The notes under the pieces: generated by a model
The model's database searches: none
What the model was told of the DNA's origin: nothing
Seen by the model: only the letters and a program-made list of their open reading frames with translations
NCBI GenBank assembly: GCA_963797095.1
Contig: CAWCNY010000005.1
Location: forward strand, 221,231 to 285,230
Source of the DNA: an uncultured Chloroflexia bacterium
Lineage (GTDB): Bacteria; Chloroflexota; Chloroflexia; QHBQ01; JADMIH01
DNA: 64,000 nucleotides
Direction of reading: 5' to 3'
Made by a program: the position numbers and the translations under genes
Shown here: positions 1-64,000 of the stretch, piece after piece
How the letters are laid out: every line of letters begins with the position of its first letter
How positions within the stretch are numbered: the first letter of the stretch is position 1

Positions 1-309
1 CTGGCCGACATCCTGGAAGGCGAGGGGTATGTCGCTCGCAAAGCTGCCAATGGCCTCGAAGCCCTGCAATTGATCGCGGAGCGAAGGCCCAACCTTATCT
101 TTTTGGACATGATGATGCCGGTGATGGATGGCTGGCAATTCCTCAACGAGTTGCACGCCAACCCTATGTGGACAGCTATTCCCGTGGTGCTGATGACTGC
201 TGTTTACGACATGGCTTCTCTTGAGCACAAAACAGGCGCGCGGGCCATACTCTCCAAGCCTTTCGACATAGAGCTTATCATTGAGTCGGTCAGGTTCTTT
301 GCGGATTGA
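1..309 (+). CDS. Response regulator receiver domain protein, 3' part; the 5' end lies outside the window
   Basis: The open frame runs from window position 1 to a stop at 307-309. It carries CheY-like motifs: LIFLDMMMP (phospho-Asp region), VVLMTA and LSKPFD. Confidence 0.6.
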   Translation: MADILEGEGYVARKAANGLEALQLIAERRPNLIFLDMMMPVMDGWQFLNELHANPMWTAIPVVLMTAVYDMASLEHKTGARAILSKPFDIELIIESVRFFAD

Positions 310-439
310 GTTGCTTGAGGCCGCTGCCCGGTCCCGTCCGGTCCGTGTGCGCCTGTATCCTTTGTCGTGTATAATTGACTAAAGCGCGCCCGGCACACTG
401 AGGCGCGCGCTGTTTGTACGGAAAGGGTACTCGGACTTA

Positions 440-1696
440 ATGTCCTCCGGAAAATCACGCCGACGCGCGGGAGGCAACCGCAAGGCTCGGCAACCTGCTT
501 CCCAGCAATCCACACAACCAGGAACCTCGCCAACCATGCCCGCAGGCACAGGCGCGCCCGGAGCGCGCTCGCCGCTTGTGCTATGGGGCACAACCATACT
601 TATCGTGCTGGCGATTGCGTTCGTAGCCTTTCTCTTCGTCGCGCAGATAGTCCTGCGGCCACAGGACCCCACCCCCACACCCACCGCCGGTTCAAACACA
701 AACCAAACTTCCGGCGCGTCAACTTCTGCGAGCCGCATTGCCTTCGTGCGCGTACCTGCTGATGGCGGCCCGCGCAATCTGTACGTGGTGAACGCCGACG
801 GCACCAACCAGCAGCAGGTAACCGAAGGCTACGACATCAACGGCACGCCAGCCTGGTCGCCCGACGGCAAAAGCATCCTTATCCAGACCGACATCGACAA
901 AGTAACCACCATAGTTCGTCTGACAATTGGCCCCGACAATAAGATGGCCGACTCGGCCCAACTTACGGCAGACATAAAGGCCGATAGCGTGCTTGCCACG
1001 TGGTCACCTGATGGCAGCATGATCGCCTTCCAATCGAAGCAGGATGGCCCCCTTTCTCAGATATACGTCATGAATACCGACGGCAGCAACAAGCGCCGCG
1101 TGTCCGACGGCAACGGCTTCGCCGGGCAACCGGCCTGGTCTCCCGACAGCAAGATGGTCACTTACGTCTCGGGCGCAGAGCAGGTTGCCGGGGCCGAGCG
1201 CGAGGTCTACATCGCTCCTGTAGATGGTGGAACGCCAACTCAGGTCTCAAGCATCGGCGGGAGTCTCACCAACCCTATCTGGTCGCCCGACGGCAAGACA
1301 ATCGCGTGCTTACAGGTACTTGGCGACCGTGATTACAAGCTTCTCTTGATGAACACCGACGGCGCTAACCTGCGCACCCTCGATGAAGGCCTGGTTATAC
1401 GCGCGCCGAGCTTTTCGCCGGCTGGCGATGCCATAGTTTACTATACGGTCAGCGACGTGAACAACAACATCAACATCTACGACCTGACCACCGACCGCAA
1501 CCTGAGCGTAACCAAGAGCCAGGGTGATAATTACAATCCTGTCTGGTCGCCTGACGGCAGCATGATCGCATGGGCAAGCACGCCTGGCAATTCACCTCAC
1601 AAGATCGCGATTGCAAACCGAGATGGGACCAACCGCCAGACGGTATCGAGCGGCGATGGCGACGATTCCCAGGTAGCGTGGGGCGTTGTGAAGTAG
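440..1696 (+). CDS. Membrane-anchored TolB-like beta-propeller protein with PD40 repeats
   Basis: Basic N-terminal tail followed by one TM helix (LVLWGTTILIVLAIAFVAFLFVA). At least 6 repeats carry the PD40 signature WSPDG (AWSPDGKSI, TWSPDGSMI, AWSPDSKMV, IWSPDGKTI, VWSPDGSMI). Confidence 0.7.
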   Translation: MSSGKSRRRAGGNRKARQPASQQSTQPGTSPTMPAGTGAPGARSPLVLWGTTILIVLAIAFVAFLFVAQIVLRPQDPTPTPTAGSNTNQTSGASTSASRIAFVRVPADGGPRNLYVVNADGTNQQQVTEGYDINGTPAWSPDGKSILIQTDIDKVTTIVRLTIGPDNKMADSAQLTADIKADSVLATWSPDGSMIAFQSKQDGPLSQIYVMNTDGSNKRRVSDGNGFAGQPAWSPDSKMVTYVSGAEQVAGAEREVYIAPVDGGTPTQVSSIGGSLTNPIWSPDGKTIACLQVLGDRDYKLLLMNTDGANLRTLDEGLVIRAPSFSPAGDAIVYYTVSDVNNNINIYDLTTDRNLSVTKSQGDNYNPVWSPDGSMIAWASTPGNSPHKIAIANRDGTNRQTVSSGDGDDSQVAWGVVK

Positions 1697-1724
1697 GGTC
1701 TTCCACATTACCAACGAGACAAGA

Positions 1725-3206
1725 ATGCACAAACCCGGAGCACTCTACACAATATATCTGGCTCTACTTGCGCTTATCATCCTGGTCGCGCTTGCAGCCT
1801 GCGACGCGGCGGGCATCCCCCAATCTGGCACGCCGGAAACCGCTTCAACCTCGACCCCTAAAACGGTTGCCATCGCAGAGCCAACATCTACGGAGAGTCG
1901 CCCGGCACCTGAGCCGACCAACACTTCTGTCGTCGGAGGCTCGTCCCAACACCAGCCTACCGCGACGAGCCCCCGCGCCACCTTTACAGCAGTTGAGCCT
2001 ACAGAGGAACCAACCGCCGAGCCTGCTACCCCGATCTTCAGCGGCGACGAGGCGACACCCACCATCCTACCCGAAGATGAGCGCGTCAGCCTGTTCCAGC
2101 AGGTGTGGGACACCGTTAGCGAACACTACCTTTATCGCGACTTTAACGGACTCGATTGGAACGCGGTGCACGACAAGTACGAGCCTATTGTCCGCAACGC
2201 CAAAACTTCTACGGAGTTCTACAAGGCCATCAGCGACATGGTCGATGAGTTGAACGATGATCACTCGCGCTTCCTGTCACCTGAGGAAAGGCAGGAGGAA
2301 GACGACCTTCAGAGCGGCAACGCCAACTATGTGGGGGTAGGCATCGTTTCGGCACCGGCCGATAAGTCGGTGATGGTGGTCTTCGTCTTTCCGGGAAGCC
2401 CGGCAGGCAAGGCCGGCATAATACGACGCGACCGCATCATGGCAGTGGATGGTAGGCCGATTGAGGACCCGCAAAACATAGCGGACATGATCAGGGGTGA
2501 GGAGGGCACGACTGTCAACCTCACGATCCGCTCGCCTGGACAGGACGAGCGAGTGGTACCTGTCGTGCGCGGCAGAATCACCGGAGCAATTGTACCCTCA
2601 AGCTCGCGCCTGGAACGAGACCCATCAATCGGCTACCTGATCATCCCCGACCTGTGGACCGACGACATGGGCGACCGGGTCGAGAACGAGCTTGACAGCC
2701 TCCTCACAGGAAGCCCTGACCTCAAGGGGCTGGTGGTGGATCTGCGCGGTAACGGTGGCGGCTTCCGCAGCGTGCTGGAACAAATCCTGGGTGACTTTGT
2801 GTCGGGACAGGTTGGCTCATTCTTCGACAGCAAAGCCTCGTACCCGTTCAAAATCACTGCCGGGCCTATGCTGGACAGGCTGAAGGACGTGCCCGTAGTG
2901 ATCCTGGTGGACGGAGGCTCCGAAAGCTACGCTGAGGTCCTGGCCGCATCTATTCAGGAGAAGGGTCGCGCCCAGGTGGTGGGGGTCCACAGCGCGGGCA
3001 ACACAGAAACCATCTACCAGTACAATTTCGACGACGGTTCGCGACTGTGGTGTGCCCAGGAGGGTTTCAAGCTGCTTGACGGCACCAACCTGGAAGGACG
3101 CGGCGTCATCCCCGACTTCGTGATACAGGACGACTGGACGAATTACCCTGAGCGAGACGATCCCGATATCGTCAAAGCCATAGAGTTGCTTACCCACCCC
3201 ACGTGA
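1725..3206 (+). CDS. S41 family C-terminal processing peptidase (CtpA-like, tail-specific protease) with PDZ domain; lipoprotein
   Basis: Lipobox LAACDAAG. PDZ segment GVGIVSAP...FPGSPAGKAGI. S41 core motifs VVDLRGNGGG and ILVDGGSESYAEVLA. Confidence 0.8.
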   Translation: MHKPGALYTIYLALLALIILVALAACDAAGIPQSGTPETASTSTPKTVAIAEPTSTESRPAPEPTNTSVVGGSSQHQPTATSPRATFTAVEPTEEPTAEPATPIFSGDEATPTILPEDERVSLFQQVWDTVSEHYLYRDFNGLDWNAVHDKYEPIVRNAKTSTEFYKAISDMVDELNDDHSRFLSPEERQEEDDLQSGNANYVGVGIVSAPADKSVMVVFVFPGSPAGKAGIIRRDRIMAVDGRPIEDPQNIADMIRGEEGTTVNLTIRSPGQDERVVPVVRGRITGAIVPSSSRLERDPSIGYLIIPDLWTDDMGDRVENELDSLLTGSPDLKGLVVDLRGNGGGFRSVLEQILGDFVSGQVGSFFDSKASYPFKITAGPMLDRLKDVPVVILVDGGSESYAEVLAASIQEKGRAQVVGVHSAGNTETIYQYNFDDGSRLWCAQEGFKLLDGTNLEGRGVIPDFVIQDDWTNYPERDDPDIVKAIELLTHPT

Positions 3207-4033
3207 AACGTGTCGCGATCATTGGTCCGGGCGGCGCGGACAAGTCAGCATTGCCCGCAGGGAGCAACATGCGCCAAAACTATCCCATTCTTGAATTCAG
3301 CGCCCAGCCTGAGGGATTGATTGAGCCGAAGCGCCTCATCAAGCCGATCGAGGTGCCGGAGCGTGCGGTGGCCTGCTTCTTCCAGGATGTGATCACCCGC
3401 CTCTCGCAAGAGCACAAGGCCGAGGTTGTTACCCACCTGCGAAGCGAAATGGGCACGAACCCGGTATACCGCCTCGAATGGAACGGCAAGCCTCTTACTG
3501 TATTTCACCCCGGCGTGGGCGCGCCTCTTGCCGCCGGTTTCCTGGAAGAAGTGATCGCCCTCGGTTGCAACAAATTCGTGGCCTGCGGCGGCTGTGGGGT
3601 GCTCGATAGCAAGCTGACGGTCGGGCACGTTATCGTTCCAACTTCTGCGGTCCGTGACGAAGGAACCTCGTATCACTACTTGCCGCCGGGGCGCGAAGTT
3701 TCGGCCTCGAAAGAGGCGCTAACCGCCGTTATGCAGACCCTCGACGCCAACGCGATACCGTACACGGCGGGCAAGACCTGGACGACCGATGCCATCTATC
3801 GCGAAACACCCGAAAAGATCGCACTCAGGCGCTCGGAGGGCTGCATCTCGGTGGAGATGGAGGCTGCTGCCTTCTTCGCGGTGGCGCAGTTTCGCGGCGT
3901 GCAGATGGCCCAGATGCTCTACGGCGGCGACGATGTCGGCGGCGAGACCTGGGATAGTAGACACTGGGTCAGCCACACTTCCGTTCGCGAAAAGCTATTC
4001 TGGCTAGCCGCCGAAGCGTGCCTTTCACTGTAA
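3203..4033 (+). CDS. Nucleoside phosphorylase family protein (PNP/UDP phosphorylase family 1)
   Basis: Core motifs GVGAPLAAG, GGCGVL and the family hallmark SVEMEAAA. The true start may be the internal Met (MRQNYPILEF, about 3269). Confidence 0.55.
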   Translation: MKRVAIIGPGGADKSALPAGSNMRQNYPILEFSAQPEGLIEPKRLIKPIEVPERAVACFFQDVITRLSQEHKAEVVTHLRSEMGTNPVYRLEWNGKPLTVFHPGVGAPLAAGFLEEVIALGCNKFVACGGCGVLDSKLTVGHVIVPTSAVRDEGTSYHYLPPGREVSASKEALTAVMQTLDANAIPYTAGKTWTTDAIYRETPEKIALRRSEGCISVEMEAAAFFAVAQFRGVQMAQMLYGGDDVGGETWDSRHWVSHTSVREKLFWLAAEACLSL

Positions 4034-4037
4034 GCCT

Positions 4038-4679
4038 GTGCAAGAGTACTACAATCGCCGCGCCCGCGAGTACGAGGCCATCTACGCCACTGACGATCCG
4101 ACGCGCCGCGCCGAACTGGCAGCCATTGCGGCCCAGGTGGCGTCTCTGCTGGCCGGCAGGCGGGTCTTTGAAGTTGCCTGCGGAACCGGCTACTGGACAA
4201 CTATCATAGCTAAGGCCGCCTCCAATGTGACCGCCACCGACGCTTCCAAGGAAATGCTTGAGATCGCAAGCTCAAAGGCTCTTCCGCCCAACCGCGTTAC
4301 CTTCCTTACCGCCGATGCTTACGACCTCGCGAGTGTACCGGGCAAGTTCGATGCAGCGCTCGCCAACTTCTGGCTTTCGCACGTGCCGCGCGCCCGCATC
4401 GACGAGTTTCTCACAGGTCTGGGTGCCAGGCTAGAGCCAGGCTCGGTAGTGTTTATGGCCGACAATATGTATATGCCCGGCGTCGGTGGCGAATTAGTGA
4501 GCACGCCCGGCCACCCCGACACATTCAAGCTCCGCACCCTTGCGGATGGCTCGCAACATCTTGTGCTGAAGAATTACTACGACGAAGGTCAATTGCGTAC
4601 TCTCCTCAACTCTTATGCGTCCGATCTTCGGGTCCATATGGGCACTGCCTACTGGTGGTGTTCCTACAGCAAACCATGA
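4038..4679 (+). CDS. Class I SAM-dependent methyltransferase
   Basis: Motif I VFEVACGTGYWT. Rossmann-fold methyltransferase layout. Gap of 4 nt from the upstream gene. Confidence 0.7.
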   Translation: MQEYYNRRAREYEAIYATDDPTRRAELAAIAAQVASLLAGRRVFEVACGTGYWTTIIAKAASNVTATDASKEMLEIASSKALPPNRVTFLTADAYDLASVPGKFDAALANFWLSHVPRARIDEFLTGLGARLEPGSVVFMADNMYMPGVGGELVSTPGHPDTFKLRTLADGSQHLVLKNYYDEGQLRTLLNSYASDLRVHMGTAYWWCSYSKP

Positions 4680-5254
4680 AAGAGCGCGTTGTTGTGATCA
4701 TCACCGGGCTACCGAGCACCGGTAAGACTCATCTAGGGCGCGAGGTGGCGAGCAGGCTTGACCTGCCGTTCATCAACAAGGATGCCATCAAGGAAACGCT
4801 CTTCAACGAACTTGGCTGGAGCGACCGCGAGTGGTCGCGCAAACTTGGCTCTACCACCTATGGCATACTTTATTACCTCCTTGATGCGCTGATGCCTCCC
4901 GGCGTGTCGCTGGTAGTCGAGAGCAACTTCGAGGCCGACAAAGCCGGTCCTGAACTCGCGCAACGGATCGCCAGGCATGGCTACCGTGTTGTGCAGGTGT
5001 TGTGTAAGACCGACGGCCCGACGCTGGTGGAAAGGTTCAAAGAACGAAGCGAATCGGGAGAAAGGCACCCGGGCCACGTGGACAGCCTTGCCGAACTGAC
5101 ACCGAAGTTGTTGAAAGGCCGGATCGAACCGGTCGCGCTGCCCGGACCGCTGATTGAGGTAGATACAACCGACTTCGATATGATAGACTACGACACACTT
5201 GTAGACTCGATTCGCGATGGCCTCGGCAGCCAGAAAGGTGATGTACAGGAATGA
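4676..5254 (+). CDS. P-loop kinase (AAA_33/zeta-toxin-like ATP-binding protein)
   Basis: Walker A GLPSTGKTHLG. Start ATG overlaps the methyltransferase stop (ATGA). The ORF-track start at 4655 is probably too far upstream. Confidence 0.55.
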   Translation: MKERVVVIITGLPSTGKTHLGREVASRLDLPFINKDAIKETLFNELGWSDREWSRKLGSTTYGILYYLLDALMPPGVSLVVESNFEADKAGPELAQRIARHGYRVVQVLCKTDGPTLVERFKERSESGERHPGHVDSLAELTPKLLKGRIEPVALPGPLIEVDTTDFDMIDYDTLVDSIRDGLGSQKGDVQE

Positions 5255-5595
5255 ACCCTTTAGAAAGCGTGCCGCAGATGGACGTTCAAACCACCCACGA
5301 TATGTGGCAGGTGGACGAGATCGCCTTACTGGACGTGCGCGAGCAGTCGGAGTGGGACCTCGGCCACGTTGACGGTATCAGCCTTATCCCGTTGGGCCAG
5401 CTGCCGATGCGCTGGCGCGAGCTAGACCCCGACAAGAAGTGGGTAATCGTTTGCCGTAGCGGCAACCGCAGCAACTATGCCGCCGCTCTCCTCAGGCAGG
5501 CGGGGCTCGATGCGGTCAACATGTGGGGCGGCATGCTGGATTGGAAAGCCGCAGGACTACCCATAACCCCACCGGGGATAGTCGAGGAACATTGA
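5251..5595 (+). CDS. Rhodanese-like sulfurtransferase domain protein
   Basis: Active-site loop CRSGNRS. Rhodanese fold motifs LLDVREQSEW and MWGGMLDW. ATGA overlap with the upstream kinase. Confidence 0.75.
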   Translation: MNPLESVPQMDVQTTHDMWQVDEIALLDVREQSEWDLGHVDGISLIPLGQLPMRWRELDPDKKWVIVCRSGNRSNYAAALLRQAGLDAVNMWGGMLDWKAAGLPITPPGIVEEH

Positions 5596-5894
5596 TCTGC
5601 CTGAGCGAGGCTAATAGCTGTACTTACGGCTGTTGTTGCCCGATTTTTTCGGAAGCGATCGGTACGTGTCTTATTCTCCCCCCATATATTAAAGGACTTT
5701 GGCGGGCCTAAACTGGACAGGTTTTGGAGTGTACTTTAGTACGGTCTTTATTGTGGGAACAAACAGATAGCTATGCGAATAACCATAATTTTTGGGCTGT
5801 GAGATGCTATAATTGAGCCATACGACGCGCAACCGTTAGCCCCACTTTTCGTCATACTTGTGACAACGGTATAGCGATCGATAGCTAACTGATA

Positions 5895-7784
5895 GTGAGT
5901 TTCCACATGACGCTCAGTTCCTTTCGTGCGCGCCGCTCTGGTGGCCCGCGTCTCCTCATGGCTTTAATGCTGACGTTCTCTGCCCTGGGAATATTGCTCG
6001 CGCCGATCTCGCGTGCGGGTGTAGCGCAGGCGCAGACTACCCGCGCACGAACCCCCGGAGACGGCGACCTTTTCGGGATCGTGATGCGCGATCCCTTCTA
6101 CGAGTTCAACACCGACCCGGTCAACTATCCGATGCAAGCCAACAAGACGGCCCTGGAAGAGCAAGCGCAGGAGCTTGCGAACGCGGGTGTGCGCTGGGTG
6201 CGCCTGGAGTTCTTCGCCGACTATGACGGCAGCGTACCCGCAGGGGACATCAACTGGGCCAAGTACGACTACTTCATCAACGAGTTGGCCCCCAAGTACG
6301 ACCTCAAGGTGCTGGCCCTCCTGAACGTGGGGATTGTATCGTACGAGGGCCAGACAGTGCGCACAATCGCGTTCAACGACCCACCGGACGGTGCGGGCGC
6401 AGATCCCAACGACGGCTCCAACCACTTCATCCGCGTGTTCCGCGACCGAGCCGCGCAGGTAGCAGCACATTACGGGCATGCGATCAGCGCCTACGAGATC
6501 GTCAACGAACCGAACATTAGCTGGGATCTGTGGCAGGACAGCCACTATATTGAGGCCGAGATCAAATCTGAAAGATATGCAGCGCTGCTGTCGAGCGCCT
6601 ACGAAGCGATCAAGACCGTGGACCCCGACGCGCAGGTGATCACAGGCGGGATCATGATCGGCTCGCCACCCGAAGAACAAGATCGCAATGAGTTTGACTA
6701 CCTGTACGAGCTATATACATCCAAGTGGGTGGCCCGATATAAGTTGGATGGTGGGCCAAACAAACCCGGCTGGAACGTCGTGCCCTGGGACGGGGTGGCC
6801 CTGCACCCCTACTGGATGGACGCGCCAACGCTTTTTGCGCTGATCAACGACTTCTCACGCAAGCTGCGCGACCGCCAGGACTTCAAGAGCAGGCTGTGGA
6901 TCACCGAGGTGGGCGCGCCGGCCGATCCGCCTACTGGGCAGACCGACAAGCCGTCACAGCAGGAGATCGACCAGGCGTACTACCTGCGCGCCATCTACGG
7001 CGGCATCCTGGACAGCGACGAATTGAGCGCCAACGTCGCGCACGTCTTCTGGTTCAAGTACGAGGACTTTGTGCCCGGAGACTACACCCACAACTACGGG
7101 CTGGTGCGCCTTGAGGAGAACGCCACCCATGACGACTACGCACCTTCGGGCAAGGTGTGGGTGCACAAACTGGCATTCAAGGCATACCAGGAGCTTGCGC
7201 TCGGCTACAGCATCACCGACCCCGTGGCGGAAGCGGATGCCCGCGCCCAGAACTTCTTCTACTTCGATGCTACCCACCAGGCCATCGCGCCTCAGTTCGC
7301 CGAATACTGGATCGAGAAGGGGGGGTTAGAGCGCTTCGGCTATCCCATATCGCGCCCCGTGACGATTAAAGGCGTACTCAGCCAGTTCTTCCAACGCGCG
7401 GTGTTCGAGTACCACCCGGAATACGCGCGCACCCCTAACGAGGTGCTACTGCGTCTGGTTGGCAGCGAGCTTGCCGTTGGGCGCAATTTCGCTCCCGCCG
7501 ACAAATCGGTGCTCTCCAGCGACGGAATGTTCTTCCCCGAAACCGGGCACACACTGAAAGACCCATTCCTCACATTCTGGAATGAGCGCGGCGGCCTTGC
7601 TGTGTACGGCTACCCGATCTCCGAGCAGCTTTCGGAACAGGCACCTGACGGCCATATCTACACCGTCCAATATTTCGAGCGTAACCGCCTGGAGTACCAC
7701 CCCGAAGCAGCGGGCACACCCTACGAAGTACAGCTTGGCCTGCTTGGCGCGGCCCTCCTGAAAGAGGACCTCTGGTGGCGCTAG
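5895..7784 (+). CDS. Secreted clan GH-A glycoside hydrolase (GH5/GH39-like) with two C-terminal tandem repeats of about 75 aa (LGFP-like)
   Basis: Signal peptide. Acid/base motif YEIVNEPN and nucleophile motif LWITEVGAP. Two C-terminal repeats containing GG(L)xxFGYPIS...QYFERxRxEYHP...QLGLLG. Confidence 0.7.
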   Translation: MSFHMTLSSFRARRSGGPRLLMALMLTFSALGILLAPISRAGVAQAQTTRARTPGDGDLFGIVMRDPFYEFNTDPVNYPMQANKTALEEQAQELANAGVRWVRLEFFADYDGSVPAGDINWAKYDYFINELAPKYDLKVLALLNVGIVSYEGQTVRTIAFNDPPDGAGADPNDGSNHFIRVFRDRAAQVAAHYGHAISAYEIVNEPNISWDLWQDSHYIEAEIKSERYAALLSSAYEAIKTVDPDAQVITGGIMIGSPPEEQDRNEFDYLYELYTSKWVARYKLDGGPNKPGWNVVPWDGVALHPYWMDAPTLFALINDFSRKLRDRQDFKSRLWITEVGAPADPPTGQTDKPSQQEIDQAYYLRAIYGGILDSDELSANVAHVFWFKYEDFVPGDYTHNYGLVRLEENATHDDYAPSGKVWVHKLAFKAYQELALGYSITDPVAEADARAQNFFYFDATHQAIAPQFAEYWIEKGGLERFGYPISRPVTIKGVLSQFFQRAVFEYHPEYARTPNEVLLRLVGSELAVGRNFAPADKSVLSSDGMFFPETGHTLKDPFLTFWNERGGLAVYGYPISEQLSEQAPDGHIYTVQYFERNRLEYHPEAAGTPYEVQLGLLGAALLKEDLWWR

Positions 7785-7795
7785 TAGTGCGTCAA
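7781..7795. repeat. IS630 left terminal inverted repeat plus TA
   Basis: Exact reverse complement of 9051-9065. Confidence 0.8.
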
Positions 7796-8457
7796 GCGGC
7801 ATCTGATAGGTTCTCGGATTGAAGTGAGGCTTGCACTTGGATGGTTGGATACAGCTTCTTCAGTTTGATACGCGCATCAGCTGTCGTGAAGCGCCATTCC
7901 ACTGTCGCCTTGGCGTTGTTGCGCTCCTCTACCCAGCCGCTCGTTTCCATCCCCAACCGCTCTTGGTCTGCTATTCGCCGGTCCAAACACTGCTTGCTAA
8001 GCACCGATAGCTCGATCTCCGCCATGTTCAACCAACTACCATGCTTGGGTGTGTAGTGGACCTCCAACCTGTTGATGATCCGCCTCGCCTCTTCGGGCTC
8101 AAACACTTCATAAAGTGCGGATAGGTCATGCGTATTCAGATTGTCCATCACCAACCGGATCAAAACGGCATCTGGGAAGTAGGGGTCCACCAACTCACGC
8201 ATACAGTAGGCAAAGTCCACTTTGGTGCGATGCTCCGTTACCACTACCTCTCGCCAGTTCTCAAGACGAGCAAATAACATGAACAGGTTGCTCACACCGT
8301 TACGCACATACTCGTAGTCCACCCTCGCTGGCAGGCCGGGTGCTACCGGTAGGGGAGTGTGGCTCTCCCCGATTAGCTGCTTGCTCGTTTCATCGAGGCA
8401 CACCAGCGGGTATTCAGGATCATAGGGAGCAGTGTACAAATCGAGCACATCTTCCAT
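7792..8457 (-). CDS. IS630 transposase C-terminal DDE_3 part (orfB frame). The frame is open upstream to the A7 run, where a -1 shift would fuse it to orfA.
   Basis: DDE-domain motifs VCLDETSKQ, LVMDNLNTH and SWLNMAEIE. The -1 frame after AAAAAAA reads KKNEIKPWLKEEYCIPPQADADFVYHMEDVLDL, continuing directly into this ORF. Confidence 0.75.
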   Translation of the reverse strand: MEDVLDLYTAPYDPEYPLVCLDETSKQLIGESHTPLPVAPGLPARVDYEYVRNGVSNLFMLFARLENWREVVVTEHRTKVDFAYCMRELVDPYFPDAVLIRLVMDNLNTHDLSALYEVFEPEEARRIINRLEVHYTPKHGSWLNMAEIELSVLSKQCLDRRIADQERLGMETSGWVEERNNAKATVEWRFTTADARIKLKKLYPTIQVQASLQSENLSDAA

Positions 8458-8507
8458 ATGGTAGACAAAGTCGGCATCGGCCTGTGGTGGAATACAATAT
8501 TCCTCCT

Positions 8508-8984
8508 TCAGCCATGGCTTGATTTCGTTTTTTTCAGAACAGAGCGCACCGTCTCATGAGAGACCGCATCAACATAGCCAAGTACTGCCAATCTGTCGGC
8601 CAGCAAGCGCAACGACCAGTGCTCTCGCCCGGTGGGTGGAGAGGAGCAGGCCAGGGCGAGCAGGTGAGCTTCCACTTCCCCATCCAGCTTGCGCTCTCGC
8701 CAGCCGGTCGGTCGGCGCTGATGCAAGGCTGCATCCAACCCTTCTTCAACGAAGCGCTGACGGACACGATGAATGGTTTGGCTACCGACATCGTGAGCAT
8801 CTTGGATAGCCTCATCGGTCCAAGCGGGGCCCTGTGGACCGCAACCAGCTTTGAGCAAGATCTGGGCATGGGTACGCACGCGACCAGGAGCGGTGCCAGT
8901 GCGGACCAGTTTGTCAAGTTCAATGCGCTCATCAGCAGTCAGAGTTACAATGTATTTAGCGGGCTTCGGATCGGGTACCTCCAA
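8508..8984 (-). CDS. IS630 transposase N-terminal part (HTH DNA-binding, orfA frame)
   Basis: Typical IS630 N-terminus (paired HTH; LADRLAVLGYVDAVSHETVRSVLKK). Ends with LKKTKSSHG just after an A7 slippery run (minus strand, plus coordinates 8528-8534). Confidence 0.75.
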   Translation of the reverse strand: MEVPDPKPAKYIVTLTADERIELDKLVRTGTAPGRVRTHAQILLKAGCGPQGPAWTDEAIQDAHDVGSQTIHRVRQRFVEEGLDAALHQRRPTGWRERKLDGEVEAHLLALACSSPPTGREHWSLRLLADRLAVLGYVDAVSHETVRSVLKKTKSSHG

Positions 8985-9050
8985 TCAACAGATCTTGAAA
9001 CCATCAGTTGTTGGATTCTACCCGATCCATGCCTGTTTACCACTTCCCAT

Positions 9051-9065
9051 TTGACGCACTACTAG
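9051..9065. repeat. IS630 right terminal inverted repeat plus TA
   Basis: Exact reverse complement of 7781-7795. Confidence 0.8.
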
Positions 9066-9075
9066 CTTAGACAAA

Positions 9076-9106
9076 ACAAAACGTCTGCTCAACTGGCAGA
9101 CGTTTA
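9076..9106. terminator. Bidirectional intrinsic terminator between convergent genes
   Basis: aaaacgtctgc-tcaactg-gcagacgttt: a 10-bp GC-containing stem with an A-run upstream and a T-run downstream, so it reads as a terminator on both strands. Confidence 0.6.
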
Positions 9107-9125
9107 GTTCGTGCGCGGGTTTCCG

Positions 9126-11141
9126 CTAGATCCTGGACAGTATGTCCGCTTTCTTGGCGGCATAGTCGTCCTCGGTGATGAGGCCGGCGTCCAGCATGGT
9201 CTTTAGCTGTTTCATCTTGGCGATAGGGTCGTCCTGATTGGCCTTCGACCTGCTTGAGCTACGCGATCCGGCAGCCTTGCTGCCTTTCGTCTCGTCCGAT
9301 GATGTCTGGTCCGAGTAGGCCCCGTTCCGGTTGAGCGCGCCTGAGTTTCTCTTGCCCGCGGTCGAACCGTCTGGCATGTCCCTCAACGATAGGTTGATAC
9401 GGGTTGGCAAATCGCCAAACTCGGAAGGCGCTTCGGACTCCAGCCGCTGAGTTGCCATGGCGGTCATGTTGCGGTAAATCTCTTCCATATCGAGGTCCAT
9501 ATCGACAGAGGCGGCAAGGAGAGGCCCGCTGGCGGTGGAGCCTGGCATCGGCAAGAGGTAGTCGTCCGAGCCCATGGGGGCTGTCGGGCGGGCATTATTG
9601 AAGTCGTCGTACTCAGAGTCGTCGGCTTGTTGCGGTTCCGGTTGGAGTTCGCTCTGTGCAAGCGATATGACTTCTGCTGCGGGTGCGGGAGTGGCTTCGT
9701 CCCATTCCATTACCGTCGCCTGTTGGGTAGGCTCGGGCTGTGCAGATGGAACTCCTTCACCGGCTGCCTGCAACGGGCCGCTGGTGACGATTGGGGCGAG
9801 AGGCGCGCTTACATCTATGGGCGTGGTAGGCAACGCGATTCGCTGAAGGCCGCCTATCACGTCCAGGTCCTGCGCAGTCTCAGGCGCGACTTGCTGAGCC
9901 TGAAGCGGGCCGGTTACGGGCGTATCATCGCCGTCGCCGCTCGCTTCACCGGCCTGGTCGTTGTTGAGGTCGATCTCGCTGTTGTCGGGCAAGCTCCCTA
10001 TCAGGGCGGCCTCATCCAGCGCCGCTAGAGAGTACAACGGGCCGCTCTTAGGTAGTGGCGAGGAGTTCAGTGGCGAGCTTATGCGGTTAGTGCCATCGCC
10101 GGACAACGGCCCCGAAGGCGGAGTGAATACGGCTATCTTCTCCAGGGTTGTGAGAGGAGGGAGAGGGCGCATGTGCGGCTCGGTGTCGGTGGCAGGGCCA
10201 CTGTTCGTCAAGGTAATAGGTTGTATATCGGCAATTGCCGGGGCTTGAAACGCTGCGCTCCACTGCATTGGCCTGGTAGGCACCCCATCCTCCAGGCCGG
10301 AGCTTTGCAATATGCTCTGCAACACCGACTCGGGCGTTGGAATGTAGTTCGCGGGCATAGGCGCGGCGCTCGCCGCTATCTGTGCATCGAGGCCACCGGA
10401 GTTATTGGAAATCATGCCCAGCGGAGAAAGGCCACCGGTCGAAGGGGCTTCCAGGCCCGGGGCCATTACGTGACGTTGCTCTTGAGACAATGCCCAGGCC
10501 GGTTTGGCAGGTGCGGGCACCGCTGCCGGCTGAGAAGGCGCAGGGACCGCTTCCTCCTGGCTTTCGGCTGGCGGGTTAGCCGTCGCACGTGGCGTGCCTT
10601 GCAGCCTGTCGCTGTACTGAAAGGCCATATCATACATTCTGGAGGCTTGCGTCCTGGGAAGGTTCTCGATGCTCATCGTCCAGCCCTGGATCGCGTCCAG
10701 TTTCAGGTTGAAGCCGTTCTTATTCTCATAGAGGGCAGCCGCGCTCACGTCGCGCCACCAGCAATCATCGAGATCGACTTTGCCGAGCACCTTCTTACGG
10801 AAGAGCATCACGCGCTTGTTAGTGATCACGGCACAATCGGGAGCATGAGCCAATCCACCCTTGCCGGTGGCAACATACTCGACCGATTCGCCCTGGGTGA
10901 GAATGGGAGTAGCCCGCTCGTAGGTTTGCTTAACCAGCGCCCGGTCCTGCCCATCAGGGCTGAACCGGACTACAGGGTCCATATTTACCGCTATTACAGC
11001 GGGGTTGGGAGCGCGGTGCTCGGCTGTCGGCGCACTATCTCCAAGAGGGGCCCCACACCTGCTGCAATAAGGTGAGCCCACTAGATTCCCTGCCTGACAA
11101 TTATGGCATTGCACCTGCGATTGCATTTTGGCTGGTGCCAT
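9126..11141 (-). CDS. Zinc-ribbon / bacterial PH-like / disordered linker / SHOCT domain protein
   Basis: N-terminal CxxC...CxxC zinc ribbon (CHNCQAGNLVGSPYCSRCG). Then a roughly 130-aa bPH-like domain (VITNKRVMLFRKK...). Then about 400 aa of Pro/Ala/Ser-rich low-complexity sequence. C-terminal SHOCT motif (KMKQLKTMLDAGLITEDDYAAKKADIL). Confidence 0.6.
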   Translation of the reverse strand: MAPAKMQSQVQCHNCQAGNLVGSPYCSRCGAPLGDSAPTAEHRAPNPAVIAVNMDPVVRFSPDGQDRALVKQTYERATPILTQGESVEYVATGKGGLAHAPDCAVITNKRVMLFRKKVLGKVDLDDCWWRDVSAAALYENKNGFNLKLDAIQGWTMSIENLPRTQASRMYDMAFQYSDRLQGTPRATANPPAESQEEAVPAPSQPAAVPAPAKPAWALSQEQRHVMAPGLEAPSTGGLSPLGMISNNSGGLDAQIAASAAPMPANYIPTPESVLQSILQSSGLEDGVPTRPMQWSAAFQAPAIADIQPITLTNSGPATDTEPHMRPLPPLTTLEKIAVFTPPSGPLSGDGTNRISSPLNSSPLPKSGPLYSLAALDEAALIGSLPDNSEIDLNNDQAGEASGDGDDTPVTGPLQAQQVAPETAQDLDVIGGLQRIALPTTPIDVSAPLAPIVTSGPLQAAGEGVPSAQPEPTQQATVMEWDEATPAPAAEVISLAQSELQPEPQQADDSEYDDFNNARPTAPMGSDDYLLPMPGSTASGPLLAASVDMDLDMEEIYRNMTAMATQRLESEAPSEFGDLPTRINLSLRDMPDGSTAGKRNSGALNRNGAYSDQTSSDETKGSKAAGSRSSSRSKANQDDPIAKMKQLKTMLDAGLITEDDYAAKKADILSRI

Positions 11142-11423
11142 TCTCGCCCTCCTGTGATGCTCCTGGCCTTGTATAGCGCCTGTTGTTTACTTGAACGAAG
11201 GATTATTGCTGCTACGCAAGAGTGAGTAGGACCACGCCACCCATCGTTGCGTCTATTGGTACGCAGACCCTTCTCTACCTTCCTCGACCGAAATTGATAG
11301 AATACGCGCCGCTGGCGGTAATAGTCTGCGCCAAGTCAAATATAGCCTCCAAGCGCGCTATTTGGAATGGTACTTAGGTGAGGATGCGCGCTGGTACCTT
11401 TTACTAGTACCCTATGATGCAAA

Positions 11424-11455
11424 ATAGCTAATCCTCTTGGGTGAGGATTAGCTAT
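11424..11455 (-). terminator. Stem-loop downstream of the RmlC-like gene, read as a terminator on the minus strand
   Basis: tagctaatcctc-ttgggtg-aggattagcta: a perfect 12-bp stem. On the minus strand it is followed by TTTTG. Confidence 0.45.
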
Positions 11456-11497
11456 CCAATGGTACCGGTCTGGCCGGGGCCGAACGTGGCCGCGTGG

Positions 11498-11962
11498 CTA
11501 TTTTATAGAGGGGCCGGAAACCCAATCATATCCAATTTCGGGGTCGTCATGAGCGATCCTTCCCTCTTCGGCGGTGTCATACACGTTGGACGTAACGTAG
11601 ATCAGGTGGGCGGTGTCTCCAATAGCTTTGCAGCCGTGGGCCACGCCTGCGGGTATCTTCAATACAGTGTGGCCGTGGTCACCGCCCATAAATAGCTCCT
11701 GGAGAGTGCCGTGGGTGGGCGAATCGGGCCGCGTATCGTAAAGCGCAACTTTGAGGACGCCGACAGGCACGTACCACCAGTCGATCTGGGTCTTGTGGAT
11801 GTGCCAGGCTTTTGCAACGCCGGGGTGCATCAATGAGTGGCTTAGCTGCGCGAACCCTTCGCTAAAGAAGGGATCAGTGACCCTTATCAACTCGCGGAAA
11901 AATCCTCGTTCGTCGGGATATGTCACCAGCTCTTTGATGACAACTCCATCTATTTGCCCCAT
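11498..11962 (-). CDS. RmlC-like cupin (dTDP-4-dehydrorhamnose 3,5-epimerase family)
   Basis: Alignable to RmlC: ERGFFRE, AWHIHKTQ, GDTAHLIYVTSNVYD, HDDPEIGYDW. Confidence 0.6.
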   Translation of the reverse strand: MGQIDGVVIKELVTYPDERGFFRELIRVTDPFFSEGFAQLSHSLMHPGVAKAWHIHKTQIDWWYVPVGVLKVALYDTRPDSPTHGTLQELFMGGDHGHTVLKIPAGVAHGCKAIGDTAHLIYVTSNVYDTAEEGRIAHDDPEIGYDWVSGPSIK

Positions 11963-12405
11963 TCAGCAATCTCCTTCAAGATGGTGGGCAGGTCCCGCGC
12001 CAGGTTGGAGTTAGCGAGCACTCGCCCCGCGCCCGCTGCCTTCGCCTTGCGTCGCGCCTCCGTGTCCATGTGCGGCCCGAAAGCCACCACGGGTGTGCCG
12101 CGTTGGGCGGCCTCGCGGGTGGTGGTCTCCCAGTCACCGCGCGATGACAGGTCCACTACCAGCACATCGCCGCCCGGCAGGGGCACACCTGGGCGCAGCA
12201 TCACAGGCTTCAGCCCGGCGTGCCGCGCCATGTTCTGAAGTTGCACCCCGAACATCAGGTCGGTGCACAGCAGGACGGCGATACGCTCTCGCGTCGGCAC
12301 GGTTCCATCCAATGGAGTGCCTGCCTCATCCCGGCTGTTGGTGCTTCTCTGGTTAGCGATCTCTGCCACTCGCGTTAGGGTATCAGAATGCCGGTCCAGC
12401 GTCAA
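11950..12405 (-). CDS. Divergent stand-alone CheY-like receiver domain protein
   Basis: Receiver-like pattern: IAVLLCTDL, DVLVVDLSS, VVAFGPH, AKAAGAGRVL. Overlaps the downstream cupin gene by 13 nt. Confidence 0.4.
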   Translation of the reverse strand: MTLDRHSDTLTRVAEIANQRSTNSRDEAGTPLDGTVPTRERIAVLLCTDLMFGVQLQNMARHAGLKPVMLRPGVPLPGGDVLVVDLSSRGDWETTTREAAQRGTPVVAFGPHMDTEARRKAKAAGAGRVLANSNLARDLPTILKEIAEWGK

Positions 12406-12549
12406 GTTAGGCAGGGCTAATGCAAAGTCAGATAAGACGGTGGGAAAGGCCGCCCATCTCGGCCCTTGTCATTCTTCACTTCGTTCAGAATGACGCATCC
12501 AAACTTGGTGTGTCCGATACCGACTTTGCTTCAGCCCTGCAAGTTAGGC
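12403..12549. repeat. MITE-like small repeat element: 11-bp direct repeats flanking 16-18 bp imperfect inverted repeats around an internal hairpin
   Basis: Direct repeat caagttaggca at 12403-12413 and 12539-12549. Inverted repeats cagggctaatgcaaagtc and gactttgcttcagccctg. Internal hairpin gtcattct-N11-agaatgac at 12468-12494. A related copy lies at 58535-58607. Confidence 0.5.
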
Positions 12550-12643
12550 ACCAAATCTTGCCAGGATCGCCTGAGTGCTATAGTATTATGGTGGGTGGCT
12601 TTGCAATTTGCCCACCGCCCGAAGGTGAGGATATCCCGCTCGC

Positions 12644-14428
12644 ATGAGAAAAGCTGATATTCTTGACGACCAGCAAGCACAGGTGCGCGCCGCCGAACGC
12701 GAGGCTCTGAGCGCGCTCTCCTCGGCCATCGCGCCTCTCGAACCCGATGATGCAGATGTGGCTTCGCTTCGGCAGGCCGAGGCGGACCTTGAGGAGCTTT
12801 TCCTGTTGGTCGTTGTGGGGGAGTTCAATTCGGGCAAGTCCTCATTCATCAATGCGCTGCTGGGCCAGGAGGTGCTCCCGGAAGGGGTCACACCCACCAC
12901 CGCTACGATCAGTCTGCTACGATACGGTACGTCGGTGACTGAACACCAGGTGGCCGATTTCGTCACCGAGCGTACCTATCCAGCCGAGTTCCTGCGCGAG
13001 ATCAGCATCGTGGACACGCCCGGCACTAACGCGATCATACGCCGCCACGAGGAATTGACGCGCACCTTCGTGCCTCGCTCGGACATGGTGCTCTTCATTA
13101 CATCGGCGGACCGCCCTTTCACCGAATCGGAGCGGTCATTCATGGAGACGATACGGGAGTGGGGCAAGAAGATCGTGCTGGTGCTGAACAAGATCGATCT
13201 GCTGGGCAGCGAGGACGATCTCAATCGCGTACTCCACTTCATCGAGGAGAACAGCGTGGCCCTGCTGGGCCAGAAACCCGACGTGTTCCCCGTGTCGGCG
13301 CGGCTCGCCAAGCGCGCCCGCTCTACCGATACGTTCGCCGAGCGCGAAGCCCTGTTGCGAGCCAGCCGCATGGACGCGCTGGAGCATTACATATTCTCGA
13401 CCTTGGACGAGGCAGGGCGCATACGCCTGAAGCTCTCGACACCGCTGGGTGTTGCCAATCGAACGCTCGAAAAGTACCAGGAGATCGCACATGAGCGGCT
13501 GGACGTGCTGGCCGAAGATTTCAAGACCGTGCAGAACATCGAGGATCAGCTTCGCATCTACTCGGAAGATATGCATCGCGAGTTCGAGGGCAGGCTCGCC
13601 AACATCGAAAACATCATCTTTGAATTGAAGGAGAGGGGCGACATCTTCTTCAACGAGACGCTGCGTATCGGTCGCATACGCGACCTGCTGAACGCCAAGA
13701 AGGTCGAAAGCGATTTCCAGAAGCAGGTGCTGGCCGACACCGCCCAGCGCGTGGACGATGCCACCAACGGCCTCATAGATTGGATGGTGGACCAGGACCT
13801 GCGGATGTGGCAATCGGTGACCGACTACGTCAACCGCCGTCAGGCTGTGGGGGTGGGGGCGTCGCAGGGCTACCAGGAGCGAGTGATGGGAGGAACTGGC
13901 ATGACGGGCGTGGCGGGCTTCGCCTACAACCGCGATGCTCTGTTGCGGTCGGTTGTGAAGGAGGCCCGCCACGTGGTGGAGAACTACGACCGCGAGGAAG
14001 AGGCCACCATCATAGCGCAGGATATGCGCAACGCCGTCGGCGTGATGCTTGGGGCAGGTGGGGTAGCCGCGCTGGGCGTGCTGGTGGCGGCTACTGTTAC
14101 GGTAGCTTTCCTGGATGTTACCGGCATAACGGCGGCCATCCTCGCGGGGGCTATCGGCCTCTTTATCCTCCCGTACCGGAAGCGGAAGGCGCAGGAAGAA
14201 TTCCGGGCACGCACGCAGGAATTGCGCGATAAGCTAAGTAGCGCCATGACCTCACAGTTCAACTCGGAGCTTACCCGCTCTATCGAGCGGATACGTGACG
14301 CCATCGCGCCCTATACTCGCTTCGTGCGCCTTGAGCAGGAACGAGTTTCGAAAGCGGACAGTAGCCTCTCCGAAGTGGCGCGCAAGCTCACTGCCTTGCG
14401 CGGCCAGATTGAGACCATCGGGAGGTAA
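12644..14428 (+). CDS. Bacterial dynamin-like protein (large GTPase with membrane paddle)
   Basis: G1 GEFNSGKSSFINAL, G2 T, G3 DTPG, G4 NKID. C-terminal hydrophobic hairpin GVMLGAGGVAALGVLVAATVTVAF...ILAGAIGLFILPY. Confidence 0.8.
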   Translation: MRKADILDDQQAQVRAAEREALSALSSAIAPLEPDDADVASLRQAEADLEELFLLVVVGEFNSGKSSFINALLGQEVLPEGVTPTTATISLLRYGTSVTEHQVADFVTERTYPAEFLREISIVDTPGTNAIIRRHEELTRTFVPRSDMVLFITSADRPFTESERSFMETIREWGKKIVLVLNKIDLLGSEDDLNRVLHFIEENSVALLGQKPDVFPVSARLAKRARSTDTFAEREALLRASRMDALEHYIFSTLDEAGRIRLKLSTPLGVANRTLEKYQEIAHERLDVLAEDFKTVQNIEDQLRIYSEDMHREFEGRLANIENIIFELKERGDIFFNETLRIGRIRDLLNAKKVESDFQKQVLADTAQRVDDATNGLIDWMVDQDLRMWQSVTDYVNRRQAVGVGASQGYQERVMGGTGMTGVAGFAYNRDALLRSVVKEARHVVENYDREEEATIIAQDMRNAVGVMLGAGGVAALGVLVAATVTVAFLDVTGITAAILAGAIGLFILPYRKRKAQEEFRARTQELRDKLSSAMTSQFNSELTRSIERIRDAIAPYTRFVRLEQERVSKADSSLSEVARKLTALRGQIETIGR

Positions 14429-14440
14429 TCGTCACACCTG

Positions 14441-14821
14441 ATGCGACCGGACCTCACATACTTCCTCGGCAGGCGTGTCACCGTAGTGGTGGATCGCCCT
14501 GTGGGAAGCTATCACCCGCGTTTTCCAGAGGGCGAGCCCTACCCTTTGAATTACGGTTTCGTACCGGGCACGGTCTCTGGTGATGGTGAGCCGGTAGATG
14601 TATATTTGCTTGGACCTCGGGAGCCGGTCGCGCAGGCGGTAGGCACCGTTATTGCTGTAGTGCTAAGAAGTGGCGACGTTGAAGATAAACTGGTTGTCGC
14701 CACGGACGAATACGCGTGCAACACCCCCGAAGCGGTGTGGGCGCAGATAAGCTTTCAAGAGGATTACTTCGACAGCAAGCTTTTCATGCCCGGTACTACG
14801 CACAACTTACCAACACCCTAA
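14441..14821 (+). CDS. Truncated family I inorganic pyrophosphatase-like protein
   Basis: Aligns to the PPase core (YPLNYGFVPGT, DGEPVDVYLLG, DVEDKLVVA) but lacks about 40 N-terminal residues. Length 126 aa. Confidence 0.5.
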   Translation: MRPDLTYFLGRRVTVVVDRPVGSYHPRFPEGEPYPLNYGFVPGTVSGDGEPVDVYLLGPREPVAQAVGTVIAVVLRSGDVEDKLVVATDEYACNTPEAVWAQISFQEDYFDSKLFMPGTTHNLPTP

Positions 14822-14835
14822 CACCAGGAGTAACA

Positions 14836-17328
14836 ATGCAGTTCTCACTAAGATTTGGGCGCATAGGCTCGCTCACTATATATTTCAATTACACGTGGCT
14901 GTTCGCCATCGTACTCGGCCTGTGGTGGCTGGCCCTCCTTTGGCTACCCGACCATCTGCCGGGCTGGCAAGGCCGTTGGTACTGGCTGGATGCCGTGCTT
15001 GTGCTCATTCTATACCTCGTTACATTGCTGATTTACGAGGGCATACACAGCCTTGTGGGGCGCACAGGCCCGCGCAACGCTCAGCTTTACCCCATAGGCG
15101 CGGCCCAACCATTCCGCCTCGACCGGATAGAACCTGGCAGGGGGGTGCTGGCCGCGCTTCTCGCGCCGCTGTTCAATCTGGTGCTGGGCGGTACCCTCGT
15201 GATCCTTACAAGCGGCATCGCCCCCGATGGGGTGTTCACCAATGCTATCAAGGGTCTTTTCGAGCCGTTGGGCTGGCTCAACCTGGCGCTTGGCGTCATC
15301 AACTTCATTCCCGGCATCCCATTCGACGGGGGCTGGGCCCTGAGCATGGGCATCTACTGGTTCAACGGCGACCGCGAATCCGGTATGTCGCTTGCGCGGT
15401 CGGCTGGCGGGTTCGCGGCGCTCGCGTTGGTGTTGTTGGGGGCCTGGCGCGGGCTTACGACTAATTCCTGGGTGGACGCGCTGGCACTTGTGTTCATCGG
15501 GTGGTCCGCAAACGATGCGGGCAATCTCAGCAGGGGGCGGAGCCTCCTTCGGGGCACTTTCAGCGAGCTACATACCAGCGACCTGATGATACCTGTAAGA
15601 GAGAATGACAGCGTACAGGCAAACGAGAGCGTGACAGCTTTGGTCAGAGCCTTCCCGCGCTTCCCGCCGGGCGAGCCTATAGCAGTGCTCGACGACGACG
15701 GCAAGCTAACCGGAGTGGTCACCCTCAGCGCGACGGAGGCTTTGCTACAGGGCAACTGGGCATCCACCCCAGTGCGCTCTATTGCCACCCCATTGGAAGA
15801 GGCGCACGCTCTGCCGCCGGGTGCCTCGCTTAACGACGCCATCGCCCTGTTCGAAGAGCGCCCCGTTGACCAGGATGAAGAGCTTTCCATCCCGATTGTC
15901 GAGGGTAACAAGCTTGTCGGCAGCATCAGCCCATCACGCCTCAACACGTTCGTCGGCGTGGCCGAGCAGTTCGGCGTGGAAGAGACGCTCAACCGGGAGG
16001 CCACAGCGTCTGGCGGGTTGCTTAGCATGCTCGGCAGGGTGCTGCCCGCCATCATTCTGATTACGTTCCTCGCGATCCTGGGTAACATCGCTCTACGGAC
16101 GAATCCGGCAGAGATTCGCGGCTCGACCGACGTGAACACCGAGGCCCCCATCACTTTCAAGAACTTCACCCCACCCGATGATGCCATCGTCGGCCTCGGA
16201 CCCGTTACTATCTCCGTAGAAGCAGCGGGGCCAAGCGAAATCACTACAGCCACGTTGACTCTGGACGGGCAGCCCCTGGACGCGGTAATAAGCGGCGAGT
16301 CGCCTTTGACAAAAACCCTCACCGCCTCGATCCCCGGCGCGACCCTCGGCCTTCACGACATCACAGTCAAGGCCTCGCTGGAGAGCGGCAGATCGAAAAG
16401 CGAGGATTGGCAGTTCCGTGTCAGCGCCACGGGCCAACCCGAAGGCGAGGGGACCCCACAGCCAACGCCCCAACCCACCACGCCTCCTATAGCGCCACCC
16501 GAATTCTCAGGCTTTAAGCCGGTATTGGGAGCGCAGGTGCTGGCCGGAGCCACTGCGGTGCGCGTCGGAGTGGTTGTCACATCCACGCAGCCTATCAGCC
16601 AGGCAACCGTGCTACTCGACGGGCAGGAACTGGCAGCGCAGGTCGCGCCTGTGGCGGGCAACTCCAACTTGTACTCGATCTCAGCAACCGCACCTAAGGT
16701 CGAGGCGGGGACACACAGGCTGAGGGTTGAGGTAAGCGTCGGCGGTGTTTCGGGGGCGACCGAATGGACATTCAATGCCATCACGCCCGACGACAGCAAC
16801 GTCTATTTCGAGCAAACTGGCCATTTCATCTCCGAGCCGTTCCTGAGCTACTGGCAAAACAACGGAGGGCTTGCCATCTTCGGCTACCCGATCTCCGACC
16901 GGATCGTTGAGACGGCGCAGGACACAGGCGAGCAATATATCGCCCAGTACTTCGAGCGCGCCCGCTTTGAAATACACCCGTCCATTGGAGGCACGCTGCT
17001 GTTGGGGAGGTTGGGCGCGCTAATCCACCAACCCGACCCGGCTGTGGATCCGATTGATGGTCAGCAGTACGTCCCGGAAACAGGCCACAACCTGGGAGGG
17101 GACTTCCTGGCGTACTGGAACGCCAACGGCGGCCTTGCGGTATTCGGCTATCCGATCAGCGAAGTGGTTACCGAGACTAACGCGGCTGACGGCAAAGATT
17201 ATCAGGTCCAGTACTTCGAGCGGAATCGCTTCGAGTTGCACCCAGACGCCGACCCCGCCAGCCGGGTGCAGCTAGGGCTACTTGGCGTGGAAATCTACAA
17301 ACAGATTTACGGAACGGGAACGCCATGA
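14836..17328 (+). CDS. Polytopic M50 (site-2 protease)-like protein with degenerate HExxH, CBS pair, extracellular Ig-like domains and two C-terminal LGFP-like repeats
   Basis: RBS aggag upstream of the ATG at 14836; the ORF-track start at 14716 overlaps the upstream gene. YEGIH replaces HExxH. Second M50 motif NFIPGIPFDGGW is present. CBS pair (PIAVLDDDGKLTGVV; IPIVEGNKLVGSI). Internal TM, then Ig-like regions, then 2 LGFP-like repeats. Confidence 0.65.
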   Translation: MQFSLRFGRIGSLTIYFNYTWLFAIVLGLWWLALLWLPDHLPGWQGRWYWLDAVLVLILYLVTLLIYEGIHSLVGRTGPRNAQLYPIGAAQPFRLDRIEPGRGVLAALLAPLFNLVLGGTLVILTSGIAPDGVFTNAIKGLFEPLGWLNLALGVINFIPGIPFDGGWALSMGIYWFNGDRESGMSLARSAGGFAALALVLLGAWRGLTTNSWVDALALVFIGWSANDAGNLSRGRSLLRGTFSELHTSDLMIPVRENDSVQANESVTALVRAFPRFPPGEPIAVLDDDGKLTGVVTLSATEALLQGNWASTPVRSIATPLEEAHALPPGASLNDAIALFEERPVDQDEELSIPIVEGNKLVGSISPSRLNTFVGVAEQFGVEETLNREATASGGLLSMLGRVLPAIILITFLAILGNIALRTNPAEIRGSTDVNTEAPITFKNFTPPDDAIVGLGPVTISVEAAGPSEITTATLTLDGQPLDAVISGESPLTKTLTASIPGATLGLHDITVKASLESGRSKSEDWQFRVSATGQPEGEGTPQPTPQPTTPPIAPPEFSGFKPVLGAQVLAGATAVRVGVVVTSTQPISQATVLLDGQELAAQVAPVAGNSNLYSISATAPKVEAGTHRLRVEVSVGGVSGATEWTFNAITPDDSNVYFEQTGHFISEPFLSYWQNNGGLAIFGYPISDRIVETAQDTGEQYIAQYFERARFEIHPSIGGTLLLGRLGALIHQPDPAVDPIDGQQYVPETGHNLGGDFLAYWNANGGLAVFGYPISEVVTETNAADGKDYQVQYFERNRFELHPDADPASRVQLGLLGVEIYKQIYGTGTP

Positions 17329-17825
17329 CCGGGAACCAATCGCCTGATGAAATCACCGTTCGCAAGGCAGAGGCCGCGGACGCCGACCTGCTGATCAACC
17401 TGATCGTGGGCCTGGCCGAGTTCGAGAAGCTTGAACCGCCTGACGAGGCCGCCCGCCACAGGCTTGTTAATGACGCCTTTGGGCCAAAGCCGCGCTTCGA
17501 GGTCTTCCTGGCCGAGATCGATGGCGAGATCGCGGGGTACGCTTTCACCTTCGATACCTATTCGACCTTCCTTGCGCGCCCGACCCTTTACCTAGAGGAC
17601 CTGTTCGTGCTCCCCGATTACAGGGGTAAGAAGGTCGGTTATGCGCTGATGCTATACCTGGCGTCCGAGGCGGTGCGGCGAGACTACGGGCGCATGGAAT
17701 GGGTAGTGCTTGACTGGAACACGCACGCGCAAGGATTCTACAAGCGATTGGGGGCCAGGCACCTGGACGATTGGTATTTCTACAGGCTGGACCGCAAGGC
17801 GCTCGACCGTCTCATTGAGCCGTAA
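17325..17825 (+). CDS. GNAT family N-acetyltransferase
   Basis: GNAT motifs (IAGYAFTFDTYSTF, LFVLPDYRGKKVGYALM). ATGA overlap with the upstream gene. Confidence 0.75.
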   Translation: MTGNQSPDEITVRKAEAADADLLINLIVGLAEFEKLEPPDEAARHRLVNDAFGPKPRFEVFLAEIDGEIAGYAFTFDTYSTFLARPTLYLEDLFVLPDYRGKKVGYALMLYLASEAVRRDYGRMEWVVLDWNTHAQGFYKRLGARHLDDWYFYRLDRKALDRLIEP

Positions 17826-17840
17826 CTGGTCGAGAGTAGG

Positions 17841-19930
17841 CTATACTTCAATACCATCCTCATCGTTGCCCATCAATTGCGCGAGCACTTCCTCAGGGTC
17901 GGTGCTGGGGGCCTGGCAGATGTAGTTGCGGCAAATATAGGCGGTGGCTTTACCCTTCACCGCAGGCCGCCCTTCGAGCAACGGCACCTCGCGTGCAACA
18001 TCTTCAGCGCCCGGCTCATAGGCTGCTACTACCTTGTTGGGAGCAAACGGCGTTCTGACTGCCCGTAGCATAGCGTTCATATCATCGTGCCCGAAGTGCC
18101 CCACCAGCGCCACCTCGGCAGCTCCGCCCAGGTAGAAATCGAGCACCGATAGCATACGCCCGAATGCGGTGGGAGCGCGGCCCAACGCAGGAAGCAGAGG
18201 CTTGATGATCCCAAGCGCGTACTCCTCATATTCGGAGTTAGCGGTCAGCAGATAGAGCCGCAAGAGCGCCTCAGCCGCCTCCGAATTGGCCGATGGCGTG
18301 GCGTTATCGTACAGGTCTTTGGGGCGCGCCACCAGGGCTTCGTGATAGTCGGCGGTTGAAAAGAACCCTCCGCTCTTGCCGTCCCAGAAGTGCCCCGTGA
18401 GCAAATTGATCATATGCCTGGCTTCGCGCAGCCATACCGGGTTGAAATCCGATTCATAAAGGGAGATCAGCGCGCTCGCATACGCGGCGTAATCTTCCGC
18501 GAAGGCATCTATGTGGGCGCGCCCGTCCTTATAAGTCCTGTAGAAGCGTCTTTCCCCACCCTTAGCCTCATAGCTCATCGTCTTTAGCACGAAGTCGGCA
18601 TTGGCTGTCGCGATTCGCAGGTATTCCTCATTGTCCAGAAGGGCGGCGGCCTCCGCGAAGGCCCGCATCATCAGCCCATTCCAGCCCATGAGCACCTTAT
18701 TGTCGGTGCCTGGGTGTATTCTCCCGGCTCGTGCCTCATAGAGCTTCTTGCGCCAGCTTTGCACTCTTACATTCAAATCATCAGGGTCGATCCCATTTCG
18801 CTGTGCGAACTCCTCGATAGGCACATCCAGGTGCAGGATGTTGTGCCCCTCGAAGTTGCCGCGCCCGGCCGCATCGTATAACCGGCTGAATAGCTTGCCC
18901 TCTTCCCCGCCGAGTACGGCCACGATCTCGTCGGGGGTCCATACATAGAACTTGCCCTCCACGCCTTCGCTGTCGGCGTCCTGCGCCGAGTAGAAGCCTC
19001 CTTCGGGCGATGCCATCTCGCGGGCAACATAGCTCAACACCTCCTCGGCGATCTGCCTGTAGAAAGGCTTGCCGGTGGCCTGGTATGCCCACAAGTAAAC
19101 CCTGGCAAGGAGGGCGTTATCGTAGAGCATCTTCTCAAAATGGGGCACCAACCACACATCATCCACGGAATAGCGATGGAAGCCTCCCCCCACCTGGTCG
19201 TAGATGCCGCCAAGCGCCATCTTCCGGAGGGTTAGCTCGGCCAGTGCAAGGAGTTCGGTATCGCCGGTGCGCTTCCACTGCTTGAGCACAAACTCGATAT
19301 TCATCGGCTGGGGGAACTTGGGCGCACCCGTTGTTCCGCCGTTCACCCGGTCGAAGTCGCGCAAGAGGTTGCGCACGGCTTCATCAAGCACCGCCACGCT
19401 CGGTTCGTTGCGGGAGGGCGGGAGCTCGCGCCCACCCGACAGGAACTGGCTCAACTCTCTGGCGCTCTGGCCCACGTCGGCTCGGCGCTCGCGGTAAGCG
19501 CGCGAAACCGAGGTGAGGACGCGCGGGAACGAAGTCATGCCGCGCCCTTCCTGTGCCGGGAAGTAGGTGCCTCCGTAAAACGGCTCGCCATCAGGGGTAA
19601 GGAAGACGGTCATAGGCCAGCCTCCCTGCCCGGTCATGGCCTGGATCGCGTCCATGTAGACCGCGTCGAGGTCGGGGCGCTCCTCCCGGTCCACTTTGAT
19701 ATTGACGAACAGGTCGTTCATCAGCGCCGCAATAGCGGGGTTCTCAAACAATTCGTGGGCCATTACATGACACCAGTGGCAGGCCGAATAGCCGATGCTA
19801 AGAAGGATAGGCTTGTCCTCCTCCTTTGCCTTGCCCAGGGCTTCGCGTCCCCACGGATACCAATCGACCGGGTTGTCCTTGTGCTGGAGCAGATACGGAC
19901 TGGTTTCCCCGGCAAGTTTGTTAGGCATTG
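17841..19930 (-). CDS. Thioredoxin-domain protein, YyaL/DUF255 family (N-acylglucosamine 2-epimerase-like six-hairpin C-terminal domain)
   Basis: Starts [16 protein letters not shown]. Thioredoxin-like CHWCHVM. The long six-hairpin glycosidase-like C-terminus is typical of YyaL. The 1010-aa ORF in the track is an upstream run-on. Confidence 0.8.
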
Positions 19931-19939
19931 TTCTTCTCC

Positions 19940-20578
19940 CTATGCAAGCAGACTGAGCAGCGCCACCACCCCAAACCCCAGGATGAGTATACCTGAGATA
20001 CGGTTTACCCACCACAGACCCCGAAGCGTAAACTTCCCCCTCAGCAGGCTCACGCCTCCGCTCAACAGAAGCCACCACAAAGCCGATCCTGTGAACACAC
20101 CAAGCACCAGCAAGGTCGGGGCCAGGTAGTCTCCTCGGGCGCTGGCCAGCCCAAGCCCCGCGAACACCACCACGAATGATAGGATGGTGGTGGGGTTGGT
20201 AAGGGTAAGCGCCAGCGTGGATAGGTAGGCTCCCACCAGCCCCGCCCGGCGGCTGTCGTTCTCGGCTGGAGAACCGGTGGGCCTGGAGATAAACGTGCGC
20301 ACGCCCAGGTACAACAGGAAGAGGCCGCCCACAAGTCTCAGCCAGGCGGCCTGGCCTACCAGGAACGTCGAAATGAAGGTAAGGCCAAAGCCCGCTATCA
20401 ATCCATAGGTGGCGTCGGCGGTGGCCGCGCCCAGGCCCGACACCAGCCCATAAGCGCGCCCCTCGGCCAGCGTCCGCCGGATGCAAAGCACCCCGATTGG
20501 CCCGACCGGGGCCGCGATAGAGAAGCCTATAAGTAATCCGCGCAAGTAAATCCAGGGGTCCATGATTTGGTGTTCCAA
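19940..20578 (-). CDS. LysE/RhtB family amino-acid exporter
   Basis: Six TM segments. LysE signature N-terminus [32 protein letters not shown]. Confidence 0.8.
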
Positions 20579-20585
20579 GTTCCTG

Positions 20586-20620
20586 GTAGTCGGTAGTCGG
20601 TAGTCGGTAGTCGGTAGTCG
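20586..20620. repeat. Tandem heptanucleotide repeat (GGTAGTC) x5
   Basis: Perfect 5 copies in the LysE-AzlD intergenic region. The same unit in opposite orientation occurs x10 at 54602-54671. Confidence 0.9.
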
Positions 20621-20638
20621 GAGGATCCTGGGAAATGG

Positions 20639-20992
20639 TTAGGGGAGGAATCTCCTCAGCAGCCAGACCGACACGACGCCGACCAGCATAGCAAGGAGCA
20701 GGTTCTTCAACCTGGCGGCCACCGCAGCCGTTATCAGCGCGGCCAGCGCCTCGGCCGGTCCTGCCGTTAGCGTGCCCGATTCGCCTCCCGCTTGCGCCCC
20801 CAGCAAGCCCGCCGGCACGATAGTGGGAGCAACAATAGCGATTAGCACGGCGGCGGGTACGTATCGAAGCCATGAGCTTAGCTTTCCCTGGAGCGACGCC
20901 CGGCTCAACAGGAGGAAGCCGCCGATGCGAGTGGCATAAGTTACCGCAGCCATCCCCAGGATCGTCAACAGCACCAGTGGATCAACCGTCAT
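20639..20992 (-). CDS. azlD: Branched-chain amino acid transport protein AzlD
   Basis: Small 4-TM protein. Overlaps the AzlC gene by 11 nt, giving the typical azlCD pair. Confidence 0.7.
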
Positions 20993-21707
20993 CTCGCAGA
21001 CCTCCAGCCAGGCTACCCGCCAGCCCGCCCAACAATATGTACCACTTGCCGGGAAGGTAAAGCGCGGCCACCACTGCCACCACCCCGGCCACCACCCAGG
21101 GCCCTATATCGCGCCTCCCCTTCCAAAAGCCAACCAGCAACCCCAGAAAGACGGCGGTGAAAGCGAAATCGAGGCCCCACTCTTCCGGCCTGTCGAGGAT
21201 TCCGCCCAGCGTCTGCCCGACTACTGTGGCGCTTGTCCAGGCTACGAAGGCGACAAGCCCGCTTCCAGGCAGGAACGATACGTTGCGCCCGCCCCGCGCG
21301 AAGTACCCCATTGTCAGAGCCCAGCTTTCATCGTTCATGAGGAAAAGGGATATGTATCTTTGCCACCTGCGCAATCCCTCGATCCTCGGCCTTATCGCCG
21401 CCCCCATCAGCAAGTGCCGCAGATTTACCACCAGGGTGGTCAGAACTATGGCAGCGACTGGCAGGGGAGCCACCCACAGGCCAAGCACAGCGAATTGCGA
21501 CGACCCGGCAAACACCATGGCGCTCATCAGGAACGATTCCAGCAGGCTAAGGCCGGCCTTCTGTGCGAGCACCCCAAAGGTAAGCCCGTAGACGAAGATG
21601 CTGATGGCAAGAGGCACCATCTGGCGCGCGCCCTCCACTAGTCCCACTAGCGTGAAAGTCTGGTTGCTTGAGATTGTTACATCACCCACCATGTCATCTT
21701 CCGCCAT
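20982..21707 (-). CDS. azlC: AzlC family branched-chain amino acid permease
   Basis: AzlC signature SAMVFAGSSQFAVLGLW. The start is probably at MAEDD (about 21707) rather than the ORF-track start at 21773. Confidence 0.75.
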   Translation of the reverse strand: MAEDDMVGDVTISSNQTFTLVGLVEGARQMVPLAISIFVYGLTFGVLAQKAGLSLLESFLMSAMVFAGSSQFAVLGLWVAPLPVAAIVLTTLVVNLRHLLMGAAIRPRIEGLRRWQRYISLFLMNDESWALTMGYFARGGRNVSFLPGSGLVAFVAWTSATVVGQTLGGILDRPEEWGLDFAFTAVFLGLLVGFWKGRRDIGPWVVAGVVAVVAALYLPGKWYILLGGLAGSLAGGLRDDG

Positions 21708-21942
21708 GCACGTTCCTCCAGGCATAAAAAGACCCGCCGGACCCTCATGGACCCGGCGGGCTGATTGCCACACAAAGCGCAGCTAACCAGCCTTCCCTAG
21801 CGGGTCGCCTGGCTGCTGCTGGTTTTCGACACAGCTAACAGTATATTTCCCTGGTGATAACCAAGTTTCCATGTGGCTCATAATAGCAGCCACCACCACG
21901 TATGTCAATAGGTCTGAAGTCGCACTTTCACGTGAAAATGCG

Positions 21943-22806
21943 TTAGCTTTCCCCGGTCAAACCCCTAGCCTTGCCCTCGTCACCGGCGGTTGGATCTATG
22001 GCGCTGCCCACCACCGGAGGCCGCACATCATCACCTCTATCATCTGAATCTTTGGCCTGTTGCACGGCCTGGTCGCCGTCGCCTGTGGTTGGTGGGAGCG
22101 GGGATGTGGGAGGCATGGCTGACAACGACGGTTTAGCATCAGTTGCCGTGGGCGTTGAAGCCCCGGCACTGGAACTCGCCATCGCCATCAGCGACTGCTC
22201 GTCGAGAATTCCCGAGGGTGGATTGTTCGGATCCGAATCCGGCGTGGTCTGGGTCTGTGTCGTGTCGGGTGAAGGCTGCACATCAGGAACAGGCGTGCCC
22301 GACGCCTGGGCAGAGAGTTTGGGGATAGCCTCCATCTTGATAATTACCGCATCAGGTCCGATGCTGACTATATCGCCCATCTCCAGCTCTGCCGAGGCAT
22401 TACGCGCGGTCGGCACGATCTTGCCGCCCACCTCAAGAGTGGTAATGGTGCCGGTGCTCTCATCGAAAAAGACATCTTCCACCTTGCCCATCTGGTCGCC
22501 CGATTCCGTAAAAATATGCTTCCCTACCAGGCTGTCACGGTCGTCCATAATCTCCTTCACCTCGGGGAACTGGTCTACACGTCGCACAGCCTTGCTGTCG
22601 GTAATTACAACGGCGTCCTTGCCGAAACTCACCACATTTTCCATCGCGACAGCAGTAGCCGCCGAGAAGAGGCCGCCCTCATCGAGGATCAAGGCCACGA
22701 TACGCGAGTGATCTTTGCTGATCACGATATCGCGAACCGAATCGAGCCTCTCGCCGTCCATTCGGCTCAGCACTTTCTTACCGATAATGCTCTGTCCTTT
22801 CAGCAT
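21943..22806 (-). CDS. Tandem PRC-barrel domain protein with acidic Pro/Thr-rich tail
   Basis: Two PRC-barrel-like units (GKKVLSRMDGERLDSVRDIVI...; GKHIFTESGDQMGKVEDVFFD...). Low-complexity C-terminus. Confidence 0.7.
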   Translation of the reverse strand: MLKGQSIIGKKVLSRMDGERLDSVRDIVISKDHSRIVALILDEGGLFSAATAVAMENVVSFGKDAVVITDSKAVRRVDQFPEVKEIMDDRDSLVGKHIFTESGDQMGKVEDVFFDESTGTITTLEVGGKIVPTARNASAELEMGDIVSIGPDAVIIKMEAIPKLSAQASGTPVPDVQPSPDTTQTQTTPDSDPNNPPSGILDEQSLMAMASSSAGASTPTATDAKPSLSAMPPTSPLPPTTGDGDQAVQQAKDSDDRGDDVRPPVVGSAIDPTAGDEGKARGLTGES

Positions 22807-22818
22807 GTGCGATACTCC

Positions 22819-22929
22819 TTATCTGGGTGAAAATACGAAGGAAAAGACCAGTATGGCTATGAGTACGATGGCGAGCACCACGAGCACGATCACCAGGACG
22901 GTGTTGTTTCTGCCCCCTCGCAAGCGCAT
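22819..22929 (-). CDS. Possible 36-aa hydrophobic micro-protein (MRLRGGRNNTVLVIVLVVLAIVLIAILVFSFVFSPR)
   Basis: Not in the ORF track (under 60 aa). Single TM. Its stop TAA lies within the AAGGAG ribosome-binding site of the downstream PRC-barrel gene. Confidence 0.3.
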   Translation of the reverse strand: MRLRGGRNNTVLVIVLVVLAIVLIAILVFSFVFSPR

Positions 22930-23353
22930 AGTGCTCTCCTTCCGGCAAGTTCCAGGCCAAATGTTGTACCGTTCAATGTCACATTATACATGAGATTCCT
23001 TATAATGGTGGGTACAATACAAGGGCGAGCAACAGTAGCCAGCCTCAGATATAGGAACTGGCCCTGAGAGGAATGACGATGCAGCATGGCATCATAAATG
23101 CTACCTCGCGAGCCTGGAGATTGCTCAACGGGAGGTGGCACTCACACCGAAATCAAGGCAAAACAAAAAGCTCCGACAGACCCGAAAGTCCCTCAGAGCT
23201 TTTGTGCCTCCGAACAGCTTGCGCGTCCGAAGTAATCACAGTATAGCGGATGTCGCATTGCCTGTCAATAGGTTTCGCGGGCCAATTTCGGGCGATTTTG
23301 GGTCATTTTTGGAGGTCCCGCAAGGGACCCTATAACAACACATTGGAGACGAT

Positions 23354-24841
23354 ATGCATCGACCTTCCCACTCACGCTTGATAGTCCTGCTGGCTGCGCT
23401 GGCGACACTCGCGGCGTGCGATTCGGGACCTTCTACCCCTACCGCCCCAGCCCCACCTACAACCACCACTGTCGCCACTGCAACCGCAGTCCCGGTCGCC
23501 ACATTTACTGTCACCTCAGTTGCCCCGACCGAAGGCGTCACTGAGACCCAAACTCCAACGGGAAGCATCGAGGTGGTAGCGCGCACCCTCATAACGGAGA
23601 TTGCGCAGGGTGAGTACGACAATGCTATTGCCAGCTTCAACTCGACGATGGCCCAGGAGCTGCCGGCCTCCAGGCTCGAAACTACCTGGAATCAGTTGAT
23701 CGCACAATTCGGCCCTTTCCAAGAGCAGGGCGCGGCCCAGATCACCCGGCAAGACCCGTATGATATAGTGACCATCCTGTGCGTCTTCGAGAAGGGAAAC
23801 CTGAATGCCAGGGTGGTGCTCAACTCGGACCGCCGGGTCGCAGGCCTCTTCTTCGCTCCGGCTCCTTCGTCCACGCCCGGCGCCACGGTCACATCGAGCT
23901 ATCAGCCTCCCGATTACGTCAACACAAATAGCTTCACCGAGCGCGAATTGAGCTTCGGCGATCCCGATTGGATACTCACCGGCACTCTCACAATGCCAAA
24001 TACCGAAGGGCCGCACCCGGCGGTTGTGCTGGTGCAAGGCTCAGGTCCATCGGATCGAGATGAGACTATTGGCCCCAACAAGCCCTTCCGAGACCTTGCA
24101 TGGGGCCTTGCGTCTCAAGGGATAGCCGTGTTCCGGTATGACAAGCGCACCTTCACCTACCAGGCAAAGTTAGCCACCATACGGGACGAGATCACCATCG
24201 ACGATGAGGTAGTGGACGATGCTATCTCTGCGCTTGCTCTGCTGGTCAAGACCGAAGATATCGACCCCGGGAGGGTGTTTCTGCTGGGGCATAGCCTCGG
24301 TGCCTACATGGCCCCGAAGATAGCGCAAATCTCACCTGACGAGCATGGGTTCATCGCTCTGGCCGCGGAAGCCAGACCGCTGGAAGATCTGATCCTGGAC
24401 CAATACACCTACCTCGCCAACCTCGACGGCTCCATCTCGCCCGACGAACAGAAACAACTGGACGCACTGAAAGACCAGATTAACAATGTCAAGAACTTGC
24501 AGCCTGGCTCCACCGTACCCGCCGAACAATTGCCGCTTAACGTTCCTGCTACCTACTGGCTGAGTCTACAAGGTTACAGTTCAACCTCTTTCGCCGCTGA
24601 TCTTCACGAGCCGATGCTATTCTTGCAGGGCGAGAGGGATTATCAGGTCACAATGACCGATTTCGAGGACTGGCAGCAAGCCCTGGCAGGCAAAGAGGAT
24701 GCGATGCTCAAAAGCTATCCTGATCTCAACCACCTCTTCATGGAAGGCTCACAACCGCCGACACCAGCCGACTACGAGACACCCGGCCACGTGGCAGCAC
24801 CGGTAATCCAGGACATTGACCAATGGATCGTCGGCCATTGA
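23354..24841 (+). CDS. Lipoprotein alpha/beta hydrolase with N-terminal DUF3887-like domain
   Basis: Lipobox LAACDSG. Nucleophile elbow GHSLGAYMA. Dienelactone-hydrolase-like layout. Confidence 0.7.
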   Translation: MHRPSHSRLIVLLAALATLAACDSGPSTPTAPAPPTTTTVATATAVPVATFTVTSVAPTEGVTETQTPTGSIEVVARTLITEIAQGEYDNAIASFNSTMAQELPASRLETTWNQLIAQFGPFQEQGAAQITRQDPYDIVTILCVFEKGNLNARVVLNSDRRVAGLFFAPAPSSTPGATVTSSYQPPDYVNTNSFTERELSFGDPDWILTGTLTMPNTEGPHPAVVLVQGSGPSDRDETIGPNKPFRDLAWGLASQGIAVFRYDKRTFTYQAKLATIRDEITIDDEVVDDAISALALLVKTEDIDPGRVFLLGHSLGAYMAPKIAQISPDEHGFIALAAEARPLEDLILDQYTYLANLDGSISPDEQKQLDALKDQINNVKNLQPGSTVPAEQLPLNVPATYWLSLQGYSSTSFAADLHEPMLFLQGERDYQVTMTDFEDWQQALAGKEDAMLKSYPDLNHLFMEGSQPPTPADYETPGHVAAPVIQDIDQWIVGH

Positions 24842-24869
24842 TCCGCACGAACCAGCTATCGAATAGTTT

Positions 24870-26273
24870 TCAGAACGTGGTAACGCCCGTGAAGGTGCAG
24901 CGCCCGAACCTCATGATGGGCACAAAATAGTTCTGGGTAGCCATGCCATTCGCCGCCCACCAGTCCTGGCACGCTTTGCCTGTGCCCGTTTCTTGCAACG
25001 ACGACAGTAGGTCGAGCACGCCCATCTCCAGCCGAAGGTTCTTGAGAGCGCCCACGATCTCCCCATCCACTATCAAGAACGTCCCGTCGCGGGTCGTGCC
25101 GGTGGCGATCACACGCTTGCCATCGGGGCAGTGGGTGTAGTGGAAGCGCGTGACCAGCACGCCTCGCTTGACATGCTGCACCATTTCCTCCAACGTTGAA
25201 TCTCCCACAGGCATAACAATATGGTCCGCCGTCGGCCCGCCTGACCACCCACCAAAAGGACCAGCCGCGTGGCCCGTCGAGCGCGTGCCAACCTCCTGTG
25301 CGGTCTGCGCGTCATACACCGGCCCCTGCGCTACCCCATCCTTGATTATGTCAACTCGCGTGGCCGGGAGGCCCTCGTAATCTATCGGCAAAGGCAAACA
25401 GCGAGGGTCGGTCGGGTCGTCCCAGATGCTCACCACTGAAGAAGCCACAGGCTCACCTGTGCGCCCCGACAGGAACGATTGTCCGTCGATAGTCTGCCTG
25501 GCCCCCATGCCCCACACAGCCGGGAACCGCAGCATATCGGCCACCGCGTTCGGCTCGAATATCGCCTCGTAGTCGCCAGGCTCGATTTCGGCCTGATCCT
25601 TGTTAGCCAAACACTTCGCGACTGCCTGGGCAGCCACGCGTTCAGGGTAGATATTCAAGGCGTCGCGATCAAGCGCATCGCCGTAACCTGTGCCGTCATT
25701 TCCCTCCACCAGGGCCTTCAGGTAAGCAGTGGTGTACGCAGCATAAGATCGGATGCCTGTGCTGCTGACCACCGCCAGTTCCTGGGCTGATGACCGGTAG
25801 GTACCGAACGCCTTCAACCCCGCACGGGAAGCTTCCTCCACCACCCGCCTGATCGCCTCGGCGCGCGCCCGGGCAGGCATAGCAGCCGTCGACTCGAACC
25901 AGCATTGGGGTCGCTGCTCAGGTTGCGGGTAGCCGGTCGCGGGCGGAGGAAGGGGTGTCCATCGGGGATTGGGAGCCTGCAATCGTGCAAGCCCCACTGC
26001 ACGTTCGATGGCGTCATGGAGGTCTGCCGTCGAGAGTGAGTTGCTGAAGACACGCGCGGTGGCCCGGCCAACTGACACGCGCACCGCCACCTTCAGATCG
26101 ACCTGGGCCACGTTCTGGTGGATTTCCGAATTGGCGTAGCGGGTGATTTCAGTGCTATCGCCCAGCAACACAAGCTCGGTGGCGTCGGCGGGCGAGCCTT
26201 TGAGCGCGGCTTCAAGGAGCGATAGGCTCTCTGCCTCGCCAAGTAAACCCCGATTGTGCAGGCTATCGACCAT
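24870..26273 (-). CDS. TldD/PmbA family metalloprotease (peptidase U62)
   Basis: C-terminal conserved core GHAAGPFGGW...HCPDGKRVIATGTTRDGTFLIVDGEI. The start is taken at MVDSLHNRG (26273); the ORF-track 5' extension overlaps the DinB gene. Confidence 0.75.
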   Translation of the reverse strand: MVDSLHNRGLLGEAESLSLLEAALKGSPADATELVLLGDSTEITRYANSEIHQNVAQVDLKVAVRVSVGRATARVFSNSLSTADLHDAIERAVGLARLQAPNPRWTPLPPPATGYPQPEQRPQCWFESTAAMPARARAEAIRRVVEEASRAGLKAFGTYRSSAQELAVVSSTGIRSYAAYTTAYLKALVEGNDGTGYGDALDRDALNIYPERVAAQAVAKCLANKDQAEIEPGDYEAIFEPNAVADMLRFPAVWGMGARQTIDGQSFLSGRTGEPVASSVVSIWDDPTDPRCLPLPIDYEGLPATRVDIIKDGVAQGPVYDAQTAQEVGTRSTGHAAGPFGGWSGGPTADHIVMPVGDSTLEEMVQHVKRGVLVTRFHYTHCPDGKRVIATGTTRDGTFLIVDGEIVGALKNLRLEMGVLDLLSSLQETGTGKACQDWWAANGMATQNYFVPIMRFGRCTFTGVTTF

Positions 26274-26281
26274 GCCCAGGG

Positions 26282-26752
26282 CTAGCGGCCAACCGCCGCA
26301 CCGATCTGCGCGATATGCTCGTCCTCGTGCTCGGCGATCTGGACGGCAATTTCCTGCACGCTCATAGGGCCGCGCACTTCGTGGGTGCCTTTGCGCTCCC
26401 AATCTTCAGGGCCCAGCCCCCGCAAGGCGTGAACAAGCTCTTTGCGCTTGAGCATCATGGTGTGCAGGAGATCGGTCACGGGCAGGCTCCCGTAGCGAGC
26501 GACCTCAAGCCAGCGCCTCTCGTCGAACCCGATCAGAGGCGTGGCATCGCGTACCAGAATCTGGTATATGCGCGGCTCCAGGATGTCGTTGGCGGCCCGC
26601 ACGTGTGCCATCACCTGCGCCGGCGTCCACTCGTCCTCCGAGCCTGCCGCCAGCGAGTCGGCGTCCTCAAGGCGCGAAAGCAATTCCGCAAACTTCCCGG
26701 GCGCAGCGGCTAATCTCTCTATCAATGCATCAACTTCGTTACTATCTGGCAT
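26282..26752 (-). CDS. DinB_2/YfiT-like metal-dependent hydrolase family protein
   Basis: Four-helix DinB-like pattern with His residues (AHVRAAND; AEHEDEHIAQI). Confidence 0.7.
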   Translation of the reverse strand: MPDSNEVDALIERLAAAPGKFAELLSRLEDADSLAAGSEDEWTPAQVMAHVRAANDILEPRIYQILVRDATPLIGFDERRWLEVARYGSLPVTDLLHTMMLKRKELVHALRGLGPEDWERKGTHEVRGPMSVQEIAVQIAEHEDEHIAQIGAAVGR

Positions 26753-26758
26753 ATTCTC

Positions 26759-28924
26759 TCATTCATTCTCTTTGGTTGATCGCGTGGGCTTGCTCTTCAT
26801 GGCCCGCACATAGAACATCTCGGTGTACTCCTTGACCTGCCTTTGCATCGAAAACTTCGGCGCGCACGACACAATGGCTTCCTTCATCAAGTCCACCCAC
26901 CCCTGCGGGACATCGTTTTCGTCTCTCTCGTAATAGAGAGGCACCACTTTCTCTTCGAGCAGTTGGTACAGCGATTGCACATCGCGCCAGTCCTGCTCAT
27001 CAGGGTTGCTGTACTCTTGCCCCTCTCCTATGGCCCAGCCGTTCTTGCCATTATAGCCTTCGGCCCACCAGCCGTCCAGAACCGACAGGTTAGGAACACC
27101 GTTGAGCGAAGCTTTCATCCCGCTCGTGCCCGATGCCTCATAGGGCCTGCGGGGGTTGTTGAGCCACACGTCCACGCCATGCACCAGGTAGCGGGCCACA
27201 TTCATATCATATTCTTCGAGGAAGAGCACCTTGCCTGCCAGGCCTGGGTGGTGCGATGCCCAGTTTACCTGCTGGATGAAGCGCTTGCCAGGCTCGTCTT
27301 TGGGGTGCGCCTTCCCTGCGAAAAGTATCTGCACCGGCCTGGCGGCCCCGTTCAAAATGTGAATCAGGCGGTCCACATCGTTGAAAATCAACGTGGCTCG
27401 TTTGTAGGTAGCGAAGCGGCGGGCAAAGCCTAAGGTGAGCGCATCGGGATCGAGCAGTTGCTCAAGGGGCACCGATGGGGTGGTGCCTGTGCGTCTATGC
27501 CAGTACGCAGTTTTTGTGCGTGCGAACGTCACCAGTTGTTGCTTCAGCAAGGCATGGATCGCCCAAAGCTCTGCGTCAGGTGCTTTGTAGAGAGGCTTCC
27601 AGGTGTCGGGGTCGTCCACGTGTTCGTACCAATCCTTGCCCAGGTACTTGGTATAGAACTCATACAGTTCAGGAGCGAGCCATGTTCCCGTGTGGACGCC
27701 GTTGGTGATCGATGCTATAGGCACATCATCAACGTCGCGGTTGGGCCACAGCCAGTGCCACATATTGCGGGACACACGCCCATGCAGCTTGCTAACTCCA
27801 TTGCGATAGTCCGCTCCTTTGAGCGCCAGCGCGGTCATGCTGAACATCGGGCCCCAGGGATGCCCCTCGCGCGCCAGGTTCAAGAACTCGTCCCTGGTGA
27901 CCCCCAACTGGGGATAGTACTCCTGGAAATACTTGTCCATCAGGTCGAAGCCGAAAGCGTCGTTTCCGGCGGCCACCGGAGTATGGGTGGTGAAAACTGT
28001 CTGGGCTGCCCCTTCGCGTAGCGCCTGGGCGAAAGTCTCGCCTTTAGCCACGCGCTCGCGGGCTAGCTCAAGCACAAGAAATGCCGCGTGCCCTTCGTTC
28101 AGGTGGTAGGCCGCGGGATTGATTCCAAGTGCGCGCAGGGCGCGTATCCCGCCAACCCCCAGCACCAGCTCCTGCGCCACACGCATCTCCTGGTCGCCCC
28201 CATAGAGTCGCGACCCAAGCTCGCGGTCGGCGGGGGCATTGGGATAAATGTCCGTATCAAGCATATACAACGGGACGCGTCCAACCACGAATTCGTACAC
28301 TTTGGCATAGATAACGCGCTCCGGCAGTTGCACCTCCACCACTATCTCGTTGCCCTCCCCGTCGTGAGCGGGTAACGCAGGCTCCTCCGAGAAATCGAGC
28401 TTGTTGTATGTGGCTTCCTGCTGTCCATCGGAGGTGATCTGCTGCTTGAAATAGCCCTGCGGGTAGAGGAACCCTACAAACACCATCGGCACGCCGAGGT
28501 CAGAAGCGCCTTTGACATGATCTCCAGCCAGGATGCCGAGGCCGCCCGAATAAATCGGCAAGGACTCGTGCAAGCCGAACTCAAAGCAGAAATAGGCGAC
28601 GGGTCTGTTCGCTTCGGCCAGCTTTGGATACTTCTTCTTGAACCATGTGCTCGGCGCAGCAAGATAAGCATCGAATTCACGCATCACGTCGTCATAGCGG
28701 GCCACGTAAGCGGGATCGGCGGCGGCCACTCGCAGGGTAGCCTGACGAATCTCGTTCAGGAATTTGACCGGATTGTGGTACACATCCTCCCACAATTGAA
28801 TGTCGATGTCGGTGAAAAGCCGTTGCGCTTCCGGGTGCCATGTCCACCATAGGTTGTAAGCCAGTTCTGGAAGTCGTGAGATACGCTTTGGTATGATGTC
28901 AACTCTCGGTTGTACTAGGTTCAC
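26759..28924 (-). CDS. glgP: Alpha-glucan phosphorylase (GT35, GlgP family with DUF3417 N-terminus)
   Basis: PLP-binding EASGTSGMKASLNG. TNGVHTGTWLAPE. Typical N-terminus MNLVQPRVDIIPKRISRLPELAYNLWW. Confidence 0.85.
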   Translation of the reverse strand: MNLVQPRVDIIPKRISRLPELAYNLWWTWHPEAQRLFTDIDIQLWEDVYHNPVKFLNEIRQATLRVAAADPAYVARYDDVMREFDAYLAAPSTWFKKKYPKLAEANRPVAYFCFEFGLHESLPIYSGGLGILAGDHVKGASDLGVPMVFVGFLYPQGYFKQQITSDGQQEATYNKLDFSEEPALPAHDGEGNEIVVEVQLPERVIYAKVYEFVVGRVPLYMLDTDIYPNAPADRELGSRLYGGDQEMRVAQELVLGVGGIRALRALGINPAAYHLNEGHAAFLVLELARERVAKGETFAQALREGAAQTVFTTHTPVAAGNDAFGFDLMDKYFQEYYPQLGVTRDEFLNLAREGHPWGPMFSMTALALKGADYRNGVSKLHGRVSRNMWHWLWPNRDVDDVPIASITNGVHTGTWLAPELYEFYTKYLGKDWYEHVDDPDTWKPLYKAPDAELWAIHALLKQQLVTFARTKTAYWHRRTGTTPSVPLEQLLDPDALTLGFARRFATYKRATLIFNDVDRLIHILNGAARPVQILFAGKAHPKDEPGKRFIQQVNWASHHPGLAGKVLFLEEYDMNVARYLVHGVDVWLNNPRRPYEASGTSGMKASLNGVPNLSVLDGWWAEGYNGKNGWAIGEGQEYSNPDEQDWRDVQSLYQLLEEKVVPLYYERDENDVPQGWVDLMKEAIVSCAPKFSMQRQVKEYTEMFYVRAMKSKPTRSTKENE

Positions 28925-29142
28925 TCTTGTCCATTCTCCCTTCTAAGAAATACGGATATGATCGCACACTCCACCGGTTGGTGCTGCGTATACCCTCTAC
29001 AAGAAAAGAGGCGCGCTGGCCCACCGGCCGCACGCCATTGTCGGTCACATCGTCGGTCACATTGTAGCCGATTGGGGCAATAGTTGCCACCGCCCAGGCT
29101 TCCACGGAGGCGGCTCACATTACCGGGTGCTACGACCTGGTG

Positions 29143-30391
29143 CTACGCCCGCCCAAGCACAAGACAGGCATTGATCCCACCGAAACCGAACGAGTTAGAG
29201 AGGATTGTATTCACCCTGCGATGTCTGCCCCCCTCCTGGATATAGTCAAGGTCGCATTCAGGGTCGGTATGCTCAAGATTGATCGTCGGCGGCAGATATT
29301 CATGCAGCATCGACATACACGCGATTGCCAGCTCAAAAGCGCCCGACGCCCCCAGGGCGTGGCCGTGCATGGCTTTGGTGGCGCTGATCGGCATACGAAG
29401 CGCGTGGTCGCCGAACACGGCCTTGATCGCCATAGTCTCGGTCTTGTCGTTGAGGGGCGTGGCCGACGCGTGGGCATTGATATACTCGATCTCATGCGGC
29501 TGCAAGTTCGCGGAGGCCAAAGCCTCGCGCATGCACCGGATCGCCTGCGCGCCATCTGGCCGGGGCGCGGTCATGTGATAAGCATCAGTAGTGGTGGCAT
29601 AGCCCAGTATTTCGGCGTAAATATCGGCACCGCGCGCCTTCGCGTGCTCCCAATCTTCCAGGATGAGCACCGCCGACCCCTCGGACATCACGAAGCCATC
29701 CCGCCGTGCGTCAAAAGGTCGCGATGCTTTTTCCGGCACCTCATTGGAGTTGCTCGAAATGGCGCGAATGAGATCGAACGCCCCGAAGATCAGAGGCGCA
29801 AGCGGCAACTCGGCCCCGCCCGCCAGCATGATCCGGGCGCGTCCCTCACGCACCAGCCTGTAGGCTTCGCCAATCGCCACCGCGCCGGAGGCACACGAGT
29901 TGGCGTTGGTCTGGTTAGGTCCAAACACCCCCATTTCCATCGCGATGTTGCACGATGAAGCCGAGCCGAACACGGTCAAAGCGAGGATGTTGTTTACGGC
30001 ACGCAGGCCGTGCTCAATAAAGACCGAGTGCTGTTCTTCAGCGAACGATAGGCCGCCCAGTGCGCTCCCCAGGTACACGCCGGTGTCTTCGGAATCGCTC
30101 TTCGAGAGACAGAGGCCGGAGTTCGAGCACCGCTCCCTGCGCGGCGGCAATCGCCAGTTGCGAGTACCTGTCGAGGCGGCGGGCACGCTGCGGCTCCAGG
30201 TGGTCCAGGGGGTCGAAATCGTCTATCTGTGCCGCCACCTGAGACCTGAATTGCGCCGGGTCGAAGCGACTGACGCGGCGCACAGCCGAGCGCCCGGCCA
30301 GCACGCCCTCCCACAACCCCTTGCAACCGCTGCCGATTGGCGTGATCGCCCCTATGCCCGTTATCACAACTCGCCTGTGTGTGTTCCCCAT
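29143..30391 (-). pseudogene. FabF-like beta-ketoacyl-ACP synthase II with an internal frameshift near 30120
   Basis: N-terminal KS motifs (RRVVITGIGAITPIG, RRLDRYSQLAIAAAQ) are in ORF 30038-30469. The rest (SGLCLSKSDSEDTGVYLGS..., active-site NANSCASG, HGHALGASG, FGFGGINA) is in ORF 29143-30186. The frame switches right after AAAQ. Confidence 0.65.
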
Positions 30392-30434
30392 CCCGCCCTC
30401 TATCCCGCAGCCTTCCTCATTCAGGGACTGCCGC

Positions 30435-30935
30435 TCACTTGGTGCTTGATCCTCCGCCTCCGCCGGCACCGTCGCCTTCTGCCAGTTGCTTTATCCTTCG
30501 CAGGGTCTTGCCCGCGATATAGCCTATGAAGCCCCGCCCGACCACGATCTCGGTCAGGCGTCTGCCCAGGATTCGGACCGGAAACGGCGGCTGATCCAGT
30601 CGGTGCGCGATCGTCACCAGCACATCACCGTCACCGTCCCCCGGCTCAAATGACCACTCTACGTCCATCCCTCGTACCAGGCCCTTTATATGCCTGAAGA
30701 GAATCCGGCCCGGAGCGTCTTCCGTGCCCGGCAAAACTGTCTCGATTGCCGACCATGTGACGGGTATGAAGTTTCGCCACGCCGACATGCGCACCCATTT
30801 GCGGTTGCCCTGCTGCTTCAGCACCTGCACGAAGCGGTAATGAGGAAGCAGAGTTTCCCACTCCTCGACCTGCGCGGCAAGCTCGAAAATATGAGTGTAA
30901 GGAGCGTTGATAGTGATCTGGGTGCTGGTCTTCAT
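30435..30935 (-). CDS. SRPBCC (Bet v1-like) polyketide cyclase/dehydrase or Coq10-like lipid-binding protein
   Basis: Starts MKTSTQITINAPY. START/SRPBCC pattern W...W. Gly-rich C-terminal tail. Sits between the KS gene and the FAD gene. Confidence 0.55.
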   Translation of the reverse strand: MKTSTQITINAPYTHIFELAAQVEEWETLLPHYRFVQVLKQQGNRKWVRMSAWRNFIPVTWSAIETVLPGTEDAPGRILFRHIKGLVRGMDVEWSFEPGDGDGDVLVTIAHRLDQPPFPVRILGRRLTEIVVGRGFIGYIAGKTLRRIKQLAEGDGAGGGGGSSTK

Positions 30936-30949
30936 AGCGGCATTCCCGG

Positions 30950-32239
30950 TCAGGGCCTTAGCAGAGACCACAGATAAAGCGGGCTGAGAGCAGCACGAGC
31001 GTCGGCGAAATCGCCCAACACCCCGGTCAGCACCTGCCGGGCATCCTCGCGTCTTCCAAGCCTGGATACTACATAGTCCATAGCAGGAGGCATTCCTACG
31101 AAAAGTTGAACAAGCCTGCACACCATGTCCTTGGCAGTGAATTCGGCGCGTCGCGCCCTGCTGTAGCGGCTCAACGCGCGGGCCGACACATCGTCCTTAT
31201 CAAGCGCAGCGGAGGCCACATCAGCGGCGATCTCAGCGCCACGCAAAGCCTTGTAAACCCCCTCGCCCGTGAACGGGTCGAAGAACCCCGCCGCGTCTCC
31301 AACCAGCATCCATCCATCACCATGTACTCGCTTCACCCTCGCGCCTATTGGCCCAACTCCGCGCACCTCGCTCATCCGGGCAGCCCCGCGCAGACGCTCG
31401 CCCACCCCTTGGAAGCTATGCGCGAAACGCTCGAACCGCTCAACCGCGCTTCCTCCCGCGAACTGTTTCGCCTTCCTCATTGGCATCACCAACCCGACAT
31501 TGAGGAGGCCGCCCGATTGGGGGGCAAGCCCCGCATAACCGTGCTTCGACACATAGATCTCGCCCCAGTCGTCCAGGCCGCTATACCCGCTGTAATGGGC
31601 CACCATCCCCAGGTTCTGCGGCCACCTCAGCGGCGCGCCCACTCCCAGGCTGCGCACCGCCGCCGAATGAACGCCGTCGGCCCCTATCACCAATCTTGCT
31701 CTGATCTGGCGGGTGCCGCTTGACCGCTCCCTGTACACCACGCCACCTACCCTGCCATCTTGCAGCGTGACCCCCTCCACCCTGACCCGCTCACGCACTT
31801 CCGCGCCACACTGCCGTGCAAAGTCCACCAGCGTAGCGTCCAGCACGCGCCGCGTGGTGGCAAGCACCTGCATTTGCGCGCCACGTTCGTTTCGATTGAG
31901 CGCATAATCCATGGCGAACGACCTGCCCGAAGGGCTGATCACCCGCATCGACCCCAGGCGGCGCGCCCCCGCACGTTCCACCATCTCCAGCGCCCCAATT
32001 CGCTCCAACACCCGTTCCGTCTGGGGACTTGTATACTCGCCGCAAGCCTTATCTCTCGGAAATACCGCTCTGTCGAGAGCAAGCACCGAGTACCCGGCAC
32101 GCGCAAGCAAGGCTGCCGTCGTTGAGCCCGCCGGTCCTGCTCCCACAACCACCACATCGTAGGTCTGTGTATTTGCGGTTGAGCCTGTGGTGCTGTCCAT
32201 CCTCTGCCAACCCCGATCAGTTATCCCCCGAAACGTCAA
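30950..32239 (-). CDS. Geranylgeranyl reductase family FAD-dependent oxidoreductase
   Basis: FAD motif YDVVVVGAGPAGS. GGR-family motif PRDKACGE. LVGDAAGFFDPFTGEG. Confidence 0.75.
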   Translation of the reverse strand: MTFRGITDRGWQRMDSTTGSTANTQTYDVVVVGAGPAGSTTAALLARAGYSVLALDRAVFPRDKACGEYTSPQTERVLERIGALEMVERAGARRLGSMRVISPSGRSFAMDYALNRNERGAQMQVLATTRRVLDATLVDFARQCGAEVRERVRVEGVTLQDGRVGGVVYRERSSGTRQIRARLVIGADGVHSAAVRSLGVGAPLRWPQNLGMVAHYSGYSGLDDWGEIYVSKHGYAGLAPQSGGLLNVGLVMPMRKAKQFAGGSAVERFERFAHSFQGVGERLRGAARMSEVRGVGPIGARVKRVHGDGWMLVGDAAGFFDPFTGEGVYKALRGAEIAADVASAALDKDDVSARALSRYSRARRAEFTAKDMVCRLVQLFVGMPPAMDYVVSRLGRREDARQVLTGVLGDFADARAALSPLYLWSLLRP

Positions 32240-32963
32240 AGCCCGAATACCGAACCGCCGCTACGCGCCAGAATGGGTGGGTGTAAATCTTCAGCGGAAT
32301 CCCCGCGTTGCGGGCGATCCTCCCGATCTCGGCCGGTGTGAACGCCCTGTAAACTGAGGCTGGCCCATCGTGGTGCGTGAGCTTGTTCGGGGTCGTAAGC
32401 CGCGCCAGCACCCATGCCATGTACCACGCGCCTTGCGAGCGGTAGATGTCGTTCACGATGAACCCCAGGCGCGACATCCGCTCCATCTCCTTCATGACTT
32501 TGTGTGCCGCCCCCAGGTCGAAGTGGTGGAATGCAAGGGAGCAGGTAACAACATCAAACGAAGCATCGGCGAACGGAGGCGAGACCGCGTCGCATACGAC
32601 AAACTCGACCGCATCCGTGAAGCCCGCCCTGTTAATACGGTCAGAGGCTACAGCCAGGATTTCGGGACTTATGTCGGTGGCCGTAACCTCGATCTGACGC
32701 CCATTCTTACGCGCCCAACGGCACAACTCCTCCGGAATGTCTGCTGAGCCTGTCGCCAGGTCGAGCACCTTCAGCGTCTGCCCCTCAGGAAATGGGCCGA
32801 TCAAGTGCCGAAGGTGATACTTGACGACCCAGGTGCCGAGTCCGAAGATGTTAGCACGCCGGATGTCTCGCAGGGTCTCTTCCAGGTCATGCGCACTCGC
32901 CTCGCCCGGCCTGTCAAGCAATTCCTGAACATCAAGATACCGGGGCGTTCGGAAGATGCGCAT
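32217..32963 (-). CDS. Class I SAM-dependent methyltransferase (UbiE/MenG-like)
   Basis: Motif I VLDLATGSADIP and post-I acidic residue. Overlaps the GGR gene by 23 nt. Start taken at MRIFRTPRYL (32963); the ORF-track extension to 33053 translates heptamer repeats. Confidence 0.6.
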   Translation of the reverse strand: MRIFRTPRYLDVQELLDRPGEASAHDLEETLRDIRRANIFGLGTWVVKYHLRHLIGPFPEGQTLKVLDLATGSADIPEELCRWARKNGRQIEVTATDISPEILAVASDRINRAGFTDAVEFVVCDAVSPPFADASFDVVTCSLAFHHFDLGAAHKVMKEMERMSRLGFIVNDIYRSQGAWYMAWVLARLTTPNKLTHHDGPASVYRAFTPAEIGRIARNAGIPLKIYTHPFWRVAAVRYSGFDVSGDN

Positions 32964-32984
32964 GGGCCATTGTACCAGAAACGG

Positions 32985-33075
32985 GGAGGAAGTAACGAGT
33001 GACGAGCGACGAGTGAACATTGCGTGCTGCATACTTCGTACTGCGTATTCCAAGGCTCACTCGCCACTAGTCACT
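32985..33075. repeat. Heptamer-based (GAGTGAC/GCGAGTG) imperfect inverted repeat hairpin between the HD gene and the methyltransferase
   Basis: cgagtgacgagcgacgagtga ... tcactcgccactagtcactcgcc. Confidence 0.6.
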
Positions 33076-33919
33076 CGCCACGTTCCAGCCAATCGCGCGC
33101 CAGCCATTCGGCCCGCGCCACATCGTCGTGGCGCAGCCTCCCCGCCTCCACCTCGCCCAACAAATAGCCCTTTAGCGCGGCAATCCAGGGTCCAGGCTCG
33201 CGGGCCGCCAGTGCCAACAGCTGATTACCGTTGAGGGGCGAGCGGGGTTCGCTCACGCGCGCTTGCTCCTCGCGCTGAGATTCATCTTCTAGCCGTTGGG
33301 CATGGGCCTCAAGGCTATCAAGCACCCACAAACCGCGGTCGATAGGCTCAGGCAGGTAGCCCCTCAGGTCGGCCCGGGCCAGCGCCAGTAGGTCACGCCA
33401 GCCCGCTTCCCCGCGCCCTTCCTCTGCTTCGTCCTTCAACCGCCGCACCGCCGCGCCGGTCCACTCGCTGCTGTACGAGATCGGCCTCATGTGCAGCGAC
33501 ACCAATCTCTGCACCGGCTCTATGAGGGCTGGGTCTGCACCGGCAGCCTCCATTATCTCAGGCGTCATCTCAGCGCCGAACCTGTCGTGCTCAAAGAATC
33601 TGGAGCGCCCCTCCGGCGTCTCGAGGTAGGCCGGGCCCTTGCCTATATCGTGCAGCACAGCAGCCCACCGCCTTATCGCCGTAGGCTCAATCGCGTCTAC
33701 CACCTTCAACGTATGAACGAGCGCATCACCTTTGTGCGCCGGAAGCTGCGATACGCCCTTGAGCGCCGCCAGGTCGGGGAACACGTCCCGCAAATGCCCT
33801 GTTTGCGCCCAGCGCCACAGCACGTCCGAAGGACGCCCAGACAGCAGCACATCGTGCAATGAAGGCTCAGGCTCGGCAGGACTATCGTCACCGTGCCGCC
33901 TGCGTAGAAAACGAAACAT
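33071..33919 (-). CDS. Stand-alone HD domain protein related to the C-terminal half of CCA-adding enzyme/poly(A) polymerase
   Basis: HD motif AAVLHDIGKG. tRNA-NT C-terminal-like PLNGNQLLAL. Confidence 0.6.
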   Translation of the reverse strand: MFRFLRRRHGDDSPAEPEPSLHDVLLSGRPSDVLWRWAQTGHLRDVFPDLAALKGVSQLPAHKGDALVHTLKVVDAIEPTAIRRWAAVLHDIGKGPAYLETPEGRSRFFEHDRFGAEMTPEIMEAAGADPALIEPVQRLVSLHMRPISYSSEWTGAAVRRLKDEAEEGRGEAGWRDLLALARADLRGYLPEPIDRGLWVLDSLEAHAQRLEDESQREEQARVSEPRSPLNGNQLLALAAREPGPWIAALKGYLLGEVEAGRLRHDDVARAEWLARDWLERGE

Positions 33920-33979
33920 GGAAGATAAATATCGTCAAAGCCGGCTCGGCTGCCCCAACAACCGACCCGAAACCGCAAG

Positions 33980-34387
33980 TCAGGAAAGGGCCGATTTCAA
34001 CCGGTCACGCTCAGACTGCGTGAGCAATCCGAGATTGGCAATCAGGTAATCAATAAATATGCCACGATTGTCAGACAAGAGCGCGTTCATGAGCGTAGCG
34101 ACCACATAGCTGTCAAAACCGGACCTATCAACACGTGCGGAATAGAGATAGCTGGACGATGATTTGTCCTGGTCAAGAAGCTTTTTGCGCGCGAGTCTGC
34201 TGAGGGTAGTCATAACCGTGGTATAAGCTATCTCCTTCCTGGGTTGTAGCTCCCGGTGCACCTGGCTCACGGTCGAGGGGCCGCGCCGCCAGATTATCTG
34301 CATGATCTCGCTTTCGAGCGGGCCAAGTACTTTTGTCGGGTTTGAAGAAGATGGGTCGAACCTGAATTTGAAATCGTCTACGCCCAT
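33980..34387 (-). CDS. BlaI/MecI/CopY family transcriptional repressor
   Basis: Winged-helix LGPLESEIMQIIWRRGPSTVSQVHREL...TVMTTLSRLARKKLL. No BlaR1-type M56 sensor adjacent. Confidence 0.75.
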   Translation of the reverse strand: MGVDDFKFRFDPSSSNPTKVLGPLESEIMQIIWRRGPSTVSQVHRELQPRKEIAYTTVMTTLSRLARKKLLDQDKSSSSYLYSARVDRSGFDSYVVATLMNALLSDNRGIFIDYLIANLGLLTQSERDRLKSALS

Positions 34388-34492
34388 ACAATTCCTCCCG
34401 TTGCCTGCAATAGCAACCTCACCGGACTATCCACCGGCAAAATTCAGTAAAATATCGCCTGGCCGGGACTAATGATAACGGTCCGGACCGCA

Positions 34493-35068
34493 TTACTGGT
34501 CGGTCGTCGTCGATCCCGGATATTTCGCGGCCACACGGCGCGCTCGCCGGACTCTGGGCGGTCGAGGAGTTACGGGCGTTTCCGAGGAAGTGCCAGGGGC
34601 CTCAGGGGCGACCATCACGCCGGTCGGGGTCTCTAAATCGGCCTCTGCGGGTTCCGCCGGACCTGCTATCTGCTCAGGCTCTTCCGGGGCAACTTCTTCC
34701 GTTGTGACGGGCGATTCAACTTGCGCAACAACCGGCTCGGTCTCTTGTGGGAGGACAAGGGTCTCGGCCTCTAGCTCAGCTTCCGGGATGGGCGATAGTG
34801 GGAAGAGCACCTGCGTCTGCTCGACCTGTTTGGGCGGGGTCTCCGCCCTCTCCGATGGCACAAAAGCGCCATAGAGCGCACCCACCAGCGCACCGATGCC
34901 AGCTCCCGCGAGAAGTCCTACAATGGCAGTTGAAAGGACACCCTGGCCCACAGTCGGGCCAATTACCGGCACAGCTTCCGGTCGCGTGGCGATCACCCAC
35001 CCGATCAAAGCGCCGAGTATTCCACCAAACACCGCGCCAACGGCTGCGCCTCCCCTGACATTTGCCAT
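34493..35068 (-). CDS. Glycine-zipper membrane protein with acidic Pro/Glu-rich tail
   Basis: Two GxxxG-rich TM segments (GAAVGAVFGGILGALIGWVIA; AIVGLLAGAGIGALVGALYGAF). Low-complexity C-terminus. Confidence 0.4.
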   Translation of the reverse strand: MANVRGGAAVGAVFGGILGALIGWVIATRPEAVPVIGPTVGQGVLSTAIVGLLAGAGIGALVGALYGAFVPSERAETPPKQVEQTQVLFPLSPIPEAELEAETLVLPQETEPVVAQVESPVTTEEVAPEEPEQIAGPAEPAEADLETPTGVMVAPEAPGTSSETPVTPRPPRVRRARRVAAKYPGSTTTDQ

Positions 35069-35252
35069 TGTCTCGTCATCCGACACCAATCGCCCCTCCC
35101 AACCCGGGAAATAAAGCAGCTACTACGAAGAGTGAGAGCGCTGAACGCCAAATCTTCGCTAGTGAGCACTCTATTCTACGACTAATCTGTGGTTGATGCA
35201 ACGACCTCTGCACACGCGAAAAGCCTAGTGCCATAATCCCTCGAACGGAATA

Positions 35253-36927
35253 TTGGGTTGTGGACGGTTGCCCTGGAGGCAACACCACAACAGGCGATTA
35301 CGGAGTAGGCCATTGAGTTCTATCAATCTGGCTGTGGCCTGCGTGTGCGGGTGCGGGCTGGGACTCCTCCTGCTGGGCCACTACCCGGCAGGGCTTGACC
35401 TCGCGCCTTGGATGGTGCTAATCCTGCTGGGCTTGTGCTCCCTGGGTTGCGCGTTCCTGGGCGCACTGACAGGCGAGTCACATGGGCGGCTCTGTTGGCC
35501 GCGTTCGCCCCCCTGGGGTGCGGTCGTGCCCTCGTAATCCACCCGCCCGCTACCTCTACCGACCTGGCTTACTACAACACTCCAATCAGTTCCACCGGCC
35601 CACCCATCCAGGTTGTAGGCGTCGTTACCGGCGAGCCACTGTTGGCCGACCGCTCACAAAGTCTGCGTATCAGCGCAGAAACGATCCGGCTAGGAGGCTC
35701 TACAAGCAGGCTGGTAGTCAAGGGTGATTTGCAGGCCGTCCTCCCGCGCTACCCTGAGTACTCGTTCGGCGAGCGGCTCGTCCTCGAAGGAATCCTTACA
35801 GGCCCGCCCACACTTGGCGACTTCGATTACGCGGCGTGGCTTGGCAGGCAGGGCATTTACAGCTACATGAGCTTCCCCCGCACTCGCAGTCTGGGGCGCT
35901 CAGGCGACGAAGGATTAGAAGCACTGGTTTCGGAGGCTAGAGAGGAGGCGCGCAATACCTTGCGGCGCACGGTGGCCGAGCCGCAGGCCAGCGTCGCTAT
36001 TGGCGTGGTTGTGGGCGACCACACCGCCCTTCCCGACGCCCTGAGCGACGACTTCCGCCGGACCGGCACTTTGCACATTCTCGCCATCTCCGGCCAGAGT
36101 ATCTCCTTGCTGTCGGGCTCCTGTGGCTCATCAGGTCGGGCCGCCGGCGCAAGCGCGTCATGCCCCTATGGCTCGCCCTGATTACGGCGGTCGTGCTCGC
36201 GCTCCATACCGCCTTCACGGGAGCATCACCCCCTTAGTAAGGGCCGCGATTATGGGCGCTGTCGTCCTCTTTGCGCCCGTTGTTCGTCGCCGCTACGACC
36301 CACTTGCCGCCCTGGCGGTAGCGGCTGCGGCCATAATCCTGCTCGATCCCGATGTGCTGGCCGATGCGGGTTTCCAACTGTCATTCCTGTCTATGTGGGG
36401 CATAACCACTTTTGCCTCGCCCATAACCTCCCTGCTGGGGAAAATACGGCTGCCCGACCTCCTCTTCTATCCGCTGGCGACCAGCCTCTCCGCTCAAACC
36501 GCCACCCTCCCTCTGAGCATACTCCTCTACGGGCAGGTATCTATCGTCTCGCCGATCGCCACCCTGGTCGCCGACACCACCCTCTCACCGCTCATGCTCT
36601 CCGGTATTGCCACGGTTTCTAGGCCTTCTGCCGTGGTTCGTCTTTTCGTGGCTGGGCGGCCTGCTCGTCTGGCTGTCAGCCGCCTGGCTCACCTGGTGGG
36701 TAGAATGGTGGGCGCAATTCCCCTGTGCGGCCATTCCGGTACAAGGCTTCCAACAACTATACGCCCTCGCCTATTACGCAGCCCTCTTCGCGGGTGCATG
36801 GCTCTTTTCCAGGGCAAAACGCAGAGAGCAACTAATCGCATTAGGGCCCCGCTGCAGAGTGGCTGCCCTGGGCGCCCTAGCCGCAGGTGTCTGGGTGGCG
36901 GCGGTGCTGCTTGTTGTAGCCCGGTAG
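35253..36927 (+). pseudogene. comEC: ComEC/Rec2 competence channel (membrane domain only) fragmented by at least 3 frameshifts
   Basis: ComEC segments lie in four frames: 35253-35537, 35408-36181 (DUF4131; GTLHILAISGQSISLL), 36123 onward (GFQLSFLSMWGITTF), and 36607-36927 (C-terminal TMs). Confidence 0.6.
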
Positions 36928-37081
36928 ATACAGGCTACCTTCGTCTCCAACTTTTGGGAGAGAAGTACCACTGGCAGAGTGACCTCGAAAAGCCGCGCGT
37001 AATGTATAATCGGAACGAGTCGCCACTCTAAGGCGCTCATCTCTATGTAGTGCTCACTAATTCCGTGGGTTTTCGAAAGGC

Positions 37082-39556
37082 ATGGCATTGCACCGTAAGC
37101 ATATTTTATGTCGTTTTGCGCTGGCTATCTCGCTCATAGTCATATCCTGCGCTTTCCTCAGCCACGCTCAAACAAACCCAACCTCAGTATATGCCGCGCC
37201 AGCCCCCCCGCAGGCATCCTCCCCATTCGGTGTGGCCGGCGTGATGCGCTGGCCCGTTTGGGGCACCTTCAACGAGCCTGCTGACCTTATGTTGCAAACA
37301 GGCGGCGCGTGGGTGCGCGACGACTTCGTATGGTCCTTGATCGAACCTAAGCCCGACCAATGGGATTGGACCGCCACCGACAAGATCGTGGCCGAGTTGG
37401 GCGGGCGCAATCTCAATGTCCTGGGCCTGCTGGCCTATTCGGTAAGCTGGGCCACTTCCACCACCGACGACAATTCCACAGCGCTCTCATTCTACCCACC
37501 CGATCCCGACAAATACTACACCTTCGTTCGCACCCTCGTACGCAGATACAAGAACGTGATCCACACCTGGGAAGTGTGGAACGAGCCCGACAACAACATA
37601 TTCTGGAAGCCCTCGCCCAGTCCGCGCGACTACGCGGCCCTCCTCAAGGTCGCATACCGCGCCGTCAAGGACGCCGACCCAACTGCCAGAGTCGCAACGG
37701 GTGGCGTATCGGGAAACGCTGTGCCCTTCCTCGAAGAAGTATTCGCAAGCGGCGCATCAAACTCGTTCGACATCCTGGCGATCCACCCCTATGCCGTGCC
37801 CCTCGATCCCGCCCAGGGCCAGATACAAAGCCGCCCTGAAGTCCACAAGATACTCGATGTCGAGCTTGCCAAGTACCGCGCCCTCCTCAGCAGGCACTCA
37901 CTGGACAAGCCTGTTTGGGTCACCGAGATCGGCTGGCCCGCGAACGGTTGGAACCTGAACCCCAACCTCCAGGCCGACTACCTGGCCCAGGCTTACGCGC
38001 TCATGCTCTCAAGCGGCCTCACCGAGCGTATCTTTGCATACAGCTTCAAGGACCAATCGGCAAACGGCGGCGACAGCTGGGGCATGGTCGCCTGGGGTGA
38101 TGGCGCAACCGACCTGAGCCAGGTTCGACCATCTTTCGACGCCTACTCTACCAGCGCGAAACTCCTGACAGGCACCTCTCCCGGGGGCCGCATCCAATTA
38201 TCGCCCGTCTCAGTCGCCGTCGATTTCGAATCGGGCGGCCAGTGGTCGCGCTCCATGCAGGGCGATGGCACGCTCACCACTTCCACCGAACGCCAGCACA
38301 GCGGATCGGCCTCCGGCAAGCTGCAATACAACCTTACCGCCCAGAACCAGGCCGTGGACTTCGCGCCACCCCAGCCCGTGAACCTGCCGGGTCAGCCTAC
38401 CCGCATCGGCGTCTGGGTGCTTGGCGATGGGTCGGGCAACTACCTCAGCGCGTGGCTGCGCGACCGCGACGGCGAGCTTTTCAAGGTGCGCCTGGGGGCC
38501 GTAATGGGCGCGAACGACGGCTGGCGCTATTACGAATCCTCTATAGACAGCTATTACTTCGATTGGGAGCACGCAGGCGGCAACCCCGCCAACGGCAAGC
38601 CCGACTACCCACTCCAATTCGTCAGCTTCAGGCTTGAGAACACCCCCGACGAACCTGCCGGTGGGGGCACAATCTACCTGGATGATTTGCAGACCTGGGA
38701 GGGGCCTGATGTGACCGGCGTTCGTTTCAACAGGGGCGACGGCACCGTCGTTGATGTCGTATGGTCGGCCAACCCCACCCAGGCCCTTCTGCCCACCTCA
38801 TCGGGAACCGCCCAGGTCTTTACTCGCGACGGAGCGGAATCGACCGTGACCGCAGGCAACGGCGCGATTCCACTCGATGTCAACGATAGCCCAATTTATG
38901 TGGTCCATAAACCTCCTATCAGCGCCCTGAAAACGACCGCTCCGGTGCTGCCAAACGGCGGGTACACTCAATTGTGCGATGCCGCCCAACCTGCCGCCGA
39001 CCTCAACGCCCCCGGCAACACTTTCTACTCCCAGACATGGCACAACCTCTCCGAACCGTTCAGGTCCTACTGGCAGAGCCACGGAGGTGTGAACATCCTG
39101 GGCTACCCGATCACCGAGGTGTTTGAGGGCACACTGGACGATGGCAAGCCCTACAAGCTGCAATATTTCGAACGCGCCAGGATCGAATACCACCCTGAAA
39201 ATCGCTCACCCGAAGATGTGCAATTGGGACTGTTAGGCGTGTGGGCTGCCGCTCACTCCGATGCGTCACACGTGGCACAGGCGCAGGCCGCACCGGGGGG
39301 GCAGTTCTTCCCTGAAACGGGCCAGACTCTCAACATCTTCAGCGCCTGGTGGAACGCCAACGGCGGCCTCTCGACTTTCGGCTTCCCTATATCGCCTGAG
39401 ACCAAAGAGCGCAACGCCGCCGACGGCAAAGACTACACAGTGCAGTACTTCGAGCGCAATCGCCTCGAATACCACCCCGAAAACGCGGGCACATCCCAGG
39501 AAGTGATGCTCGGACTCCTCGGTACCGAGTACGTGACCGCGCAGGGCTGCCGCTGA
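37082..39556 (+). CDS. Secreted clan GH-A glycoside hydrolase (GH39/GH5-like) with beta-sandwich region and two C-terminal LGFP-like repeats
   Basis: Signal peptide. HTWEVWNEPDN acid/base motif. PVWVTEIGWP nucleophile motif. Repeats at 39023-39553 (GGVNILGYPITE...LQYFERARIEYHP; GGLSTFGFPISPE...VQYFERNRLEYHP). Confidence 0.7.
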   Translation: MALHRKHILCRFALAISLIVISCAFLSHAQTNPTSVYAAPAPPQASSPFGVAGVMRWPVWGTFNEPADLMLQTGGAWVRDDFVWSLIEPKPDQWDWTATDKIVAELGGRNLNVLGLLAYSVSWATSTTDDNSTALSFYPPDPDKYYTFVRTLVRRYKNVIHTWEVWNEPDNNIFWKPSPSPRDYAALLKVAYRAVKDADPTARVATGGVSGNAVPFLEEVFASGASNSFDILAIHPYAVPLDPAQGQIQSRPEVHKILDVELAKYRALLSRHSLDKPVWVTEIGWPANGWNLNPNLQADYLAQAYALMLSSGLTERIFAYSFKDQSANGGDSWGMVAWGDGATDLSQVRPSFDAYSTSAKLLTGTSPGGRIQLSPVSVAVDFESGGQWSRSMQGDGTLTTSTERQHSGSASGKLQYNLTAQNQAVDFAPPQPVNLPGQPTRIGVWVLGDGSGNYLSAWLRDRDGELFKVRLGAVMGANDGWRYYESSIDSYYFDWEHAGGNPANGKPDYPLQFVSFRLENTPDEPAGGGTIYLDDLQTWEGPDVTGVRFNRGDGTVVDVVWSANPTQALLPTSSGTAQVFTRDGAESTVTAGNGAIPLDVNDSPIYVVHKPPISALKTTAPVLPNGGYTQLCDAAQPAADLNAPGNTFYSQTWHNLSEPFRSYWQSHGGVNILGYPITEVFEGTLDDGKPYKLQYFERARIEYHPENRSPEDVQLGLLGVWAAAHSDASHVAQAQAAPGGQFFPETGQTLNIFSAWWNANGGLSTFGFPISPETKERNAADGKDYTVQYFERNRLEYHPENAGTSQEVMLGLLGTEYVTAQGCR

Positions 39557-39664
39557 CGCGCACTCTCCACAACAACTTTGAACAAGCTTATCCAGGCGAG
39601 AACTATTCCACCCGAAATGGTGTATAAAGAGTTGAGACACCGCGCCCCTGGATAGGATTGTTCA

Positions 39665-41260
39665 ATGCACAAGCGACGCCCAACCGCGCTCTTGCTCCTT
39701 GCCATTTTGATCGCGACACAGGCGCCGGTCGCTTGTGACAGCACCGCGCTTCCTGTCTCTACTCCAACATCACCACAAGCCACTACGACACCTGCGGCAG
39801 AGGCCGCGAGAACGCAGGCCGCTCCAACCCCGGAGCCAACATCAGCCTCAACTCCATCTCTGCTGCCAACCCCCACCCGGGAGGGCCAAACACCCACCTC
39901 CCGGGCGGCCACGCCCCCAGGTTGCCCGCTCTCCCAGCTTACCGGCTCGCCTCGCGACGGTCTGGGGGACAAGCTCTTCCTCACGCTCGGCAACTCCGGC
40001 TATGACGTACAGCACTACACCCTCGACCTCACTATAGACGTTGATAAGGACGTAATTTCCGGCACGGCCACGCTGGCGATCGCGGCCCTGGAGGACCTAC
40101 CTTCATTCAACCTGGACTTTCGCCGCCTGGGCATCGCCGGCCTCAAAGTTGACGGCCAGGACGCGACCTACACCCGTACCGACACCGAACTAACGATAAC
40201 CCCAGCAACGCCAATCAAGAGCGGGCAGGACTTCACCCTTGCGATGCAATATGGCGGCCAGCCGGTGAGCGCCACTCTCAACGGCTCGCCAACCGAAGGG
40301 TGGCAGAAGTTCAGCGGTGGCATCCTGGTTGCGGGCGAGCCGGAAGGCGCATCCACATGGTATCCCGTCAACGAGCACCCTTGCGACAAAGCCCTCTACA
40401 CCCTCAAAATCAGAGTGCCCAAGCCCTATGTAGTTGCCGCTAATGGGCACGAAGTCAGCGTCACCGACAACGGCGACACCACCACCTACCTGAACGAACT
40501 GCGAGACCCTGCGGCAAGCTATCTCATCACCATTGACGTGGGCCGCTTCGACAAAGTCACCCAGGCCGGGCCGAACGGCCTGGAGCTAAGGAGCTACTTC
40601 CCTCAAAGTATGCCAAAGTCCAACCGCACAGTCTTCAACAAGACACCCGATATGATCGACTTCTTCAACTCGGTGTTCGGCCCTTACCCTTTCGAGACGT
40701 ATGGCACGCTCGTAGTTGACACCGACCTGGGCTTTGCCCTCGAAACCCAGACCCTGTCCATGTTCGGGACCGACCTGGACAACCGCACCATCACAGCCGA
40801 GGAAACCCTCGCCCACGAATTGTCCCACCAGTGGTTCGGCGATGCGGTCAGCCTCGAACAATGGAGCGACATCTGGCTCAACGAAGGCTTCGCCACCTAC
40901 GCACAATGGCTCTGGCTCGAACATACTCAGGGTCGAGGGGTATACGATAATCGCGTCAACACCATGTATCAGGTCGTGCAGCAAGAGAACGGCATCCCAC
41001 CGGGTAACCCCACAGCCGACCGCATTTTCAACCTGGGAGTCTACCTCAGGGGCGGCCTTACCCTCCACGCGCTTCGCATGCAGATCGGTGACGATGCTTT
41101 CTTCCGCGCTCTCAAAGCGTATTACGCGAAATACAAGTACGGCAACGCCTCTACCGCCGATTTCATTGCGGTTGCCGAGCAGGAAAGCGGCCAGAACCTG
41201 CAAGACCTTTTCAATAGTTGGCTCTATGCAAAGGATATGCCCGCGCTTCCTCCCGATTGA
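39665..41260 (+). CDS. M1 family zinc aminopeptidase (aminopeptidase N-like) lipoprotein
   Basis: Lipobox PVACDS. HELSHQWFG plus downstream LNEGFATY (HExxH...E). GAMEN-like region upstream. Confidence 0.8.
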   Translation: MHKRRPTALLLLAILIATQAPVACDSTALPVSTPTSPQATTTPAAEAARTQAAPTPEPTSASTPSLLPTPTREGQTPTSRAATPPGCPLSQLTGSPRDGLGDKLFLTLGNSGYDVQHYTLDLTIDVDKDVISGTATLAIAALEDLPSFNLDFRRLGIAGLKVDGQDATYTRTDTELTITPATPIKSGQDFTLAMQYGGQPVSATLNGSPTEGWQKFSGGILVAGEPEGASTWYPVNEHPCDKALYTLKIRVPKPYVVAANGHEVSVTDNGDTTTYLNELRDPAASYLITIDVGRFDKVTQAGPNGLELRSYFPQSMPKSNRTVFNKTPDMIDFFNSVFGPYPFETYGTLVVDTDLGFALETQTLSMFGTDLDNRTITAEETLAHELSHQWFGDAVSLEQWSDIWLNEGFATYAQWLWLEHTQGRGVYDNRVNTMYQVVQQENGIPPGNPTADRIFNLGVYLRGGLTLHALRMQIGDDAFFRALKAYYAKYKYGNASTADFIAVAEQESGQNLQDLFNSWLYAKDMPALPPD

Positions 41261-41464
41261 CCCCCCGCACAAACCCATCTTACCCTCCAATTGCCGTTAG
41301 TCTCGTGCTCAGCGTCGCCATATGGGCATCCGTTTGCTCCTCCCACTTTGCAAAGCAGGAAGCACTCTATTTACGAATCTATAGACAATATTTACTTAGT
41401 TTTCACCTCTACACACTCTCCGTTTCACGTTGCCTCTTTACAATGAAGCCAGTCCGTAAGAAAG

Positions 41465-42292
41465 ATGGCAAGCGGACCAGGCACTTCTGAGGAAGTCCTT
41501 CCAAAGGACCAAGATTCCGGTGATGAGCCGGGAGAGGAGAAAAAGGTGAAGACCGGTAACATTATTCTCATGGTGGTGGCAGGGCTGCTGGGTCTTTTCT
41601 TCGGTAACGCACTCGGCGGCATTCTCTGGGCGCTCATTTTGGGCGTGATTTCGGTGGGAGGCGCGTATATCGCCACCTCTACACAGGAAAAAGCTGATGC
41701 AAAGGCAGGCGTATCCACTCAATCGACGGTGGAAGACCCCAAGATCGCTCAGTTCCTTTTCAAAGACACCCGCGCTGCGGCGCTCTGGCTGCCGCTTCGC
41801 ATATTTATCGGCTGGGAATGGCTTGACGCCGGTATGCACAAGTTCCAGGACCCCAAGTGGATGAGTGATGGCACAGCCCTCCTCGGCTTCTGGCAGAACG
41901 CCGTCAAGGTTCCCGACACCGGCAAGGCCCCCATTACCTACGAGTGGTGGCGCGGTTTCCTTCAGGGCATGATCGACTCGAACGCACACGTCTGGTTCGC
42001 GAAAGTAATCACCTTCGGTGAGATGCTGGTTGGCCTGGGCCTGATCGTTGGAGCGCTGGTAGGCGTAGCTGCCTTCTTCGGAGCCTTGATGAACTTCTCG
42101 TTCCTCCTCTCCGGCTCGAGCAGCACCAACCCCATCATGTTGGTGGGTGCCTTCCTCCTGGTGCTGGCCTGGAAGACCGCCGGTTGGATTGGCGCGGATC
42201 GCGTACTCCTCCCGTTCCTGGGAACCCCGTGGCAAGGCGGAAAGATCGTACACCGACAAGATACGATGGCACCGACCTCGGTCACATCGTAA
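41465..42292 (+). CDS. DoxX family membrane protein (TQO small subunit DoxD-like) with N-terminal extra TM extension
   Basis: DoxX core RIFIGWEWLDAGMHKF. Four TM segments. Confidence 0.6.
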   Translation: MASGPGTSEEVLPKDQDSGDEPGEEKKVKTGNIILMVVAGLLGLFFGNALGGILWALILGVISVGGAYIATSTQEKADAKAGVSTQSTVEDPKIAQFLFKDTRAAALWLPLRIFIGWEWLDAGMHKFQDPKWMSDGTALLGFWQNAVKVPDTGKAPITYEWWRGFLQGMIDSNAHVWFAKVITFGEMLVGLGLIVGALVGVAAFFGALMNFSFLLSGSSSTNPIMLVGAFLLVLAWKTAGWIGADRVLLPFLGTPWQGGKIVHRQDTMAPTSVTS

Positions 42293-42369
42293 CCCGGTAC
42301 AGCACAACCGAATATGACATCTAAAGAGAGCGCCTACGCCGGGTGCTCTCTGTCTATCCAGTCTATGGC

Positions 42370-43176
42370 TCACACCTTCGCTTTAGGCGGTTCAACCACC
42401 CGGCGCTTTCCAGCCAGTTCGCGCCACGAGATGACTGTGCCGGGCAGACCCAGCACTATCCCCACCAGGCCCAGCAGATTCGAGTTGAACCAATCGCCCA
42501 TCGAATCGGCAATCACATTGTTCGTCACGTTGCTCGCCGGTATTCTCCGCTCCGTAGTCCATAGATCGTTCGGAACAGAGCTTGTTAGCGCCACAGCGCG
42601 ATCATTCACGTCGATGTATTCGACGTACACGTGCGGCTTCAGCACCACGTCCTGCCGCTCCTCAGCCGTTATCTCCCACTCCCACATGTTAAATGTGTGC
42701 AGGTCTTGTTCGCGCTTGTCGACATTCTCCTTCGTGATCTTCGCCCCCACAACCTCCAGGTCAACCGTAACGCGGGGCCGCAAATCGGGGAACGATGGTA
42801 GCGTGACCGGCACCTCTGGAGTTTCGTTCCCCACCTGTGCAATCGGGCTGTTGCCTTCGGCAAAAATTGTGAACCTTACCACCGACGCCTGCCCGATTTC
42901 GAGCTTTTTCGGGTACGAAAGCTGCGCCTCCCGCGTGATCGGCGCCGGAGTCTCCCCGATGGCAGGTGGCGTGGAGACTCCCCGCGAAGGCGTGTTCGTC
43001 CATTCAACCCCCTCCGCGAGCGCGGTCCATGTGAGGGTTGCCGATGCAGGCGGGGATGGGTTTGAAGACCCGGCAAAGCCGCCCGTGTTCAGAACGAACG
43101 AGATTGCACACACAGCCAGCAGGCCCACGACAACCACACTTATCCACAACAAGATGACAACAAGAGATCGATTCAT
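42370..43176 (-). CDS. Hypothetical bitopic membrane protein (N- and C-terminal TM segments)
   Basis: Start taken at MNRSLVVILLWISVVVVGLL. Distal gene of the ABC operon. No recognisable domain. Confidence 0.4.
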   Translation of the reverse strand: MNRSLVVILLWISVVVVGLLAVCAISFVLNTGGFAGSSNPSPPASATLTWTALAEGVEWTNTPSRGVSTPPAIGETPAPITREAQLSYPKKLEIGQASVVRFTIFAEGNSPIAQVGNETPEVPVTLPSFPDLRPRVTVDLEVVGAKITKENVDKREQDLHTFNMWEWEITAEERQDVVLKPHVYVEYIDVNDRAVALTSSVPNDLWTTERRIPASNVTNNVIADSMGDWFNSNLLGLVGIVLGLPGTVISWRELAGKRRVVEPPKAKV

Positions 43177-43205
43177 ACTCTCAGGCTCCGCGTGCCATGT
43201 GCAAG

Positions 43206-43394
43206 CTACGGAACGGTAGCTGTGGCCCCAGGCAACGGTACTTGCAGCGGTGCGCCCACGATCTGCTGCGCGCCGCTGTCGGGGAAGCTCGCCACCAGGC
43301 CCCAGAAGCCCCACACAAGCAGCAGTAAACTCAGCAGCAGGACTATCGCGAAAAGTCCCACTCGTCCCTTCGTTGTACGCATATCGACACTCAT
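43206..43394 (-). CDS. Small hypothetical membrane protein (62 aa)
   Basis: Single TM (LFAIVLLLSLLLLVWGFWGLV). Sits tightly between the ABC ATPase and the downstream membrane protein. Confidence 0.3.
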   Translation of the reverse strand: MSVDMRTTKGRVGLFAIVLLLSLLLLVWGFWGLVASFPDSGAQQIVGAPLQVPLPGATATVP

Positions 43395-43402
43395 AGCCCG
43401 AA

Positions 43403-44956
43403 TCAGGCGGTGCCGCCTGTCATCAACAGACCAAGCTTGTCGCGAGTCGCCTCGGAGCGCGGCAGCACGGCCACCAACTTCCCCTTGTATATCACGCCAA
43501 TCGTGTCGGAGAGGGCCATAATTTCGTCCAACTCGGCTGATACCAGCAGCACTGCTACTCCCTCGTCGCGCTGTGCCACGATCTGCTTGTGGATGAACTC
43601 AATCGAGCCTACATCAAGCCCGCGCGTGGGCTGCGCCGCCACCAGGAATTTGATCTGCCTCGAAAGCTCCCGTGCCAGGATCACTTTTTGCTGGTTTCCG
43701 CCCGACAGGTTGCGCGCCTGCACCTCAACGCGTGGCGGGCGCACGTCGAACCGCTTCACAACCCTCCTCGCGAACTCCAATATCGAGCGATCGTTCCTGA
43801 AGATCCCCCTCGCGAAAGGCGCTTCATCATACGTATTGAGCACTGTATTGTCAGCCACCGTGTATGTGAGCACAAGCCCATACTTGTGCCGGTCTTCAGG
43901 CACATGCGCCAGCCCGCTATCTATCAGCGTGCTCGTAAGCGCATGAGTCACATCTTTGCCGTCCAGCTTCATCGTCCCACCCGACGGCTTCCTCAGCCCC
44001 GTCAGAGCCTCAACGAGATCTGTCTGCCCGTTACCCTCGATCCCCGCTATACCGAAAATCTCGCCCTCGCGCACGGTCAGGTTCAACCCGTCAACAGCCA
44101 GGTGCCGCCGGTTGTCGTGCACCTGCAAATTAGCCACTTCCAGCACCGGCTTGCCCGGCTTGGCGGGCCGCTTCTCCACCTGAAGCAGCACGTCCCTGCC
44201 CACCATCAACGAGGCCAGGTGCGCCTCGGTCGCCGTCGCCGGGTCGGCGCTTCCTGCCACCTTCCCATGCCTCAAAACGGTGATCCGGTCGGCCACCGCC
44301 AGCACCTCTTTCAATTTATGCGTGATGAAAACGATAGCTTTTCCGTTGTCAGCCAGCTTGCGCATAATCACGAACAGTTCGTCCGCCTCCTGAGGCGTTA
44401 GCACTGCGGTCGGCTCGTCCAGGATCAATATGTCGGCGTTCCGGTAGAATGCCTTGAGAATCTCAACGCGCTGCTGCGACCCTACGGGCAGGTCCTGTAT
44501 CTTCGCCCCAGGGTCAACTTCCAAACCGTATTCCGCCGAAAGCTGCCGGATGCGTTTGGCGGCCTCGGTCCTATCGAGCACCACCCCGGCGGTGACGCTC
44601 TCGCCCCCCAGCATGATATTCTCGGTAACAGTAAGTGGAGGCACCAGCATAAAGTGCTGGTGCACCATGCCGATCCCGGCAGCAATTGCGTCGCTAGGCC
44701 CATTGAAGCGCGCCTCCCGACCGCGCACGTAAATATGCCCTTCGGTCGGCCTATACAGCCCGTAAAGCAGGTTCATCAGCGTGGACTTGCCAGCCCCGTT
44801 CTCGCCAAGCAGCGCGTGTATCTCCCCCGGCTTTAAATCCAGGTCGATATGGTCGTTCGCAAGGATCCCCGGAAACCGCTTGGTCATCCCGCGCGCCTGC
44901 AACGCATACGCAGGATCCGGAGCCGCAATTTTGCTTTCACTGAGTGTTTGTTGCAT
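43403..44956 (-). CDS. ABC transporter ATP-binding protein with duplicated ABC domains (BMP/nucleoside-type importer)
   Basis: Two Walker A sites (GENGAGKSTL; GIEGNGQTDL). Signature LSGGNQQKV. Walker B ILILDEPT. Confidence 0.85.
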   Translation of the reverse strand: MQQTLSESKIAAPDPAYALQARGMTKRFPGILANDHIDLDLKPGEIHALLGENGAGKSTLMNLLYGLYRPTEGHIYVRGREARFNGPSDAIAAGIGMVHQHFMLVPPLTVTENIMLGGESVTAGVVLDRTEAAKRIRQLSAEYGLEVDPGAKIQDLPVGSQQRVEILKAFYRNADILILDEPTAVLTPQEADELFVIMRKLADNGKAIVFITHKLKEVLAVADRITVLRHGKVAGSADPATATEAHLASLMVGRDVLLQVEKRPAKPGKPVLEVANLQVHDNRRHLAVDGLNLTVREGEIFGIAGIEGNGQTDLVEALTGLRKPSGGTMKLDGKDVTHALTSTLIDSGLAHVPEDRHKYGLVLTYTVADNTVLNTYDEAPFARGIFRNDRSILEFARRVVKRFDVRPPRVEVQARNLSGGNQQKVILARELSRQIKFLVAAQPTRGLDVGSIEFIHKQIVAQRDEGVAVLLVSAELDEIMALSDTIGVIYKGKLVAVLPRSEATRDKLGLLMTGGTA

Positions 44957-45012
44957 AACTATCGCACCGGAAACCAGGAACTAAGAGCTAAGAACTTGGA
45001 ACCAGGCCCTAC

Positions 45013-45939
45013 TTACTTCTCATAAGGCACACCCACCGCCGCAGGTGGAGTTGAGCGCCCCACGACCCCCGCCAGTACCACAATCGTCACCACGTAAGGC
45101 AGCATACCGATGATTTGCGCGGGGAAATCGACCCCACACTGTTGAATATTGATCTGCACCGCCTGGGTAAAGCCGAACAGCAGCGCGGCCCCCCACGCTC
45201 CAAGCGGCGTCCACTTACCGAAGATCAAAGCCGCCAGCGCGATGAAGCCTCGCCCGATGGTCATCCCGGGGCTGAATGTCGATACTTCAGCGATCAGATA
45301 TGCACCGCCCAACCCCGCCACCGCTCCCCCGATGATAACATTCGTGTAGCGCACCCTGAACACGCTCACGCCCACCGTATCTGCTGCACGCGGGTGCTCG
45401 CCCACCGCCCTCGTGCGCAATCCCCACGGCGTGAAGAAGATCACGAAGTGCGTTACCGCCACCAGCAGCAGCGCGATCCACACCACAGGCTGCTGCTGGA
45501 ACAGCCTGCCGAACACAGGTATATCCTGCAAGATCGGGATGCTGATTATCGGCACGCTGCCCCCTGTGGGCGCATTGCGCGCGAAATACTGGTCATAGAA
45601 GAACCCCGTGATCCCGAACGCCAGGATATTCACCACCGTGCCGCTGATGATCTGGTCCACCTTGAACGATATCGAGAGCACGGCGTGCAGCCCCGCCAGC
45701 GCCCCCGCGCTCACCATAGCAGCCAACAGCGCCACCCATATCGAACCGCTCCACGCGCCAGCCACATAGGCGCTGAACGCCCCCATCAGCATCATTCCTT
45801 CGATGGCGATATTCACCACGCCCGACCGCTCGCAGAACAGGCCCCCAAGTGCGCCCAGTGTGAGCGGCGTGGCGACCCGCAGGGTGGTCGCCAGTAGGGT
45901 AGCAATAAGCACCCAGATTGAAACGCCGCATAGCGTCAT
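45013..45939 (-). CDS. ABC transporter permease (BMP family)
   Basis: Polytopic. Overlaps the upstream permease by 4 nt. Confidence 0.8.
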   Translation of the reverse strand: MTLCGVSIWVLIATLLATTLRVATPLTLGALGGLFCERSGVVNIAIEGMMLMGAFSAYVAGAWSGSIWVALLAAMVSAGALAGLHAVLSISFKVDQIISGTVVNILAFGITGFFYDQYFARNAPTGGSVPIISIPILQDIPVFGRLFQQQPVVWIALLLVAVTHFVIFFTPWGLRTRAVGEHPRAADTVGVSVFRVRYTNVIIGGAVAGLGGAYLIAEVSTFSPGMTIGRGFIALAALIFGKWTPLGAWGAALLFGFTQAVQINIQQCGVDFPAQIIGMLPYVVTIVVLAGVVGRSTPPAAVGVPYEK

Positions 45940-47300
45940 TGCCGCTCCTCCTTACCGCCCAGTGCGTCAGGCGGGCCAGCGGGCCGGGTCTCGTCCCCTT
46001 CCTTGTTGCCCGTAAAGGCAGGCGCGGCGGGCATGTCGGCTCTGGAAGCCTTCCGATAGCTGCCGGTAGGCTCCACCCCTTCGGGAGCGGTCTCGGCTTC
46101 CTCGGCAACAGCCGCCATCACGGCAGCCGGGGCCAGCGCGAGTGTGCCGCGCTGTGAGCGCACGCGGACATGATATAACCATCGGATGATCACATCAGCT
46201 GCTACGAACAAAAGCACCAATCCCTGCACCACCGAAATGATCGATGCTGAAATCTGCGTGTTGAACTGCATTTGGGTCGCCCCGGACTTCAGCCCTCCAA
46301 ACAGGATGGCTGCCGCCACTACCCCGAACGGGTTGGTCCTCCCAAGCAGCGCGATGGCTATGCTGTCGAAGCCGTAGCCCGACCCGAAGCCAAGCTCGTG
46401 CCGGTGCGTCACACCAAGCACCTCCACCGCCCCCGCTGCCCCCGCCAGCAAACCGCTCAGCGACATAGCAAGGATGGTGTTCTTTGCCACGCTCATCCCC
46501 GCGTAGCGCGCAGCATTAGGATTGGCCCCCACCGTGCGTATCTCGAAACCCCAGGTAGTGCGCGACAGGAATAGCCACACCAGTACCGCCGCCACCAGCG
46601 CCAGCGGCACGCCGTAATGGATCTCCCAGGGCGTGCCCGCAAAGAGCGTCGGTAGTTCGGCTTCGGGAGCGATCAGCGGCGTGCGGGCCGTAACGTTTCC
46701 GGGAGTGCGGTCCTTCATTGGCCCGCCAAGCAGGTATTGCACCAACGAGAGCGCGATATAGTTGAGCATGATCGTGATGATCACCTCGTGCGCGCCCGTG
46801 TAAGCTTTCAGGAAACCTGGGATCGCGCCCCAGACCAGCCCTCCCAGCAGGCCCGCCGCCAGCGCGAAAAAGAGGAGGATCGGGAAGGGCAGGCCCTTGA
46901 AGCTGTACCCCACGAATGCGGCAGATACCGCCCCCAGCGCCAGTTGGCCTTCGGCACCGATATTGAAAAGCCCACACTTGAACGCAAGCGCCACAGCCAG
47001 GCCCGCGAAAATATATGGCGTGGCCGTAGTAAGCGTGTCGGCGATATTTTTGGGGCTGCCGAACGCGCCCTCCCACATCCCCACGAACGCGCCATCCGGC
47101 CCTATCACCTTGAGGATGTCACCAGTCGAAACCCAGATCACCAACCCGCCGATAACCAGAGCCGTGAACACCGCCAGCAGAGGCACCAACAACGCATCTG
47201 CCACCGAGCGCAGAAAACCCCCCACCCGTACTACTTGTGATCTTGCCGGTGGCGATCCCGGCGCACCGGGCCTCGACGGCTCAGCGGAAACAAAGGTCAA
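45936..47300 (-). CDS. ABC transporter permease (BMP family)
   Basis: Polytopic with extended hydrophilic N-terminus. Confidence 0.8.
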   Translation of the reverse strand: MTFVSAEPSRPGAPGSPPARSQVVRVGGFLRSVADALLVPLLAVFTALVIGGLVIWVSTGDILKVIGPDGAFVGMWEGAFGSPKNIADTLTTATPYIFAGLAVALAFKCGLFNIGAEGQLALGAVSAAFVGYSFKGLPFPILLFFALAAGLLGGLVWGAIPGFLKAYTGAHEVIITIMLNYIALSLVQYLLGGPMKDRTPGNVTARTPLIAPEAELPTLFAGTPWEIHYGVPLALVAAVLVWLFLSRTTWGFEIRTVGANPNAARYAGMSVAKNTILAMSLSGLLAGAAGAVEVLGVTHRHELGFGSGYGFDSIAIALLGRTNPFGVVAAAILFGGLKSGATQMQFNTQISASIISVVQGLVLLFVAADVIIRWLYHVRVRSQRGTLALAPAAVMAAVAEEAETAPEGVEPTGSYRKASRADMPAAPAFTGNKEGDETRPAGPPDALGGKEERQ

Positions 47301-47340
47301 TGATCACCCCCACTGTTTCGACGCGATGCAACCTGTAACT

Positions 47341-47410
47341 CACTAACCTGATCAAAGGACGAAGGACGAAAGACGAAGGAAGCTAATTCGTCCTTCGTCC
47401 TTCGCCTTCG
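47341..47410 (-). other. Intra-operon stem-loop built from GGACGAA heptamers and their complement
   Basis: aaaggacgaaggacgaaagacgaagga-agctaa-ttcgtccttcgtccttcgccttcgttt, between the substrate-binding protein and the first permease. Confidence 0.6.
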
Positions 47411-47460
47411 TTTCATTCGTTGGCAAACCGCGATCTGCCAACTGGTGGTTCAGGATCCTA

Positions 47461-48642
47461 TCAAGGGCAGCCCGCAGGCAGGTCGGCACCCTTGGCAGGG
47501 GACACACATGTCTTCACCGACCCATCCAGGATCCCCTGAGTAGCTACGTCTACCTTCGACTTAGCATCGGCAGACACTGCCGCTTCCTGATCGTGGTACG
47601 GAGCCAACCCAACCGTCCCTGTCACGTTGCCACCCTTGAACGTCCCATCTTGCACCGACTTGATTATGTCGAACACTCCAGGTGTGAGCAGCTTCATGGC
47701 GCTCGATACCAGCGCTCCCTTGTACTCGTCACCAATGGTGAAGTACTGGTCGGCGTCCACACCTATCGCCAGCACGTTGCGTTCCTTGGCAGCGAAGATA
47801 GCGCCGTTACCTGTCTGTCCACCTGCTCCGAACACTACGTCAGCGCCTTTGTCTATCATTGAGAGAGCGGTGGTCTTGCCCCACTCAGGGTCCACAAACG
47901 TCTTGGTGATGTCTACATCGCTGTGGTAAGTAACCTGCACCGTCACATCAGGATTGACCGACTTGGCGCCGTTCTTGTATCCTTCGCAGTATCTCCACAC
48001 CGGTGGCACATCATCTGTTCCGCACACAGCACCGATGTTACCCGTTTTGGATACAGCCGCCGCCAGAACACCCGCCAGATACCCCGCCTTGTCCTCATCA
48101 AAGACCAAACCGGCGAGGTTATCGATGGTATCGGTCTGCGCCTGGTCCACCCCGATGAACTTGATGTTAGGGTTCGCTTTGGCGGCAGCGATGGTCGCTT
48201 CACCCAACGCAAAGCCAACCGTCACGATAACATCGTAGCCTTCAGACACGAACTGGTTGATGTTCTTCTCGTAATCCTTCGTGTCAACGGTCTCGATAGC
48301 CTTGGCATCAACACCCAGGTCAGATTGAGCCTGTTGCACACCTTCCCACGAAGACTGGTTGAACGACTTGTCGTTCAGACGCCCAACGTCTGTTACCAAC
48401 CCGACCTTTAGCGTGCTGCTCGACGTGCCCTGCGTCGCGGTCGGCTGTGTGCTCGTCCCCGTAGTGGCTGTAGGTTCCGCCGCTGCCGTTGTCGCCGTCG
48501 CCGGTGGCGGTGCAGTTGTAGCAGTCGGTACAATAGGTGTTGCCGTAGGGTCCGCGCCACAAGCAGATAGAATCGGCAATACAATCATCGCCAGCGTCGT
48601 AAGCACACCGGCGCGCCGAATCAAACGCCTTTCTTTAGACAT
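47461..48642 (-). CDS. BMP family (PnrA-like) ABC transporter substrate-binding lipoprotein
   Basis: Lipobox ILSACG. Thr/Ala/Pro linker. BMP core KVGLVTDVGRLNDKSFNQSSWEG. Strong RBS aggagg upstream of the ATG at 48642. Confidence 0.8.
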   Translation of the reverse strand: MSKERRLIRRAGVLTTLAMIVLPILSACGADPTATPIVPTATTAPPPATATTAAAEPTATTGTSTQPTATQGTSSSTLKVGLVTDVGRLNDKSFNQSSWEGVQQAQSDLGVDAKAIETVDTKDYEKNINQFVSEGYDVIVTVGFALGEATIAAAKANPNIKFIGVDQAQTDTIDNLAGLVFDEDKAGYLAGVLAAAVSKTGNIGAVCGTDDVPPVWRYCEGYKNGAKSVNPDVTVQVTYHSDVDITKTFVDPEWGKTTALSMIDKGADVVFGAGGQTGNGAIFAAKERNVLAIGVDADQYFTIGDEYKGALVSSAMKLLTPGVFDIIKSVQDGTFKGGNVTGTVGLAPYHDQEAAVSADAKSKVDVATQGILDGSVKTCVSPAKGADLPAGCP

Positions 48643-48686
48643 AACCTTTCCTCCTGATTCACTCAGATTAAAACCACACGCCCAAA

Positions 48687-48702
48687 CCGGCATATATGCC
48701 GG
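48687..48702. promoter_or_regulatory. Perfect 16-bp palindrome CCGGCATATATGCCGG in the 5' UTR of the BMP transporter operon (candidate operator)
   Basis: Lies between the minus-strand promoter (TTGACT-16-TATAAT, plus coordinates 48724-48751) and the substrate-binding-protein start. Confidence 0.4.
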
Positions 48703-48723
48703 TACCTACCCGGACGTTGCACT

Positions 48724-48751
48724 ATTATATCACGCACTCCCGGCAAGTCAA
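48724..48751 (-). promoter_or_regulatory. Sigma-70-like promoter for the BMP ABC operon
   Basis: Minus strand reads TTGACT, a 16-nt spacer, then TATAAT. Confidence 0.5.
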
Positions 48752-48788
48752 GGCTACGCAGGCGCACTTTAGGCACAAAAATCGAGAC

Positions 48789-48817
48789 TTGACACTCTCA
48801 CAATCGCGCTGTATACT
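48789..48817 (+). promoter_or_regulatory. Sigma-70-like promoter driving the SAM riboswitch / ask-metX-metY operon
   Basis: TTGACA (48789-48794), a 17-nt spacer, then TATACT (48812-48817). Confidence 0.55.
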
Positions 48818-48854
48818 CATAGCAGTCTTTGAGCTTTCACAATAGAATAGCAAC

Positions 48855-48960
48855 CAGGCTCTTATCAAGAGAGGTGGAGGGATACGGCCCTATGAAGCCC
48901 GGCAACCAGACCAACGGTGGTCCAGGTGCCAACTCCGACAGAGCGATCTGTAAGATGAGG
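48855..48960 (+). promoter_or_regulatory. SAM-I (S-box) riboswitch aptamer
   Basis: ctcTTATCAAGAGaGGtGGAGGGAtacGGCCCtATGAAgCCCGGCAACC...GGTGCCAActCC...aAGATGAG is a near-consensus S-box core, including the P1 strands CUCUUAUC/GAUGAG. Confidence 0.8.
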
Positions 48961-48993
48961 GAGTGGTTGGTCTGGCGCTACGCGCACATGCCT

Positions 48994-49019
48994 GCCCCTC
49001 ACCTTGAGGGGTTCTTTTT
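48994..49019 (+). terminator. Riboswitch expression-platform terminator
   Basis: gcccctca-cct-tgagggg followed by ttcttttt. The alternative antiterminator aagaUGAGGG would pair with CCCUCA. Confidence 0.7.
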
Positions 49020-49068
49020 ATCCCTCAAAGTGAGTGAGCCGGACTGAGCAATATGGAGAATTCGACCA

Positions 49069-49095
49069 ACGCCCCTTCGCTGGGCGTTTTTGTTT
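49069..49095 (+). terminator. Second terminator-like hairpin upstream of the aspartokinase start
   Basis: aacgccc-cttcgct-gggcgtt followed by tttgttt, about 30 nt before the ask start. Confidence 0.45.
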
Positions 49096-49126
49096 GCCCA
49101 ATTTTCATGATACAGGGTGCAGCATA

Positions 49127-50494
49127 GTGAGTTTTGTAGTACAAAAGTATGGCGGTACATCGGTGGCGACCACCGAACGCATCCGGGCGGTTGCCCACCG
49201 CATTCGCGCTCGCCACGATCAAGGCGACCGGTTGGTGGTGGTGGTGAGCGCTATGGGCAACACCACCGACGACCTGTTGGCCCTTGGACTCTCCCTCAAC
49301 CCACAGGCCTATGGTCGCGAAGTCGATCTGCTTATGTCCACGGGCGAGGTGGTGTCCTGCGCCCTCCTGGCCCTTGCTCTGCAAGACCTGGGTGTGCCCG
49401 CCCGCGCATTCACCGGCGCACAGGCGGGCATCCTCACCGACGGCAATTTCAGCAGGGCCGCCATCGCCGGTCTGAAACCCGACCGCCTCCAAGCCTCCCT
49501 GGCAATCGGCGAGGTGCCGGTAGTAGCCGGCTTCCAGGGCATAAGTGGCACCGACATCGAGATCGAAGTAACAACCCTCGGTCGTGGCGGCTCCGATACC
49601 ACCGCCGTTGCCCTCGCCGCAGGCTTACACGCTGAAAGGTGCGAAATCTATACCGACGTGGACGGTATCTTTACCGCCGACCCGCGTGTGGTCCCAGGCG
49701 CTCGCCGCCTGTCGCGTATCACGCCTACCGAGATGCTGGAGCTTGCTCAGCAAGGCGCTCAGGTAATGCACCCCCGCGCCGTCGAGCTTGGCGGCATCTA
49801 CAACATACCAATCCGGGTGGCCTCCAGCTTCAACGATGGGCCGGGCACATGGATCATAGCGCCCGGTTCGCCCCTACCGGCAATATATGGACCTGCCTTT
49901 CACACTCTTTCTCACAATCTGGAGGAGCAATTGGAGCTAAAGAACAAAGTCTCAGGCATAGCCCACGATACTAACGTGGCCCGCATAACAGTCTTCGGCC
50001 TCCCCAGGCCCCAGTTCGCCCTCTTCCGTCTCTTCGGCCCCCTGGCCGAGGCTGGCATCAACGTCGACGCCATAGCTCATTCAATCGAGCCGGGCGGCGA
50101 GCATGCCGACTGCTCGTTTACCGTCACCGAGTCCGATCTCACCCGCGCTTTGTCGATCACCCGGCATACAGCCACCAACCTGGGCGCGTACAACGTCCAA
50201 GGCGAGCGCGCCGTAGGCAAAGTCTCCGTCATCGGCCTCGGTGTGCAACACGTACCCGGCCTCGCCTGCCACGCTTTCGCCGCCCTTGAAAGCGCGGGCA
50301 TAGAGATCGACATGGTCACTACCTCGCAGGTACGTATTACCTGCCTGGTCCTCGAATCGCGGGTCGTTGAGGCCGCGCTGCTCTTGCACTCCGCTTTCGG
50401 CCTCGACGGGGAGCCAACAAGCGACACGCATCTCAAACCGGACATCATCGCCCCTGCACTGGCAGGCGTGCTCACCCCAGGGGGTGGAGCATGA
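49127..50494 (+). CDS. ask: Aspartate kinase with C-terminal ACT domains
   Basis: GTG start just before VVQKYGGTSV. AK motifs VVSAMGNTTD and two ACT-like repeats. The ORF-track 5' extension covers the terminators and is not coding. Confidence 0.8.
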   Translation: MSFVVQKYGGTSVATTERIRAVAHRIRARHDQGDRLVVVVSAMGNTTDDLLALGLSLNPQAYGREVDLLMSTGEVVSCALLALALQDLGVPARAFTGAQAGILTDGNFSRAAIAGLKPDRLQASLAIGEVPVVAGFQGISGTDIEIEVTTLGRGGSDTTAVALAAGLHAERCEIYTDVDGIFTADPRVVPGARRLSRITPTEMLELAQQGAQVMHPRAVELGGIYNIPIRVASSFNDGPGTWIIAPGSPLPAIYGPAFHTLSHNLEEQLELKNKVSGIAHDTNVARITVFGLPRPQFALFRLFGPLAEAGINVDAIAHSIEPGGEHADCSFTVTESDLTRALSITRHTATNLGAYNVQGERAVGKVSVIGLGVQHVPGLACHAFAALESAGIEIDMVTTSQVRITCLVLESRVVEAALLLHSAFGLDGEPTSDTHLKPDIIAPALAGVLTPGGGA

Positions 50495-51699
50495 CTGTAC
50501 AATCCTCCGGCCTGATCGACCTGACATTCCTCGACGACGATCCTTCTGTCGCCCTACGACCCCTCGCCGTCGAGGCAGACGATGTGCCGGTCGGCCCCAG
50601 GCATCTATGGACCCTCCCCGAAGGTCTCCGCCTGGAATCCGGCGCGCACCTCGCGCCCATCGAAGTAGCCTACGAGACCTGGGGCCACCTCAACGCAACA
50701 GGCGACAACGCGATACTCGTCTGCCATGCCCTCACTGGCGACTCCCACGCTGCCGGTAGATACTCCCCCGATGACGACCACCTCGGCTGGTGGGACCCCC
50801 TGATCGGCCCCAACCGCGCCTTCGATACAAATCGCTACTTCGTGGTGTGCGCCAACGTGCTCGGCGGCTGCCAGGGCACCACAGGCCCCGCGTCGATCAA
50901 CCCTGGCACGGGCCGCCCCTATGGCAGCGTCTTCCCCCAGGTCACAGTGCGCGACATCGTGCGCCTCCAATACAGCCTTCTATGCGCGTTGGGTGTCCGG
51001 CGTCTGGCGGCGGTCGCGGGCGGCTCGCTCGGCGGGATGCAGGTGCTGGAGTGGCTCGTTACATACCCCGGCTTCGTCGCCAAAGCCATCCCCATAGGCT
51101 CTTCTCTCGCCCACACCTCGCAGGGCATAGCCTACAACCTGGTGGGACGCCAGGCTATTATGCTCGACCCCGATTGGCAAGGTGGCGACTACTACGGCAC
51201 AGACCGGTCCCCTGGGCGTGGCCTCTCAATCGCTCGCATGGTCGGCATGATCACCTACCAGAGCGAGGAGTCGATGCGACGCAAGTTCGCAAGGGACCGT
51301 GTAGACCCTTCGCCCGACTCGTATTACGATCCCGACAGCCTCTTCCAGGTTGAAAGCTATCTCCACTACCAGGGCGCATCTCTCGTCAAACGTTTCGACG
51401 CCAACAGCTACCTGCTCCTTTCCAGGGCAATGGACCTGCACGACATAGGCCGCTCTCGCGGTGGCGTAGACGAAGCGCTATCCCGCATAAGCCCCACCAC
51501 AGACACCCTTTTGATAGGCATCAACAGCGACATCCTTTTCCCCACCCACCACCAGCGCGAAACAGCTGGCCGCCTGACTGCCTCAGGCCACAACGCAACC
51601 TACACAGAGATAGATTCCCCATGGGGCCACGATGCCTTCCTGATAGAATACAACCAGCTAGCCTCAGCAATAGCCAATTTCATTGGAATTGACGAGTGA
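50491..51699 (+). CDS. metX: Homoserine O-acetyltransferase MetX
   Basis: Alpha/beta hydrolase with GGSLGGMQ nucleophile. MetX N-terminal pattern. ATGA overlap with ask. Confidence 0.85.
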   Translation: MTVQSSGLIDLTFLDDDPSVALRPLAVEADDVPVGPRHLWTLPEGLRLESGAHLAPIEVAYETWGHLNATGDNAILVCHALTGDSHAAGRYSPDDDHLGWWDPLIGPNRAFDTNRYFVVCANVLGGCQGTTGPASINPGTGRPYGSVFPQVTVRDIVRLQYSLLCALGVRRLAAVAGGSLGGMQVLEWLVTYPGFVAKAIPIGSSLAHTSQGIAYNLVGRQAIMLDPDWQGGDYYGTDRSPGRGLSIARMVGMITYQSEESMRRKFARDRVDPSPDSYYDPDSLFQVESYLHYQGASLVKRFDANSYLLLSRAMDLHDIGRSRGGVDEALSRISPTTDTLLIGINSDILFPTHHQRETAGRLTASGHNATYTEIDSPWGHDAFLIEYNQLASAIANFIGIDE

Positions 51700-51754
51700 C
51701 GAGTGACGAGTGGCGAGTACCGCTGCACACTCGCTACGCGTCACTCGTCCTCAC
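51691..51754. repeat. Tandem heptamer array (GACGAGT x3-4) with downstream inverted copy, overlapping the last codons of metX
   Basis: gacgagtgacgagtgacgagtggcgagt ... acactcgct..tcactcgtc forms a hairpin in the metX-metY spacer. Confidence 0.7.
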
Positions 51755-51787
51755 CTACCCCATTTCACACCTCGGAGAAACATAACC

Positions 51788-53047
51788 ATGACTGACACTC
51801 AATCCAACAGCACCGGAAGAGCAGCGGGCTTCGCCACCAGGGCGGTACGCTCCGGCCTAAACCCACCGCTTGAGGGCACACGACCCACCGCAGTGCCCAT
51901 CTACGCTACCACCACCTTTCTCAGCGACGACGCCCAGGCTCTCGACGGCGTGCTCGGAGGCTCACTACCGGGCTACGTCTACGGACGCTACGGCAACCCA
52001 ACCCTTACTTCTCTCGAAAACGCCGTGTCCGCCCTTTTGGACGCGCCCGAAAATACCACAGTCGCCTTCAGCAGCGGCATGGCCGCCTTGCACGCCGCGC
52101 TCCTCCTCTGCGAATTAGAGCCTGGCGCGACCATCCTCGCGGGCACCGAGCTTTACGGAGCGAGCCACACCCTTCTCGCCACCCTGTTCGGCCAGTTCGA
52201 GGTGCAGATACGCTTTGCCGACATGTCCAATCTGGAAGAGGTACGCCAGGCCCTCAATACCCTGCCCACCCCTCGCGTAGTCCTCTTTGAAACGATTTCC
52301 AACCCTCTTATCAGGGTAGCCGACGTGCCCGCCATCTGCGAGGCCGCCCATGCCGCGGGCGCGCCCGCCATCGTAGACACCACCTTCACCCCTCCGCCCC
52401 TGGTGCAGCCCCTTGCTCACGGAGCCGACATTGTCGTGCAGAGCGCTACAAAGTACATCGGAGGCCACGGCGATGTGGTCGGCGGCCTTGTAACTGTGGC
52501 CGACCCCGATCGCGTCGCCACCCTGCGCCAGATATCGAAACTAACGGGCGCGATCCTCGGCCCCTTCGAAGCGTTCCTTATAGCGCGCGGCCTCCGCACC
52601 CTCGTACTCCGCGTCACCAAACAAAGCGAAAACGCCGCTATCCTGGCTCGCAGGCTTGCGGAACTCCCCCAGGTCGCCAGGGTGCATTATCCCGGCCTCC
52701 CCAATCACCCGCAGCACGAATTGGCGGGCAGGCTCCTTGTCCGCCCGCTCTTTGGCGCGATGCTGGCGTTCGAGATCGAGGGCGCGACCTACGAAGATGT
52801 GCTCGCCTTCTTCGACAGCCTCAAGCTGGCCCTGCCAGCCACCACCCTGGGCGATATCTACACCGAGGTGTCCTACCCCCTGATGTCGAGCCATCGCGAG
52901 TGGTCGCCAGCCCAGTTGCGCCGCGCAGGCATCACCCCCGGCGTGGTACGCGTCTCCGTAGGCATCGAGGATATCGACGATATAGTGGCCGATTTCGAGC
53001 AAGCCCTTGCAAAGCTGGAAAGCCGGATCGCAGCCCCCACCCGATAG
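51788..53047 (+). CDS. PLP-dependent O-acetylhomoserine sulfhydrylase / cystathionine gamma-synthase family enzyme (MetY/MetB)
   Basis: PLP-Lys motif SATKYIGGHGDVVGG. Cys/Met-metabolism PLP fold. Start at MTDTQSN with RBS ggag upstream. Confidence 0.8.
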   Translation: MTDTQSNSTGRAAGFATRAVRSGLNPPLEGTRPTAVPIYATTTFLSDDAQALDGVLGGSLPGYVYGRYGNPTLTSLENAVSALLDAPENTTVAFSSGMAALHAALLLCELEPGATILAGTELYGASHTLLATLFGQFEVQIRFADMSNLEEVRQALNTLPTPRVVLFETISNPLIRVADVPAICEAAHAAGAPAIVDTTFTPPPLVQPLAHGADIVVQSATKYIGGHGDVVGGLVTVADPDRVATLRQISKLTGAILGPFEAFLIARGLRTLVLRVTKQSENAAILARRLAELPQVARVHYPGLPNHPQHELAGRLLVRPLFGAMLAFEIEGATYEDVLAFFDSLKLALPATTLGDIYTEVSYPLMSSHREWSPAQLRRAGITPGVVRVSVGIEDIDDIVADFEQALAKLESRIAAPTR

Positions 53048-53050
53048 CCG

Positions 53051-54517
53051 CTACGACCTCAGCGCCTTCGCTAGCGCTCCGGTTCCGCGCCTCGCCGACG
53101 CAATACGCTCCCGTTGCTCAACGATCCAGTGCGAGTGCTTACCCAGCGCGCTCCGCCTCGCCTCAAGCATCCTCGCCATCTCGTCGGGTGCTGCACCTCC
53201 CACGTGCTTGCGCTTTGTGACGGCCCACTCAGGATCAAGGGCCTCTCGCACCTGCTCCTCACTAACCTCGATCTTCACGCCAACCGCCTCCGCGCCCGCT
53301 CTTATCTGCTCGGCGGTTATGCTGTGAAGCGGCCTCCCCTCCTCGATCATCGCGTCCACTATCCGGCCAACGATGCCATAAACTTGCCTGTACCCGACCC
53401 CGCTCTGCTGCGCGACGACGTCCGCAAGGTCCGTGGTGCTCGAATAGTTGTCCCGTACCGCCTGCAACATCCGCTCCCGGTTCACCGAAAGGGTGGACAG
53501 CGTCGTGCTCACAGTAGATAGAGCCGCCAGCGTCTTGTCAAAGCCGAGCGCCGTCCACTCCTTGATCTCCCGCGAGTCCCGGTTATAACCCATCGGCAGC
53601 CCCGCGAGCAGGTGGCCAGCCGTTGCCGCTATCCCTATAACCTCCTGGCCCGTGGCCCGCAACAACTCCAGCGCGTCAGGGTTCTTCTTCTGCGCCATCA
53701 CCGAGCTACCCGTGATCGGGTGCAGACGCTGCGCCACCGCCTCCCCCAATTCGATATATCCGTACTCCCAGGTGGTAAAGAGCAGCAAATCGGCGACCAT
53801 CTTGCTAACCGTAAGCGCCAACCGTTTGCACACGTCCAGGTAGGCCAGTTGAGGCAGCCCACGCGACCCAATAACGTCCTGCGGCACCTCCCAGACCCTC
53901 CCAAACCCCAGCAGTTGGGCAGTAAACTCCCTATCTATCGGCCACGAAGTGCCGTAGCTCTCAACCGCCCCCAGCGGGCAGGTATCGTACTCGTCCCATG
54001 TGTGTTCGATATCCGAGAGGCTGCGCGCAATCGCGTCCGCGTACCCAAGCGCCCACTGTCCGAGCGTAGTAGGCTTGGCGGGCTGCATATGCGTATATCC
54101 GGGCATCACCGTCCCAACGTGCTCCTCGACCAGGCCCAATAAGGCCCCCACCACCCCACACGTAGCCCTCGCCAGCGCCAGCGCCCGCTCCCGCAAAAAG
54201 AGCATTTCCGTCACCATCACCTGGTCGTTGCGGCTCCGCGCCGTGTGCATCCGGCTGCCGTCCTGCACCCCCGCCGCCTCGATCACCGCACGTTCCAGGC
54301 TAAGTTGTGCTCCCCGCTCCGGGTCGATCCGAAACTCCCCAGCCTCCACAGCCCCCTCGACATCGTCCAACGCTGCCAGTATCGAAACCGCCGCCTGCGC
54401 AGGAATGATCCCGACATGCTGTAGCATCAAAACATGGGCCAGCGTGCCCCAGATATCGTACCGAAGCATCTCGGTATCAAGCGCCACCTGGGCCGCGCTA
54501 ACGATAAAACCGCCCAT
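53051..54517 (-). CDS. argH: Argininosuccinate lyase
   Basis: Fumarate-lyase signature GSSVMAQKKNPDALE. Start taken at MGGFIV (54517); the ORF-track N-terminal extension translates heptamer repeats. Confidence 0.85.
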   Translation of the reverse strand: MGGFIVSAAQVALDTEMLRYDIWGTLAHVLMLQHVGIIPAQAAVSILAALDDVEGAVEAGEFRIDPERGAQLSLERAVIEAAGVQDGSRMHTARSRNDQVMVTEMLFLRERALALARATCGVVGALLGLVEEHVGTVMPGYTHMQPAKPTTLGQWALGYADAIARSLSDIEHTWDEYDTCPLGAVESYGTSWPIDREFTAQLLGFGRVWEVPQDVIGSRGLPQLAYLDVCKRLALTVSKMVADLLLFTTWEYGYIELGEAVAQRLHPITGSSVMAQKKNPDALELLRATGQEVIGIAATAGHLLAGLPMGYNRDSREIKEWTALGFDKTLAALSTVSTTLSTLSVNRERMLQAVRDNYSSTTDLADVVAQQSGVGYRQVYGIVGRIVDAMIEEGRPLHSITAEQIRAGAEAVGVKIEVSEEQVREALDPEWAVTKRKHVGGAAPDEMARMLEARRSALGKHSHWIVEQRERIASARRGTGALAKALRS

Positions 54518-54522
54518 CTCCA

Positions 54523-54557
54523 GATTTTGGATTTTGGATTTTGGATTTTGGATTTGA
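54523..54557. repeat. Tandem heptamer repeat (GATTTTG) x4.9 immediately upstream of the argH start
   Basis: gattttg gattttg gattttg gattttg gatttga. Confidence 0.9.
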
Positions 54558-54601
54558 CCCGTCATAATATCACTCGTCACTCGCCGCTCACCATTCACCC
54601 T

Positions 54602-54671
54602 CCGACTACCGACTACCGACTACCGACTACCGACTACCGACTACCGACTACCGACTACCGACTACCGACTA
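54602..54671. repeat. Tandem heptamer repeat (CCGACTA) x10, the reverse complement of the GGTAGTC array at 20586
   Basis: Perfect 10 copies filling most of the argF-argH intergenic region. Flanked by cactcgtcactcg (two GTGACGA-type units). Confidence 0.9.
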
Positions 54672-55766
54672 CCATCTCCCCACCAAGCTAGCCAGCAACG
54701 CGTTCTGCGCGTACATCCGGTTCGCCGCCTCCTGAACCACGATGCTGGCCGGGCTATCGAGCACACCATCCGTAACTTCCACGTTGCGGCGAGTGGGCAG
54801 GCAGTGCATGAACCGCCCGCTGTTCGTAAGCGCCATGATCTCCTCGTTCACGATCCAGTGCTTCAACCCTTCGCGGATTGCCTTTTCAGCCTCCCAATCC
54901 CCGTAATGACTGATCGCGCCCCAACTCTTGGCGCAAATCACTTCAGCCCCCTGCGCAGCCTGCGTCATATCATGGCTGATCGTCAGCGAGCCTCCCGCCT
55001 GCGCGGCTCTCGCATGGGCCGTCGCCATCACATCCGCGTCCAGGTCCCAACCTTCGGGAAACGCCAGCGTAACATCACAACCCATATCGCAAGCGGCCAG
55101 CAATTGCGAATGAGGCGTGGCGGTGGGCAATGCCTTAGGGTGATTTGCCCACGTCAGCACATACTTCTTCCCCTGCGTCTGCCCAAGTTGCTCCCTCAAT
55201 GTAAGAGCATCCCCCAATCCCTGGCATGGGTGGAACGCGTTCGATTCCAGGTTGATTACGGGCACGGAAGCGTACTTCGCGAAGCTTCTCACAATCGTAT
55301 CCTTGCGCGCCTCCTCCCACGTTGCCGACGAATTGCTCGTCTTGCCACTCGTAGTAATCAACTCGCTCGATCTTACTCCTAGCGCGTCGCAATATTCGGC
55401 CAGCACCGGAGCGGCCTCCTTGATGTGCTCCTGCGTCGCCCCGTTCATCACCACCCCATCCTCAAACTCGAACACATACGTCCCCGACAGATCGAGCGCC
55501 GTCCCGCCCATTCGAGCTATCCCGGCACCAAGCGATGTCTTGGTCCGAAGTGAAGGGTTGAAGAACACCATCCCAACCACAATTCCCCGCAACAATTGTC
55601 GCCCATACCCCTCCTGCTTCAAGCTCAAGGCCCGCTCCACAAGCTCAACAAACGCCTCCTGCGGCATCTCGGCACTATTGAGATAATCTTTCCCGGCGAA
55701 GGAATATGCCCCTTGCGCGCCCTGGTTCGCATTGATCTGTTCTATAGTATCTGTAATCGCAACCAT
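54669..55766 (-). CDS. ATCase/OTCase-superfamily carbamoyltransferase with non-canonical SLRTK motif (ornithine or acyl-ornithine carbamoyltransferase)
   Basis: HCLP motif (FMHCLPTRRN). Carbamoyl-phosphate site FFNPSLRTKTS replaces the canonical STRTR. 365 aa. Sits in the arg operon. Confidence 0.7.
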   Translation of the reverse strand: MVAITDTIEQINANQGAQGAYSFAGKDYLNSAEMPQEAFVELVERALSLKQEGYGRQLLRGIVVGMVFFNPSLRTKTSLGAGIARMGGTALDLSGTYVFEFEDGVVMNGATQEHIKEAAPVLAEYCDALGVRSSELITTSGKTSNSSATWEEARKDTIVRSFAKYASVPVINLESNAFHPCQGLGDALTLREQLGQTQGKKYVLTWANHPKALPTATPHSQLLAACDMGCDVTLAFPEGWDLDADVMATAHARAAQAGGSLTISHDMTQAAQGAEVICAKSWGAISHYGDWEAEKAIREGLKHWIVNEEIMALTNSGRFMHCLPTRRNVEVTDGVLDSPASIVVQEAANRMYAQNALLASLVGRW

Positions 55767-55786
55767 CTTTTACCTCCTATCCCTTT

Positions 55787-56860
55787 TCAGGCCACCACTT
55801 TCTCTATAACCCGCTCCTGGACCAACCCCGCGCCCTGCCCGAAAAGCTTGCCCTCAACAAGATCGGCAAGCAGGGCAGGCTGAGTGCGCCCATTGGCGGC
55901 AGCCTGCCCGAACCTTTGCCTGATGTAATCCACCCCCGCGCTATTGTCGGTGGCGGGTCCCGAAATACAGTCAACCTCAAGCCCGAACTGCCCCAGGTAG
56001 ATCAGTCCACCCCAGGCCGCCACCAGGTCGTTTGCGCACAGCACGTGAGTCTTCACATGCCCCATCAACTCTCGGTCCTGAAGCAGCAGGTCCACCCCGT
56101 AGTGCCCCATGATCCCATCTCCAAACTCCACCACAATCGCATCGGGGTGAGTTTCAGCGAGCGCCGCCAGTATCCCCTTAGCCGCGGGCACCACGCACTC
56201 GTCGGTGTGTGTCGTTGAAGGCAACCCTGCGTCGCTGAAGCTCATAGCGGCAATAGCGCCGTGGTCCTGCATGTTGAGCAGGTCGCGCTGGGTCGCCACG
56301 CCCGCCAGCTTGGCCGCCGCCAGCCTGTAGCCGCGTCCCGCCAGCACCCGGATGATCTCGCACGCCGCCGTTGTCTTTCCCGAATTCATGCAAGTACCCG
56401 ACAACAGCACAATGGGCGGCGATTGGGGCAGGCTGGCGCTCCACGGCACGCCATAGCTGCTCAAGTTGGCGGGGTGCCCGTCCACCACCGCCGTCCCCAC
56501 GACCCGTACCCGCAAAGGGTGGCCGAAATCAGCGTTGGCTGAGCTACAGCGCCCGAGCACTCCGCCCATATTCAGAACGTGCAAAATATCGCCGGGAGCC
56601 ACCTGCGCGGGTATCGAGCCAACAAACCCCTTCAATGCCTGCCGCTCCCCAAGCACGCCCGCGATCAGGTCGCCTTTGATGATGCGGGCCATCCGCCCGC
56701 CCACCAGTTCAAGCTCCCCATACACCGACTTCTCCTCCAGCGCCTCCACGACCACCACCTCACCCCGTTCCGCCGCGATAGAAGGCGCTATCTCCACTTC
56801 CACAGGGAGATTCACCCTGCCTGTAACAGAGGCGATCTTGTCAAGGTTGATCTTCATCAC
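55787..56860 (-). CDS. DUF1611 family protein (Rossmann-like N-domain plus P-loop-like C-domain)
   Basis: Motif IVLLSGTCMNSGKTTAACEI resembles the DUF1611 GTDCxxGK core. Translationally coupled: 4-nt overlap with argG, about 20-nt gap to the carbamoyltransferase. Confidence 0.55.
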   Translation of the reverse strand: MMKINLDKIASVTGRVNLPVEVEIAPSIAAERGEVVVVEALEEKSVYGELELVGGRMARIIKGDLIAGVLGERQALKGFVGSIPAQVAPGDILHVLNMGGVLGRCSSANADFGHPLRVRVVGTAVVDGHPANLSSYGVPWSASLPQSPPIVLLSGTCMNSGKTTAACEIIRVLAGRGYRLAAAKLAGVATQRDLLNMQDHGAIAAMSFSDAGLPSTTHTDECVVPAAKGILAALAETHPDAIVVEFGDGIMGHYGVDLLLQDRELMGHVKTHVLCANDLVAAWGGLIYLGQFGLEVDCISGPATDNSAGVDYIRQRFGQAAANGRTQPALLADLVEGKLFGQGAGLVQERVIEKVVA

Positions 56861-58155
56861 TCCTCACCTCCATTCGAATGCGAAGCCTGGAATACTGGCT
56901 GGCCGATTTCAACCTGGCCCAAATCGCCCTTCTTTGGCACATCCAATCCAGAATTACGCACTCTTTGAGCCAGCACGCTCTGCAACCCATACAGCTTGCT
57001 GAATGCCGCCGCCTCCGCACCCGTCCATGCCTTGTTCGTCTCGCCATACGTCCCGACCTTGCGGTCCAACATCGAATACTGGCTCCGGCACCCCAGTACC
57101 TGCATATGCCCTTTGTAAAGGTTCACCCGCACGTCGCCCGTAACGGTGCTCTGACTGCTGTCGATCATCGCCTCTATATCACGCATCACCGGGTCAAAAT
57201 AGAGACCTTCGTGCAGCATATTCCCGTATACATCGGCAAGGTGGTCCTTCCAGAATTGCTGCTGCTTGGTCAGCACCAGTTTCTCCAACTCTTTATGCGC
57301 CGTGATAGCGATCAATGCAGCCGGGGCCTCGAACGCCACCCGCCCCTTCAGTCCCAGTATCGTGTTGCCCAGGTGCATCCCCCGGCCAACGCCGTGCTTC
57401 GCGCCAACGTCAGCCAGTGCAACCATCAACTCCACAGGCCCCAGGGGTACGCCATCCAGCGCCACCGGCAACCCCTCATCAAACGTCAGCGTAATAACCT
57501 CTGCCTGGTCAGGGGCATCCTGCGCCGCCATCGTATCCACAAACGCTTCATCGGGCGGGAAATCCCACGAGTTGAGCGTTTCCACCCCACCTATCGTGGT
57601 GCCGAGCATCCCCTTGTTGATCGAATACCTGCCCGTCTTCTCCTCAACCGTGAAACCATACGACGTGAGATACTCCACCTCTCCAGCGCGTTGCGCCCCC
57701 AGGTCGCGTATGGGCGTGACAATCTCGGCCTCCGGCATAAGGGCTTTGATCGCCAGGTCGAACCGCACCTGGTCGTTCCCGGCCCCCGTCGAGCCGTGCG
57801 CGATGGCCGCCGCCCCATACTCCCGCGCCACCTCCACCACATGCATAGCCTGCACCAATCGCTCGGGTCCCGCGCACAGCGGATACACCCCCCCTCGCAG
57901 CACGTTCCCCTTGATGATGTAGCCCACAACAAGGTCCCACAGTGCTTCTCTACCGTCAATATTGTGGTGTGCCGCCGCTCCCAACTCACGAGAGCGAGCG
58001 CTTATCTTCTCCAACTCCGCAGGGCTAAACCCTCCCGTGTCAACCGTGACCGTAACCACCCGGTATCCCTGCTCTTTCAACCAGGGAACACAAAAGGAGG
58101 TATCGAGTCCGCCCGAAAAGGCAAGCACCGCGATTGGCGTCTTCAAGTTGTTCAT
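56857..58155 (-). CDS. argG: Argininosuccinate synthase
   Basis: PP-loop AFSGGLDTS. Start MNNLKTPIAVLAFSGGLDTSF with RBS ggagga upstream. Confidence 0.85.
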   Translation of the reverse strand: MNNLKTPIAVLAFSGGLDTSFCVPWLKEQGYRVVTVTVDTGGFSPAELEKISARSRELGAAAHHNIDGREALWDLVVGYIIKGNVLRGGVYPLCAGPERLVQAMHVVEVAREYGAAAIAHGSTGAGNDQVRFDLAIKALMPEAEIVTPIRDLGAQRAGEVEYLTSYGFTVEEKTGRYSINKGMLGTTIGGVETLNSWDFPPDEAFVDTMAAQDAPDQAEVITLTFDEGLPVALDGVPLGPVELMVALADVGAKHGVGRGMHLGNTILGLKGRVAFEAPAALIAITAHKELEKLVLTKQQQFWKDHLADVYGNMLHEGLYFDPVMRDIEAMIDSSQSTVTGDVRVNLYKGHMQVLGCRSQYSMLDRKVGTYGETNKAWTGAEAAAFSKLYGLQSVLAQRVRNSGLDVPKKGDLGQVEIGQPVFQASHSNGGEE

Positions 58156-58195
58156 ATCTCTCCTCCGTGACATCGGACAGCCTGTTTTTGGGCAA

Positions 58196-58227
58196 CAAAA
58201 AACCCTCGTCCCAAGCAAGGGACGAGA
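58196..58227 (-). terminator. Leader terminator of the T-box-like element upstream of argG
   Basis: Minus strand reads ctcgtccc-ttgctt-gggacgag followed by ggtttttt. Confidence 0.6.
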
Positions 58228-58481
58228 GTCAAGTTACTCCCGTGGTGCCACCCTCATTGTCACATTTATGGCCTGTGACCGCTCGTGGTTATTGCTTGCA
58301 TGGTGACCAACCACCCTCTCCTACTTGCGCGTCATTGACACTTTCTTCGGTAGGCCGCTCCGCGGCGCGTTCGCTACAACAGGTCCGTCGGGCTTCCACC
58401 ATCCCCAATTCGCTAAGGTCCCGGCTACAGCTACTATTCCACTTCAACACGGGCATTGCGGCATCAGCCGCTATTCGATTA
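58228..58481 (-). promoter_or_regulatory. T-box-like leader RNA (putative tRNA-sensing riboswitch) upstream of argG
   Basis: Minus strand carries AAUGAGGGUGGCACCACGGGAG, matching the T-box consensus AAUUAGGGUGGNACCGCG (16/18). It sits immediately 5' of the terminator whose 5' strand can pair alternatively. The leader is about 255 nt, transcribed from a TTGACG-17-TAAACT promoter (plus coordinates 58488-58516). Confidence 0.5.
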
Positions 58482-58534
58482 TCCCATAGTTTAGCATACG
58501 GCTAATAACCCGTCAAGTGGCAAACTGAACAAAA

Positions 58535-58607
58535 CAGGGCGATTGCAAAGTCGGTAGTTGGCGTACCAGAGTGGATTTGTCATTCTGAACGAAGTAAAGA
58601 ATGACAA
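58535..58607. repeat. Second, partial copy of the MITE-like element: TIR-like cagggcgattgcaaagtc plus hairpin ttgtcattct-N11-agaatgacaa
   Basis: TIR matches the 12412-12429 TIR at 16/18. The hairpin stem is identical to the 12468-12494 hairpin, with the loop reverse-complemented. Confidence 0.5.
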
Positions 58608-58882
58608 GACGTAAACTCGTAGCATTCCCTGGCATTCCCTATGCTCTCTACATGACCTTGCCTGCCAAGCAAAACGGTGAGTAGGCTATCTCCTCAACAG
58701 CCTCCTAACCATGGACCCACCCCTCCCTTATGATAAAATAGAGCAGACCATATCAATCGCCACTATGCATCGTCTTTCGTCCGTCGTCCAAAAGGGATAC
58801 CACCATCAACCCTGATACCCTGACCCACAGCACAAAGCTGCAAAACACTATAGCCGGGCGCTTCAAGGGCCTCATCCTCGAT

Positions 58883-59638
58883 ATGGACGGCGTTCTCTAT
58901 CGAGGCCAGCAGGCCCTCCCAGGCGCGCAGGACCTCTTCCGCGCTTTACGCGCCAACGCCCTATCCTTTATACTACTTACCAACAACGCCACGCTCACCG
59001 CGCAGGACTTCTCGAAAAAGCTGGCGCGTATGGAGATTGAAGTCGAACCCGACTGCATACTAACTTCGGCGGGAGCCACCGCCATCTACATCGAAAGAAC
59101 CTACCCGGATGGTGGCACAGTCTATGTCCTGGGTGAGCAGGGATTAGTCACCTACATCTCCTGTATGCCCCACTTTCGCCTCGGCGATGACCACCCCGAT
59201 CTTGTGGTCGTTGGCCTCGACTACGATTTCGACTACACGGCCATGCGCAAATCATGCACAGCCATCCGGCAAGGTGCCCATTTCGTCGCCACCAACGCCG
59301 ACGCCACCCTGCCCGTTGAAGGTGGCGAGCTTTGGCCGGGAGCAGGCAGCATCGTATCGTCCATCCAGACCTGCTCCGGTGTAGCGCCCACCGTGATCGG
59401 CAAGCCCAACGTCTACATGGCCGACATGGCCCTCGAAAGACTGGGCCTCCCCGCCGACAGGGTCCTCTGCGTAGGCGACAGGCTTGAGACCGATATCCTC
59501 TGCGGTGCAAGAGCGGGCATACCCACCGCTCTCGTCCTCACCGGCGTCTCCAGCCGCACCGACATAGAGCATGCCGAAGCTGCCCCCGATTACATTTTCG
59601 AAGACCTGCCCGACCTGATGCGGGCAATGGAGATATGA
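58883..59638 (+). CDS. HAD superfamily subfamily IIA hydrolase (NagD-like sugar phosphatase)
   Basis: Motif I LILDMDGVLY, but the first ATG is the Met inside D-M-D-G. HAD-IIA motifs LTNN, VGD...D. Confidence 0.7.
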   Translation: MDGVLYRGQQALPGAQDLFRALRANALSFILLTNNATLTAQDFSKKLARMEIEVEPDCILTSAGATAIYIERTYPDGGTVYVLGEQGLVTYISCMPHFRLGDDHPDLVVVGLDYDFDYTAMRKSCTAIRQGAHFVATNADATLPVEGGELWPGAGSIVSSIQTCSGVAPTVIGKPNVYMADMALERLGLPADRVLCVGDRLETDILCGARAGIPTALVLTGVSSRTDIEHAEAAPDYIFEDLPDLMRAMEI

Positions 59639-59664
59639 TCATAGCCCGAAGGAGAAGTGCAAAC

Positions 59665-60048
59665 ATGAAACAGCGCGTACTCACAGATCATGCCCCGGCC
59701 AGCATCGGCCCCTATTCACAGGCCATAATCGTCAATGGCATGGTCTACACAGCCGGCCAGGTCGGGATCGATCCCGTCACTGGCAGACTTGTTGAGGGTG
59801 GGATCGAAGAAGAAACCCGCCGCGTACTCGACAACGTCAAAGCCGTATTGGAGGCCGCAGGCAGCTCCCTCGACAAAGTGGTCAAGACAACCGTCTTCCT
59901 CTCCTACCTGGGCAACTTCGCCACTGTTAACGGCATCTACGGCCAGTATTTCAACACTGACACACCACCCGCCCGCTCCACCGTCCAGGTGGCGGCCCTA
60001 CCCCTCGGCGCGATGATCGAGATCGAAACCATCGCCACCCTCGACTGA
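59665..60048 (+). CDS. ridA: RidA family enamine/imine deaminase
   Basis: GPYSQAIIVNGMVYTAGQVGIDPVTG and C-terminal RidA motifs. RBS aggag upstream of the ATG at 59665. Confidence 0.8.
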   Translation: MKQRVLTDHAPASIGPYSQAIIVNGMVYTAGQVGIDPVTGRLVEGGIEEETRRVLDNVKAVLEAAGSSLDKVVKTTVFLSYLGNFATVNGIYGQYFNTDTPPARSTVQVAALPLGAMIEIETIATLD

Positions 60049-60064
60049 CCCAAAAGAGATAAGC

Positions 60065-60922
60065 ATGGCCGTCAAAGAAGAAGAGATATCCGAACAGGCC
60101 CAAAAGTCTTTCCAATTCGACTACGAAGACGCCCGCACCGTCGAAGGGCGCGGCGCTCTGCGCACCAACTCGCGTGACCTCGCAGCCCTCCGCCTGGGCC
60201 GCGCCCTTCAGGCTATCAAAGGCCATACCGGCCAGCTCCTTGAGATCGGTTGCGGCGCTGGCCGTTATCTGCGCGCCTTCAAACACTACCGCCCCGACCT
60301 CGACCTTCACGGTTGCGACATCTCCCACATAGCCCTCGCCGAAGCCGAAGCCGCCGACCCCAACCGGGAAATCGATTATAAACCGGGCGATGCCCTCAAC
60401 CTCCCCTACGAAGACAACTCTTTCGATATAGTCCTCCTATTCGATGTGTTCGAGCATGTAACCGACGTAGGCAAAGCCGCCGACGAGGTGGCCCGTGTCC
60501 TCAAGCCCGGCGGTGTCTTCCACTGCTTCGTGCCCTGCGAGGGCAACCACCGCACCATCTTCTCCATCCTGCGCAACAACCGCTACATACCCATCCATCG
60601 CTGGAAGCGCGACCACATCGGCCATATACAAATCCTGACCACCAGGGCCATGCAGGGCATCCTCGAAAGGCGCGGACTCAAAGTCACGGGCACCACCTTC
60701 TCATTCCACATCCTCGGCCAGGTCCACGACGTATTCGACTACTGGCAGCGCGAAGTCCTCTCCCGCGATTGGGTGCCAAACTGGCAAAAAACCATAGTCA
60801 GAGCGGTCAGTAAGGCCGTCTTCATCCCAACCTGGCGCTTAGCCTACTACGAAGACACCCTCTTCAAGAACACTCCCGCCGCCATAGGTGTTCACCTCAC
60901 GTGCATCAAGCGAAAGGCATAA
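60065..60922 (+). CDS. Class I SAM-dependent methyltransferase
   Basis: Motif I LLEIGCGAGRYL. Motif II FDIVLLFDVFEHV. LKPGGVF. Confidence 0.7.
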   Translation: MAVKEEEISEQAQKSFQFDYEDARTVEGRGALRTNSRDLAALRLGRALQAIKGHTGQLLEIGCGAGRYLRAFKHYRPDLDLHGCDISHIALAEAEAADPNREIDYKPGDALNLPYEDNSFDIVLLFDVFEHVTDVGKAADEVARVLKPGGVFHCFVPCEGNHRTIFSILRNNRYIPIHRWKRDHIGHIQILTTRAMQGILERRGLKVTGTTFSFHILGQVHDVFDYWQREVLSRDWVPNWQKTIVRAVSKAVFIPTWRLAYYEDTLFKNTPAAIGVHLTCIKRKA

Positions 60923-60966
60923 TCGGCCCTCCGCGCAGCACGACCTCACTCCCCGGTCAATTCCCG

Positions 60967-61827
60967 ATGTCCTTCAAACTCCTCAATCCGAAATCAGCAA
61001 TTGCCCTCCTCGCGGCCCTTGCCATCCTGGTCGCCGGCTGGGTCCTGCCCCTCCCACGTCTTGTCCTCGGCCAGGAGGAAGAGGCCGCCACCCGCATGCC
61101 CCAGACCGTCGCAGGCGTCGCACAAGCCCGTAGCGACTTCGATCAGGCTCAAGCCAGCTACAAGGGATATATCGCGACACACGACGTTGGCGCTGCCCTC
61201 GATACTTTGGAACAGAACATCGAGGCAGCCCAGGCCGACCCCGCAGATCAAACCCTGCGCAATGCCGTCGGCGCTTCATCCCAACCCGTCCGCGCCTATC
61301 TCTCCCAGTTGCAGACCTACGCCACCACAGGCGATGCCTATTTCGATCAGCTAAAGTATTTTGACGACGAGTTAATGGCCTGGACCCGCTCCCTCGGTGC
61401 CGACAGCGAGTCCCTGCGGGCCGACACCTGGCCCATCGTCGAATACCTTAAGCTCTACCCACCCCCCACCGGGCTAGACACCGATTACACATCTATGTCA
61501 GCCTCCGATGTGACCGCAATCTCAGGCCACCTGCGCGCTTTCGGACCAACCACCGACCTTTCAACCTATAAGCAGGTCATAGCTGACACCCGCGCCGCCG
61601 GGCGCTCCATAGAACACATCGAGAGCCTGCACGCCCAGTACGAATCTCACCTTCAAACCTACCTCACCAGGCTCCAGGCCGTGGCCTCAGGAACGGCCAC
61701 CTCATTATCCTCAGGCAGAGCCACTTTCGCGTTCGGTGCGAATATCTTGATCGCTCTCGCCCTCCTCGCCGGGCTGGCTGCCCTCTTCCTGCCCCGAATC
61801 CGCTCGGCCAACGAGGCCACACCTTGA
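60967..61827 (+). CDS. Hypothetical bitopic membrane protein (N-terminal signal-anchor, C-terminal TM)
   Basis: Start taken at MSFKLLNPKSAIALLAALAILVAG. C-terminal ANILIALALLAGLAALFL. No known domain. Confidence 0.4.
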   Translation: MSFKLLNPKSAIALLAALAILVAGWVLPLPRLVLGQEEEAATRMPQTVAGVAQARSDFDQAQASYKGYIATHDVGAALDTLEQNIEAAQADPADQTLRNAVGASSQPVRAYLSQLQTYATTGDAYFDQLKYFDDELMAWTRSLGADSESLRADTWPIVEYLKLYPPPTGLDTDYTSMSASDVTAISGHLRAFGPTTDLSTYKQVIADTRAAGRSIEHIESLHAQYESHLQTYLTRLQAVASGTATSLSSGRATFAFGANILIALALLAGLAALFLPRIRSANEATP

Positions 61828-63356
61828 TCTCCCCCACGCAGGCCCAACCCGAATCCACCCCCCCAACTTCCGACCCAACACAGTCCGCCCTCTTCTACAG
61901 GCTAGCCCAATCCGACGCGGCCGTGCTAACAGCCATGCTCCTCTCGCTCGGCCTTTACTACATCGTGCCGGGCCTTCTCTCGGCCGCCGTCGGAGGCGCG
62001 CTCTTCTTCGCCCTCGCCCTGTACCGCCCCAATCTCAGCCTCATTACCGTGCCGCTTGCCGCCCCCCTCTTTTACAGGCAGCGCCCATTCACTATCTCAC
62101 CCGACCACACCCTCTACTTCTCCCTCGCCGAGTTCATCATCCTCGCCAACGTTGGCGCATGGGTCCTCCGCGACGCCTGGACCTTCCTCCGCTTTCGCTT
62201 CCGGAATAAACGCTCGCAACACTCGAATACAGCACCCGCTCCCCAATTCCGCGACCTCCAAATCTGGGTCCGAAACCCCACCGTCCTGCTCGCCTCTTCC
62301 TTCCTCATAATAGGGGTGCTCTGGCTCTTCGTCCCACCCAACATTATCCGCAACATCGCCCTCCGCGAGTTCAGGGTAACGGTACTTGAGCCTGTGCTCT
62401 TCTTCGCCCTCATACTTCGATGGATGCGCACCCCCTCAGACGTCTGGCGCATGGTAGGAGCATGGCTGATAACCGCTGCCCTCGTCGGACGCGAAGCGGT
62501 CGAGCAATACCTGTTCGGCGAGGCCGCCCTCATGGAAGGCGTGGGCCGCGCCACCTCGGTATTCCCCAGCGCCACCGCCCTCGGCATCTACCTGGGCAAA
62601 GCCCTCCCAGTCGGCATCGTGCTCGCCATCCTCCTCCCACCCGCCTGGCGCTTCCGGAAAATAGCCGCTGCCCTCCTCTCCCTGGTCATCGGCCTCGGTG
62701 TGGTCGTCAGCTTCGCTCGCGGCGCGTGGATCGGCGTCTTCATCGCCCTCGCGGTGATAGCCCTCATAACGCGCAACAAATGGATATTTGCCGGATTGGG
62801 CGCTGTTATTCTCGCGGGCCTTGCCTCCATCCCCTTCATCAATGTAACGCGCATCACCTCCATGTTCGACTTCACCACGGAGGACAACACAGGCGTTGCC
62901 CGCGCCAAAATCTGGACCGCCGCCCTCAAAATCATAGGCGACCACCCGTTCACCGGCATCGGCCAGGACCAGTTCCTCTACCAGGACCCAAAGTACGGCG
63001 TCCCACAGCTACGCTTCTTCACCACCTCCCACCCCCACGACTGGATACTCGATTTCTGGCTCCGCCTCGGACTCCCCGGCCTTCTATGGCTTCTCGCCAC
63101 TCTCGCCTACTTCTTCCGCCAGACCTACCTCCTCTGGACCCGCCTAGCAGGCACAGCCGCAGGCGCGCTGGTCCTCGCCCTCATGGCCTCCATGATCGAC
63201 TTCACCACCCACGGCCTGGTAGACATGGCCTACTTCACAATGGACTCCGCCCTCACCTTCTGGCTAACCGTAGGCCTCGTAACAATCCTCCAAAATCAAC
63301 ACCGCACCCAAACCAACAAAAGAGGGCAGGGAACAATCCCCACCCTCCAAACATAA
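61824..63356 (+). CDS. O-antigen ligase/polymerase (Wzy_C)-like polytopic membrane protein
   Basis: At least 10 TM segments. Wzy_C-like loop with GDHPFTGIGQDQF. ATGA overlap with the upstream gene. Confidence 0.55.
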   Translation: MISPTQAQPESTPPTSDPTQSALFYRLAQSDAAVLTAMLLSLGLYYIVPGLLSAAVGGALFFALALYRPNLSLITVPLAAPLFYRQRPFTISPDHTLYFSLAEFIILANVGAWVLRDAWTFLRFRFRNKRSQHSNTAPAPQFRDLQIWVRNPTVLLASSFLIIGVLWLFVPPNIIRNIALREFRVTVLEPVLFFALILRWMRTPSDVWRMVGAWLITAALVGREAVEQYLFGEAALMEGVGRATSVFPSATALGIYLGKALPVGIVLAILLPPAWRFRKIAAALLSLVIGLGVVVSFARGAWIGVFIALAVIALITRNKWIFAGLGAVILAGLASIPFINVTRITSMFDFTTEDNTGVARAKIWTAALKIIGDHPFTGIGQDQFLYQDPKYGVPQLRFFTTSHPHDWILDFWLRLGLPGLLWLLATLAYFFRQTYLLWTRLAGTAAGALVLALMASMIDFTTHGLVDMAYFTMDSALTFWLTVGLVTILQNQHRTQTNKRGQGTIPTLQT

Positions 63357-63372
63357 ACCAAACCCTTCCGAC

Positions 63373-63404
63373 AACCAGGAACCAGGAACACTCGTCACTC
63401 GTCC
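63373..63404. repeat. Tandem heptamers AACCAGG x2 then ACTCGTC x2 between convergent genes
   Basis: aaccaggaaccagg aac actcgtcactcgtc. Confidence 0.7.
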
Positions 63405-63405
63405 C

Positions 63406-64000
63406 CTAAGCGTTAGCCTCCTCTCGGTGCTTCCGCGCTGTCTCGATCACCTTATCGGCCACATGCGCCGGGACCTGCTCGTAGTGGTCGAAGTCCATCG
63501 AGAAGTTCCCCCGCCCCTGTGTCACCGACCGCAGGTCGCTAACATATCGCTGCACCTCGGCCAGCGGGGCCTGCGCATCCACCACTGTGAAGCCGTTCCC
63601 CTGTGGGTTCATTCCAAGCACGCGACCCCTCCGCCCGTTCAGGTCCGACATAATGTCGCCGGTGTAGCTATCCGGAACCGTAATATGCAGCGTCATGATC
63701 GGCTCCAACAGTACAGGCTTGCCCATCTGCAAACCCTCCTTGAACGCCTGCGACGACGCCAGCTTGAACGCCATCTCCGAGCTATCCACGGGGTGGTAGC
63801 CGCCATCAAACAGTACCGCACGCACGTGCACCACCGGATAGCCTGCCAGCACACCCTCATTTAGCGACTCGCGGATACCCTTCTCAACCGCCGGGATGTA
63901 GTTCTTGGGAACCACCCCGCCAACCACCCGGTCTCCAAACTCGAAGTCACCTTCGCTCATAGGCTCAAGCTCAAGCACCACGTCCGCAAACTGCCCGTGC
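63406..64000 (-). CDS. Elongation factor G family GTPase, C-terminal domains IV-V (5' part beyond the window end)
   Basis: EF-G domain IV/V motifs (GYPVVHVRAVLFDGGYHPVDSSEMAFKLASS; VLLEPIM). The reading frame is open to the window edge. Confidence 0.7.
   Translation of the reverse strand, partial: HGQFADVVLELEPMSEGDFEFGDRVVGGVVPKNYIPAVEKGIRESLNEGVLAGYPVVHVRAVLFDGGYHPVDSSEMAFKLASSQAFKEGLQMGKPVLLEPIMTLHITVPDSYTGDIMSDLNGRRGRVLGMNPQGNGFTVVDAQAPLAEVQRYVSDLRSVTQGRGNFSMDFDHYEQVPAHVADKVIETARKHREEANA

Follow-up and report, generated by a model that had tools for sequence, protein, structure and literature searches.

An LGFP-like two-copy repeat module on secreted and membrane proteins of Chloroflexota

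Three genes in the 64-kb stretch of DNA analyzed here (hereafter, the window) encode otherwise dissimilar proteins that end in the same pair of tandem repeats. This arrangement raises the question of what the pair is, how widely it occurs beyond this locus, and what it does for the proteins that carry it. The question bears on a poorly understood part of the biology of these bacteria: members of the Chloroflexia are monoderm yet stain Gram-negative, the cell envelope of the Chloroflexota is unusual and still debated, and little is known about how surface proteins are retained on it. An earlier note, made from the letters of the DNA, had proposed that the repeats form a lineage-specific, LGFP-like module that targets proteins to the envelope. 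We therefore examined the repeats, their relatives and their carriers.

Three carriers and six repeat copies in the window

All three carrier genes lie on the + strand. The first, p1 (5895..7784, 629 aa), encodes a secreted, clan GH-A-like glycoside hydrolase with the repeat pair at its C-terminus; translation may actually begin at the ATG at 5907. A Pfam scan of p1 gave a weak Glyco_hydro_cc match, and the protein contains a single hydrophobic segment near its N-terminus (aa 17-41) that resembles a signal peptide. The product of p3 (37082..39556, 824 aa) is likewise a secreted hydrolase, of the GH39/Glyco_hydro_cc-like type: the Pfam scan returned GH39 and Glyco_hydro_cc matches and a FlaA-like beta-sandwich region, which accompany the repeat pair, and a signal-peptide-like hydrophobic segment again lies near the N-terminus (aa 6-31). 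Both p1 and p3 contain recognizable NEP and TE[VI]G motifs, the second of which reads TEVG in p1.

The remaining carrier, p2, is an M50 (S2P)-like membrane protein. Its longest open reading frame begins at 14716 (870 aa), and its start is likely the ATG at 14836, in agreement with the earlier note; from there the protein has 830 aa (14836..17328, + strand). Its M50/S2P-like domain is followed by a CBS pair, then by a hydrophobic segment (aa 431-463), and last by two Big_7 domains and the repeats; with the transmembrane segment lying between the CBS pair on one side and the Big_7 domains and repeats on the other, the repeats are placed on the outside. The protein carries YEGIH in place of the HExxH motif, which its orthologues retain.

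Each of the three proteins has two C-terminal copies of the repeat, as the earlier note had claimed, and the copies are indeed in tandem; the unit, which the note put at about 75 aa, is nearer 80 aa. The copies of p1 are 1a (7251..7478, aa 453-528; HMM domain E 5.7e-32) and 1b (7524..7763, aa 544-623; E 1.5e-39). Those of p2, in the numbering of the 870-aa frame, are 2a (16795..17031, aa 694-772; E 2e-36), which lies within the AlphaFold model described below (pLDDT 95.3), and 2b (17059..17301, aa 782-862; E 7.8e-39). Those of p3 are 3a (39014..39253, aa 645-724; E 2.3e-37) and 3b (39296..39538, aa 739-819; E 1.7e-38). All are on the + strand with their genes, each unit is 76-81 aa long, and the two units of a pair are 9-15 aa apart. 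When we searched the six-frame translation of the window with an HMM built from the six copies, all six were recovered (domain E 1e-32 to 1e-39) and nothing else in the 64 kb scored below an E of about 1.

Pairwise protein identity among the six copies is 36-62%. The three distal copies (1b, 2b and 3b) are closest to one another, at 58-62%, and 1a is the most divergent, with no TGH and a shorter loop. Sixteen columns are invariant across the six (T, F, W, GG, G-P-I, Q-F-R, E-H-P, L and G), within the consensus FFPETGHxLxxPFLxYWNxNGGLAxFGYPISE...DGKxYxVQYFERNRFEYHPE..GT..EVQLGLLG. At the DNA level, the copies are only 50-64% identical and the longest word they have in common is 20 nt. These data indicate that the copies are old, being neither recent duplications nor conversion tracts; together with the size of the family described below (7485 clusters), they dispose of the possibility that the repeats are confined to three recently duplicated paralogues.

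The fusions themselves are also old. Full-length, tail-bearing orthologues of p1 occur at 60-70% identity in Chloroflexia MAGs and at 36-39% identity in Chlorohelix, in HR28 and in one Thermomicrobiales MAG, and an orthologue of p2 in another genome locus (L001) aligns from residue 38 onward at 50% identity; it is from these orthologues that we take the age of the fusions. A search for exact matches found neither p1 nor p3 on record. The three genes do not form an operon or island, as unrelated housekeeping genes lie between them: the neighbors of p1-p3 encode, among others, an S41 peptidase, a nucleoside phosphorylase, a transposase, a dynamin-like GTPase, a GNAT protein, a DUF255 thioredoxin, a ComEC-like protein and an M1 peptidase, and no conserved partner gene adjoins any of the three. 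We conclude that p1, p2 and p3 are not functionally linked to each other.

Family size, architecture and taxonomy

The earlier note had suggested an HMM search for further proteins with the repeat, and such a search returned a large family. A HMMER scan of 1.84 billion representatives identified 7485 clusters (at 50% identity) with E<=1e-3, 2729 of them with E<=1e-30. Architectures were taken from this representative search, as the protein homologues listed for 80-aa queries were fragments of at most 142 aa. Among the best 150 of the 7485 representatives, the repeat is typically present in two copies (135 proteins), with four copies in 10 and three in 5, and the median linker is 17 aa. The repeats are C-terminal in 112 of these proteins, N-terminal, immediately behind the signal region, in 22 and internal in 6, while 10 consist of repeats alone or nearly so. 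A simple hydrophobicity heuristic detected a hydrophobic segment at the N-terminus of 105 of the 129 complete representatives.

The cargo of these 150 proteins is diverse. Sortilin/BNR propellers are the most frequent (41/150), followed by Peptidase_S8 (9/150), GH5 (6/150), Amidase_2 (4/150), GH18 (3/150) and Peptidase_M50 (2/150), and further proteins carry NHL, Kelch or FG-GAP propellers, esterases, a beta-lactamase, GH113, GH99 or melibiase domains. The view that the module is appended to unrelated catalytic domains thus extends well beyond the window. Together, these results demonstrate that the module occurs in fusion with a wide variety of secreted or membrane-anchored proteins, mostly at their C-terminus and sometimes at their N-terminus.

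We also asked how the two copies of a pair relate to each other. In two-copy proteins, 243 of 270 repeats had as their nearest neighbor the copy at the same position in another protein, and only 8 of 270 their own partner copy. The pair is therefore inherited as a unit, without homogenization of its two members. The idea that first and second copies represent two functional subtypes is not supported, as profiles built for each position are no more than a few bits apart. The AlphaFold2 model of the p2 repeat pair, built from 123 sequences, is very confident (pLDDT 95.3, pTM 0.88). From these results, we conclude that the pair is an autonomous, well-folded, extracytoplasmic module whose two units are passed on and shuffled together.

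Judged by the names of the genomes and proteins, the family is also lineage-specific, as had been proposed. A scan of one genome per GTDB species yielded at least 595 stretches, at least 580 of which were confirmed. Among the 80 genome loci listed, 77 bear Chloroflexota lineage titles (Chloroflexia, Chloroflexus, Oscillochloris, Roseiflexaceae, Kouleothrix, Herpetosiphonaceae, Thermomicrobium, Sphaerobacter, Thermomicrobiales and Chlorohelix), and the remaining three belong to MAGs whose titles are uninformative (Bacterium HR26, Bacterium HR28 and 'uncultured bacterium'). Every named protein match, Nitrolancea among them, is from the Chloroflexota. The repeat is thus widespread in this phylum, with named genomes in the Chloroflexales, Herpetosiphonaceae, Thermomicrobiales and Chloroheliales.

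Relationship to LGFP repeats

The resemblance to LGFP repeats that had been noticed in the GYPIS and QYFE segments holds at the level of the family. Whole p1, p2 and p3 gave no match to Pfam LGFP (PF08310) at E<=1, and whole-protein scans of their tails against Pfam and NCBIfam gave no match at all; the tails therefore do not correspond to an unrelated curated domain either, an outcome that would have spoken against the proposal. When single repeats were scanned in isolation, 3a aligned to LGFP profile positions 1-47 of 53 (E 0.013, 16.3 bits) and 2b also gave a match (E 0.098, 13.5 bits), both below the Pfam gathering cut-off of 22 bits. Across 60 diverse isolated repeats of the family, 35 matched LGFP at E<=10 (best E 7.6e-5), and no other Pfam family matched more than once. 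Similarly, 17 of 150 full-length relatives matched LGFP at E<=1e-3, and in four-copy relatives the summed LGFP score reached 28-57 bits, above the gathering cut-off, on the same repeats that our HMM finds. The Pfam LGFP scan that had been proposed as a check is thus passed by the four-copy relatives and not by the three proteins of the window.

Profile comparisons gave a similar picture. Searches of PDB sequences with the six-repeat profile (E<=10) and with P0132 alone returned no match; with the 60-repeat profile, the top match was PS1 of C. glutamicum (6swz), in four in-register stretches and at a non-significant E of 0.13. Direct alignment by hhalign of the family profile with the four PS1 LGFP repeats gave 79% probability and E 1.5e-5 over 44 columns, again in register. 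The motif that gives LGFP its name is present as [FLY]G[YF]P, and its G and P are invariant both in the six window copies and in the 60-repeat alignment. In the Pfam alignment, LGYP...QYFER...EYHP corresponds to LGFP positions 1 to about 35 and ETGHxLxGxFxxYWxxxGG to positions 30-50, with about 25 added residues between successive cores: the EVQLGLLG strand, a short helix, the linker and the YF strand.

The modeled structure can be read in the same terms. Each unit is predicted to begin with a two-strand hairpin (YF / HxL), a helix (F..YW) and a short GGL helix, and to continue with four strands (after GYP, VQYFE, R.E.H and VQLG) and a terminal helix; the predicted fold contains the helix and small antiparallel sheet that characterize each LGFP repeat of MytA/PS1. 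A Foldseek search of PDB with the repeat-pair model returned no significant match. Against the BFVD viral models, three matches had a probability of 1.00 (E 9e-6, 1.6e-3 and 2.2e-3), the first of which alone passes E<=0.001, and two of the three are amidase/Lysin A proteins of Gordonia phages. An LGFP-type wall-binding region has been assigned to Lysin A proteins of some Gordonia phages other than these two (PMC9671378).

Taken together, these data indicate that the repeat family is very probably homologous to LGFP. We classify the repeat as a divergent, lengthened branch of the LGFP superfamily, that is, a distant relative and not a canonical member.

Proposed function and comparison with known systems

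The cargo found on viral contigs suggests a function for the repeat. We identified 34 IMG/VR contigs, a collection in which host DNA may be present, that encode a Chloroflexota-type repeat, and 26 of the 31 carrier open reading frames scanned contain a peptidoglycan hydrolase domain (Amidase_2 in 16, Glucosaminidase in 8 and Amidase_3 in 2). Flanking phage genes were examined in two of these contigs. One, L084, has the gene order minor head protein, holin, endolysin ending in one repeat, and integrase, and is the only one of the two with a holin-endolysin cassette; the other, L095, has a C-terminal repeat on an endolysin/amidase. A tblastn search of deposited phage genomes with the tail gave no match. 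This order, a catalytic domain and then the repeat, is the one classically seen in lysins that carry a wall-binding domain, and phages of these bacteria appear to use the repeat in this manner.

Since 26 of 31 viral carriers are peptidoglycan hydrolases, one of them encoded after a holin, we read the repeat pair as probably a non-covalent cell-wall-binding module. In such a mechanism, the pair, once exported, would bind to the wall, through either its peptidoglycan or a polysaccharide linked to peptidoglycan, and would thereby hold its cargo on the cell surface. In the case of p1 and p3, the proteins so retained in the wall would be two GH-A glycosidases; in that of p2, a membrane S2P-like protein would be tethered to the wall by its outer end. 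The LGFP domains of MytA pull down with peptidoglycan-arabinogalactan, according to the summary given in PMC11299179. The ligand proposed here must differ from the actinobacterial one at least in part if, as we presume, the Chloroflexota lack arabinogalactan. Neither arabinogalactan nor its complex with peptidoglycan is, to our knowledge, expected in this phylum.

Many of the cargo domains are glycoside hydrolases, an observation that runs counter to wall anchoring in that it would also fit a carbohydrate-binding module that targets its enzyme to a substrate. Such a module would recognize an environmental polysaccharide or exopolysaccharide and not the cell's own wall, and the GH-A-type glycosidases p1 and p3, like the GH5, GH18, GH113, GH99, melibiase and PslG-like cargo of their relatives, would be natural partners for it. 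We consider this reading unlikely: the S8 proteases, M50 membrane proteins, esterases and beta-lactamase that carry the pair have no polysaccharide substrate, nor do the many beta-propellers and the repeat-only proteins, and the cargo on viral contigs is almost always a peptidoglycan hydrolase. In addition, the nearest characterized relative, MytA LGFP, binds the cell wall, so far as the published summary goes.

If the pair instead bound protein, it could serve as a docking or oligomerization module that attaches carriers to an S-layer or sheath, or that stabilizes the cargo. In the model, the two copies are packed into a single rigid body (pTM 0.88), and the 10 of 150 representatives that are little more than repeats would be compatible with such a role; the primary paper on MytA is also said to have linked its LGFP domain to protein stability. 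Phage endolysins, however, act on the wall from inside the cell and would gain nothing from docking to an S-layer, and no conserved partner gene lies beside any of the three window genes, so that we regard protein docking as very unlikely. Finally, a C-terminal sorting or secretion signal that is recognized and then removed, in the manner of T9SS CTD or PEP-CTERM tags, would account for the extreme C-terminal position in 112 of 150 proteins, but is highly implausible for a 180-aa folded tandem domain that is homologous to a binding repeat, lacks a terminal hydrophobic or charged tail, occurs on holin-dependent endolysins, and is N-terminal after a signal peptide in 22 and internal in 6 of the 150. 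The lysin-type layout and the very mixed secreted cargo thus lead us to favor a wall anchor over all three alternatives.

A broader proposal is more tentative. It is possible, although we would not presume it, that the ~80-aa pair is the principal non-covalent wall-anchoring system of the class Chloroflexia and has been co-opted by phages to target their endolysins. If so, it would recognize a wall polymer specific to these bacteria and define their surface proteome, three carriers being encoded in the window alone; it would also deserve a family of its own, as a marker of surface proteins and a predictor of host for Chloroflexota phages.

The repeat is not categorically new, being a member of the LGFP superfamily with a minority of relatives that already pass the Pfam model. 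What goes beyond Pfam-A, NCBIfam and solved structures is the 80-aa unit, the two-copy cassette, the scale of the family, the restriction of named matches to the Chloroflexota and the use in phage lysins; none of the papers searched connects LGFP with Chloroflexota proteins. The two-copy form escapes the current Pfam and NCBIfam models, which leaves thousands of proteins with an annotation based on cargo alone or with the label hypothetical; a model of its own would correct this. Present in thousands of protein clusters, the module would predict wall-associated proteins; the repeat flags endolysins, and hence phages, of Chloroflexota, of which almost no phages have been cultured, and a fusion of the repeat pair to GFP would be a ready probe for the wall ligand.

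Several known systems invite comparison. With SLH, LysM, SH3b and choline-binding repeats, which anchor proteins non-covalently to the wall of monoderm bacteria, the module shares its logic, that of a small repeated unit found both on many secreted proteins and on phage lysins. We found no sequence or fold match to any of these four; a Choline_bind_3 match on one isolated repeat (E 0.97) is noise. The lysins of actinophages are closer. LGFP is the proposed wall-binding domain of some of their LysA endolysins (PMC3314691, PMC9671378), and Lysin A proteins such as Barnyard gp39 and those of Gordonia phages have the same layout, an amidase or glycosidase followed by the repeat. Unlike the LGFP domains of actinophage Lysin A, the phage copies of the Chloroflexota type occur for the most part as single units of ~80 aa.

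The best and only clear structural match for the Chloroflexota repeat is the LGFP domain of PS1 and mycoloyltransferase A (6swz, 6sx4), in which the same elements follow in the same order: a helix with W/Y...GG, [LF]G[FY]P, an acidic residue, Q-F-E and a strand. The LGFP repeats of MytA and those described here are also alike in being tandem, extracytoplasmic, usually C-terminal and attached to enzymes that act in the envelope. They differ in the length of the unit, which is ~80 aa plus a linker of 9-19 aa in the Chloroflexota repeat and about 54 residues in canonical LGFP (PMC11299179, PMC3314691), and in copy number, which is typically two in the former and three to five or more in the latter. 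Two-copy Chloroflexota proteins fall below the Pfam LGFP threshold in our scans, and the two kinds of repeat belong to different host phyla, the Chloroflexota for the repeat described here and the Actinomycetota for LGFP.

The metal-binding site of the S2P-like protein

The M50/S2P-like membrane protein p2 (14836-17328, + strand) carries YEGIH at aa 107-111, in the numbering of the ORF that begins at 14716, and this is the site of the zinc-binding HExxH motif. In contrast, p2 orthologues keep HExxH: the orthologue at locus L001 reads AHEFVHS, and the representative protein P0243 reads AHELVHS. Judging from this difference in sequence, the first metal ligand of p2 seems to have been lost, in this lineage only; the NxxPxxxxDG motif is still present. 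Such a loss is consistent with the earlier note's description of p2 as a "pseudo-S2P".

The hydrolases and other loci of the window

In the hydrolase p3 (37082-39556, + strand), the region at aa ~440-537 (window 38400-38700) matched the FlaA flagellar-sheath protein family weakly and below the cut-off (E 4e-5). This region separates the GH core from the repeats and is probably a spacer domain of the beta-sandwich or CBM-like kind. A ComEC/Rec2-like competence gene occupies 35408-37031 (+ strand) as two overlapping ORFs in different frames: the 5' piece (35408-36181, +) covers DUF4131 and Competence profile positions 2-40, and the 3' piece (36123-37031, +) covers positions 73-205. This split is a frameshift and thus reflects either a pseudogene or a sequencing error.

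Beside the hydrolase p1 (5895-7784, + strand), a DDE_3 (IS630-type) transposase ORF of 221 aa (7792-8457, - strand) ends 8 bases past the p1 stop codon. This ORF holds the DDE part alone, so a truncation or a frameshift may have affected the element. Elsewhere, a SAM riboswitch (48859-48961, + strand; 80.7 bits) has downstream of it an aspartate kinase gene (49034-50494) and an alpha/beta hydrolase gene (50491-51699), the latter possibly encoding a homoserine acyltransferase; together, the three look like a SAM-controlled methionine-pathway operon.

The repeat in a viral contig and its link to LGFP

Within 2139-4261 of the viral contig L084, the end of a holin gene overlaps the start of an endolysin gene (2573-4261). 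The 562-aa endolysin comprises ~290 N-terminal residues, an amidase-like core and one Chloroflexota-type repeat. Together, the two genes are a candidate lysis cassette from an uncultured (pro)phage of Chloroflexota.

A subgroup of repeat-carrying proteins (P0122, P0124, P0128, P0132, P0137, P0163 and P0184) has four repeats each, directly after the signal peptide. These repeats are shorter (70-75 aa), lack the xxDGKxY loop, carry FF in place of YW, and score as bona fide Pfam LGFP. The four-copy subgroup is the link between the 80-aa repeat form and canonical LGFP.

Follow-up and report, generated by a model that had tools for sequence, protein, structure and literature searches.

A probable ISAs1-family miniature transposable element with a REP-like passenger hairpin between divergent promoters of a Chloroflexia genome

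Insertion sequences of the ISAs1 family duplicate about 8-10 bp of their target, typically 9-10 bp. Their inverted repeats are 14-22 bp long and start with CAGGG, with direct repeats of 10 bp (PMC11946415), and in ISArsp11, a family member on the Arthrobacter plasmid pA58H3, the ends read CAGGGCTGATGCAAAGTCG (IRL) and CAGGGCTAATGCAAAGTCG (IRR), again with a 10-bp direct repeat (PMC6305408). Two families of small tagged hairpins are also relevant here. The CGTC/TGTC-tagged REP superfamily, which includes Neisseria dRS3, is delimited by an unpaired CGTC, TGTC or CCTC tag at one end, an 8-9-bp stem beginning with A-T, a 4-5-nt loop and a 3-nt tail, often with inverted dimers and many copies in a genome; CGTC-type REPs are reported to be devoid of associated Y1 transposases, and for Chloroflexi the same survey lists GTAG repeats only (Di Nocera et al. 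2013, PMC3733652). [quoted passage not shown] Our literature search found no paper explicitly describing miniature inverted-repeat elements (MITEs) derived from ISAs1, including any from Chloroflexia, and a search by sequence strings returned nothing relevant.

The 64-kb stretch of Chloroflexia DNA that was analysed, hereafter the window, contains one complete and one truncated copy of a small palindromic element (Table 1). With a probability of roughly 85%, we explain copy 1 as a 128-nt MITE of the ISAs1 family that carries a passenger hairpin from a second repeat system and is neutral at its site. Copy 1 is non-coding, has 19-nt terminal inverted repeats within a flanking direct repeat, and matches the profile of the element with E = 8e-27; the open reading frames overlapping it hold no Pfam domains. 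The direct repeats, inverted repeats and hairpin named in the original prediction are all in place: the 11-bp repeat CAAGTTAGGCA lies at 12403-12413 and 12540-12550 and has just these 2 matches in the whole window, even with one mismatch allowed, inverted-repeat detection pairs 12411-12429 with 12522-12540 (19 nt, 89% complementary), and the hairpin GTCATTCT-N11-AGAATGAC occupies 12468-12494.

Table 1. Positions of the two element copies, their parts and the neighbouring promoter-like sites in the window.
Feature	Coordinates	Strand	Sequence or remark
Inferred promoter of the divergent small-ORF/epimerase-like genes	12377..12405	(-)	TTGACG (12405..12400), 17 nt, TGaTACCCT (..12377)
Left target site duplication (TSD)	12403..12411		CAAGTTAGG, 9 bp, direct repeat
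Copy 1, complete 128-nt ISAs1-family MITE (probable)	12412..12539	(-)	strand refers to the tagged hairpin
Left terminal inverted repeat	12412..12430	(+)	CAGGGCTAATGCAAAGTCA; 18/19 identical to ISArsp11 IRR CAGGGCTAATGCAAAGTCG
GC-rich hairpin in MITE arm	12448..12464		GGCCG-N7-CGGCC
Central tagged hairpin	12465..12498	(-)	C-GTCATTCT-GAACGAAGTGA-AGAATGAC-AAG (minus strand)
Right terminal inverted repeat	12521..12539	(-)	minus strand reads CAGGGCTGAAGCAAAGTCG; 18/19 identical to ISArsp11 IRL CAGGGCTGATGCAAAGTCG
Right TSD	12540..12548		CAAGTTAGG, followed by host CACC...
Promoter-like site of the dynamin-like GTPase operon	12558..12586	(+)	TTGCCA-17-TAGTAT
Promoter-like site on the argG side	58488..58516	(-)	TTGACG-17-TAAACT, with TG
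Copy 2, truncated 74-nt half-MITE	58535..58608	(+)	profile E = 2e-17
Copy 2 inverted repeat	58535-58553		CAGGGCGATTGCAAAGTCG
Copy 2 TGTC-tagged hairpin	58578-58605		followed by AAG; arm between inverted repeat and hairpin

Evidence for an insertion comes from three Chloroflexia relatives (L038, L039 and L040), which share the gene order of the window and encode a dynamin that is 84-86% identical. In these genomes the sequence runs continuously from ...GTCAAG into the promoter, and 137 nt, comprising the element and one duplication and bounded by CAAGTTAGG in the window, are missing. Since syntenic relatives lack exactly these 137 nt, copy 1 is best read as an insertion that was accompanied by a 9-bp TSD. 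Consistently, the conserved part of the TSD occurs once in the empty sites, and the CAAG with which the left TSD starts is host sequence common to all three. The 11-bp direct repeat is therefore real but consists of the 9-bp TSD and 2 chance bases: the additional CA on the left already belongs to the inverted repeat, which starts CAGGG..., and that on the right to the host, as GGCACC is also found at the empty site of L038. That the repeats might be coincidental, as the original prediction had allowed, is contradicted by the empty sites, and related elements were found beyond the window. The identification of copy 1 as a small non-autonomous mobile element is supported by the empty orthologous sites, the TSD, inverted repeats of the transposon type and the occurrence of decayed members of its family in other Chloroflexia.

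The ends of copy 1 fit the ISAs1 definition in length (14-22 bp) and in their CAGGG start (consensus CAGGGCTNANGCAAAGTCG), and its TSD lies within the range of the family. A metagenome scan for ISAs1-type ends (query CAGGGCNNNNGCAAAGTCGGTA) retrieved a 1374-bp element (positions 22-1395 of metagenomic locus L165) that has the same ends as copy 1 and carries an ISAs1 transposase gene, the protein of which scores 204 bits against NF033564, 'ISAs1 family transposase' (cut-off 70), and also matches PF13808 and PF01609. Furthermore, unrelated elements of 123-210 nt with the same ends are flanked by exact 9-10-bp duplications (L135, L148, L166, L180, L187 and L195); L166 and L180, for example, are devoid of the hairpin. 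Environmental bacteria seem to harbour ISAs1-derived MITEs commonly, but these are little described. Closer relatives of the window element were found in one other Chloroflexia metagenome-assembled genome (MAG), where three decayed copies of about 126-128 nt (L002, L004 and L020) match the profile and have the central hairpin at the same position as in copy 1; L020 also keeps the GC-rich arm hairpin (GGGCGGCCTT). Because these relatives are decayed, the MITE family may be extinct. The original prediction had suggested a search for a cognate transposase; no ISAs1 transposase was found in the window or in the fetched Chloroflexia loci.

Copy 1 accordingly resembles ISAs1 insertion sequences such as ISArsp11 in its CAGGG-starting ends (18/19) and 9-10-bp type of TSD, but differs from them in its length of 128 nt, in having no transposase gene, and in an interior that is unrelated and filled by a hairpin of another family. 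In being small, non-coding, polymorphic for presence and absence, and placed in promoter-proximal intergenic DNA, it is similar to MITEs derived from DDE-type insertion sequences. A plausible route is that the ISAs1-family DDE transposase of a full-length element elsewhere would recognise the 19-bp ends CAGGGCTNANGCAAAGTCG and mobilise the MITE in trans, with staggered cuts 9 bp apart at insertion and gap repair that would duplicate CAAGTTAGG.

An IS200/IS605 or IS630 parent had been proposed for the element, which conflicts with its ISAs1 ends and its TSD of the ISAs1 type. A broader form of this idea, in which the whole element is a REP/REPIN or IS200/IS605-derived palindrome moved by a tyrosine transposase (HUH, RAYT-like) that acts on hairpins in single-stranded DNA, gains from the centre being a genuine REP-like tagged hairpin, from the two-armed 'dimer' hairpins that exist elsewhere, and from documented REPs inserted inside palindromes. 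It is nevertheless highly unlikely, as its outer ends are those of an ISAs1 DDE transposon and a 9-bp duplication was made at insertion, which IS200/IS605 and REPIN-type elements are not known to generate. Membership in the IS200/IS605 type would entail the absence of a TSD, Y1 hairpin ends and a flanked RAYT/TnpA gene; the 9-bp TSD and DDE-type ends led us to reject it. Moreover, the hairpin pairs in the fetched loci enclose a small GIY-YIG ORF and no other gene, and CGTC-type REPs have been reported without Y1 transposases (PMC3733652).

Copy 2 is in the opposite orientation and matches the reverse complement of the right half of copy 1. It contains the 27-nt hairpin of copy 1 again, at 58579-58605 and with a single mismatch; no match arose in 100 shuffles. 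While the loop alone had been described as reverse-complemented, it is the whole copy that is inverted: in this orientation 64 of 79 columns (81%) are identical, compared to 60% in that originally proposed. A second end and a duplication were searched for at copy 2, and neither was found. As the right inverted repeat and the duplication are both missing, its description as a decayed, partial copy was correct, and it would represent an older copy that has lost everything past the central hairpin. For the corresponding empty-site comparison, the loci of HAD-hydrolase homologues (L133 and L134) showed no synteny on the argG side. The profile of the element detected no copies in the window besides these two.

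Both copies lie between divergent promoters and upstream of the -35 boxes, none of which they overlap. The promoter of the small-ORF/epimerase-like genes was not flagged by the consensus scan and was inferred from the blocks GTCAAG and AGGGTATCA, which have a fixed spacing and are conserved in four genomes. Copy 1 adjoins its -35 box, and the CAA at 12403-12405 in the left TSD is part of this host TTGACG box on the minus strand. On the other side, the promoter-like site of the dynamin operon begins 9 nt 3' of the right TSD and is intact, with TGCTATAGTAT conserved in the relatives. The argG-side site is 18 nt away from copy 2, which places this copy upstream of the -35 box as well. Copy 1 would hence have entered a spacer of approximately 15 bp between the back-to-back promoters of the small-ORF/epimerase-like and dynamin-like GTPase genes and spared both -35 boxes. 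As both boxes are intact, the site tolerates insertion, and copy 1 is most likely neutral cargo there; we infer no function of the element at either locus.

The promoter-proximal place of both copies and the strong predicted structure (folding of whole copy 1 compared to shuffles: z = -4.5 as DNA and z = -6.9 as minus-strand RNA) could also point to a host cis-regulatory site, an operator, a palindrome bound by a protein, or a leader RNA with secondary structure common to the dynamin and argG promoter regions. In addition, two of the 3 occurrences of the octamer CGTCAAGT in the window are 4 and 17 nt away from the copies. However, the three relatives, in which the promoter blocks are conserved, have no copy 1 in this promoter region, and the position of both copies upstream of the -35 boxes means that they would not be transcribed from either promoter. 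The duplication and the transposon ends account for the structure, only half of the palindrome is left in copy 2, and no relevant Rfam family was detected in the whole window at gathering thresholds, in 12300-12700 at permissive E-values, or in 12 hairpin-rich loci. A host cis-regulatory site is therefore very unlikely, and the proposed recruitment as an operator is left unsupported by the absence of copy 1 in the relatives and the position of both copies upstream of the -35 boxes. We see the element as mobile DNA of a common kind and not as a regulatory site. In annotation, mobile-element DNA is the appropriate label for the 137 nt and for the 74-nt relic, not promoter or operator, and the 11-bp repeat should be marked as an insertion scar. 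For the dynamin and epimerase-like operons, this means that back-to-back promoters withstand being separated by a 137-bp insertion.

Two unrelated repeat systems are combined in the element, which the original prediction had not recognised; the second is represented by the central hairpin. The exact 27-mer was found at 36 loci with unrelated flanks from at least 8 phyla (Chloroflexota, Verrucomicrobiota, Bacteroidota, Ignavibacteria, Armatimonadota, Hydrogenedentota, Clostridia and Hyphomicrobiales were among the taxa), including 6 copies in one Rikenellaceae MAG, and had no match in the viral scan. Relatives of the form GTCATTCTGA-RCGNAGY-GAAGAAT are present in viral contigs (112 hairpins), and their apex pair covaries (G..C 89, A..T 16, mixed 2; Fisher 7e-17) while the loop base is free. 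The REP-like nature suggested in the original prediction applies to the central hairpin. The stem has 9 positions (ATTCTGARC/GYGAAGAAT), two of which are G.A mismatches, and is followed by a CTC or GAC tail; in a nearest-neighbour DNA model, the long-form monomer hairpin did not stand out above shuffles. In the common long form (...GAAGAATCTC) the tag is unpaired.

By its features, the hairpin of copy 1 can be classified as the 'short form' of a CGTC-tagged, REP-like, Ssn-type module. With the CGTC/TGTC-tagged REPs it shares the tag (CGTC in copy 1, TGTC in copy 2) and a stem starting with A-T and T-A (ATTC...GAAT); both families form inverted dimers, occur in several phyla including Bacteroidota, and have some members inside other palindromes. 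In contrast to these REPs, the window-type stem has a tandem GA/GA mismatch and a GNA triloop closed by C-G instead of a 4-5-nt loop, and the short form in the window has its tag paired with a 3' GAC (GTC/GAC) and a tail other than CCA. Inverted dimers and many copies per genome were found in the hairpin superfamily rather than in the window, with two-armed forms at L006, L026, L031, L004, L117 and L126.

Runs of at least 4 additional pairs surround the hairpin at 13% of loci compared to 3% of controls (L022, L030 and L031). A general position at the apex of longer palindromes was considered and rejected, as it applies to a minority of loci only. These apical hairpins in unrelated palindromes of a subset of genomes, together with REPs noted within palindromes in the literature, would fit a REP-type hairpin that seeded or targeted a pre-existing palindrome, the likeness of the arms to ISAs1 ends being coincidental. 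We regard this as extremely unlikely, because 18/19 identities at each end to ISArsp11, a named ISAs1 element, are not plausibly due to chance, these ends also delimit a transposase gene and several MITEs with 9-10-bp duplications, and hairpin-less MITEs such as L166 and L180 suggest that transposition proceeds normally without it. Within an ISAs1-family MITE, the hairpin would instead be a passenger from a C/TGTC-tagged REP-like family (GTCATTCT-GA-RCGNAGY-GA-AGAAT), which probably entered by nested insertion or was captured in a progenitor; the 27-nt short form may have arisen from the two-armed form through deletion between two AGAAT pentamers.

In other genomes, the hairpins form the inverted ends of units of approximately 0.45 kb that encode a single-domain GIY-YIG protein of approximately 100 aa (PF01541, E = 3e-12), and in 15/15 fetched loci from 4 independent contexts this gene is bracketed by hairpins. 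The protein had no matches in NCBIfam or PDB, the Pfam GIY-YIG domain being its one match, and a search of viral contigs for close relatives of the protein from L120 returned only itself. No hairpin-bounded autonomous element of 0.25-3.5 kb other than the GIY-YIG unit of L120 was detected in the fetched loci, and the window contains no GIY-YIG gene.

This arrangement recalls NTS-ssnA-NTS, as relatives of the window hairpin flank the GIY-YIG gene on both sides. Both kinds of motif begin with CGTCATTC, end with GAATC, and combine a core hairpin with a 5' tag that gives orientation, and the catalytic Tyr/Tyr/Glu spacing of the GIY-YIG proteins is the same as in SsnA to within one residue. They differ in that the SRM string, which matched Neisseria NTS controls, found no match in the two window copies or in the long form, in that the window has no ssn-like gene, and in that its hairpin rides in a DDE-type MITE. 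A clade of Ssn-like GIY-YIG nuclease genes seems to have these hairpins as its repeats. Such hairpins are present in at least two independent families of ISAs1 MITEs (that of the window and that of L156/L184), which invites the speculative and unlikely reading that the hairpin is no dead passenger and that DDE-type MITEs are vehicles spreading recognition hairpins for Ssn-like single-strand nucleases, with the exactly conserved 27-nt short form of at least 8 phyla as an actively generated or selected ssDNA signal. If so, the short form could modulate the recombination of incoming DNA and would not be a decay product.

Hairpins of the GTCATTCTGA-RCGNAGY-GAAGAAT type occur frequently in Bacteroidota, Verrucomicrobiota, Chloroflexota and phage-like contigs and are missed by the published string; the family should be useful for cataloguing Ssn specificities and for explaining assembly breaks and spurious small ORFs.

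Copy 1, a palindromic element in the intergenic region that separates the dynamin gene from a divergent gene set, is an insertion. In three comparison loci (L038, GCA_035474135.1; L039, a JGI metagenome; L040, a Logan assembly), dynamin orthologues are 84-86% identical and the gene order is the same as in the window. An alignment of the four intergenic sequences shows three common blocks: ...TAGGGTATCAGAATG..., ...GTCAAG and, farther downstream, TGCTATAGTAT with the start codon; GTCAAG runs straight into the downstream block in all three relatives, and the window has 137 extra bases exactly there. Since CAAG, which opens the left repeat, is common to the empty sites, it represents host sequence, as does GGCACC after the right repeat, which is also found in L038. 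What the insertion left behind is a 9-bp duplication of the target site, CAAGTTAGG; the other 2 bases of the 11-bp direct repeat are the inverted-repeat start on the left (CA) and, by chance, host sequence on the right (CA). The original prediction of a small mobile element is therefore borne out by the 137 nt missing from three syntenic relatives, the duplication and the transposon ends, and its direct repeats, inverted repeats and hairpin are all present at 12403-12550, with no third match to the 11-mer in 64 kb when up to 1 mismatch was allowed. The 148-nt stretch around copy 1 folds at -29 kcal/mol as DNA (z = -4.5 vs shuffles) and at -63.5 kcal/mol as minus-strand RNA (z = -6.9). The window has a G+C content of ~60%, and its proteins have their closest named relatives in Chloroflexia MAGs. 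In L037 (Logan ERR11718635), which carries an identical dynamin gene, the short-read contig starts inside the MITE, at the equivalent of window position 12510; contig breaks of this sort are typical of repeats, and this one would fit a genome in which the element occurs repeatedly.

Features of the two copies and their surroundings, with further sites in the window
Feature	Position	Strand	Remark
Copy 1	12412-12539		128 nt
11-bp direct repeat CAAGTTAGGCA	12403-12413 and 12540-12550		
19-nt inverted repeat	12411-12429 / 12522-12540		89% complementary
Hairpin GTCATTCT-N11-AGAATGAC	12468-12494
Dynamin-family GTPase	12644-14428	+	copy 1 neighbour
Small ORF and dTDP-sugar-epimerase-like gene		-	copy 1 neighbours
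Promoter-like site TTGCCA-17-TAGTAT, dynamin side	12558-12586	+	starts 9 nt past right duplication
Conserved blocks TTGACG, 17 nt, TGaTACCCT, divergent-gene side	12405..12400 (TTGACG)	-	fixed spacing in 4 genomes
Octamer CGTCAAGT	12400-12407 and 58511-58518		left of MITE ends by 4 and 17 nt
SAM riboswitch RF00162	48859-48961	+	80.7 bits; upstream of ORF 49034-50494
12-bp GC-rich hairpin, then T-run	58201-58230	-	just upstream of argG
Promoter-like site TTGACG-17-TAAACT, argG side	58516-58488	-	copy 2 lies 18 nt upstream
Copy 2	58535-58608		74 nt; intergenic, between argG (-) and HAD-IIA hydrolase (+)
Hairpin, second occurrence	58579-58605		27 nt, 1 mismatch

The ends of copy 1 identify its parentage. 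Terminal inverted repeats of ISAs1-family elements span 14-22 bp and start with CAGGG, with a 10-bp direct repeat (PMC11946415); ISArsp11, a 1,306-bp member, has IRL CAGGGCTGATGCAAAGTCG, IRR CAGGGCTAATGCAAAGTCG and a 10-bp direct repeat (PMC6305408, Table 3). The copy 1 ends, CAGGGCTAATGCAAAGTCA and CAGGGCTGAAGCAAAGTCG, each match those of ISArsp11 at 18/19 positions. Scanning metagenomes for CAGGGCNNNNGCAAAGTCGGTA gave 69 loci, many of them chance matches within genes. One locus (L165), however, contains a 1374-bp element bounded by these ISAs1-type ends, whose 401-aa ORF matches NCBIfam NF033564 'ISAs1 family transposase' (204 bits; cut-off 70) as well as Pfam DDE_Tnp_1_assoc and DDE_Tnp_1, and six others (L135, L148, L166, L180, L187 and L195) contain unrelated elements of 123-210 nt that share these ends and are flanked by exact duplications of 9 or 10 bp. 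The ISArsp11-like ends, the transposase element and these short elements make copy 1, with its 128 nt and 9-bp duplication, another ISAs1-type MITE, and copy 2 is a truncated relic. An IS200/IS605 or IS630 parent, as originally suggested, does not fit the ISAs1 ends and the duplication, since IS200/IS605-type elements leave none. No ISAs1 transposase was found in the 64-kb window or in three related loci of one Chloroflexia MAG (L002, L004 and L020).

The claim of two copies holds: the 27-nt hairpin recurs in copy 2, and 100 shuffles gave 0 such occurrences. Copy 2 aligns with the reverse complement of the right half of copy 1 at 64/79 identical columns (81%; CAGGGC..GCAAAGTCGGTA..GTCATTCTGAACGAAGTrAAGAATGACAAG), compared to 60% identity in the orientation assumed before, so that the entire copy is inverted rather than only its loop. 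Its lack of a right terminal repeat was confirmed, as neither a second end nor a flanking duplication is present past the hairpin. A family profile search found no copies in the 64-kb window besides these two, and neither site matched Rfam even at permissive thresholds. The three loci mentioned above, obtained by a genome scan for the hairpin, contain recognisable yet decayed copies of ~126-128 nt, matched by the profile, each with an inverted repeat ~50 nt ahead of the hairpin. Since these relatives carry the hairpin at the same distance from the inverted repeat, it was already in the MITE at the time the family spread, and the Chloroflexia copies now seen are old. A matching second arm is still present in L020 and L004 (E = 1e-30 to 1e-32); of the 5 window-type copies, 3 (copy 2, L002 and L004) have lost the second arm or retain it in decayed form. 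Copy 2 breaks directly after the hairpin, and the arm loss is compatible with, though not proof of, hairpin-promoted deletion.

Promoter-like sites adjoin each copy, in agreement with the promoter-proximal intergenic location noted originally. The -10 region on the dynamin side is conserved in relatives, and the conserved minus-strand blocks probably constitute the promoter of the divergent genes. Copy 1 occupies the ~15-bp spacer between the back-to-back -35 boxes and leaves both intact; copy 2 also lies ~100 nt upstream of a plus-strand promoter-like site. As neither copy overlaps a -35 box and copy 1 is absent from relatives, recruitment as an operator lacks support, and we found no evidence for a regulatory role of the element. 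The octamer CGTCAAGT occurs 3 times in the window, and both MITE-adjacent sites are minus-strand promoter -35 boxes (TTGACG), which may be a coincidence or a preference of insertion for promoter -35 regions. The MITE copy of L020 likewise abuts TTGACA. On the argG side, the hairpin between the promoter-like site and argG, at the end of a ~270-nt leader, looks like an attenuator or terminator; it matched no Rfam family.

The central hairpin is a repeat system distinct from the ISAs1 MITE. Its exact 27-mer occurs at 36 loci of the genome collection, in Chloroflexia, Verrucomicrobiota, many Bacteroidota, Ignavibacteria, Armatimonadota, Hydrogenedentota, one Clostridia MAG and one Hyphomicrobiales MAG, with flanks that are unrelated except for YTT ahead and AAR behind. 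A degenerate search of viral contigs yielded 112 relatives with the core GTCATTCT-GA-RCGNAGY-GA-AGAAT, in which R and Y covary (G..C 89, A..T 16, mixed 2; 107 distinct contexts, Fisher 7e-17) and the middle N is free. This fits a 5-bp stem topped by tandem G.A pairs and a C-G-closed GNA triloop. Mini-hairpins of the d(GCGNAGC) type are unusually stable in DNA, a property that the nearest-neighbour model does not capture. Most relatives end ...GAAGAATCTC and often have two inverted arms 10-60 nt apart; the window hairpin ends ...GAAGAATGAC and could have been derived from the two-armed form through a deletion between two AGAAT pentamers. Unlike the usual inverted dimers, a 9.8-kb contig (L083, IMGVR_UViG_3300045118_000738) bears at least 7 hairpins on a single strand (3717-9748), some in tandem at spacings of 33 and 49 nt. 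Sister hairpins with other stems (GTCATTGCGAGC..., GTCATTCCGAGCGAATGCGAGGAATC) lie directly beside the GTCATTCTGAGCG type in L050, L052, L073, L104 and L124 and in L080 and L081, which suggests that several subfamilies with compensating stem changes reside together.

Di Nocera et al. (PMC3733652) described a 'CGTC-tagged' REP superfamily, many repeats of which carry TGTC in place of CGTC; the stems measure 8-9 bp and begin with A-T pairs, the loop is short and the tail has 3 nt. Its members are mostly inverted dimers, are known from five phyla, among them Bacteroidetes and Chlorobi, have no known associated transposase, lie in some cases inside other palindromes, and include Neisseria dRS3 (PMC3733652). 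In 2025, dRS3 was extended to the 28-nt Neisseria Transformation Sequence (NTS) CGTCATTCCCGCGMAVGCGGGAATCYRG, which SsnA, a 94-aa single-domain GIY-YIG protein, cuts only as single-stranded DNA; across bacteria, ssn genes typically lie between such hairpins (NTS-ssnA-NTS; PMC11893778). The NTS and the window hairpin have CGTCATTC...GAATC in common. A GIY-YIG ORF in L120 (Pfam E = 3e-12) is enclosed precisely by two relatives of the window hairpin. When further loci were taken from contigs of three homologue clusters, including a Verrucomicrobiae MAG, 15/15 loci in four independent genomic contexts showed a ~100-aa GIY-YIG gene bracketed by hairpins, with GTCATTCTGAGCGAAGCGAAGAATC ~79 nt before the start and the inverted ...GATTCTTCGCTTCGCTCAGAATGAC at or past the stop; the window variant GAACGAAGTGA is present in one of the four contexts. 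The units (L120 10731-11231, equal to L204, and L205-L218) are ~0.45 kb long, with the gene within inverted GTCATTCTGAGCGAAGCGAAGAATC hairpins, and more than 1,700 close homologues, many on contigs <2 kb, suggest that the unit is multi-copy and possibly mobile. No GIY-YIG gene was found in the 64-kb window, and neither the window hairpin nor those of the units match the degenerate search string published for Ssn-related motifs (PMC11893778). The hairpin looks and behaves like an Ssn-type repeat and is a candidate for strict membership, as the GIY-YIG proteins are for cd10448. The most interesting by-product is the widespread GTCATTCTGA-RCGNAGY-GAAGAAT family itself, which surrounded a GIY-YIG gene at each of the loci examined for this link and is not covered by the motif as published.

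In its core the MITE carries a REP-like hairpin with a C/TGTC tag, of the type linked to Ssn-like GIY-YIG nucleases. The proposed REP-like family applies to this hairpin but not to the outer element, and the whole is a further instance of already known kinds. Since a second, unrelated ISAs1 MITE family (L156, L179, L184 and L202; 167 nt) also contains a two-armed member of the hairpin superfamily, GTCACTTCGAGCGAAGTGAGAAGTCTC ... CTCGAAATGAC, such hairpins have entered ISAs1 MITEs on no fewer than two occasions, whether by preferential insertion into palindromic DNA or by capture at MITE formation. Two perfect palindromes unrelated to the MITE, AACTTCACTTCGG...CCGAAGTGAAGTT and AACCTAACCTCACAC...GTGTGAGGTTAGGTT, lie upstream of the HAD-hydrolase of a relative (L134, ~850-1000).

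Follow-up and report, generated by a model that had tools for sequence, protein, structure and literature searches.

A solitary dynamin-like GTPase and a long-form site-2 protease homologue encoded side by side in a small clade of Chloroflexia

Layout of the gene cluster

The window, by which we mean the whole 64-kb stretch of DNA analysed here, derives from the genome of a soil Chloroflexia bacterium and carries a cluster of four co-directional genes on the plus strand. They encode a dynamin-like GTPase of 594 amino acids (DLP; 12644–14428), a mini family-I-pyrophosphatase-like protein of 126 amino acids (14441–14821), a long-form M50B site-2 protease (S2P) homologue of 830 amino acids (14836–17328) and a GNAT N-acetyltransferase of 166 amino acids (17325–17825). 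The intergenic gaps measure 12 nt and 14 nt, and at the third junction the GNAT start overlaps the M50 stop (ATGA). This tight packing had been predicted from the nucleotide sequence alone, as had the four gene identities, and both predictions hold: the Pfam models Dynamin_N, Pyrophosphatase, CBS and Acetyltransf_1 all score above their cut-offs. For the M50 gene, we take as start the ATG preceded by an AGGAG Shine–Dalgarno site, which yields the 830-aa protein; the mechanically called open reading frame (ORF) starts earlier, at a GTG.

The terminal GNAT is an unambiguous acetyltransferase (Acetyltransf_1, 67.9 bits, cut-off 20.7, E = 1.2e-18), for which no specific equivalog was reached. Its orthologue lies 3′ of the M50 gene in the relatives L006, L008 and L015. 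In L010 and L014 it comes directly after the DLP gene, and L013 has it upstream of the DLP gene in divergent orientation. The sole Rfam match in the 64 kb is a SAM riboswitch at 48859–48961.

A solitary dynamin-like protein

The DLP (12644–14428, plus strand) matches Dynamin_N with 94.1 bits (cut-off 27; E = 1.2e-26) and has the motifs G1 (GEFNSGKS, aa 59–66), G3 (DTPG, aa 124–127) and G4 (NKID, aa 182–185), which are invariant among its orthologues. A single hydrophobic stretch of some 50 residues (aa 463–512; nt 14030–14179) stands out in the hydropathy profile as the membrane hairpin. Searched against solved structures, the family profile retrieves Campylobacter Cj-DLP1 (5OWV, 1.9e-16) and the bacterial DLP known as BDLP (2J68, 8.8e-16), as well as IniA (6J72). 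We conclude that this is a genuine, membrane-anchored bacterial DLP, and a solitary one.

Orthologues are 70–72% identical. Proteins of the family, about 580–600 aa long, occur in at least 550 species of several phyla, with members in Chloroflexota, Gemmatimonadota, Acidobacteriota, Armatimonadota and Rubrobacteraceae at 44–54% identity, and always as one gene per locus: a second DLP gene is found neither in the 64-kb window nor in any of 84 family loci. Clustering of the three genes on either side across these 84 loci brought to light no conserved neighbour; the largest clusters are a clade-specific M50 protein (six loci) and the GNAT (five). By analogy with BDLP, DynA and IniA, the DLP would serve to tether or fuse the cytoplasmic membrane, or to repair it.

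A small pyrophosphatase-like protein

The 126-aa protein (14441–14821, plus strand) aligns with the Pfam Pyrophosphatase model over residues 31–67 only (32.9 bits, cut-off 23.5), and matches solved pyrophosphatases (PPases) from E = 4.5e-8. We collected 125 homologues of 98–144 aa (and one of 211 within that set) from Clostridium, Enterococcus, Deinococcus, Symbiobacterium and Chloroflexota. The active site of family I PPases comprises about 14 residues, namely E20, K29, E31, R43, Y51, Y55, D65, D67, D70, D97, D102, K104, Y141 and K142 (E. coli numbering). The original prediction rightly noted that the N-terminal 40 residues are lacking, since the 117 family members that we aligned to E. coli PPase start at about R43; E20, K29 and E31 are absent. 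Equivalents of R43, Y51, D65, D70, D102 and K104 are invariant and that of Y55 is kept in 115 of the 117 sequences, while D67 is mostly Glu, and Y141 and K142 are not conserved. The window protein has Glu for D67 and Gly for D97 (Asn or Asp in the family), and so presents an incomplete family I active-site set.

The protein had also been called truncated, a description that does not fit, because it is an ordinary member of a widespread family of 100–135 aa. The existence of this conserved mini-family with its invariant residues likewise rules out a decayed gene fragment. On the alignment, the mini-PPases constitute a distinct, widespread subfamily of putative activity.

The gene occurs beside the DLP and M50 genes only in the nearest lineage of the window (the window itself, L011 and L091); elsewhere, the family is unlinked to DLPs. 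It is a recent insertion between the DLP and M50 genes, and the GNAT gene is a syntenic neighbour. No PPase-like remnant could be recognised upstream of the M50 gene in the 68%-identical relative L006, in which the corresponding 313 nt are non-coding.

Architecture of the long-form M50 protein

The third gene product (14836–17328, plus strand) was dissected by means of profiles, alignment, hydropathy and an AlphaFold2 (AF2) model with a mean pLDDT of 82.4. A six-helix M50 core (aa 1 to ~240) with the fold and profile of the family is followed by a tandem CBS pair, or Bateman module (aa ~245–385; CBS, 29.5 bits), and by an additional transmembrane helix, TM7 (aa 395–421; nt 16018–16098). Beyond TM7 come two Ig-like beta domains (aa ~440–529 and 556–649; Big_7, 29.8 bits) and two C-terminal LGFP-like repeats of about 88 aa each (aa ~655–830). 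This is the architecture originally predicted, with the qualification that the LGFP match is sub-threshold (17 bits, cut-off 22; E = 0.0079). The Pfam Peptidase_M50 model covers only the C-terminal motif of the core and falls short of its threshold (23.6 bits, cut-off 27.2). The identification as an M50-like protein nevertheless holds, and so does the recurrence of the DLP–M50 pairing in related genomes described below.

The N-terminal 429 aa align from end to end with many M50-CBS proteins of about 370–400 aa (among 3,004 representative matches). Of the long form, on the other hand, we found no more than a few dozen protein clusters, from Chloroflexia, with sister-clade versions that include one from a Dormibacteraeota metagenome-assembled genome. 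No solved structure could be assigned to the C-terminal repeats, the AF2 model of which, when folded alone, is too poor for a structure search (pLDDT 49). LGFP repeats (PF08310) are known from cell-wall-associated proteins of Corynebacteriales. The double repeat of the M50 protein also terminates two secreted glycosidase-like proteins encoded in the 64-kb window, which supports an extracytoplasmic, polymer-binding role. In the predicted topology, TM7 would place the two Ig domains and the two wall- or glycan-binding-type repeats outside the cell, while the cytoplasmic CBS pair may act as a nucleotide-sensing regulatory domain. The protease could then both sense the wall and cleave a substrate.

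A private substitution in the zinc site

In the M50 core, the window protein reads YEGIH (aa 67–71; nt 15034–15048), with the Tyr codon TAC, in place of the HExxH zinc-binding motif. The third-ligand motif NxxPxxxxDG is present as NFIPGIPFDGG (aa 156–166; nt 15301–15333); in the orthologue alignment, N156, P159, P162, F163, D164 and G166 are invariant and G165 is nearly so. The original reading of the window protein was correct as to its altered first motif and its retained second one. What did not stand is a dead site as a trait of the family: all 22 orthologues aligned with it (23 sequences in total) have HExxH together with the Asp ligand, as have six further loci, and the M50 fragment of the closest relative (L091; 82% identical over its first 68 aa) has at least His-Glu at this site. 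Since every other orthologue examined carries HExxH, the family is not one of pseudo-proteases, and we reject that candidate.

The replacement His67Tyr, a single C-to-T change, is on this comparison private to the present genome, being either one substitution or a base-call error. As a rule, S2P activity is lost when the first His of HExxH is replaced, and the change in this first zinc ligand implies that the window protease is probably inactive or crippled. A relative-rate test against the sister protein P0002 counted 22–30 against 12–19 unique changes in the M50 core (p = 0.017–0.37), which is no more than suggestive of relaxed selection.

By contrast, two sister clades of long-form M50 proteins have lost the zinc ligands, clade B with RExxR and clade C with [A/S/I]ExxR and PLAGG, and retain the full long-form architecture. 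As judged from their sequences, these are genuine, conserved pseudo-proteases. No DLP gene lies beside the M50 gene at the sole informative pseudo-protease locus, P0148; the gene for another pseudo-protease, P0149, is on a contig of just 2.7 kb. In the literature that we searched, plant EGY3 is the only S2P pseudoprotease described and, as far as we found, clades B and C would be the first bacterial pseudo-site-2 proteases to be described.

Distribution of the DLP–M50 pairing

The DLP gene is followed by the M50 gene at eight independent loci (the window, L091, L001/L002, L005/L093, L008, L015, L094 and L095), and the adjacency is absent from nine informative ones (L010, L012, L013, L014, L003, L007, L009, L097 and the P0148 locus), a count that holds within one Chloroflexia clade; a metagenome scan yielded only six loci. 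Among some 70 more distant DLP loci, no long-form M50 gene was found near the DLP gene. The pairing is real but confined to a single small clade, and a general dynamin–M50 module is not borne out. The tight operon, for its part, is specific to this genome: in the relatives, the two genes are 134–242 nt apart, each with its own promoter-like motif. Our search of the literature returned no papers on a DLP linked to an S2P.

The outer flanks of the pair differ between L001 (histidine kinase/Rex-like), L005 (ABC transporters/histidine kinase) and L008. Insertions of unrelated genes separate the two, namely the PPase-like gene and, in L091, a gene for a 175-aa membrane protein. Synteny is retained to a comparable degree by the neighbouring genes for a dTDP-sugar isomerase, the GNAT, a DsbH-like protein and LysE, so that shared ancestry alone could explain the adjacency. 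A functional link between the DLP and the M50 protein is no more than plausible.

A shared upstream motif and a MITE-like element

A motif of the form TGGCA[ACG]-N5-[TG]TGCT, resembling the -24/-12 promoter of sigma-54, is located 82–143 nt upstream of the DLP start in L005, L008, L012, L013, L014 and L015; L011 has a weaker version there, and L094 carries the motif upstream of a DLP gene of which the start is off the contig. It recurs 96–157 nt ahead of the M50 ATG in L001, L005, L008, L009, L015, L094 and L095, and is the only conserved block in the alignments of the intergenic sequences upstream of either gene. L009 retains it even though its M50 gene does not adjoin the DLP gene. In 262 kb of clade DNA, 12 of the 20 matches with a score of at least 10 are at DLP or M50 upstream positions, to which the intragenic match of the window is to be added (background, 0.017 per kb per strand). 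The occurrence of the same motif before both genes in the relatives suggests that the two are regulated together and not as a single coupled operon.

In the window, the motif upstream of the DLP gene (GGCACCAAATCTTGC; 12547–12561, plus strand), recognised by alignment with the relatives, has a GG–GC spacing of 11 nt as compared to the 10 nt kept in relatives; its counterpart in L011 (GGCACAAATCTTGC) is one base shorter. It overlaps a sigma-70-like pair, TTGCCA (12558) and TAGTAT (12586), spaced by 17 nt. A motif scan found a second copy, AGGCACCGTTATTGCT (14641–14656, plus strand), 195 nt ahead of the M50 ATG; it lies within the PPase-like ORF and may result from the codons used there for G-T-V-I-A.

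Both genes may depend on sigma-54. This sigma factor has been reported for only a part of the Chloroflexi (PMC3162934), and neither a GAFTGA motif nor an RpoN box was detected in the DNA that we examined (64 kb of this genome and the loci of the relatives). The motif is also quasi-palindromic and overlaps sigma-70-like -35 hexamers, and may instead serve as the operator of a repressor or an activator. For the M50 leader of the relatives, RNAalifold returned a consensus structure without pairs from a gappy alignment; folded singly, these leaders form hairpins that sequester the Shine–Dalgarno sequence.

The divergent intergenic region upstream of the DLP gene also contains a palindromic, MITE-like element (12411–12540). 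It has 19-nt terminal inverted repeats (12411–12429 and 12522–12540; 89% complementary), a flanking direct repeat, CAAGTTAGGCA (12403–12413 and 12540–12550), corresponding to a 7–8-bp flanking duplication, and a fold z-score of -4.2. A related partial copy is present at 58534–58640, and the evidence for a mobile element consists of these two copies only. The central hairpin also occurs in L006, whereas the equivalent site in L011 is devoid of the element. Its presence near the DLP promoter had been predicted; it abuts the -24/-12 motif.

Interpretation of the cluster

At about even odds (roughly 0.5), we consider that the cluster is built around an ancestral, clade-restricted DLP–M50 pair, that the two genes belong to one envelope-related regulon and that the arrangement in the window has drifted. 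In the relatives, the DLP and M50 genes would form separate transcription units, each preceded by the conserved GG-N10-GC motif, and most likely belong to one envelope-related regulon rather than a translationally coupled machine. In the lineage of the window, drift would have brought His67Tyr, the extra nucleotide in the spacer of the DLP motif and the MITE-like element abutting that motif, and the M50 leader would have been replaced by the PPase-like gene. A physical or functional association of the two proteins, membrane repair by the DLP, and wall sensing and cleavage by the protease may be envisaged within this scheme.

A tenable, if rather doubtful, explanation is pure synteny: DLP and M50 would be neighbours by recent common ancestry and act independently, and the operon of the window would have arisen by accident through deletions and insertions. 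The confinement of the pairing to one clade, in which intact and broken pairs are about equally frequent, fits this view, as do the absence of a long-form M50 gene or any other conserved neighbour from the wider set of DLP loci, the equal synteny of the surrounding genes and the foreign genes lodged between the two. It accounts less well for the same motif upstream of both genes, which is otherwise rare in that DNA, and for the survival of the pair in L001 and L005, where both outer flanks have changed.

As to the Tyr, an assembly or base-call error would leave the window protein a normal, active representative of its family. Only one nucleotide (CAC to TAC) is involved in an otherwise intact ORF of 830 codons, and Tyr67 is among just three departures of the M50 core from near-invariant columns; an identical protein is, however, recorded in NCBI/ENA from a 745-kb contig, and the locus shows other lineage-specific changes (the longer promoter spacer and the MITE-like element). 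We deem an error improbable. Equally speculative is a broader scheme, in which the long-form M50-CBS-TM-Ig-repeat proteins, in Chloroflexia as well as in related groups such as Dormibacteraeota, would be mainly wall-anchored receptors or scaffolds, for which proteolysis is dispensable; their catalytic clade would be co-regulated with the solitary DLP via the -24/-12 promoter as a pair for sensing and repairing envelope damage, and His67Tyr would be a snapshot of drift towards a non-catalytic role.

Still less probable is the device originally proposed, in which a dynamin acts together with an S2P homologue that reaches the surface and has lost catalysis as part of the module's design. The YEGIH of the window protein, the related long-form clades that kept their architecture despite conserved loss of the zinc ligands and the weak hint of a faster-changing M50 core speak for it. 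The orthologue alignment largely refutes it for the family: every other DLP-adjacent orthologue has HExxH and the Asp (at least His-Glu in the fragment of L091), the pseudo-protease locus P0148 is without a DLP neighbour, and a single C-to-T change could be recent, deleterious or an error. Finally, an anti-phage defence system of the Eleos (LeoABC) type is most improbable and is rejected on gene content. The DLP does match the PADLOC models LeoBC (7e-25) and LeoA (4.9e-23) over its full length, but Eleos requires LeoA plus LeoBC, and only one DLP gene is present at the locus, across the 64-kb window and at every one of the 84 family loci. PADLOC gives no other match, and the gene, passed on vertically, is widely conserved in single copy, unlike the variable genes of islands.

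Bacterial DLPs are still without well-defined partners and triggers. A DLP that has a motif and, in many genomes, a locus in common with a surface-reaching intramembrane protease offers a concrete candidate, open to testing, for the input by which membrane repair senses the envelope, albeit one of putative function and confined to a small clade of uncultured bacteria. Long-form M50 clades in which the loss of the zinc ligands is conserved would bring bacterial site-2 proteases under the pseudoprotease concept. There is also a lesson of method, in that a "dead enzyme" call made from a single sequence vanished once the orthologues were aligned.

Comparison with known systems

The mini-PPase has in common with the family I PPase of E. 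coli the core beta-barrel segment with the equivalents of R43, Y51, Y55, D65, D70, D102 and K104. It differs in being devoid of the first ~40 residues (with E20, K29 and E31), in the Glu at D67 and in the lack of conservation of Y141 and K142. The upstream motif resembles sigma-54 promoters (TGGCAC-N5-TTGCW-like, with the invariant GG-N10-GC), and in the relatives it has the same form and lies about 80–160 nt before the start codons; the DLP copy of the window departs from this spacing (N11).

With Nostoc BDLP (2J68), Campylobacter Cj-DLP1/2 (5OWV), Mycobacterium tuberculosis IniA (6J72), Bacillus subtilis DynA and E. coli LeoA, the window DLP shares the G1–G4 motifs, the Dynamin_N domain and a predicted helical stalk with the hydrophobic hairpin (paddle), the similarity being mostly confined to the GTPase domain. 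Bacterial DLPs are mostly reported as side-by-side pairs or fusions, unlike the solitary family described here (PMC6104087).

The six-helix core of the long-form M50 protein is that of Methanocaldococcus jannaschii MJ0392 (3B4R), the Archaeoglobus fulgidus S2P, for which the CBS tandem has been solved (5G5X), and B. subtilis SpoIVFB (8VJL). M50B S2Ps with CBS domains share the zinc site formed by HExxH (in the long-form orthologues) and NxxPxxxxDG, and the C-terminal cytoplasmic CBS pair. The long form exceeds these named proteases by about 400 residues (TM7, two Ig domains and two LGFP-like repeats, predicted to be outside the cell), and in the window copy Tyr replaces the first zinc-binding His. 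Its repeats resemble those of LGFP proteins (PF08310) in their aromatic-Gly-aromatic-Pro core (FGYPIS) and their tandem, C-terminal, extracytoplasmic arrangement, and differ in the longer unit (~88 aa), in a QYFERxRFExHP signature of their own and in the sub-threshold match.

Arabidopsis EGY3 is an S2P pseudoprotease without the zinc-binding motif, and EGY3 is stated to occur only in plants (PMC9355673). It is a thylakoid protein, whereas the proteins of clades B and C come from bacteria and have an ectodomain; the M50 clade to which the window belongs is, by its sequences, catalytically intact apart from this genome and in that differs from EGY3. In being conserved notwithstanding the loss of its zinc motif, EGY3 is the analogue of the long-form clades B and C.

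Gene Organisation and Domain Content

Four plus-strand genes occur in close succession at exactly the positions predicted from the sequence: a dynamin-like GTPase (DLP; 12644–14428, 594 aa), a pyrophosphatase (PPase)-like protein (14441–14821, 126 aa), an M50 site-2 protease (S2P) homologue (14836–17328, 830 aa) and a GNAT acetyltransferase (17325–17825, 166 aa), as listed from the ORFs across 10.5–20.5 kb. In the raw sequence, gaps of 12 nt and 14 nt separate the first three genes, and the M50 stop overlaps the GNAT start in ATGA; the M50 start at 14836, an ATG preceded by AGGAG, is the biologically sensible one inside a longer ORF. Pfam models matched the DLP (Dynamin_N, 94.1 bits), the PPase-like protein (Pyrophosphatase, 32.9 bits, over residues 31–67 only), the M50 protein (CBS, 29.5 bits; Big_7, 29.8 bits) and the GNAT (Acetyltransf_1, 67.9 bits), whereas two expected matches to the M50 protein were sub-threshold: Peptidase_M50 (23.6 bits against a cut-off of 27.2, the C-terminal motif alone being covered) and LGFP on the C-terminal repeats (17 against 22 bits). 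An NCBIfam search of the four proteins returned nothing more specific.

The minus-strand ORF that follows (17841–20873, 1010 aa) is mechanically over-extended: Thioredox_DsbH-type orthologues measure ~690–700 aa, and a LysE-family ORF (19940–20578, minus strand) fills its supposed N-terminal part. The peptide of this spurious extension apparently reflects, near 20.5 kb, a repeat like the tandem array at 54588–54683 (7-nt unit CCGACTA, about 12–13 copies). The sole Rfam match in the window is a SAM-I riboswitch (RF00162, 80.7 bits; 48859–48961, plus strand).

The DLP carries G1, G3 and G4 motifs, invariant in its orthologues, and a ~50-aa hydrophobic hairpin (aa 463–512), which together with the Dynamin_N match bear out a dynamin-like GTPase with a membrane paddle. 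Its nearest solved structures are Cj-DLP1, BDLP and IniA. Its relatives number at least 550 when each species is represented by one genome; the top 80 are 44–86% identical along their full length and belong to Chloroflexota, Gemmatimonadota (Longimicrobia), Acidobacteriota, Armatimonadota, Rubrobacteraceae and others. The PADLOC models LeoBC and LeoA also match along the full length; an Eleos-type defence system is ruled out, since there is a single DLP per locus examined and in the whole window.

The PPase-like protein indeed lacks the N-terminal ~40 residues of Escherichia coli PPase, but it is not a decayed enzyme: it belongs to what its sequence identifies as a natural mini-family, with 125 homologues, nearly all of 98–144 aa, annotated at source as inorganic diphosphatase (Clostridium, Enterococcus, Deinococcus, Symbiobacterium, Chloroflexota). 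In the alignment, the family begins at about R43 of E. coli PPase and keeps R43, Y51, D65, D70, D102 and K104 invariant and Y55 nearly so. In contrast to the E. coli enzyme, it is without E20, K29 and E31, mostly has Glu for D67, and does not conserve Y141/K142. On a 998-kb contig carrying a homologue, no DLP occurs anywhere near that gene.

A Long, Surface-Reaching M50B Protein

A database search found 25 further proteins, most of them full length (810–854 aa) and 43–68% identical; those with a named source are from Chloroflexia or Chloroflexota MAGs. A profile of 23 members matches the Methanocaldococcus jannaschii S2P (3B4R) over the whole TM core (E 8e-15), pairing HELVH with HELGH and NLIPGIPFDGG with NLIPAFPMDGG. 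When the N-terminal 429 aa were searched exhaustively with HMMER, 3,004 representatives were returned; the top 150 are for the most part ordinary M50-CBS proteins of ~370–400 aa aligning end to end, and the M50 protein is therefore a typical M50B-CBS protease that carries a ~400-aa extracellular extension. The added part includes the strongest hydrophobic segment of the protein, a long helix (aa 395–421), two Ig/Fn3-like beta domains and two helix-plus-sheet repeats.

The terminal double repeat (unit ~88 aa, signature FLxYWxxNGGLxxFGYPIS...QYFERxRFExHP, to which no solved structure could be assigned) recurs at the ends of two signal-peptide-bearing, glycoside-hydrolase-like proteins in the window (5895–7784 and 37082–39556, both plus strand). 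This recurrence marks the M50 tail as a general extracytoplasmic module of the organism, and it appears to be a lineage-typical anchoring or glycan-binding one. Directly after the first glycosidase-like gene lies a 221-aa minus-strand ORF (7792–8457; contains …HYTPKHGSWLNMAEIE…) that resembles, judged by eye, the C-terminal half of a DDE (IS630/Tc1-like) transposase.

The window protein reads YEGIH, as the original prediction of a pseudo-S2P had it, but this is not a family trait. HExxH occurs in 22 of 22 aligned orthologues and at six further loci, and the fragment in the nearest relative (locus L091; first 68 aa 82% identical, ending "...LAHE") agrees with it that far. The Asp ligand is invariant as well, which makes this a family of normal metalloproteases. 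The window departs from near-invariant columns of the core at only three positions, one of them being 67 (codon TAC, Tyr for His). This Tyr results from one base change private to the window's genome, and it reflects either a genuine loss of function or an error. In relative-rate tests, the window's core has 22–30 unique changes against 12–19 in its sister P0002 (p 0.017–0.37, depending on the outgroup), which is only suggestive of slightly faster change; no such asymmetry appears in the CBS and ectodomain regions.

In the representative search, two sister clades share the long architecture (CBS, TM, Ig, repeats) with a conserved loss of metal ligands. In one (P0148, P0149, P0150, P0297, P0298, P0300, P0302; 41–46% identical), the motif is RExxR, two ligands being lost and the Asp kept; in the other (P0153–P0157, P0160, P0164, P0166, P0173; 28–32% identical, one from a Dormibacteraeota MAG), [A/S/I]ExxR is combined with PLAGG, and all three ligands are gone. 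Both are candidate bacterial pseudo-site-2 proteases.

Association of DLP and M50 Genes

The DLP gene is followed by M50 at eight independent loci: the window, L091, L001/L002, L005/L093, L008, L015, L094 and L095, where the DLPs are 70–88% identical. No such adjacency exists at the DLP-anchored loci L010, L012, L013 and L014, nor at the M50-anchored loci L003/L004, L007, L009, L097 and that of P0148, the one informative locus of the pseudo-protease clades. Some 70 distant DLP loci (44–54% identity) showed neither a long-form-kind M50 gene, searched with an M50-core profile, nor a recurring neighbour family. Among all the DLP loci, the PPase-like gene is confined to the window, L011 and L091; L091 has the order DLP, PPase-like, a 175-aa polytopic membrane protein (L091:1115–1642) matching no detectable family, and M50, so that the DLP–M50 spacer, 134–242 nt in relatives, has repeatedly accepted insertions. 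GNAT, DsbH-like and LysE genes form a syntenic block directly after either M50 or DLP (the latter in L010, 85% identical). The adjacency is ancestral to one clade, often lost and insertion-tolerant; taken alone, it could be plain synteny.

Independent evidence for co-regulation comes from a motif, TGGCAC-N5-[GAC]TGCT, common to the DLP–M50 spacers of six loci, 96–157 nt 5′ of the M50 ATG (L001:6905, L005:6880, L008:6865, L015:8318, L094:1986, L095:1763), and present upstream of M50 in L009 (4089), though no DLP adjoins there. A sister motif, TGGCA[AG]-N5-TTGCT, lies 82–143 nt 5′ of the DLP start (L005:4877, L008:4977, L012:818, L013:7858, L014:7864, L015:6418); in L094 the motif (66) precedes a DLP gene that begins beyond the contig, and L011 has a weaker version, GGGCAC...TTGCG. 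These are the sole conserved blocks of the intergenic alignments. At a score of at least 10 of 11, 12 of the 20 matches in 262 kb of clade DNA fall at the two upstream positions, to which the intragenic match of the window is added; elsewhere the motif is rare (background 0.017 per kb per strand). It is mostly missing from distant DLP orthologues.

The GG-N10-GC spacing matches sigma-54 -24/-12 promoters, and the motif resembles this type. Sigma-54 is reported in only some Chloroflexi (PMC3162934), and neither a GAFTGA motif nor an RpoN box occurs in the DNA covered, namely the window and the relatives' loci. The motif is also quasi-palindromic and may be an operator instead. The window's DLP copy (12547–12561) has an 11-nt spacer, one base longer than in L011, and overlaps a sigma-70-like TTGCCA-17-TAGTAT; the M50 copy (14641–14656) falls within the PPase-like ORF and could owe its existence simply to the G-T-V-I-A codons.

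In five motif-carrying relatives, the Shine-Dalgarno site ahead of the M50 start codon lies within a sequestering hairpin, CCUCC...GGAGG (L005:6950–7000, L008:6950–7000, L009:4160–4209, L015:8400–8449, L094:2057–2106), which suggests a translational control leader. RNAalifold found no consensus structure in a gappy alignment of the M50 leaders, and the window has no such hairpin, the PPase-like gene occupying that place.

The window's DLP motif adjoins the right edge of the predicted MITE-like element (12411–12540), which has 19-nt inverted termini (89% complementary), is flanked by the direct repeat CAAGTTAGGCA (12403–12413 and 12540–12550), and folds more stably than 200 of 200 shuffles (z -4.2). 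A second, partial, intergenic copy (58534–58640) shares one terminus (CAGGGCxAxTGCAAAGTC) together with the hairpin at the centre (TTGTCATTCT...AGAATGAC), and this hairpin recurs in L006. On these two copies, a MITE identity is plausible.

Comparison with Known Systems

The original prediction described the cluster accurately and interpreted it rightly only in part: it is a combination of known protein kinds, and the "dead protease coupled to dynamin" is particular to the window's genome. Any function of the DLP–M50 cluster is one that we infer. New are the long, surface-reaching form of the M50B protease, its clade-limited association with a solitary DLP, the two being probably co-regulated, and the related clades of candidate bacterial pseudo-S2Ps. 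Bacterial DLPs in the literature are mostly paired (PMC6104087), whereas the window DLP and its family are solitary. The only S2P pseudoprotease that we found described in the searchable literature, EGY3 of plants, which has lost the zinc-binding motif, is stated to be plant-specific (PMC9355673), whereas the sister clades reported here are bacterial and long-form.
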